A stretch of DNA of 32,167 nt, taken from NCBI GenBank assembly GCA_032718475.1, contig JAUCBJ010007218.1, positions 1-32,167 of the forward strand. The letters run 5' to 3'. Below are positions 1-32,167 of this stretch, piece by piece; position 1 is the stretch's first letter, and every line of letters begins with the position of its first letter. The translations under genes were made by a program, and so were the position numbers. The stretch is from Nemertoderma westbladi. Taxonomy: Eukaryota; Animalia; Xenacoelomorpha. A model generated the notes under the pieces. It saw only the letters and a list, made by a program, of their open reading frames with translations. It searched no databases and was not told the DNA's origin.

Positions 1-73
1 TTTAAGTGCATCAGACTGGGTTTCTTACTTGCGTTCTTACTACAAAAACGATCAGAGTTAGTGAAATATAATC

Positions 74-1142
74 AGCTTTTTACAGAACACAAGCAAACGC
101 ACACAAACACACTCCAAAAACTGCCGAACACAATCGAACACAGTCGAAAATAGAAAGAGGACAAAAAATAACACCGGGTACCACCTTTCTGCCTTTTAGA
201 TAAAATTAGTCACGCGTTACTTTTCTATAAGAAAATTCCCGAAATTATTGAATAAAATTGCCGCGACATTAAATTAATTTCTTATGCTGTCTGTTCTGTA
301 TAACAAACTATGTAGGGAAGCCTACCGGGTACCGTACCTTTCACATAAATATAGTAATAGCGGGTTAGCTAATAGGCCTGTTTGCCTGTGTACTACTACT
401 ACTAGGATCGGCATGCTGCATTGCAGCTGCATTTTTAAGAATGCTGTGCCGGCTTGTCAACAAAACAAAATTTAACAGCCACAACTCCCATCACCACAGC
501 ACCACCCCACATCACCCATGACATTTGCTAGATCATCCGCATCTTCAAGGCCAGTGTCCTTTAAGATGCGTCTCAAGAAAGTCATGGGCTGTCCACCATG
601 CTTATTCACTCCATGAGGCTGCCAAAGTACAAGATTATGCACTGGCTGGTCGACGGCTCACGGCGAAAGCAAAGTCCTGCAAAGCGGACATTGAAGACTG
701 CTGTGTACTGGAATAGCTTTGTCTGGGACTGATTGCTGAGGATATGAATTAAGAAGTTAGGCCCATTACCGTACGTACTGTACTGGACTGCTGCACTGGA
801 ATATAAAGAGCTGGGTCACGGTTAGGTACCTACCCTGGCAGGGATCTCTGTCCCGGTGCTAACCACACTTAACTTAGGCCTAGCCTACTACTATGTTAAA
901 TTATTAGATCACGGCTTAGGCCAGGCCTGATCTGATAAGAAAGGAATATTTAATTTCGCGACAATTTTATTCAATAATTTCGGGAATTTTCTTATAGAAA
1001 GGCAACGCGTGGCTAATTTTATCTAAACGTTGGTACCAGGTGTTATTTTTTTGTGCTCTTTCTATTTTCGACTGTGTTAGATTGCAGTTTTTGGAGTGTG
1101 TTCGAGTGTGTTCTACTGTGTTCGCTTGTATTCTGTAAAAAG
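74..1142. repeat. Long imperfect inverted repeats (~74-285 and ~935-1142) flanking a ~650-bp spacer; foldback/MITE-like element or two inverted copies of a dispersed repeat
   Basis: For example ctataagaaaattcccgaaattattgaataaaattg in the left arm is the reverse complement of caattttattcaataatttcgggaattttcttatag in the right arm; the arms end in ctttttacagaa / ttctgtaaaaag. No TSD identified. Confidence 0.75.
495..700 (-). mobile_element. Decayed RTE-clade non-LTR retrotransposon fragment (region C-terminal to RT)
   Basis: Minus-strand translation across a frameshift gives RFAGLCFRRE...PVHNLVLWQPHGVNKHGGQPMTFLRRILKDTGLEDADDLANVMGD, resembling the RTE-type pattern LRFAGHCxR...LVLWQP.HG....GRP..TY...L..DTGL...M.DR (recognised from memory). 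Confidence 0.5.
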
Positions 1143-2099
1143 ATATATCCTTTATTATCATTATGTAGGGCCTACTGTCTGTATAAATGCAATACTGTAA
1201 GATATTCTAGATATATTAGTGCGTTGTAAACTCACTAGGGGGCGACCCCGTCACGTTATCGAATAACATTTATTTACTTATTTACGTATTTTAAACTACA
1301 CCGACACCGTGCTAATTTTATAGAGTTGCCCAACCATAGCGTAATAAATATAATATTACTAGGCCTACTGTACTATAATAAACTTAACCTACCAGGACCT
1401 TGACGCAATAAAAATTAAAGTCTATCCATCGGAAAATCGACTCAAATAACAGCTGATTACCCTTAATAATTAATGCTTAATGCTAATGATAAATGCTAAT
1501 TAGTAAAATAAAGAAAAATAAGAAAAATGGTTGGATGTTTACTTACGGTGTGTTCGACCATGGGAGTTATTGTGGCGCCCTCCCTGCCTCATAGGTTACA
1601 GCCAACACAGAGGAGCCTTTGGGTTGTTGCGTTCGGTGTTTTACACGTTTGCCGATCACTTTCCTTTTAGCTCCCAACCAGCCAACCAACCAACTTCCTC
1701 CATAACAGTTACATCTACTGCAAAAGTCGGGGAAACAAACTTGATTGGGTGTTTGTTGGTATAGAAACCACTCCAGCCAATTAGATTTGTTTCCTTGAGT
1801 TTTGTAAAGTCGTTTGAACGAGTTTGCAAAAGTCGGGAGAACAAAAAAAAAGATTACAAAAATTGACCGTTCAGGGCCACCATATAGTTATTGGACTTCT
1901 GTTCATTTTTGTGGTCAATATTACACCAAAATGAAATTTTTTATGGACGGGGGGTTCATTGGACACCCTTTGGCCGATCACACTATTGCAGTATTGTGCT
2001 ATCGGCTGGGGTTGTCGATAAAAATCTAACTCTGAAATCCACTGTTGATCCTATTCGTATACCCCTAATAACGGATACTCAACGGGTGTGTTTTCGAGA

Positions 2100-2354
2100 T
2101 AAGCAAATACAGTCGCCCGAAGCCTGAGGCGACTCGAGGTCCCTTCTTTCGATAGCTGTTACCCGAATGTAGGGGTGAGCGTAGTTTTGCTTTCAGTAAT
2201 TTAAATGGTACTGATTTTATCGACCCCAGTGGAACAAAGGCTGAGTGGCAGGGTTGTTTGATTTAAATCATGATTCTGAGTGGACCCTGGCGGGGTTCGA
2301 ACGTAGAGGCAATAGATTGTAAGGGCGGCGCTAAACCAACTGAGCTACACCGCC
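2100..2354 (-). mobile_element. tRNA-derived SINE with Sauria-SINE/MetaSINE-like core (3' boundary approximate)
   Basis: Minus strand starts GGCGGTGTAGCTCAGTTGGTTTAGCG (A box), then GTTCGAACCCC (B box), then ACTCAGCCTTTGTTCCACTGGGGTCGATAAAATCAGTACCA, a core seen in widespread animal SINEs. No complete cloverleaf. Confidence 0.7.
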
Positions 2355-2637
2355 TTCTTACAACATTATTATAAATAAATACTGTGGAAACATAATCAAG
2401 ATACAAAATCTCAAAAAAAGTATTTTATTAGCTGATTTCACGGTTTAATTAATTAATTATATATTCCACAAATACACGCATACCATCGAAAGATACGACA
2501 GATAAATTCTACTTATTCTGCTGTTAAACCTTAAATATAATATGCAGGTATACGTAGCTATATAACAACAACCGAATTAAACTGAGTAATAACTCCGCCC
2601 GAGTCCGTTGCTTTCTACAAGTCGTCACGCCGTCCAA

Positions 2638-3204
2638 CTAAACCTTGAACCCTCGGCTCTTCCTTCGACCACGAGCTCTCTCGAACTTCCTCCCTTTACT
2701 TCTGACAAGCGGTTTTGAGTGGCTGTGCGGAACTCCCGGTGCCTTACCGAAGTGTTTCAAGGCTTTGCGTCCCTTCCTCGGGCCCTGTAGCAGCACCGTG
2801 TTCTTTCCTTTCGGGCTGCGAAGCGCCAACTGATCGAACGTGATGATGTCGCCGCCGGCTTTAACGATACGAGCGCGCGCTGTTGCAGTGACCCGCAGAG
2901 CGCAAACGGTCAACTTGGGAACGCGGTAAAGTCTGACGTCGTTGGTTATGGAGCCCACAACCACGGCAACCTTACCCTCACGGCCTTCGCGTTTCATTTG
3001 TCTGGAGAGTCGAGACAGCGATAGAGGAGGTCTGTTTATTCGGCTCATACATAGCCGTTTCAGTACTATCTTATTGAACTTGCAACCCGTTCGTCGGTGG
3101 AGGAATTTGTAGAGTTTTACGAGCAGACGGAGGTAAATGTCGTCGCTCTTGGGGTTCTTGCGGACGACTTTCCGCACATGATGGTGTTTAATATCGATAC
3201 CCAT
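2638..3204 (-). CDS. RPL18: 60S ribosomal protein L18 (eL18), intronless, full length 188 aa
   Basis: [35 protein letters not shown]...[10 protein letters not shown]...[36 protein letters not shown]; uninterrupted ORF; minus-strand AATAAA near 2424-2429. Confidence 0.97.
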
Positions 3205-3879
3205 AACGATTGCGTAGAAGTCCTCTCACTACTGTAGGCCTATTGGTATTCTCTATTCTGGTACCGGTTCTACAACTACCGTATGCACTACACTGCACTC
3301 ACACTGCAGCCTCTGTACCGGTACCTGTATGGCTGTATGGTACCGTGAGCAATTTACACCGCAGCACAATTCATAATACAGCAATACACACAGCAAATAC
3401 ACACAGCAATAACTGATAACAGAATACTGCAAGACCAAACATAAAAAACATTTTATATAAAAAAAAAATGTTGTTATATTTGTAACATGTTTATATGCTG
3501 TAACATTGTCATATGTTAAATTTGTTATATTTTTGTTATATTAAAACAAAAAAACAAATGTATTTTTGACAGATTTCGTCATTTTTGGCCAAAAATTTAC
3601 ACATTTTGTTAAATATTTCAGCTCTATAACAAAGAAAATTAAAAAAGTGGTAAAATAAGGGGGTGTTAAGAATCACCCAATCATCATTCATGCCAAATTT
3701 TACAATAATTCATAACTTTTTAGAAAAGCCTAGTTGCATTTTGAAAATTAAAATTAGCATTCTTCAGAAAACGCATAGGCCATATTTAACGTGTATGCAG
3801 CTTAGTGTAATACTTCCAATGAAATGTTAGAATGAAAAATAGAATGGAAAAAAAAGAATGAAAAAACAACCGCGCTGAA

Positions 3880-4230
3880 AATTTTGTTGGAAGGGTGTTC
3901 CGGGTCGGTGATTTCATTTCTAAGTCTCATTACTCATTTGACAGAGTCATGGACTGTCCTGTCATTACTGTCTATCTGTCCGTCAAAATATAACCGACAG
4001 CTGAATAGACAAACAGACATTGTGGATGACATCAAACACGAAAACTCGCGTCGGTAATGGAATCAGCAACCCGGATAACCCCCATAATAAAACTGTTATC
4101 TACTGTAGTTGGAATGCTTTCCTTATATTTTGACAGACAGACAAACGGACATACAGACAGACAGACATAATAGACTTCAAGAAAAATTAAAACTGACTTC
4201 GGAAATGAAATCAGCGACCAAAAACCCAAA
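3880..4230. repeat. Probable non-autonomous Helentron/DINE-1-like repeat fragments with a GACA microsatellite
   Basis: (GACA)n-like tract at ~4131-4168 and recurring gaaatgaaatcagcgacc-like motifs (inverted version at ~3902-3920). Family assignment rests on architecture only. Confidence 0.3.
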
Positions 4231-4237
4231 TCAAAGA

Positions 4238-4320
4238 AGTTTTAGAAGTACCTTTAGTTTTAGTTTGAGAAGTTTTAGAAGTACAGTACCTTTAGTTTTA
4301 GTTTGATAAGTTTTAGAAGA
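4238..4320. repeat. Short tandem repeat, ~33-38 bp unit, about 2.5 copies
   Basis: agttttagaagtac..ctttagttttagtttga recurs directly. Confidence 0.8.
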
Positions 4321-4375
4321 AACATAATACTGTAGTTTTCGTTAAAAGTCTTATATATATATATATAATAATATA

Positions 4376-4793
4376 ATATTTGTAAGCATAAAATAATAAA
4401 CAAAATAAAAATTATTTTAAATAAACCTAGATCGACCTCAGAAACAATACATATATTACTTTATCACTAGCTTTCGATATAATATGTATATCTTTTTCAA
4501 GTGTTGAAAACCAACTATTTATAAATTAAATAAATTAATAACATAAGCACAATTTAAAATTCTAGAAAGTTTGTATACCTGAACTTTAAAGGTATACAAA
4601 AAAAGGTATTAAAGGTAAAGGTTTTAAATTTTGAGAATTTTAAATTGTGCTTATATTGTTATTAATTTATTTAATTTATAAATAGTTGGTTTTCAACACT
4701 TGAAAAAGATATACATATTATATCGAAAGCTAGTGATAAAGTAATATATTAATTTTTTCTGATATTTATTTATTATTTTATGCTTACAAATAT
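4376..4793. repeat. Large palindrome (core arms 4451-4563 and 4634-4749), likely inverted Penelope-like pseudo-LTR remnants
   Basis: Near-perfect reverse-complement arms of ~113 bp plus outer arms atatttgtaagcataaaataataaa / tttattattttatgcttacaaatat; each core arm carries a hammerhead-like motif. Confidence 0.8.
4697..4735 (+). ncRNA. Minimal type I hammerhead-ribozyme-like motif (U3-A8 core variant); mirror copy on the minus strand at ~4465-4503
   Basis: CAC-TTGAAAAA-GATATA catat TATATC-GAAA-G-CTA-GTG: stem I CAC/GTG, stem II GATATA/TATATC, GAAA, palindromic AGCT in place of stem III, NUH triplet CUA. Confidence 0.55.
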
Positions 4794-5109
4794 ATAATAC
4801 ACTAAACTGGATCCCTTTCCCACGGCGGTTTCTTATATATTCAAGGATTATATCTTCCCACAATAATTTACATATATAATATATATATATACATTTTTCC
4901 GGAAATTTCTTATTCATTTTCCGGAAATTTCCTATTTTATTAATTATATTTAGCAAATTCTGAAAACATATATATATTAAAACACAAGTAGAGTAAACAC
5001 TAGAAACAAGGGATTCCTACTTAGATGTGGTCATAACTACGGATGAAATATACTTTTCCGGAAATTTCCTTTCACACTAACTTTTTGTTATTCATTTGGA
5101 AAAATACTG

Positions 5110-5299
5110 TAAGTGGCAAAATTCAAAATTGCCCCCCCCCCTTAATATGCGGCCCTGCATAACTTTTGAACTACATTAGCTATAACAAAAATGTTGACGT
5201 TTTGAAATCCTCATAAAAATCTGCACCAGGTGGGATTGAAAATGAAAACTCGATTTTTTTCTGATTTAGTCACCCCCCCCCCCCCCCCCCCCCCCCTTA
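5110..5299. repeat. Probable end of a non-autonomous DNA transposon (poly-C tract ending CCCCTTAA)
   Basis: C-rich terminus followed by TTAA at 5296-5299, typical of TTAA-targeting MITEs; the partner end was not found. Confidence 0.25.
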
Positions 5300-5949
5300 A
5301 GGTAAGGTTTAATATATCTTACTAATTGGTTCGCATCCACGCTTAAAATATATTACTTTTAAAACATAATTTTTTTGTTAATACCTGCCTGACATCAATC
5401 CCCTGTGAGCCTTTGGGTTGGGGTGGTGCAGATCAGGACAGTAAGAAGGAGGTTGAAGGGGGGGATCTTTCCCCTCTTCTTTGATTTTTTCTTCCGATTT
5501 TGTGGTACAGTAGAATCGCTCAATTTTAATTTGTATCATAACTGAGCCTCATGCTGCGCGAAGGCATCTAGAACGTGTACCCTGTATTATCATTATTGCA
5601 ATGCATTGGGAACTAGCCTATTGCATTGGAAAAAGAGGTATAAATATATTTAGAATTACAATTTAGAATATATATATAAAGTAATAATAATTTAGAATAT
5701 TTATTAAGAATACATATTTGAGTAATTTATCTTTAAAATCATTATGCGATCATTATTAGAACTCATTAAATCGGCTACATAATGACCTACTGTACTACAG
5801 AGTAACAGTAAGTCATGGCTAGATCATTAGGATACAACCATGACCTACTATAACATTTGCTACACCTACTATGTTATAGTAGGTCATGATACAACCCAAC
5901 CGGGACGCAACGCAACGCGGCCACAGTTCGCATGTAGGCCTAAACCCAC

Positions 5950-6095
5950 AATTCATCTGCAATACAGTATCAAGAGTTTCTCTTAGCAGACTCTTCCGTA
6001 ATATCAAGGCTGACCAGCCAGCTGGCTGCCATAGAACAGGATCACACAGACGGATCAGTTCTACAACAGCAGCGCCCAATAGGATTCATCCGCTG
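5950..6095 (-). mobile_element. Second, more decayed RTE-like fragment
   Basis: Minus-strand peptides across frames, GRCCCRTDPSV / CDPVLWQP / SLLRET, echo the motif order seen at 495-700. Confidence 0.3.
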
Positions 6096-7865
6096 TGACT
6101 GCAGGGTTGTCTGGGTTTTGGTAGTAAGATGTTACTAAGTATATTGTACTGTACAACGCTTCGTTTGTTAAGTGAGTATTGTCTCCGATTCCATGATCCA
6201 TGCATTAGGCCTAGTATCTGGTGTATGTACCATGTTCTGGCTCTGGGGTCTACCACAGTACGGACCCACCAGGCGTCACGAAATCACGAATAATAACTGC
6301 TCTATGCTCAATATGAGGTCTGGCAATTAAATAGCCAATAACATGGATGGTTGGATTTCTGATTTCGTTTCACCTTTTTAAATAAAGTTTCTTCTGTAAT
6401 ACTGTGAAGAAATGATGCTTTTAAATAATTAATATCAATATAAAAGGGATTAACAGGGAGTTTTACTGTTAATAAAATACATAAATTATTGGAAAGCAAA
6501 CACAGTAGGTTTAATAATTAATCGAAGGTTCTTATACCAAAACAATTATTCAAATTAAATGAAATATTTTCATTGAATCGCACAAACATTGCAATACCAA
6601 ATGCTAAAATGGACATAAAGGAATTTGAAAGAAACAAAATAACCACATCAACAAATCAATGCAACAATAACAAACAGAAAACTCACGCGTATAGATGTTG
6701 GTGGTTGCATTGAGTACAAGTTAAATATGAGGGATTAACTAAACAGTTAAGCAGAAGAGCGACAATGTCAGACTAAACCTGTCAATCAATGTATATTTCC
6801 TTTTACAAAGAGGGTAATATAATTAAATTAAAACACTCAAGTTACCGATGAAATAAAATTAACGTCTAAATGAGAGTGCAGGTAACACTAATACTAGGCG
6901 CACACACACACACATCTTACAATAATGTAAAATATAATGAAAACGTACGTTCACACACATACCTATACGGGTTAACTATGGATTCTGTGGACAAGCTCAC
7001 AACCAAGGGATCTGTGGACGTACTTATTTATTAAATATCTAGAGAACTATCCAATGAAAATCCTTCAAATTTTCAAATTAGCTTCCTAATAAGTAATGGG
7101 AAATGTTTGCTTTTCAAAATTTAAAATTTTTCCAATATTTCAAAAATCATTTTTTTACATTCACTGTGCGGACATTGCTTTTGGTGACGTCATAATTATG
7201 TGTGTTGTGCCTGAGTGTGTTTAGTGATGTCCACAAACCCCAACTGGGGTCAAGACACATACGAAAATTAATGTCCACATTCCACAACTAGTGTAACACA
7301 TACAGTATATGGGAAAGGAAACTGAAATGCTTTGTTTTTATGCAACTTCATGGATATGATTCTAGTAATTGGACTACTTGGTCGGGTCAGTCCATAGAGA
7401 TAATGTTCTTTTATTGTTTTTATACACTCGTGAATAATTATTGTAAAAGTTAATATTTCCCTATTAGTTACCTAAGGACTACTTGTGGTACAAGTTTCCT
7501 TAGTTTACTCAGTTACTATAACAATGGGTTATCATTTAGTCGATAGCGATAGCGCTGAACAATCCCGCCTGTAAAGCAATGCATACAAGTTAGCATGTAG
7601 CAATTTGTTTTGAAAATACTTGCAGTCTCAAGAAATATACCGTAATACTGCCATCCCATCACTGCTCAAAATATTCTTTTTTTCTGCGGGAAGACTAATT
7701 ATTTTTAGGTTGTATATAAATACAAATAGAGTGGCGCACAACAATTAATGATATAGCTCTTATCATTCAATTATATTAATTATGAATTTTATGCTTTAAA
7801 ATTATTTGGACCCTTCTACAGTACGTATTGTAAGAGCAATAGACGCTAAGAATATGTCTTATATA

Positions 7866-8397
7866 ATAAATTAACGAGAACACACCGTTCTAAATACTGT
7901 CCATTGCGCACATCTGGGGACATTAGTTTTTGTATTGTTTTTTCTGCAGGCCATACGGTATGTAGTTGCAATGGACATTAAGAAATGTTTTTATATATTG
8001 ACGAAATCACACCATTCTAAATACTGTCCCTTGCGCACATCTGGGGACATTAGTTTTTGTAGTGCTGGGAGTATTATAATAGGCCCTACGTATAGTTGCA
8101 ATGAATGTTAATAATATATAATAATATTAATAAATTAACGAGAACACACCGTTCCAAATACTGTCCCTTGCGCACATCTGGGGACATTAGTTTTTGTATT
8201 GTTTTTTCTGCAGGCCATCATACGGTATGTAGTTGCAATGGACATTAAGAAATTTTTTTATATATTGACGAAAACACACCGTTCTAAATACTGTCCCTTG
8301 CGCACATCTGGGGACATTAGTTTTTGTATTGTTTTTTCTGCAGGCCATACGGTATGTAGTTGCAATGGACATTAAGAAATGTTTTTATATATTGACG
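7866..8397. repeat. Tandem repeat, 4 copies of a ~130-bp unit
   Basis: acaccgttctaaatactgtcccttgcgcacatctggggacattagtttttgta recurs at ~7882, 8009, 8146 and 8276. Confidence 0.95.
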
Positions 8398-8541
8398 GGG
8401 GCCCCCAAGCTGGGTACTGGGTACTAGCTAAAGCTAATGAGAAGCTGATGTTTGGGAACTCACTCAGGTATCTCTGTACCGGTATTGAAAAATATGCTCA
8501 GCTACCGGTATGTCACCCTTGTCAGCCTATAAACGAATAAT

Positions 8542-8740
8542 GTGATACTGCCGCAATTTAGTCCACTTTGTATGTCCACATGTCTGTCACTTCCAATGGG
8601 GGGCCCCCAAGCTGGGTACTGGCGCTACCGAAAATTAACCTGAGCTACATAAGATTATTCCCAAGTATGCATAGAGGGGCCCCCATTGGCAATCACAGAC
8701 ATGTGGACATAGAAAGGGGACCAAATTACTGTAGTATTAC
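8542..8740. mobile_element. MITE-like hairpin element with ~65-bp imperfect terminal inverted repeats
   Basis: tatgtccacatgtctgtcacttccaatggggggcccc versus ggggcccccattggcaatcacagacatgtggacata; a partial copy of the interior (ggggcccccaagctgggtactgg) lies at ~8397-8420. Confidence 0.65.
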
Positions 8741-8994
8741 TAGTATGTACCCCCTCACTTGTATGGCCAGCACGCCCATCACCCATGTCGACGGGATACT
8801 GTACGTATGTGATGTTAATAATATTGTGATTAAGAATACTACAGCGTAATTCACATTTGGTTTAATGACTTTGATACGTCTGTACGTGTCTAGTCTAGTC
8901 TCGTTTTGTGATGTCTTACTTTGTCTACGGTACATAGGCCTACTGTATTTTGTTGTTTATTACGTCCAACCTCCTCTTCCACCCGAATATCACG

Positions 8995-9591
8995 ATGGTT
9001 CCCGTCGAGCTCTACCTACGTCGCAACATAACCGCCGGATCACCGACCGACTTCATCAGGGTCGACGAGATTCCTGCCCTTCGCACCCGCTCGCAGAGGC
9101 AGAAGTTGACCGCGCTGAAGGAGGCCGTGGGGCAGCTGGGCATCCCCGTCACCTACAAGACCATCCCCGGCCACAAGGAGCGATCGCCGATGCTGAAGAT
9201 CCACGGCATCCGCGAGAAGACATCGGAGGAGAAGTTGAAGCAATCGGTGGTGGTCATCGTGGTCGGGATCCGGAGCGAGTTCCTCGCCATCGTCGACCAT
9301 CTCCAGGATCCGAGGCACCTCGAGGTGGATCTCCCCTGGGCGAAGAAGAGAGCCGTCGGATTCCTGCCAGGTTCGGACTCCGTCATCACCGTCGTCCTCC
9401 CCAAGAACATCAACGCCCCCAACGCTGCCGGAGCCATCGCCCAGGTTTTCGCCGTCGCCAAAAACACCGTCGAGTATGCCCTCAAGGTAGGCACCGTCTT
9501 CGGCGGAGAGGACTCGGAGATGGGAGAGATCGGGGTCCTGAAATCGGTGGGACGGGCCAGTCCCTTGTACGATGGGTACATGCGTGAGTAG
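8995..9591 (+). CDS. GC-rich 198-aa ORF, possibly a distant homolog of the N-terminal domain of NPEPL1-type M17 aminopeptidases
   Basis: ATG at 8995; third codon positions are strongly G/C in an AT-rich background; motifs VVVIVVG, TVVLPKNINAPNAAGA and VGRASPLY resemble NPEPL1 LLLLG, VAALPxRVSRHNSPSA and LARAFPLF (from memory). Coding status is more certain than the product. Confidence 0.55.
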   Translation: MVPVELYLRRNITAGSPTDFIRVDEIPALRTRSQRQKLTALKEAVGQLGIPVTYKTIPGHKERSPMLKIHGIREKTSEEKLKQSVVVIVVGIRSEFLAIVDHLQDPRHLEVDLPWAKKRAVGFLPGSDSVITVVLPKNINAPNAAGAIAQVFAVAKNTVEYALKVGTVFGGEDSEMGEIGVLKSVGRASPLYDGYMRE

Positions 9592-9672
9592 ACTGTAAAA
9601 GCTTTTGCGTAATTAGCCGGTTATTTTCCCGTAAAGTACTCTGTGGTTGGTTTACCAGGCATAAAAAGGCCG

Positions 9673-10909
9673 TGTAAAAGCTTTTGTGGGATAACTGATA
9701 CGTTTGCCTTTGCTGGCCAGTTCCCCCCCAGGCGCTGGAATACTCTAAAAGGGTTCTCTGACTGTATATATATTCCCCTCGCCCGCAAGGTACCTTTACA
9801 GGTGTTTTAACGGACATAAAAGTAATTCTGCTATATACGTGTTTTGGCGGACATGGTAAGGCAAAAAACCTGTAATGCACCAACTACCTTTCACAGCTTA
9901 GCCGTGATAATTCATATTACGACATCTAACAGCTGGTTGCTGACATGGAAACAGCCATTGGATGCATGGTTCTTTGTTTGGCTTGAGCCAATCAGAGCGA
10001 TTTTTCCTGTCGACGTGTAGCTTTTAGTCGATCATAAGGAGAGTGTTCAGTCTTACTGTTTTTTCTTGATACTTTGTTGTTATTGCTGTCTAAGCCAGAA
10101 ACACCGGCCTTTTGGTAAGAACTCTAGTAAACTGCTTGAATTATCGAAAGTATAAACTGTTACCTTACCTCATCTCACCTTGATACTTTACTTACTTAAT
10201 TTAATTGCATTAATCATATTGTTTGTACTGTTATTTTACCGTCAGTTATTAATTGTACCTATTTGTTGATGGAAATATTGCTATTTGGATAATACGGATA
10301 AATCACCCAATTCCCAATTTTCTTGATAACACTACAGGTTAGAGAGACCGGCTATACATAACAATTGCGATTTATATTAATGTGGTGTGTATTGAATCCA
10401 ATGTTATTTAGCAGACCCTACGTGAGTCAATTACTGCTCTCTTTATGTGTGATCAAATGTACTGACTGTCGGCAGAATAGTGTGTATGATCGTGATTGGT
10501 AACAAAGTATTTCCTAAAGAATACGCTTTATACTTTAATCATAAGCAGTATCGTTGCGTTTTAGTATAAGTCTTAGTTCTGTTTAAATAGATAAAGCGCC
10601 ACGTCCTAAAGGAACTGTTAATATTTCCCGAAAGCCAATAATATCTGTCAGAGATTAATTATTAACGATCTATCGAATAATACATTAGGTATACACTGCA
10701 ACCTTACACTGTAATAATACAATTCAAGCATCCGAATTCAGTCTCCCGGGTGTAGATCCATCGGGTGAATGATCGCGCATGGGCTGACTTCGGCTAATGT
10801 TTTGCGTATTAGCATAAATTATTGTCGTATGCTAAAGTGGTTTTAATTAACTAAAAGACATATAAATTTTGGCAGGTTAAACTGCTAAAGGTCTTCAAAA
10901 GCGCGAACA
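9673..10909 (+). repeat. 5' LTR of element A
   Basis: TGTAAAAG...GCGCGAACA; about 11 substitutions versus 15964-17200 by manual count. Confidence 0.95.
9988..10052 (+). promoter_or_regulatory. Putative LTR promoter: CCAAT box and TCAGT initiator-like site
   Basis: CCAATCAGAGCG at 9988 is conserved in LTR B (~17405); TCAGT lies ~55-60 nt downstream in both (10047 and ~17461). Confidence 0.4.
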
Positions 10910-11289
10910 GTAACAGTTTATAATATCTTATTGCAGTAGGCAATAAGGTTGCAAGTGTAGGCATTAAATACAGCTTAATACTGTTCTGTCGAACAGTAAC
11001 AGTTTATAATCTTATTGCAGTAGGCAATAAGGTTGCAAACTACCGTAGTGACCGGTAAAACTGAACCGGTACTTTGTAGGTCAGTAGGCCTAACTGTCAT
11101 CACCGGTACCGGTACTGCTGTACAAGTACATTTAGTATTATTCGATTTTGATTATTGTATACCGGTAGGCTGTTTAAGAGATTAGGGACTGTACACCCCT
11201 TGTTTCTTTTGGAGCTTACTTATTTCTGTCAGTTTTATTTCCTAGTAAGTTAATATTGAGCTGAAGACGTGTAAGTCTGCTCAGATTGT

Positions 11290-11870
11290 TCAGATAATTG
11301 TAGGCTGAGCTGCTGTCTGACTGTGGTTGGGTTTGGAGAGATTACGGCGTGTGTAGAGTTTGTCTGATAAAGTGCCGTTAGTAAGTTGGGGCAGCCATAA
11401 GCGGTAAGGTCAATCCCCTCTTAAAGAGTAAGTCGTACTACCGTGTTAGAACGCATACTAACTAACAGTTTCAGAGTCTGCATATACTGTAGTTTATCTA
11501 GGCTTGATCGTAGTCTGCCAGTGTTTTAGCCTGTGTTTGTTTGTGTGGTCTGTTCAGGTACCGTAATAGTTATTACTCAAATATTTGTAGGCTGGATTGT
11601 TGTCTAGCTATTTTTGGGTCTGAAGGGATTGCTGCGTGTGTAGAGTTGGTCTGATCAAGTGCCGTTAGTAAGTTGGGGCAGCCATAAGCGGTAAGGTCAA
11701 TCCCCTCTTAAAGAGTAAGTCGTACTACCGTGTTAGCACGCATACTAACTAACAGTTTCAGAATCTGCACATACAGTAGTTTGTTTAGGCTTAATAGTAG
11801 TCTGCCAGCGTTTGGTTTGTATTTGTTTGAGTATTCTGTACGGGTAGCGTAATATTTATTATTCAGAGTT
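11290..11870 (+). repeat. Tandem duplication of a ~287-bp module in the leader of element A
   Basis: gccgttagtaagttggggcagccataagcggtaagg... at 11374 and 11661. Confidence 0.9.
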
Positions 11871-12168
11871 TATGCGATTATTCGCAACATTCATGTCCCC
11901 AAGTTTATTCCTACAGTAATTGTGCTTGTTATACATACCGTTATAGTTAAACTAACCCCGGTACTACATCAGGGCTGCTTGGCGTAGGTAAAGACTGACG
12001 ACTTTGTGCTTCGGTCACTCCAGCAGATGCCGTGGTTCTTTTAACTGTTCAAGTATATTTAACTACTGATTATTTGTTATACCGGTACTTGTACCTAATT
12101 TAGGGTTTAGAGTACAGTGCCTTCCGAAGTAATTAGTGTAGGCAGTATATTTGTGTCACTATTTCACC

Positions 12169-15100
12169 ATGATGTATCTTACCGCAGATCGTCCACTGCC
12201 TGTTGTCCCGGACAGTTTTGAACAAATGGAAGAGTATTGCAAAACTGGAGAACGATCACCCGCGTTTCCTCTGCAGGACGTACGTCTTTGGTATTATTGT
12301 GACTCATGTCCTAGACCTAACCAGCAAACGGAAAGACATAAACATCCGCGGAGACGTTGTGCTAAACACAGTTTTACGCGTTATACTTACGGGAGTTTCG
12401 AGCGAAACCTGTTCGACGTATCCCCTGCGATCGCCCGTTTAAAACGATCGCTAAATAAACCCATGATCAGAGTTCCGGAATACTCGGTCAGACCTCCCCA
12501 TTTCCCCGTGAGACCTCAAACTCTTGATCCTAACAGTATCACAGATCCTCCCGAATTATACTCACTGTTCAAGGATTTGGTGTTACCCGAGCAGCTAATC
12601 GGTGGTGCTCCGGCGGTAGGTTCGTTAGATATTCGACCATCCTATTTAACCGGATTGGGACGCGGACATCTAACCTCGCCTTTTAATCCTTACAACCGGC
12701 CAGGATTAACGCCGATACAACCTGCCACGGAAGTCGAGGAGAGTGTCATTAGAAACGCTCTAGACGCCATCCGACAGAAAATCGGAAAGGGAACCCAGGA
12801 TTTTCTAGAGAAACGTAAATTACAGCAGCAGGTCCAATCGGTAAAAGAGCTAGCCTTGCCGCAGTTTGATAGAGAAATCCAAAACCTCGAAGAGGACATC
12901 GAGCTTGGACGTACGTATTCTCTACAGGAGTTTCTGGAAGAACGCTTACAGAAACAAGCGGAGGAGAATCAACTGGAGGAGAGGCATACGGAAATGGATG
13001 AGAGGGAAGAAGCCGCTTTAGCCCAACCCGAAACTCAGATACTCATAACCGATCTCTACTCTAAAACCGTCCGTCATCCCTCGATGGTTCCGCATTTCGG
13101 AGATAAACTTTTCGCAAAGATACAACCCCAACCGGTTGATATCAGCATAAGATCGCAAAATCTTATCGCCGACGCTCCTATGTTACAGCGTCCGCCAATC
13201 GAGGCCGCTCGAGTTGACGGTATACTCGTTGAACCTCCGGACAATCGAGCGGATCTTGTCCGTCGTATGGTACACGATGTCAACATACGCGCTAGACCTT
13301 TACAGAACTCTTTTTATGGAATTAAAGATCACCCTTATTACGTTAATCTGACTCAATATTATATGGTAAAACCAGAAGATCCGACGCATGATTTAAAGTT
13401 TCTACCACTAATAAATCCTCTGGACATTGTCGAACTCGAACAATTACAAAAACATCTGGATCAATTAGTAAAGGCAAACTCATTTCGAAAACCATATAAC
13501 GTTTCTCGAATAGAGAAGGATACAGAACCTCCTTATAATCTCGATGGATTTATTAAAACTCGATTAGTCCATTGGAATCTAGACGTATTATTCGAGGAGG
13601 AGAAAATCCAAAGATATGGAAATGTGGAGACGTATACCACTCGATATATGAAGTATAGTGATCTCCCTGACGCTAATCAATGCGCCACCTTGTGGCATCC
13701 GGTAGGGATGACCCTCGAGAACGCCACCAAAGAGTGGAATGAAACTCTTAATATCATTGAGATGTATGGCGTTGTTACTTATGATAACGAAGGTAGCGTT
13801 CCAATCGGAGAATTAGGAACTACGCGCATGATACATATACGCGGATTAGCTGGCTCCACTCACGTGTTTACGCGAGCGTGTTCCGACGTGATCGATTATT
13901 CCTTCGAAACTCTCACCGAAACGCAGAAGAATCTCCGACATGGACAATTCGAACTCGCGCAGCGTTACGTCATCGACACCGAACGCAAACCGGCCATGGG
14001 TATCGATGGATCGATGTTACCCCAACCCGTTCTCGAGATGTTATTCAACGAAAGAATTGTTAAAATCGGCTCAGCTGTTTATGGAGATCTCCAAAACGAC
14101 TTTCGGAATATGGAGAATATCCCCTATCCTTTCGTGGATACTCAGCTGATAGCGCCTTGGGCCGAAGGCCGAGGTTTCTTTCGCACCATGTATGCTAATG
14201 TGTCTAGCAACATTACAAAGGTGCAACGAACTTCCATCGGACATCTTGCCTTTCAGGAATACGGGTGGAATTTCAAAGTCGGAAATCCCATCAACTATCA
14301 ACAAGTATACGGAGACCATTATTCTCGATTATACTTTGACGGACCATTAACCGCACCTGGCGCCGTGTATAGCTTCATGAGTGTTCCACTCCGACCCTCC
14401 TTAGCTATCTACACGATCTTCGAAAACACCGCACTTTCCGGTTGGCTAGCCGATGTGTGCAGTCGTACTATACGCGCCCATCCATTAATCCTTGGGACCA
14501 AACTCGCTAAGCTAGATGAACATAATAAATTCATCCGCTTTGAATGTTTCCGACGGTTTTTAACCCCGTTTCGCAACGTGGATAGCCAATTCAAAGACCG
14601 CGCTTTGACCAAGCTCAGCTTAAGAGACTCAGCTGCGGAGAAGTTGGATAGCGCTGGATTCGCTATTTTCCGAGACATTTGTGTGATAAACCTGCACTCC
14701 TCGGTTATCCAAAGACCTCGGATCCCCACCGGTTATTCTGTCGTGGAAATTCAGACGGTAGGTCCACTTGAGGAGACGGCCATACCTACCTCAACTATAC
14801 AAGGGGAAGACGAACCCATATGTTTAGAATCGGAAGAGATTCAGCCCCCCACGGCTCGGAGTAGCGATAGTGACTATATATTGGAATGGTATCAAGGTCC
14901 ACAGTGTCTTACTGCGTATGATTATCGCCATGCCAATTATGTTTCTCGACAACGTTGTCGGCTGTGCGCATCGAGAGACCATATTACGTCTATGGACACC
15001 AACGATCTTTGTTCCTATTTCCACGAGCAACCGTCGATGGAAATCTATTGTGCATATTGTCGGCTTAATAATTTGCACATTTTTGCCGTCTGCCCCCAAT

Positions 15101-15885
15101 TTATGACTCAATGCCATCATTGTCAATTAAAAGGACACGCCAGCTTTGATTGTCCCTTCAACCATGATTTAGAGAGCGTAGATGAGATGATTGTACTACG
15201 TTATATCAGAGCTTGGGAAGCGAACGCTGATTTACATTGTGATTCACGCCATCGCTATTATCCCGGACGCGCCTACGAAGGAGTTTATGCGTTCCATCCA
15301 TATTTGTTTGCCTCCGTCGAGCAAAAATCGCGCCTATCAAGTTATGAACTATTGAAGCGCGTTGGAGAATGTATTTCAACCAAATATGTACGTAAATTTC
15401 TCAGGAGCATTAATCCGAGTGACATCCAGTCTTACAACTTAATAAACTTTATCCGTCAAGACCCTGCCTATGGAGACTTATTCGTCAACTCACACCCTGA
15501 GTTACAAGAAGTATATCGACGGCCTTACGAGTATCGAGCCCGCGAACGCGAGTTAGAAAGAACCATTAAACCAAGGAAGTTTCTAACTGCCTATGGTCCA
15601 CCCACAGCCCTCGTTCAGACCACTCGTAAAGGACCCGTAAGAGCGGCTGTCTTGAAACGAGCTCTCAAAGCCGTTAGACCCCTCTCCCCGGACGTTGATG
15701 TCAATCAACCCGGTACTTCGACCGGCGGATATACCGATCGCAACCCCATACCTTCTGATGCAATCATATTGCACCCTTCACCCAGGAGTTATAGCCCTCC
15801 TCGTAAAGTGGCTCGCCCCAAAGAGAAAAGGACTCTTGCTAGCTTTAAAAAACTGCGTAAACGCCGTCCGCGCAAGAAAGACTAA
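12169..15885 (+). CDS. 1238-aa protein: acidic coiled-coil-like region, DEDDy-like (WRN/EXD/Mut-7 family) 3'-5' exonuclease domain, three CCHC zinc knuckles, basic C-terminus
   Basis: First ATG at 12169 (caccATG). ExoI-like VVTYDNEG (13771), ExoII-like LPQPVLEMLFNERIVKIGSAVYGD (14017-14088), FVDT, SIGHLA, ExoIII-like PLRPSLAIYTIFE; CRLC..H..C, CAYCx5Hx4C and CHHCQLKGHASFDC (14956-15153); ends KKLRKRRPRKKD. Confidence 0.85.
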   Translation: MMYLTADRPLPVVPDSFEQMEEYCKTGERSPAFPLQDVRLWYYCDSCPRPNQQTERHKHPRRRCAKHSFTRYTYGSFERNLFDVSPAIARLKRSLNKPMIRVPEYSVRPPHFPVRPQTLDPNSITDPPELYSLFKDLVLPEQLIGGAPAVGSLDIRPSYLTGLGRGHLTSPFNPYNRPGLTPIQPATEVEESVIRNALDAIRQKIGKGTQDFLEKRKLQQQVQSVKELALPQFDREIQNLEEDIELGRTYSLQEFLEERLQKQAEENQLEERHTEMDEREEAALAQPETQILITDLYSKTVRHPSMVPHFGDKLFAKIQPQPVDISIRSQNLIADAPMLQRPPIEAARVDGILVEPPDNRADLVRRMVHDVNIRARPLQNSFYGIKDHPYYVNLTQYYMVKPEDPTHDLKFLPLINPLDIVELEQLQKHLDQLVKANSFRKPYNVSRIEKDTEPPYNLDGFIKTRLVHWNLDVLFEEEKIQRYGNVETYTTRYMKYSDLPDANQCATLWHPVGMTLENATKEWNETLNIIEMYGVVTYDNEGSVPIGELGTTRMIHIRGLAGSTHVFTRACSDVIDYSFETLTETQKNLRHGQFELAQRYVIDTERKPAMGIDGSMLPQPVLEMLFNERIVKIGSAVYGDLQNDFRNMENIPYPFVDTQLIAPWAEGRGFFRTMYANVSSNITKVQRTSIGHLAFQEYGWNFKVGNPINYQQVYGDHYSRLYFDGPLTAPGAVYSFMSVPLRPSLAIYTIFENTALSGWLADVCSRTIRAHPLILGTKLAKLDEHNKFIRFECFRRFLTPFRNVDSQFKDRALTKLSLRDSAAEKLDSAGFAIFRDICVINLHSSVIQRPRIPTGYSVVEIQTVGPLEETAIPTSTIQGEDEPICLESEEIQPPTARSSDSDYILEWYQGPQCLTAYDYRHANYVSRQRCRLCASRDHITSMDTNDLCSYFHEQPSMEIYCAYCRLNNLHIFAVCPQFMTQCHHCQLKGHASFDCPFNHDLESVDEMIVLRYIRAWEANADLHCDSRHRYYPGRAYEGVYAFHPYLFASVEQKSRLSSYELLKRVGECISTKYVRKFLRSINPSDIQSYNLINFIRQDPAYGDLFVNSHPELQEVYRRPYEYRARERELERTIKPRKFLTAYGPPTALVQTTRKGPVRAAVLKRALKAVRPLSPDVDVNQPGTSTGGYTDRNPIPSDAIILHPSPRSYSPPRKVARPKEKRTLASFKKLRKRRPRKKD

Positions 15886-15953
15886 CTGTTTAGAGTATTT
15901 TTATATTTTAGAAACTGTGATTTTGTATATTTTATAGACTTAAATCCCATTTT

Positions 15954-15963
15954 CTGGGAGCGG
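15954..15963 (+). other. Polypurine-tract-like plus-strand primer site of element A
   Basis: ctgggagcgg abutting the TGT start of the 3' LTR. Confidence 0.65.
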
Positions 15964-17200
15964 TGTAAAAGCTTTTGTGGGATAACTGATACGTTTGCCT
16001 TTGCTGGCCAGTTCCCCCCCAGGCGCTGGAATACTCTAAAAAGGTTTTCTAACTGTATATATATTCCCCTCGCCCGCAAGGTACCTTTACAGGTGTTTTA
16101 ACGGACATAAAAATAATTCTGTTATATACGTGTTTTAGTGGACATGGTAAGGCAAAAAACCTGCAATGCACCAACTACCTTTCACAGCTTAGCCGTGATA
16201 ATTCATATTACGACATCTAACAGCTGGTTGCTGACATGGAAACAGCCATTGGACGCACGGTTCTTTGTTTGGCTTGAGCCAATCAGAGCGATTTTTCCTG
16301 TCGACGTGTAGCTTTTAGTCGATCATAAGGAGAGTGTTCAGTCTTACTGTTTTTTCTTGATACTTTGTTGTTATTGCTGTCTAAGCCAGAAACACCGGCC
16401 TTTTGGGAAGAACTCTAGTAAACTGCTTGAATTATCGAAAGTATAAACTGTTACCTTACCTCATCTCACCTTGATACTTTACTTACTTAATTTAATTGCA
16501 TTAATCATATTGTTTGTACTGTTATTTTACCGTCAGTTATTAATTGTACCTATTTGTTGATGGAAATATTGCTATTTGGATAATACGGATAAATCACCCA
16601 ATTCCCAATTTTCTTGATAACACTACAGGTTAGAGAGACCGGCTATACATAACAATTGCGATTTATATTAATGTGGTGTGTATTGAATCCAATGTTATTT
16701 AGCAGACCCTACGTGAGTCAATTACTGCTCTCTTTATGTGTGATCAAATGTACTGACTGTCGGCAGAATAGTGTGTATGATCGTGATTGGTAACAAAGTA
16801 TTTCCTAAAGAATACGCTTTATACTTTAATCATAAGCAGTATCGTTGCGTTTTAGTATAAGTCTTAGTTCTGTTTAAATAGATAAAGCGCCACGTCCTAA
16901 AGGAACTGTTAATATTTCCCGAAAGCCAATAATATCTGTCAGAGATTAATTATTAACGATCTATCGAATAATACATTAGGTATACACTGCAACCTTACAC
17001 TGTAATAATACAATTCAAGCATCCGAATTCAGTCTCCCGGGTGTAGATCCATCGGGTGAATGATCGCGCATGGGCTGACTTCGGCTAATGTTTTGCGTAT
17101 TAGCATAAATTATTGTCGTATGCTAAAGTGGTTTTAATTAACTAAAAGACATATAAATTTTGGCAGGTTAAACTGCTAAAGGTCTTCAAAAGCGCGAACA
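15964..17200 (+). repeat. 3' LTR of element A
   Basis: Direct repeat of 9673-10909 at a constant 6291-bp offset, followed by TSD GGCCG. Confidence 0.95.
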
Positions 17201-18545
17201 GGCCGTGTCCTTACTGTACTGGTGTTTTAGAGGACATAAAAGCCATTTCTTCTGTATTTGTACTTTAGAGGACATAATCCGCAATTTCGTGACGCAATAA
17301 GCTAGATATTCTTGAAAACAGTGTCGCTACCATGACGACGGCTAACAGCTGATATTGCCACATCGAACATTTCTTTGTTCTTTGTTCTCTCTTTGTACGG
17401 TCGACCAATCAGAGCGTTTTTTGTCTCTGTGTTGGAAGTTGGATACAGAAACTCAGGAATTCAGTTATATGTTTTTGCCCAGAGCCTAAGAACACCGGCT
17501 TTTGGCACCTCCGTGTTTCAGTCTTTAGCTTAACATTAGTAGGCTTAATTATAGAACGTATATCTGTTATCTAAACATATCATGCATATCTTACTTAACA
17601 TTACTGCTTTTGCTGTCGGTTATTCATTATATTTGTTGATGGAAGATTATATTTGGAATACTGATCAATAGTCAGACACCCCAATCTTCTTGATATACTA
17701 AAGGTTAGAGAGACCGGTTACAGATAAACGATTGCGACTTAAGTTAAGTGGTGTGAAGTGAATCTAATGCTATTTTATAGGCCCTACATGTATTGTCTGT
17801 TATTCTCTTTGTATGTGACTAAAATTAGTGAAGGTCGGCAGATTGGTGTGCAGCATTGTGCAGCATTGTGTATGATTGTGACTGATAACAAAGCATCTCC
17901 TAAAGAATGCGCCATATACATGAATCTATAGCCATCTCATTGCGTCTGGTTTAAGTCATAACTCTGTTTACATATTTAGAGCCCCACGTCCTAAAGGAAC
18001 TGTTAATATTTCCCGAAAGTGAATAATATTTGTCAGAGATTATATATTACGATCAGTCGAATAATACAGTAGGCTTACACCATCAATCATTAAGCTTCCG
18101 AATTCAGTCTCCCGGGTATATCCAGCGGGTGAATGATTGCGCATAGACTGGCTTCGGCTAATGTAGTGTATCAAATACTCGTCATAGGCTAAAGACTATC
18201 TATCATCTAAAAGACATCCTAATTTGGCAGGTTAAACTGTCAAAGGTCTTAAAAGCGCAAACAATAACAGATATTGCTTCTGGATTGCGGTGTAAGCAAT
18301 CTAGTCGAAAGTACCGGTCGACCGGTAATCTGTAGGCCTGACTGCCTGATCATCCGGACCGGTACCTACAGCAGTACAGGTACAGCAGTATTATTCGATT
18401 TTTATAATTATATACTGGTGGGCCTTAATAATTAATCAGGGACGGCCGCCCTGGTTTTTTATTGAGATTTTACTTGTTTCTGTCAAGTTTTATTTATTTG
18501 TAGGTTAATATTGAGCAGAAGGCGTGTAAGCTTGCTCCGATTGTA

Positions 18546-19125
18546 CAGATAATTTGTAGGCTGGACTGTTGTCTAACCGTTGTTAAGTCTGAACGGATTG
18601 CAGTGTGTGTAGAGCATCTGTCCGATAAAGTGCTAAGTTAGGAAAGTAGGGGCTTCAAGTGCTGTGAGGTAAACCCCCTGTGAAAGAATAAGTCGTACTA
18701 CTGGGTTAGAACGCATACTAACTAATCATCTCGGAGTCTGCATATACTGTAGTTTATTTAGGCTTGATAGTAGTCTGCCAGCGTTTGGTCTGTACTTTGT
18801 TTGTGTAGTCTGTACGGGTAGCGTATAATTTTATTTAGATAATTTGTAGGCTGGATAGTTGTCTGGCTGTTGTTGGGTTTGAGGAAATTTCGGTATGTGT
18901 AGAGCATCTGTCCGAAAAGGTGCTAGTTGGGAACGTAGGGGCTTCAAGTGCTGTGAGGTAAACCCCCTGTGAAAGAATAAGTCGTACTACTGGGTTAGAA
19001 CGCATACTAAGTAATCATTTCGGAGTCTGCATATACCGTAGTTTGTTTAGGCTTGATAGTAGTCTGTCAGTATTTGGTCTGCATTTTGTTTGAGTAGTTG
19101 TACGCGTAGCGTAATATTTATTATT
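18546..19125 (+). repeat. Tandem duplication of the homologous ~289-bp module in the leader of element B
   Basis: gtaggggcttcaagtgctgtgaggtaaaccccctgtgaaagaataagtcg at ~18646 and ~18935. Confidence 0.9.
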
Positions 19126-20296
19126 CAGAGTTTATGCTATTATTCGCAACATTCATTCCCCAAGTTTATTCCTACAGTAATTGTGTTTGTTATACATACC
19201 GTTATAGTTAAACTAACCCCGGTACTACATCAGGGCTGCTCGGCGTAGGTAAAGACTGGAGATTTTGTGCTTTAGTCACTCCGGCAGATACCGTGGTTCT
19301 TTTAGCTGTTCAAGTATTTTTAACTACTAATTATTTGTTGTACAAGTACTTGTACCTAATTTAGGGTTTAGTGTACAGTGCTTTCCGAAAGCAATTAGTG
19401 TGTAGGCAGTATATTTGTGTTGTAAAGTGGTTAATAGGCACGTTGGTTCTGGTAGAACGCGGTAATTAATCTCTAGGTAGGAACACTCCGTGATACATAA
19501 CGTAGTACCTATAGCGATACGGTTATAGGTCGTCAGGCGGTGGTATTTTCCTATCTGGACAACGCAGTATATTTACTACTACTTATTATTTTCAAATACC
19601 GTAGTAACCTGTCCGTTGTAATAACCAGATATTCTAACCCTTTGTTAGGCTGGTTAGTAGACTTCTTGTAAAATTACCCTAAAAATTTGTATTTGAGTAT
19701 TTGTAATTAAATTTTTTGTGTTTATTTAGAGATTGTAATCTCAACCCGAATTGTACGTAATTCGTAGTATTAAGTAACTTAGGTAAATTAGAATTATTTG
19801 TTTTAGTGTCTAACAAGTAGCACTCCACTGAGAGCGCACAGCTTATGTGTAGTGACTCCCCCAGAAATAATAACATTTATTTCAAACATTGACAAAACCC
19901 ATTAACCCTATCCATACCGGGGGGGGGGGACTTTTGGAGACGCACTTTATTTGATAGCTTGGTTCAAAGCCAAACCACATTTATTGCAAGTGAAATTCCG
20001 TTACATTTCCTAAAATTTATTATTCTTTATCTTAAAACAAAAATTAATTTTCATATTATTATTTATGACCATGAAAATGACTCGTAAACTGACCTGTCTC
20101 TGAAACTGTCATATTATTGCTGAACTATTATAGGCGGGAAATTTAAAATTCAATCAATTTAATATAAATTTAAAATCAATTTAAACATAATTATAGTATA
20201 TAAATATTATATTTCAGCATTAGTGTGTGGCATATTTAGATAGAGGAATAAATTTTGTATCTAAAACTTTTTACTTTAAAGTAATATCATCACACC

Positions 20297-23200
20297 CACC
20301 GTTTGAGTGCGTATGCTGAATTTCTAAAGAAATCCCTTGTAGACAGACGTGCAGTCGTGTGGGACAAGCGGTTATGCTATAATTGCCTCAGACCAGGACA
20401 CCAACGGCGAACCTGTTACTCCGACATAAAGTGTGCAAAGTGTGGCGCGAAACATCACATCTTGTTACACAGTGAGTTCGAACGAGACAAACAGAGTCAG
20501 GTAAGTGAGCCCGAACTACATGTCCAATTCAGTGATGTAAATGACACTGATCAGGAGCCTGAGATGGAAGGATTCTATACTGACGAATTCTCCGACGCCA
20601 ACGAATCCTGTTATCTAATCAATACCGCAGTGTATCGAGCACTTACTTATGAAAAGGACACCAACAATGAGTTTCCCCCAACTACTTTTGCCAAACAACC
20701 ATCTTGGAAAGCTCCAACTTCCAACGTAGGAATCAGAGAATTTCCTGTAGTGCAGGTAAGAGTTCACGGTCCTAACCACAGTTACATAGTGAACGCACTC
20801 CTTGACTCCGGCAGCACAGGAACATTCATCGATCAAGAACTAGCCGAAGATATCTTTGCTGGACAACCCAAATTCCGGACTAAATTGAATATGTCAGGAA
20901 TTATGCAGGTTTGGAAATCTACCCTAACTGCAGATTACTATGTAGGTGTGTTGTCCACCCCCCAGGATAAATTAGGAGCACAAGGTGTAAGGTCGGTAAA
21001 AATGGTGGCTATAAAGAACTTCGCTACTACTCAGGCAGACCTTTATAATTGGGACGAGGATGAGAGTATCCAACATCTTAAGATACCTCGATTCCAGACA
21101 GATTATCCTGGAATGCAAATACTCATCGGCCAAAACGCGCATGAGGCGCTCGAAACATTGGAGAAACGGCCTGCTCAACCACAGCCACTGCAAACCTATG
21201 CGGTAAGAACTAGAGTAGGTTGGTACTTTACTGGCCCTTCCCGCAGGACTCTCGAAGAGAGAATACCACAAGAACGAATATACCAAGTAAACGATTGGGA
21301 AGTAGAGAGCAGTGAGGTGGACGAACTAACTGAGGAAACACCATACTCTTCAGATAATGACGACATCTACCAACTCTTCGATGAAGAGAACACAATAGAC
21401 CTACTCACAGAAAACCAAACTTGGAAAAATCAAGTGAACCTATGTCAACTGATTCGCCCATCGGAACCCATCGCTTACAATGACGAACTAAACGATGAGA
21501 TAGAGCGCTACAACGCTAGAACTCGGGACGAACTAGCCGTACAATTCTTTACTCAAGAACTGGTAGAGCCCAATTCATATGATAAGGCCCTATCGATAGA
21601 AGAAGAAAGAGCCAAGCAAATCCAGGAAACAACTACACGTTTTTTAAAGGACCAAGGTAGATATGAAATCGGCCTACCATTTTGAAAACGAGAACCTAGA
21701 TTTATAAATAACAGACCCTTGGCAGAGAAAAGAATCGCTCAATTACATCGACGCCTTACGGCTAATGCTTCAGCTAAAGAAATGTACCAAACTCAGCTGA
21801 AGAAATTTATAACAAAGGGATACGTGGAGCGAGTACCGGAAGGAACACCAGTGACTGAGAGAACGTATTACTTAACACATCATTACGTTCCCAAACCCGG
21901 TAAACCCCACGAAGTACGAGTCGTATTCAATGGCTCCGCCCTATATATGGGCCAATCCCTCAATTCCGAGTTGTTACCAGGACCCAACTTACTCCAATCT
22001 TTGTTGGGAATACTTTTAAGATTAAGACAATATTCCATCGCGTTCGCCTCCGATATAGAAGGAATGTTCTTACAAGTCAAGGCGCTGGATAGAGATAGAG
22101 ACAGCCTGAGATTTCTGTGGTGGCCTGAAGGAGACCTCAATCAGAAACTGGTAGAGTACTGGATGACCATCCAGGCTTTTGGAATCATATCAAGCCCTTC
22201 CAACGCCTGCTCCGTGGTGCGAACCACTGCGAATGACAACCGAGACTCCTTCTCAAAAGAAGTGATAGACAACATAAAACGTAATATATACATGGACGAC
22301 AATTTAAGGTCCCTTCCATCAGTAGAAGAAGCCATAGATGTCGCGAAAGGAACGGTAGAGTGTTTAAAAAGAGGTGGATTTCGACTGACGAAATTCACTA
22401 GCAACTCCCGTGAGTTTCTGGAAGCCATACCGGTAGAAGACCGAGGAACGAAAGACCTAGACTTAATAAAGGACGATCTTCCTGAAACCAAGACGCTTGG
22501 CTTGAAGTGGGACACTGAAAGAGATATCCTGTTCTTTCAGCTAAAACAGCGAGATAATCCAGTTCGGACCAAACGGATTTGTTTAAGTATCCTGAGCACT
22601 TATTTCGACCCATTGGGATTTATAAGCCCAGTTATATTGATTGCTCGGAGTTTAGTACAACAAATGTGGCTTGAAAACCACTCATGGGACGATCCGCTTA
22701 AGGGAGAATTGTTAAAGAAATGGATGAAATGGGAAGATTCTCTACCCGCCATCGAGAACTTTATAATTTCCCGTGCATATTTTGGCCATGTTCTTCCTAC
22801 GTATTCCTATCAACTCCATGTGTTTGGAGATGCCAGCGACATGGGAATAGGTATAGTAGCATATCTGCGAGTCGAAACCCCGGATGGAATCAAAGTCGCC
22901 TTGGTTACCTCTAAGGCATTGATTAACAACAAGTTAAAGGTTCCTCGAGCGGAGTTAAAGGCGGCTTTATACGCTACAGCCATCGGCCGGAACGTAACGG
23001 AACAAATCGACTATCCACTGGAGAAAACGGTTTATTGGACCGACGCTTTACTCGTGTTGGAGTATCTAACCAATGAAGTCTGTCAGTTCAGCGTTTTTGT
23101 TACTAACAGGGTAGCTATTATTCTTAGTCGCACAAATATAGATCAATGGAGACATTGCCCTGGTACGATCAATCCAGCCGATATCGCCTCCAGGGGAGCA

Positions 23201-25675
23201 ACTCCACAGGAACTGATAGATACTCCAGATTGGTTGGGTGGACCCGACTTCCTGAGCAAGGAAGAGGATGAATGGCCTCCTCACCTTACTACGGCGGAGA
23301 TTAGACAAGCCAAGGGAGCGGAGACAGTCAAACCTAAAACCCGGGCGAGTAAATCGAAGTTATTTAAACCGACTATCGATCTATCTGTATTACATACTTC
23401 CGGGAATGATGCTTCGGATCTACAATCCCTCAACACAAATAAGTCTGTTGTGGAAATTAGAGATAGAGATTGGAAATCTGGAATACCAGACGTCTCGCAA
23501 GGAATCTCACCCATGCTGCAGAGAGCAATGCATCATTACAGTTCCTGGAATCGGCTCTGTAAAGCCGTCACATATTTAAGACGATGTTTTCATCATCACT
23601 ACTCCAGGACGAAGACCACTAGTGATACCGCTCCATTGACATCTGCACAAGTTCATGTTATTAAAAATTTACCCAAATATAAGACCTCTGACCGTTTTCT
23701 AAAGGAGAAAATTAGTCACCAGGAGCATGAAGAAACCAATAAGCAGATACTGAGACTCCTGCAATGCTATGAGGATTCCGAAAAGTATTTCCTGTTGTTG
23801 AGAAATCCGCAGATGCGCTTAAGGGATCGATTCTCGAGCACAATGATAGATGGGTTAATACGTGTTGGAGGAAGACTCACCAATGCGCCCTTATCCTTTG
23901 ACACCAAATTCCCCATACTTATTAGAAATCTTGAAGTACAAATCAAGATGATTGTAGATGTTCACAGTAAACTTTATCATGCTGGTAGAGAACGAATTCT
24001 TAGCGAAATTCGAACTCGCTATTATTTTGATAAACCCCGTAGAGCTCTGAACCAAGTTCTTAGGAACTGCATACCCTGTAGGAAAGCATTCAGTAGGCCT
24101 TTAACACAGCGAGAGGCAGAATTACCTAGGGAACGAGTAAGCTTCTATGAACCACCTTTTACTAATACTGGTGTAGATTTGTTTGGCCCTATTGAAGTAT
24201 ATCGTGCTAGGACTATAGTCAAGAGATGGTGTGTCATCTTCGTGTGCATGACTTGTAGAGCCATCCATCTCGATATGGTGAACGATCTATCTACCAACAG
24301 CTTCGTCTTAAGTTTACGACGACAGATCGCTCGCTTCGGGACGAGTAATACCATGAGATCGGATAAGGGAACGAACTTCATTGGTGCCAACAACGAAATA
24401 CAGGCTTACGTGAAGGACTGGAACCAAAGACAGGTGGACGACCAGCTAAGGATAACAGCGTCTAGCTGGACCTTCAACGCCGCCGACGCCCCTTGGTGGG
24501 GAGGAAGTTGGGAGAGATTAATTCGAAGTGTCAAAACCGCATTTCTCTTTATAGTGCCATGCCGCGCGTATCTCACCGACGAACTTTTGCGGACATTAAT
24601 GGAGGAAATCGCTGCCTATCTCAACGAGAGACCGCTTATGCCAGTCTCATCGAGTCCCGATTCCCTGGAAGCGCTAACACCCGCGCACTTCCTACTGAAG
24701 AAACCTGTAGCCATGCTCCCACGATCGGAGATTGCCGACGGAGACGAATACTGCCGTCGAACTTGGCAACTTATGCAGTTGCTATCCCGTCGTTTCGCTG
24801 ACCATTTCGAGAAACATTATCTGCCCACGCTACAACTTCGAACTAAGTGGTTTGCGCAGCAAGAAAACGTCAGCGCCGGAGATATGGTGCTTATTGTAGA
24901 TCCAGACCTCCCACGTAAACGGTGGCAGACAGGTCGTATCATCGAGACTCACATCTCGGATGATGGTTTAGTGCGCTCAGTAGAACTTGTCGTCATGCGG
25001 CGTAACTTCAAGAAGCCAGGCATAATCTTTGAGACGCACAACTCAATCGCCCAGTTGGTCGTTTATGTTTACTGGAAAGAGACAGAGAACTCTCTGGAAA
25101 CTATGGAAGGCAAGACACTCTTCCCACGACCACCTCCCTAATTCCTCAAACATCTAGGGACTCCCCAACGTGATACGTCTGGAGTGGGTGTATGACTATA
25201 TTGTTTTATCTATTTTATTATATTTTTATATGCGAACTTTATTATGTACTTTATTATAATCGTTTTTATTCAATTTTATTTAGTAGAATGTTATTTTAGT
25301 GATTATTTAGTAGATTAGTGCAATATATTAGTGTTTATTACGTACGTAATTACTTATAATATACATTTAGTGCGACGGCGAGAAAATAATTATTTTTCTC
25401 TTTCCTTACTGTCCGTATCATATTATAAATACGTGACTACAGTAAGATGAAATGTCCGTACTTCTTAAAGTACAATAAAGCCACTACTATATTCAAGTAT
25501 TATTAGTAGGCAGAGTATTAGGAATGCAAAGTTCAGATCCTCGTGTCTCGGCTAAACCAAGCTCTGGGTAGACCTTGGAAACGACTTGCCTCTTCACACT
25601 GACATTGCTTCGTGCGATATTGCTCTTCTACCTTATATTAAATAATACATATAGTAGCGTGATGTCCATATAACA
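20297..25675 (+). mobile_element. BEL/Pao LTR retrotransposon, 5'-truncated (3' LTR starts at 25189; its end is uncertain)
   Basis: Gag knuckles-PR-RT-RH-IN order; ctggagtggg then TGTATGAC at 25189; no matching 5' LTR in the window. Confidence 0.9.
20303..25141 (+). pseudogene. BEL/Pao gag-pol polyprotein, disrupted (N-terminal truncation, in-frame TGA at 21683-21685, frameshift near 25040)
   Basis: CYNCLRPGHQRRTC / CAKCGAKHHILLH; protease ALLDSGS; RT YMDD (22289-22300); RNase H FGDAS, PRAEL, NPADIASRG; integrase DLFGP, SDKGTNF, GGSWERLIRSVK; terminal RPVGRLCLLE lies in another frame. Confidence 0.93.
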
Positions 25676-25721
25676 GTAGCGTAAAACGCAAATAAATCTG
25701 TTAAACCTTTTGACCATCTGT

Positions 25722-26006
25722 AATTCTAGTCGATTAAGATATCGCGGCACCCACCGATATACTTGAAAGACAAATTCTAGAATCAGTGGTTAACGTCCCC
25801 AGACAAGCTCTGGAATAAATCGGTGCCCATCTTAAATATTAATTTAATATTTAGTAAAATCTGTAAAATTCAGATCCTTTAAATTTCTAGTCAATTAAGA
25901 TATCGCAGCACTTACCGATACTCTTAAAGGACAATTTTCATAGAATTAAGGATCCTATGCCCCCAGACCTGCTCTGGAATCAAATTGTGTCAATTTTAAC
26001 ATCAAA
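25722..26006. repeat. Diverged tandem duplication, ~160-bp unit, interrupted by the next LTR
   Basis: ttctagtc.attaagatatcgc.gcac..accgata...ccccagac..gctctggaat at ~25723 and ~25885. Confidence 0.8.
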
Positions 26007-26283
26007 TGTGCCGACGTTTATAGACTCCTTTCCTACTTATAGACTTAAAGACTCCTTAACTACAGTAGAGATATATAATGGACCTTGATTATATGCTTTA
26101 TGGCCTTATTGTACACATACCGTACTTACCTACCGGTACAGTACCAAATGCCTTCTTACCTGTCATGCCTGTCAGTCTGTATGCCGACCTACCTGCCGAC
26201 CTATTATATTTCAGTACTTATTATATTATACAGTCCACAAGTTATGCCTACCTTTTATCTTACCAACCTTTGGCGTTGCCACA
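26007..26283 (+). repeat. 5' LTR (~277 bp, TGTG..CACA); the end is inferred
   Basis: Matches 31915-32167; ends gccACA just before the PBS-like motif. Confidence 0.85.
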
Positions 26284-26285
26284 CT

Positions 26286-26299
26286 CTTCGAACCGGATT
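26286..26299 (+). other. Partial tRNA-Tyr-type primer-binding site
   Basis: CTTCGAACCGGATT versus the complement of the tRNA-Tyr 3' end TGGTCCTTCGAGCCGGATT. Confidence 0.6.
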
Positions 26300-26540
26300 A
26301 CTGCGATGAACCTTTCGATTTCACCTTACCGGTATACTGTAACAGTATAAACTCGATCAACATCCTCGGAATTTCATACTTGGATAACTGTTAACAGTAC
26401 GTCGCTGCCATTTTACATTCCTTTACCGGTACAGCAATCGGCCTATACTTTAACTCAGAACCTCCATAACGGTAACTGATGTGGTATTCGGTACCGGTAT
26501 TATAGAACATCCTACTCCTAGCCTACCTAATTCTGTAATT

Positions 26541-29500
26541 ATGTCAGATTTCGAAAACGATACCACATTGCCAGCTACCGGTACACCGCCTACCGGTACA
26601 CCGCCTACCGGTACACCGCCTACCGGTATCCCGGAAGTTGCCAATTTAAGGCTGCAATTAGATACAGAACGTACGCGCTGTAGATGTTTTATAGCTGATT
26701 TGAGTGCTGTCCGTGACCTTGGAGATAGAGCCGATTCGGATGACCTCGCCTATAGGATCAACCGACTTGAAACTCAGCGTTCTGCCTTGAACCATGTAAT
26801 TTCACAAACTTTAGAAGTCGATACCGACAGCCAGTTTGGGGAAGGGAGTACCCCAAATCGGGCTGGACATGCGCCCCTTGATCGTGGTATCTTTGATCAG
26901 ATGGATGAGTTGTTGTTTAAGTCACAGCGTCTCCTTACTCGTCTCGATCGTGCCTCAGACCGCACTGATAATAATTCAATATCTTCATCAGACTCTAGGC
27001 CGCAGGAACATATTCAAGGCCTACCTAAAATTCAGGTACCTCGTTTTAATGGAGATTTTATTCAATGGCGCCCTTTTTGGGACCAATTCAGTGTATTAGT
27101 GCACGAAACCAGCCTACCAGATATTAAGAAATTCGTGTACCTCCGCCACTCTCTCCAGGGTGAAGCTAAGGATGCCCTAGCTGGCATATCTGCTTCTGCC
27201 TGCAATTACCAGCTTTCCATTGATCTTTTGAAACAAAGATACGGGAATCCGCATCATCTTATTGGGTTGTATGCATCCCGAATTTGTAGCCTGCCTGCTA
27301 TCATAGCTAATGATGTAGGTTCCTTTCGTAGGACTATTGATATATTCCAGGGTTCTCTCCGCGAAATTCAGACACTGGCCTCTGAGATTGAACCTTCCAG
27401 CCAGCCACAAAATAGTACCCAATCCTCTGGATTAACTTCTTTATTACTGGCCCCATTGCTCATTCAGAAGCTTCCTAATGAGGTTGTACTTGAATGGAAC
27501 CGCAGCCATACTACTGATCGTTTTGATCTAACAGAGCTTCTTAAGTTTGTTCGTATAGAGCTGGAAACTCGAGAGGCTATGGCCTTTAAACCTCCAAATA
27601 ATTCTACCCCCAAACCTACTGCAGATTCTAAGCAGAGATTTTCCAGCCATAATCGTATTGAATTTCAGCGATCTACTGTATCTGCATTGCCTGTCTCTGA
27701 ACGTCATTCTTGCCTAGCCTGTGGTGGTAAACCACATAGTATGAAACTCTGTTCTGCCTTCCTAAGTAAATCACCGGAAGATCGTTCAGCTTTAATTAGA
27801 TCTTCACATTTGTGCCATAATTGCCTTGGTCCACATAAAACTGCCAGTTGCCCTTCAACCGCCAAATGTCGCAGTTGTGGCAAATCTCATCACTCCTTAT
27901 TATGCTATAGTCAGAAATCAGGCGTGTCTAGTTCTTCTGCCGCCAATACCACTAATAGTCGACCTGATAAACCTATTAGCTATCAACCGCCTACTTCTTG
28001 GCAACCTAGTTCAGCATCCATTGATCCCGCAAATTCGGCTACAGACTTGGAACCTTATACTGTATTTGTTAAGATAGCAAGGGCTTTTATTTTTTCGCCA
28101 AACTCAGACACTGGTGTTTGGATTCATGTGTATCTCGACGATGGGTCCAAACGTTCCTATATTCGTGGTAGCACTGCCTCTCATATTGGTCTACCTGCTA
28201 GCCAGTCCCGTACCTTAACCACCGGATCCTTTGGGGAACAGGTATATTCTCAACTATCCCATTGTGTATCCTTTGACCTAAGGAGTACTTTCTCTCCACA
28301 ACCTATCACATTGATGGCTTGGACCACTGAGAGACTTTGTCCAGACATGCGACAGGAACGTCTTCTATACCTTCCCAGTCAGATCGCTCATCTTGGTCCT
28401 TGGGCCGATTCTTTTGATGGGAACAACCGCACCATCGACCTCATGATCGGAGCTGATCAACTTTGGTCAGTAACTGGTCAACCTTTGATAGTTCCAGGTT
28501 TACCTACTGCCATATCTACCTTTTTTGGTTATGTCCTTTCTGGACCAATGAATTCTTTATCTAATATTGACCATATATCTAGTCCTTCACTCTTTGTTTC
28601 CGAGTTAGATGACGATATTACTCGACTATGGAGCCTTGAGTCAGTTGGTATCAAGGAATACCCAATTGAATCAGATCCTGCTTATACTGTACCTTGCCGT
28701 TCTCAGGAAAATCCCTTGCGGTATCAGGTCTGCCTTCCCTTTAAAAGCAGCCGTCGCCCTACCTGTAATCGTTCCTTTGTAGAACGTTATCAGCCTCATG
28801 TAATATCTAAACTAACACCTAGCTTATCTACCATCTATTCCGAAAAAATACAGAAGCTCCTCATTGATGGTATTGCTGAGAAGGCATCTACCCCTCCAGA
28901 TGTTGGCTTCTACCTGCCCCACCATAGTGTATCCACGCCTAAGTTTCGTGTAGTCTTTAATGGATCTAGCACTGACTGCAAAGGTGTCAGTCTCAACTCT
29001 TGCTTAGATCCTGGCCCCAACCTTTTGGCCCCATTGACTGATATACTACTTCGCTTTCGTCTTCGCCCATTTATTGTAGTGGCTGATGTAGTCGCAGCCT
29101 TCCACCAGGTCGAACTTCACCCCTCAGATAGACTTTGGGTTAAGTTTCTTTGGAAAGGTGGATATTACCAGTTCAAACGTGTCCCTTTCGGATTGGCATC
29201 TAGTTCCTATCACCTTCATTCTACCGTTCTATCCCATATCTACCAGAATGCTGATCCCACCTTTGCCCGCCAGTTGGTTGAATCACTCCTTTGTGATGAT
29301 GTTGTCTGGAGTGGAGATTCCCAATACGAAGCAGACAAGTTCCTTCATGATTCTGTTTGTCTGTTTAGCAATGCTGCGATGGAGCTTAAGGTCATTGATT
29401 CCCCTTGTAAGGTTCTTGGCCTATCATTAGATCCGACACTTGACATAATCTATGTTAATACTAGTGTTATCAAACCACCCACCATCTTTAACCGCCGGGA

Positions 29501-31894
29501 ACTGCTTCGTTCTCTAGCCAAAGTCTTTGACCCTCTTGGTTTATTGTGTCCTTGGACTATTCGCCCCCGTCTTCTACTTCAACGTTCCTGGAAAGTGGGT
29601 GGAGGTTGGAATACTCCTTTACCTATTGATTTACAATCTGAGTGGTTGTCCTGGTCTAAAGAAGCTGACCAGATAGTTACTTTTCCAAGGTGTGTTCATA
29701 TCACCCCATCCTCTCACCTTCACATATTTTGTGATAGCTCATCTCATGCCTATGGTTTCTTGGCATATGTTGTCCAGCCTAGACTTCAGTCTTTCTTGTA
29801 TTACGGCAAATCTCGTGCAGCACCTTTGAAGCCAACCCACTCAACCCCTCGTTTAGAACTACTGGCTGCCCTTATTGGTGCTCGATTCCTCCACCATGTG
29901 CAATCAGCTATCGTTCAACCAGACCATGTGCATCTTTGGACTGATTCCTTGTGTGTCCTCTATTGGATCCGTAAAGGTGTTGCGAAACGGGATGTCTTTG
30001 TATCCAACCGCCTCCAAGAGATTGCGACTCTTTCTTTACCAACCCAATGGCGATATGTGCCTACCACCTTGAATCCTGCTGATTTACCTTCCCGTGGCAC
30101 CCATCTTTCTACACTGTGCAACAGTGATTTGTACCGCCATGGTCCTGCCTACATCACTGAACCTGAAAGCCATTGGCCTCAAGTTCCCACACCACCGCCT
30201 CAACTTCTTACAGTAGAAGTTCCTGATCCATTATTGGATTGCCCTATTGATATTTCACGTTTCTCGACATTACCCATGCTATACGTGTTGCGGCTTGGGT
30301 TTTTCGTTTTGTGTCCAATACCCGACCGGGTTCCTGCCCAGTTTCTGGATTTCCCTGGGCAACTGAGCTGACTCATGCTTTACACTTCCTAATTCGTGTT
30401 GAGCAACATAAATATTTCGCTGGGGAAGTCACATCCCTTACCAAGAATCCTGATCAGCTGATCACTAGGAGTTCCCCACTTTGGCGATTTCACCCTCTCC
30501 TGAAAGATGGAATCCTTGTATTTATACCTCGGACTGGTGAGATCCCATTAATATTACTTCCCCAACGTAGCCACTTAACATACCTTATTGTTCAGCAAAC
30601 CCACCAAGTCCTTCAACACCAAGGCCCTGAGGCAACATTGTCTCAGATTCGTATCCGCTATTGGATACCTAAGGGTCGCTCCTTGGTCCGTAAGATTGTC
30701 CATGGATGCCCTCGTTGTCAACGCTATCGTGCTGTTGCATACAAACCCCCTGAATCAAGTCTGCCATCATTTCGTTCTACTGCTTTAGCTCCCTTCCAGA
30801 CTACTGGTATTGATTTTTTGGGACCTCTTTATACTACTGGGAAAGTCAAGGTTTGGGTAGCCTTATTCACTTGTGCCTGCATTCGTGCTATCAGCCTTGA
30901 ACCTGTTGACAATCTTAAGTCACAATCTGCATATCTTGCAGTGCGTAAGTTTCTTGCTCGCCGGGTCCCACCTTTTCAGATGGTAGAGTTCCGCTCTGAT
31001 AATGCCAAGACGTTTCTTTCCCTCAGTACCATGCGCTTCCCATCTCATGTCATTACTTGGAGATTTATTCCTGCCCGCTCGCCACATTGGGGTGGCTATT
31101 GGGAGCGTCTGGTTCGTTCTGTGAAGACCTGCCTTCGAACTGTTTGTCACGGTACTGTTCTATCTCGACCTGAACTGGATGCCTTCCTCGCTGAGACGGA
31201 GTCGGTTCTTAACCAGAGGCCACTTACTGCTGCTTCATCCGATCCATCTGATCACCCTCCCATAACACCTGCCAACTTTATCTATGGTGCTCCACCTCCT
31301 GTATCAACTGTTGATGCTGATGCCATAGATGCACCTCTGATTCGCTCTGCCTTGTATAAGCGTGATAAAGCCAACCGCCTTTTTTGGAAGCTGTGGTTGC
31401 ATGACTATCTGTCCTCTTTGCGCACTTGGCGCACTGCTGGTAGTGGTCATGGCAAACTACCCGCCATTGGTGACATTGTATTCGTTCGCGAGTCACTTCC
31501 CAAGGGCCGTGGCTGGACTCCCCGCGGCCAATGGCCAATTGGCCGCATCACCCAAATCTTTATTGGGAAAGATGGTTATCCACATTCTGTTGAACTAAAA
31601 CTCCGTGGCCGTACGACAACTCGCGCTGCGCACTTGCTTGTACCACTCGAATGTGACTCGCCTTACATTTACAACCGTGACCGTGGGGGCTTGCATCAGC
31701 CAGCCACTCATGGCTCTCCCAACCGTGGGGGCACTACTGTTGTTGACTCGCACCACCCCCTACCCATCAATTCGGCGCCACCTGGGGACAATCATGAAGT
31801 TTCTGCACCCCACCCATTGGATGTGTCTCCACCTGATGTGACTATTACCCGTTCCGGTCGAACTGTTAAGCGCCCTGATCGATTTCGTGATTGA
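26541..31894 (+). CDS. BEL/Pao gag-pol polyprotein with one frameshift near 30275
   Basis: Gag LPKIQVPRFNGDFIQWRPFWDQF and three knuckles; protease YLDDGSKRSYI; RT LCDD; RNase H FCDSS, TPRLEL, NPADLPSRG; AIRVAAWVFRF continues in the 30311 frame; integrase DFLGP, SDNAKTF, GGYWERLVRSVK. Confidence 0.93.
26574..26627 (+). repeat. 15-bp coding tandem repeat (TGTPP)n at the Gag N-terminus
   Basis: cctaccggtacaccg, about 3.5 copies. Confidence 0.9.
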
Positions 31895-31914
31895 TCTCCA
31901 TCACGACGTGGGGG

Positions 31915-32167
31915 TGTGCCGACGTTTATAGACTCCTTTCCTACTTATAGACTTAAAGACTCCTTAACTACAGTAGAGATATATAATGGACCTTGATTAT
32001 ATGCTTTATGGCCTTATTGTACACATACCGTACTTACCTACCGGTACAGTACCAAATGCCTTCTTACCTGTCATGCCTGTCAGTCTGTATGCCGACCTAC
32101 CTGCCGACCTATTATATTTCAGTACTTATTATATTATACAGTCCACAAGTTATGCCTACCTTTTATC
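31915..32167 (+). repeat. 3' LTR (truncated by the window end)
   Basis: Identical to 26007-26259 by eye. Confidence 0.95.

Follow-up and report, generated by a model that had tools for sequence, protein, structure and literature searches.

A young gag- and pol-less LTR retroelement linked to BEL/Pao in Nemertoderma westbladi, with a likely nuclease as its one conserved gene

How an LTR retroelement that lacks gag and pol is copied and integrated, and what its only gene contributes, are the questions raised by a locus in Nemertoderma westbladi (Xenacoelomorpha). The window analyzed was the whole of a 32,167-nt stretch (contig JAUCBJ010007218.1 of assembly GCA_032718475.1), in which the element occupies positions 9673 to 17200 (Table 1). 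The answer that we favor, at a probability of about 65%, is that the element is linked to BEL/Pao, is mobilized in trans, is likely self-primed, and keeps one conserved gene, likely for a nuclease, that would serve to counter silencing. The architectural part of this reading is quite probable, and a nuclear anti-silencing role of the nuclease cargo is proposed tentatively.

Table 1. Positions of the features of the element and of the BEL/Pao neighbor in the window
Feature	Position	Strand	Remarks
Neighbor's 5' LTR, first part	9594..9672	+	Terminal 14 nt identical to the element's
Left target-site duplication copy	9668..9672	+	5 bp, GGCCG
Element's 5' LTR	9673..10909	+	1,237 bp, TGT...ACA
LTR-internal 13-mer, predicted self-primer	10151..10163	+	Complementary to the primer-site position; 3'-LTR copy at 16442-16454
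5' leader	10910..12168	+	Contains a 287-bp tandem duplication
Primer-binding-site position	10910..10922	+	Follows the LTR directly and lacks a TGG start; second copy at 10996-11008
Sole ORF of the element	12169..15885	+	1,238 aa; under purifying selection across related copies
Likely DEDDy (RNase D/WRN-type) 3'-5' exonuclease domain	13768..14436	+	aa about 534-756
Three CCHC zinc knuckles	14956..15153	+	aa 930-995; zf-CCHC_3 E 0.0027, below cut-off
Basic C-terminus	15844..15882	+	Resembles a nuclear localization signal
Purine-rich tract, short	15956..15963	+	Adjoins the 3' LTR
Element's 3' LTR	15964..17200	+	1,237 bp, TGT...ACA
Right target-site duplication copy	17201..17205	+	GGCCG
Neighbor's 5' LTR, remainder	17206..18263	+	Resembles the element's LTR (73% over about 700 nt)
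Neighbor's predicted self-primer	17560..17570	+	Complementary to 18264-18274; homologous to 10151..10163
Neighbor's primer site and shared leader	18264..19421	+	
Neighbor's gag C-terminus and protease	20285..21685	+	Two knuckles; frame terminated by a stop
Neighbor's RT, RNase H, and integrase frame	21686..25141	+	BEL/Pao

The element is a young LTR retroelement. The LTR pair and the 5-bp target-site duplication given in the preliminary description were both recovered, and the two LTRs differ by 11 substitutions, 10 of which are transitions, with no indel (K2P divergence, 0.009). Contigs of runs X1 and X4 connect position 9666 directly to 17200, omitting 7,533 nt (the element plus one duplication copy), which shows that an empty site exists. 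The TGT...ACA ends, the 5-bp duplication, and this empty site together indicate that an integrase acted, although the element encodes none. The PPT-like tract noted earlier does abut the 3' LTR and is purine rich but measures only 8 nt, 7 of them purines.

The element's stop-free frame extends from 12142 to 15885, with the first ATG at 12169, and thus forms one uninterrupted 3.7-kb ORF as described; when the internal region was shuffled 200 times, no frame exceeded 202 aa. The reported lack of replication enzymes also held. No D[ST]G or Y.DD motif was found in the ORF, no Pfam family scored above its cut-off in the element, no Pao-type protease, RT, RNase H, or integrase was detected there (the neighbor has the BEL/Pao set), and a tblastn search with the ORF did not match either of the window's two BEL/Pao gag-pol elements. 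The suggestion that the protein replaces Gag found no support, given that DUF1759 (BEL-type Gag) is absent from the ORF, that a sequence-level blastp comparison with the BEL Gags of the window gave a best E value of 0.11, and that the sequence searches revealed no Gag or capsid similarity. An envelope role was ruled out by the lack of a membrane segment (maximum hydropathy, 1.33). A phmmer search of 1.84 billion representatives yielded a single match, the distant homologue P0001 (E value, 5e-6), and no close cellular homologue. Word-based searches of proteins close to the ORF in length or shorter returned no match and, with a two-row alignment, only P0001 itself. Matches in the PDB (ferritin at an E value of 0.4) and PHROGs were at noise level, and neither scans of viral contigs nor a first metagenome scan found a locus.

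The surroundings of the element point to a source for the missing enzymes. It lies nested in a related BEL/Pao element that has pol, within the 5' LTR; the pol frame of this relative matches Peptidase_A17 (E value, 4e-36), DUF5641 (2e-19), and Integrase_H2C2 (2e-7). The leaders of the two are 82% alike over 1.1 kb, up to position 12156, with 93% over 233 nt near the end, and the likeness stops 12 nt before the ATG. This agrees with the earlier view of a nonautonomous, BEL/Pao-linked element; the preliminary description mentioned neither the partner element nor the self-priming signature treated below. Because it shares these control regions, the element likely borrows the enzymes of the neighbor's family, which is the likely helper and by which the element is presumably mobilized in trans. 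The neighboring copy itself is to be regarded as a relative of the helper rather than an established one, since it is broken (the gag N-terminus is missing and a stop lies ahead of RT) and its LTR is just 73% alike. Proteins of the helper family would copy and integrate the element, and a loss of gag-pol would have put an accessory gene of the lineage behind the 5' leader, at a junction at 12156 to 12159. Derivation of this junction from a spliced RNA was unsupported, no clear donor or acceptor sites being visible by eye.

Complementarity within the two elements suggests that both likely prime reverse transcription with their own RNA and not with a host tRNA. The TGG start of a tRNA primer site is absent after the LTR of either. 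Instead, pairing with an LTR-internal segment begins at the first base past the LTR and is perfect in the element (13/13) and in the neighbor (11/11), which was attained by 1 and 23 of 20,000 shuffles, respectively. The primer pair co-varies: letters on both sides of the pairing differ between the two elements, and their own pairings (-13.9 and -10.1 kcal/mol) are stronger than the cross-pairings (-5.7 and -6.5 kcal/mol). At most 5 nt of such complementarity occur in a third BEL/Pao element of the window, and there are no tRNA genes within the window. About 750 nt loop out between the 13-mer and the primer site, and beyond the 13-mer the RNA shows no pairing to the end of the LTR. The predicted primer duplex scored near 1.0 in two of six folds, 0.33 in one, and 0 in three, and appeared only if the folded stretch stopped just behind the primer site. 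Transcription would begin near 10151, and the 5' end of the RNA would fold onto 10910-10922 and then be cleaved to yield a primer, as happens in Tf1. In the accessible portions of PMC4600332 and PMC6317226, the primer site of self-priming elements (Tf1/Tj1, Tf1/sushi, Tcn1, and TAR) is likewise complementary to part of the LTR interior, and a tRNA site is absent. Those elements belong to Ty3/gypsy or Ty1/copia, whereas the partner here is BEL/Pao, so that the Ty3/gypsy RT lineage of Tf1/sushi is not found, and the loop is about 750 nt. No publication on self-priming BEL/Pao elements surfaced in a literature search.

The ORF likely holds a DEDDy-type 3'-5' exonuclease domain, and its product is likely an RNA 3'-trimming nuclease, judging by motifs and profile matches. 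All of the nuclease motifs listed in the preliminary description were located (D539-x-E541, LPQP at 617, VKIG at 631, D640, and PL-x6-Y748-xxx-E752), which gives D539, E541, D640, Y748, and E752 as candidate catalytic residues. For ExoI, D539/E541 were matched to D-V-E of P0001 in a low-scoring local alignment, and MAFFT placed the motif elsewhere. For ExoII, D640 lies in an LP...KIG...D context and is invariant across the ORF, P0001, and L001, an apparently fungal WRN-like gene from a metagenome locus scan that was used as a motif reference only; the RNase D match (TIGR01388; E value, 8e-4) covers model positions 60 to 122. For ExoIII, Y748-xxx-E752 has a YxxxE counterpart in P0001 and is unaligned to the motif of L001. 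The canonical last residue is D, and the E found in its place means that the enzyme may be inactive. The language model of the ESM Atlas gave top scores of 0.93, with DNA_pol_A_exo1 on 28 to 38% of members in 24 of 30 matches, and hhalign gave 92% to a fungal WRN/EXD2-like domain, all nuclease matches being weak and under curated cut-offs. AlphaFold models were too poor for judging the fold, both for aa 478-864 alone (pLDDT, 29.6; too poor for a fold search) and for the domain of P0001 paired with that of the window as a second row (pLDDT, 34.6), for which Foldseek and VIA-align returned no meaningful match.

The three CCHC knuckles reported earlier begin at C930, C961, and C982, the first with a long spacing (CX2CX4HX9C). 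P0001, a cluster of 1 from a 9,449-nt contig, has the exonuclease and three knuckles in identical order and lacks the long N-terminal part of the ORF; its architecture, together with the matches above, upholds by sequence the earlier assignment to DEDDy-type nucleases. Cellular RNase D-type nucleases are linked to CCHC fingers, as in trypanosome RND and in Rrp6 with its Air/ZCCHC7 partners. Such proteins resemble the ORF product in coupling an exonuclease to knuckles for RNA 3'-end work and differ in being encoded by host genes; the sole link, a feature score of 0.86 between P0001 and a Euglenozoa cluster of RNase D-type and CCHC proteins, is a lead only.

Purifying selection acts on the ORF among related copies, as expected of the maintained cargo proposed earlier. 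Among the best-supported 40 of 1,008 variants, which come from short contigs that are not phaseable to pol-less copies, 27 of 38 were synonymous (31% expected; p = 4e-7), the rough dN/dS was 0.18, and 1 of 38 created a stop codon if read alone. Eight of the nine in-ORF indels among those listed fell into frame-restoring pairs; contigs with in-ORF deletions occur. In the anti-silencing role that we tentatively assign to the protein, a D-E-D-Y-E two-metal exonuclease would be steered to RNA by the three knuckles and would act in the nucleus, protecting RNA of the family against small-RNA or surveillance pathways. A basic C-terminus, which we take to resemble a nuclear localization signal, and the lack of a membrane segment are in keeping with a nuclear site.

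DEDDy nucleases are already known as cargo of LTR elements: the Juno/Vesta retrotransposons of bdelloid rotifers carry one as ORF3 (Rodriguez, Kenefick, and Arkhipova 2017, PMC5408684), an RNase D/WRN-type gene with largely kept catalytic residues and a function likewise untested there. None of the bdelloid ORFs came up in the word-based and phmmer protein searches. The bdelloid ORF3, compared here by description, follows gag and pol and has the motif DEED, and the main text of PMC5408684 does not describe a triple knuckle with it, whereas the present ORF stands alone behind a 5' leader of a BEL/Pao-linked element, reads D-E-D-E (D-E-D-Y-E with the tyrosine), and fuses three CCHC knuckles within 1,238 aa. 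The preliminary description had named a match to an already described family of LTR accessory ORFs as a ground for refutation; this ground applies in part, because such ORFs with DEDDy domains are indeed published. The element is thus a variant of published DEDDy cargo that is BEL/Pao-linked, gag- and pol-less, knuckle-fused, and likely self-primed.

The same precedent lends weight to an alternative that we regard as quite possible, though short of probable, namely, that the ORF is a regular third ORF of full-length elements and is selected there, the pol-less element being a short-lived deletion derivative that has not yet decayed. Published cases include a DEDDy ORF3 located past pol and a nonautonomous family that keeps ORF3 (TelKA2n; PMC5408684), and the LTR divergence of <1% would fit a recent derivative. 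Three contigs of run X5 align from 12159 on, with about 150 nt of other sequence replacing the shared leader, so the ORF is also found behind another upstream region, but this may be the leader of a sister family. Past the neighbor's pol, 866 nt contain no second ORF, although a nested insertion and the end of the window conceal the neighbor's 3' end. The LTR and the primer pair have diverged in parallel from those of the neighbor, in keeping with a separate family of long standing. Such a family could be a satellite with a divided genome, trading its exonuclease-knuckle protein for the enzymes of a self-priming BEL/Pao partner while the nuclease finishes the self-primer or destroys small RNAs, a scenario that we consider rather unlikely.

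Less probable still is a nuclease that assists replication, either by trimming a 3' flap to the 13-bp duplex and so finishing the self-primer or by trimming the 3' end of the genomic RNA. Processing of the element RNA's 3' end was proposed for such ORFs by Rodriguez et al. (PMC5408684), and self-priming and a 3'-5' nuclease coincide here in one element. With the RNA past the 13-mer unpaired with the LTR end, a 3' end has to be generated at that point, and a pol-less element would benefit in cis. The basic C-terminus points instead to the nucleus. We also know of no exonuclease in Tf1-type elements, which self-prime nonetheless.

An obligate two-segment retroelement, in which the partner has no working Gag or lacks another essential function that the 1,238-aa protein supplies, seems improbable. 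The gag N-terminus is missing in the neighbor copy, the two have all cis regions in common as far as 12 nt ahead of the ATG, and thousands of variant contigs lie on both (contig depth is not copy number). However, the neighbor's two BEL-type Gag knuckles are in frame with its protease, as in a damaged ordinary gag-pol; the ORF resembles neither the Gags of the window nor DUF1759; and P0001 combines nuclease and knuckles without the long N-terminal part. That this copy alone captured a host gene neutrally is largely refuted: EXD1/WRN-like host genes are present in animals (such clusters are listed for P0001), but run X1 alone has 17,881 contigs on the 3.9-kb stretch, 1,920 of them <90% alike (contig number is not copy number), and both the synonymous excess among the best-supported 40 of 1,008 variants and the fact that 1.84 billion representatives included no close homologue of cellular origin speak against it.

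The purpose of DEDDy nucleases on LTR elements has been a standing question since 2017. The present element, presumably mobilized in trans, has such a likely nuclease as its only gene, under purifying selection, together with co-varying signs of self-priming and a partner family that can be seen around it, so that the replication-helper and counter-silencing ideas can be told apart by simple tests. Nuclease cargo and tRNA-free priming, neither of which our literature search found in print for BEL/Pao, would thereby reach that group. If selection holds within pol-less copies, this would be a rare nonautonomous element that pays back its helper. TelKA2n (PMC5408684) and, in the accessible part of PMC6431247, LARDs are likewise LTR-bounded derivatives without pol that are moved in trans, as is presumed here; TelKA2n also retains its accessory ORF. 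The present element differs from what is described there in that no gag remnant was found and its nuclease cargo carries evidence of purifying selection among related copies. For BEL/Pao (Belpaoviridae), the extra genes named in the available portions of PMC3118150 and PMC13524379 are env-like fusogens, and the word exonuclease is absent from both main texts, whereas the extra gene here is a likely nuclease. The element's LTRs lie at the top of the range of 0.2 to 1.2 kb given in these sources, and its partner has the BEL/Pao domain set.

An LTR element that lacks pol (9673-17200) is a real, young, and maintained insertion. Contigs from sequencing runs X1 (n = 3) and X4 (n = 1) fuse 9666 to 17200 and omit 7,533 nt, which equals the element and a single target duplication; an empty target site therefore exists. 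The LTR pair shows 11 substitutions, 10 of them transitions, and no indel; the K2P distance is 0.009. The position and LTR length given in the preliminary description were confirmed, as was its 5-bp target site duplication, for which GGCCG was found at both flanks. The purine tract noted there is present but is only 8 nt long. The single ORF proved to be uninterrupted and free of protease and RT motifs, as originally read: searches of its 1,238 aa (longest frame among 200 shuffles, 202 aa) for D[ST]G and Y.DD found none, a Pfam search of the element returned no family over the cutoff, and tblastn matched the ORF region to neither of the two gag-pol elements found in the window.

Coordinates of the pol-less element, its BEL/Pao neighbor, and the third element
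Feature	Position	Remarks
Pol-less element, 5' LTR	9673-10909	1,237 bp; TGT start, ACA end
Pol-less element, ORF	12142-15885 (open frame)	ATG at 12169; 1,238 aa
Pol-less element, 3' LTR	15964-17200	1,237 bp; TGT start, ACA end
Pol-less element, second LTR-leader pairing	10672-10683 with 11135-11146	
Neighbor, second LTR-leader pairing	18057-18067 with 18388-18398	
Neighbor, gag C-terminus and protease	20285-21685	
Neighbor, RT-RNase H-integrase frame	21686-25141	BEL/Pao markers: Peptidase_A17 (E = 4e-36), DUF5641 (E = 2e-19)
Third BEL/Pao element	26007-32167	Nested in the neighbor's 3' region
Third BEL/Pao element, gag-pol	26454-30371	Contains DUF1759
Third BEL/Pao element, integrase part	30251-31894	Different frame from gag-pol

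The insertion lies 79 nt into the 5' LTR of a pol-bearing BEL/Pao relative (the neighbor), which starts at 9594 with 14 nt identical to the pol-less element, resumes at 17206, and has its LTR end at 18263. Between the two elements, LTR similarity is 73% across about 700 nt, and leader similarity is 82% across 1.1 kb; both leaders hold the same ~288-bp tandem duplication, one 233-nt stretch reaches 93%, and the likeness ends at 12156, 12 nt upstream of the ATG. This resemblance upholds the BEL/Pao affiliation first proposed, whereas borrowing in trans is something that we infer. The neighbor's family is the likely source of enzymes; the copy itself, which lacks the gag N-terminus and has a stop between protease and RT, is only a candidate helper. 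Because the third BEL/Pao element (253 nt identical between its two LTRs) breaks into the neighbor at 26007, the neighbor's 3' end falls outside the window. An AT-rich stretch with a poly-G run (19880-20285) occupies the expected place of the gag N-terminus. Contigs of several runs skip 21363-23135 and 23328-25038 within the neighbor's pol, and internally deleted derivatives of its family thus seem common.

No TGG-type primer site follows the LTR of either element. The pairing described next is absent from the preliminary description. The first 13 nt after the LTR of the pol-less element (10910-10922) exactly complement LTR positions 10151-10163, and 18264-18274 of the neighbor is complementary to 17560-17570; shuffled LTRs equaled such pairing in 1/20,000 and 23/20,000 cases, respectively. 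The LTR pairing sites are homologous, and in this comparison of just two elements letters change jointly on both sides, crossed pairs being much weaker (-5.7 and -6.5 kcal/mol) than own pairs (-13.9 and -10.1 kcal/mol). When 1,200 leader positions per element were scanned, pairings of at least 11 nt occurred at 8 positions (pol-less element) and 2 positions (neighbor). These belonged to the primer site, to the copy of it at 10996, and to another conserved pairing (11135/18388). The third BEL/Pao element, at 16 candidate LTR ends, showed at most 5 nt of complementarity and no LTR-complementary primer site. A conserved CCAAT box 155 to 163 nt upstream of the LTR pairing site in both elements fits a transcription start near that site. 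Counting against self-priming, the second conserved pairing implies that the leader has other long-range helices. The primer duplex was predicted near 1.0 in two of six folds, at 0.33 in one, and at 0 in three, and only if the folded stretch ended just past the primer site. Helices also flank the primer site. In this copy, the primer site and the hairpin that follows it occur twice (10904-10954 and 10990-11038), and contigs without 96 nt of this region occur in three runs.

Residues of about 534 to 756 of the ORF probably form a DEDDy exonuclease domain, on evidence that is consistent and individually weak. The NCBIfam RNase D model TIGR01388 matched at an E value of 8e-4, far under the model cutoff. 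In the ESM Atlas (best scores, 0.93), 24 of 30 matches fell in the DNA_pol_A_exo1 set, with that domain on 28 to 38% of members. A phmmer search of 1.84 billion representatives matched a single protein, P0001 (E = 5e-6; 29% over 171 aa), which has an exonuclease followed by three CCHC knuckles in the same order. The three knuckles originally described are present, and their score against P0001 was exceeded in 0/500 shuffles. With hhalign, the two-row profile aligned at 92% over 90 columns to the WRN/EXD2-like domain of L001, an apparently fungal locus; the PDB matches of that domain are WRN and EXD2. (L001 6533-10884 is transposon-like, with a canonical domain of this type.) The candidate catalytic residues are D539, E541, D640, Y748, and E752, the last being E rather than D, as in P0001. 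The nuclease assignment of the preliminary description gains sequence matches but no structural backing: predictions had pLDDT values of 29.6 and 34.6, too low, and fold searches on the second of these poor models returned nothing. The suggested Gag substitute was not supported, as comparison with the BEL Gags of the window reached E = 0.11 at best. The protein has no membrane segment, and its C-terminus is basic, resembling a nuclear signal. All features assigned to the protein lie beyond its first 500 residues.

Four runs from four studies were aligned to 12060-15990. X1 alone yielded 17,881 contigs, 1,920 of them below 90% alike, and the ORF family is therefore diverse and multicopy. Among the best-supported 40 of 1,008 sites, minus 2 in the leader, 27 of 38 variants were synonymous, 10 changed a residue, and 1, considered by itself, gave a stop; the mutation spectrum would lead to 31% synonymous changes (p = 4e-7; rough dN/dS, 0.18). 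With an 11-site cluster left out, the share was 20/27 (p = 5e-6); in the neighbor's pol frame, 13 of the 18 listed variants were synonymous. Of 16 indels, the 12 listed comprised 9 in the ORF, 8 of these in frame-restoring pairs, and 3 outside it, unpaired. Counting against selection, contigs with in-ORF deletions were also present (15/26 among joints listed). The ORF is under selection among related copies, which in these short contigs may be copies with or without pol; a maintained cargo, as proposed, is supported, and a neutral single-copy capture is very unlikely. Three contigs of run X5 match from 12159 on and carry other sequence for about 150 nt upstream. The ORF is thus also found downstream of a different region, where it may be a third gene following pol. 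These contigs would fit a pol-less form that arose recently by deletion from a three-gene element instead of being a stable family, an alternative to which we give less than even odds. Contig depth at 15756-15990, which covers the final 130 nt of the ORF as well as the 3' leader, far exceeds that of the rest of the ORF. From there, contigs extend into LTRs of other types, and more families may have this end in common.

DEDDy exonuclease ORFs on LTR elements are already published: bdelloid Juno and Vesta carry one (ORF3; DEED motif; function untested) behind pol, and one non-autonomous family retains its ORF3 (PMC5408684; the case is cited in PMC6338049). Cargo between LTRs moved in trans is the subject of a review (PMC6431247), and self-priming is known in the Tf1/sushi, Tcn1, and TAR lineages (PMC4600332, PMC6317226, PMC6934838, and PMC3601003). 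The available text of two BEL/Pao papers (PMC3118150 and PMC13524379) names only env-like extra genes and lacks the word exonuclease. Searches of openly accessible main texts gave no description of DEDDy with BEL, non-autonomous DEDD-knuckle elements, or self-priming Pao. The pol-less element shares a probable nuclease cargo with Juno and Vesta, but as its sole ORF rather than an ORF3 behind pol, and its predicted priming style with Tf1/sushi, but with a BEL/Pao partner. It is a member of neither group and likely behaves like a non-autonomous BEL/Pao derivative with bdelloid-style cargo and Tf1-style priming.

Anatomy, shared cis regions, co-varying pairing, and selection are established here, and the following working is proposed. 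The RNA would start near 10151 and be packaged by the partner family's Gag via the common leader. Its 5' end would fold back on the primer site and be cut into a primer, as in Tf1 (PMC4600332). Borrowed RT would copy the RNA, borrowed integrase would insert it, and translation from 12169 would give a knuckle-guided 3'-5' nuclease. Because of the basic tail and kinship with EXD1/Mut-7-type factors, we tentatively prefer nuclear counter-silencing or RNA protection as its role (probability, about 0.35). Trimming of the self-primer ranks next and seems unlikely; an inactive RNA-binding derivative or other roles take up the remainder.

Elsewhere in the window, an intact, intronless ribosomal protein L18 frame (2638-3225, minus strand; Pfam E = 2e-95) is a gene or retrocopy, and a GC-rich 217-aa frame with no Pfam family (8938-9591, plus strand) ends just upstream of the neighbor's LTR. 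The stretches 76-1142, 4438-4762, and 7825-8458 hold two elements with inverted repeats and one array whose repeats measure about 130 bp.
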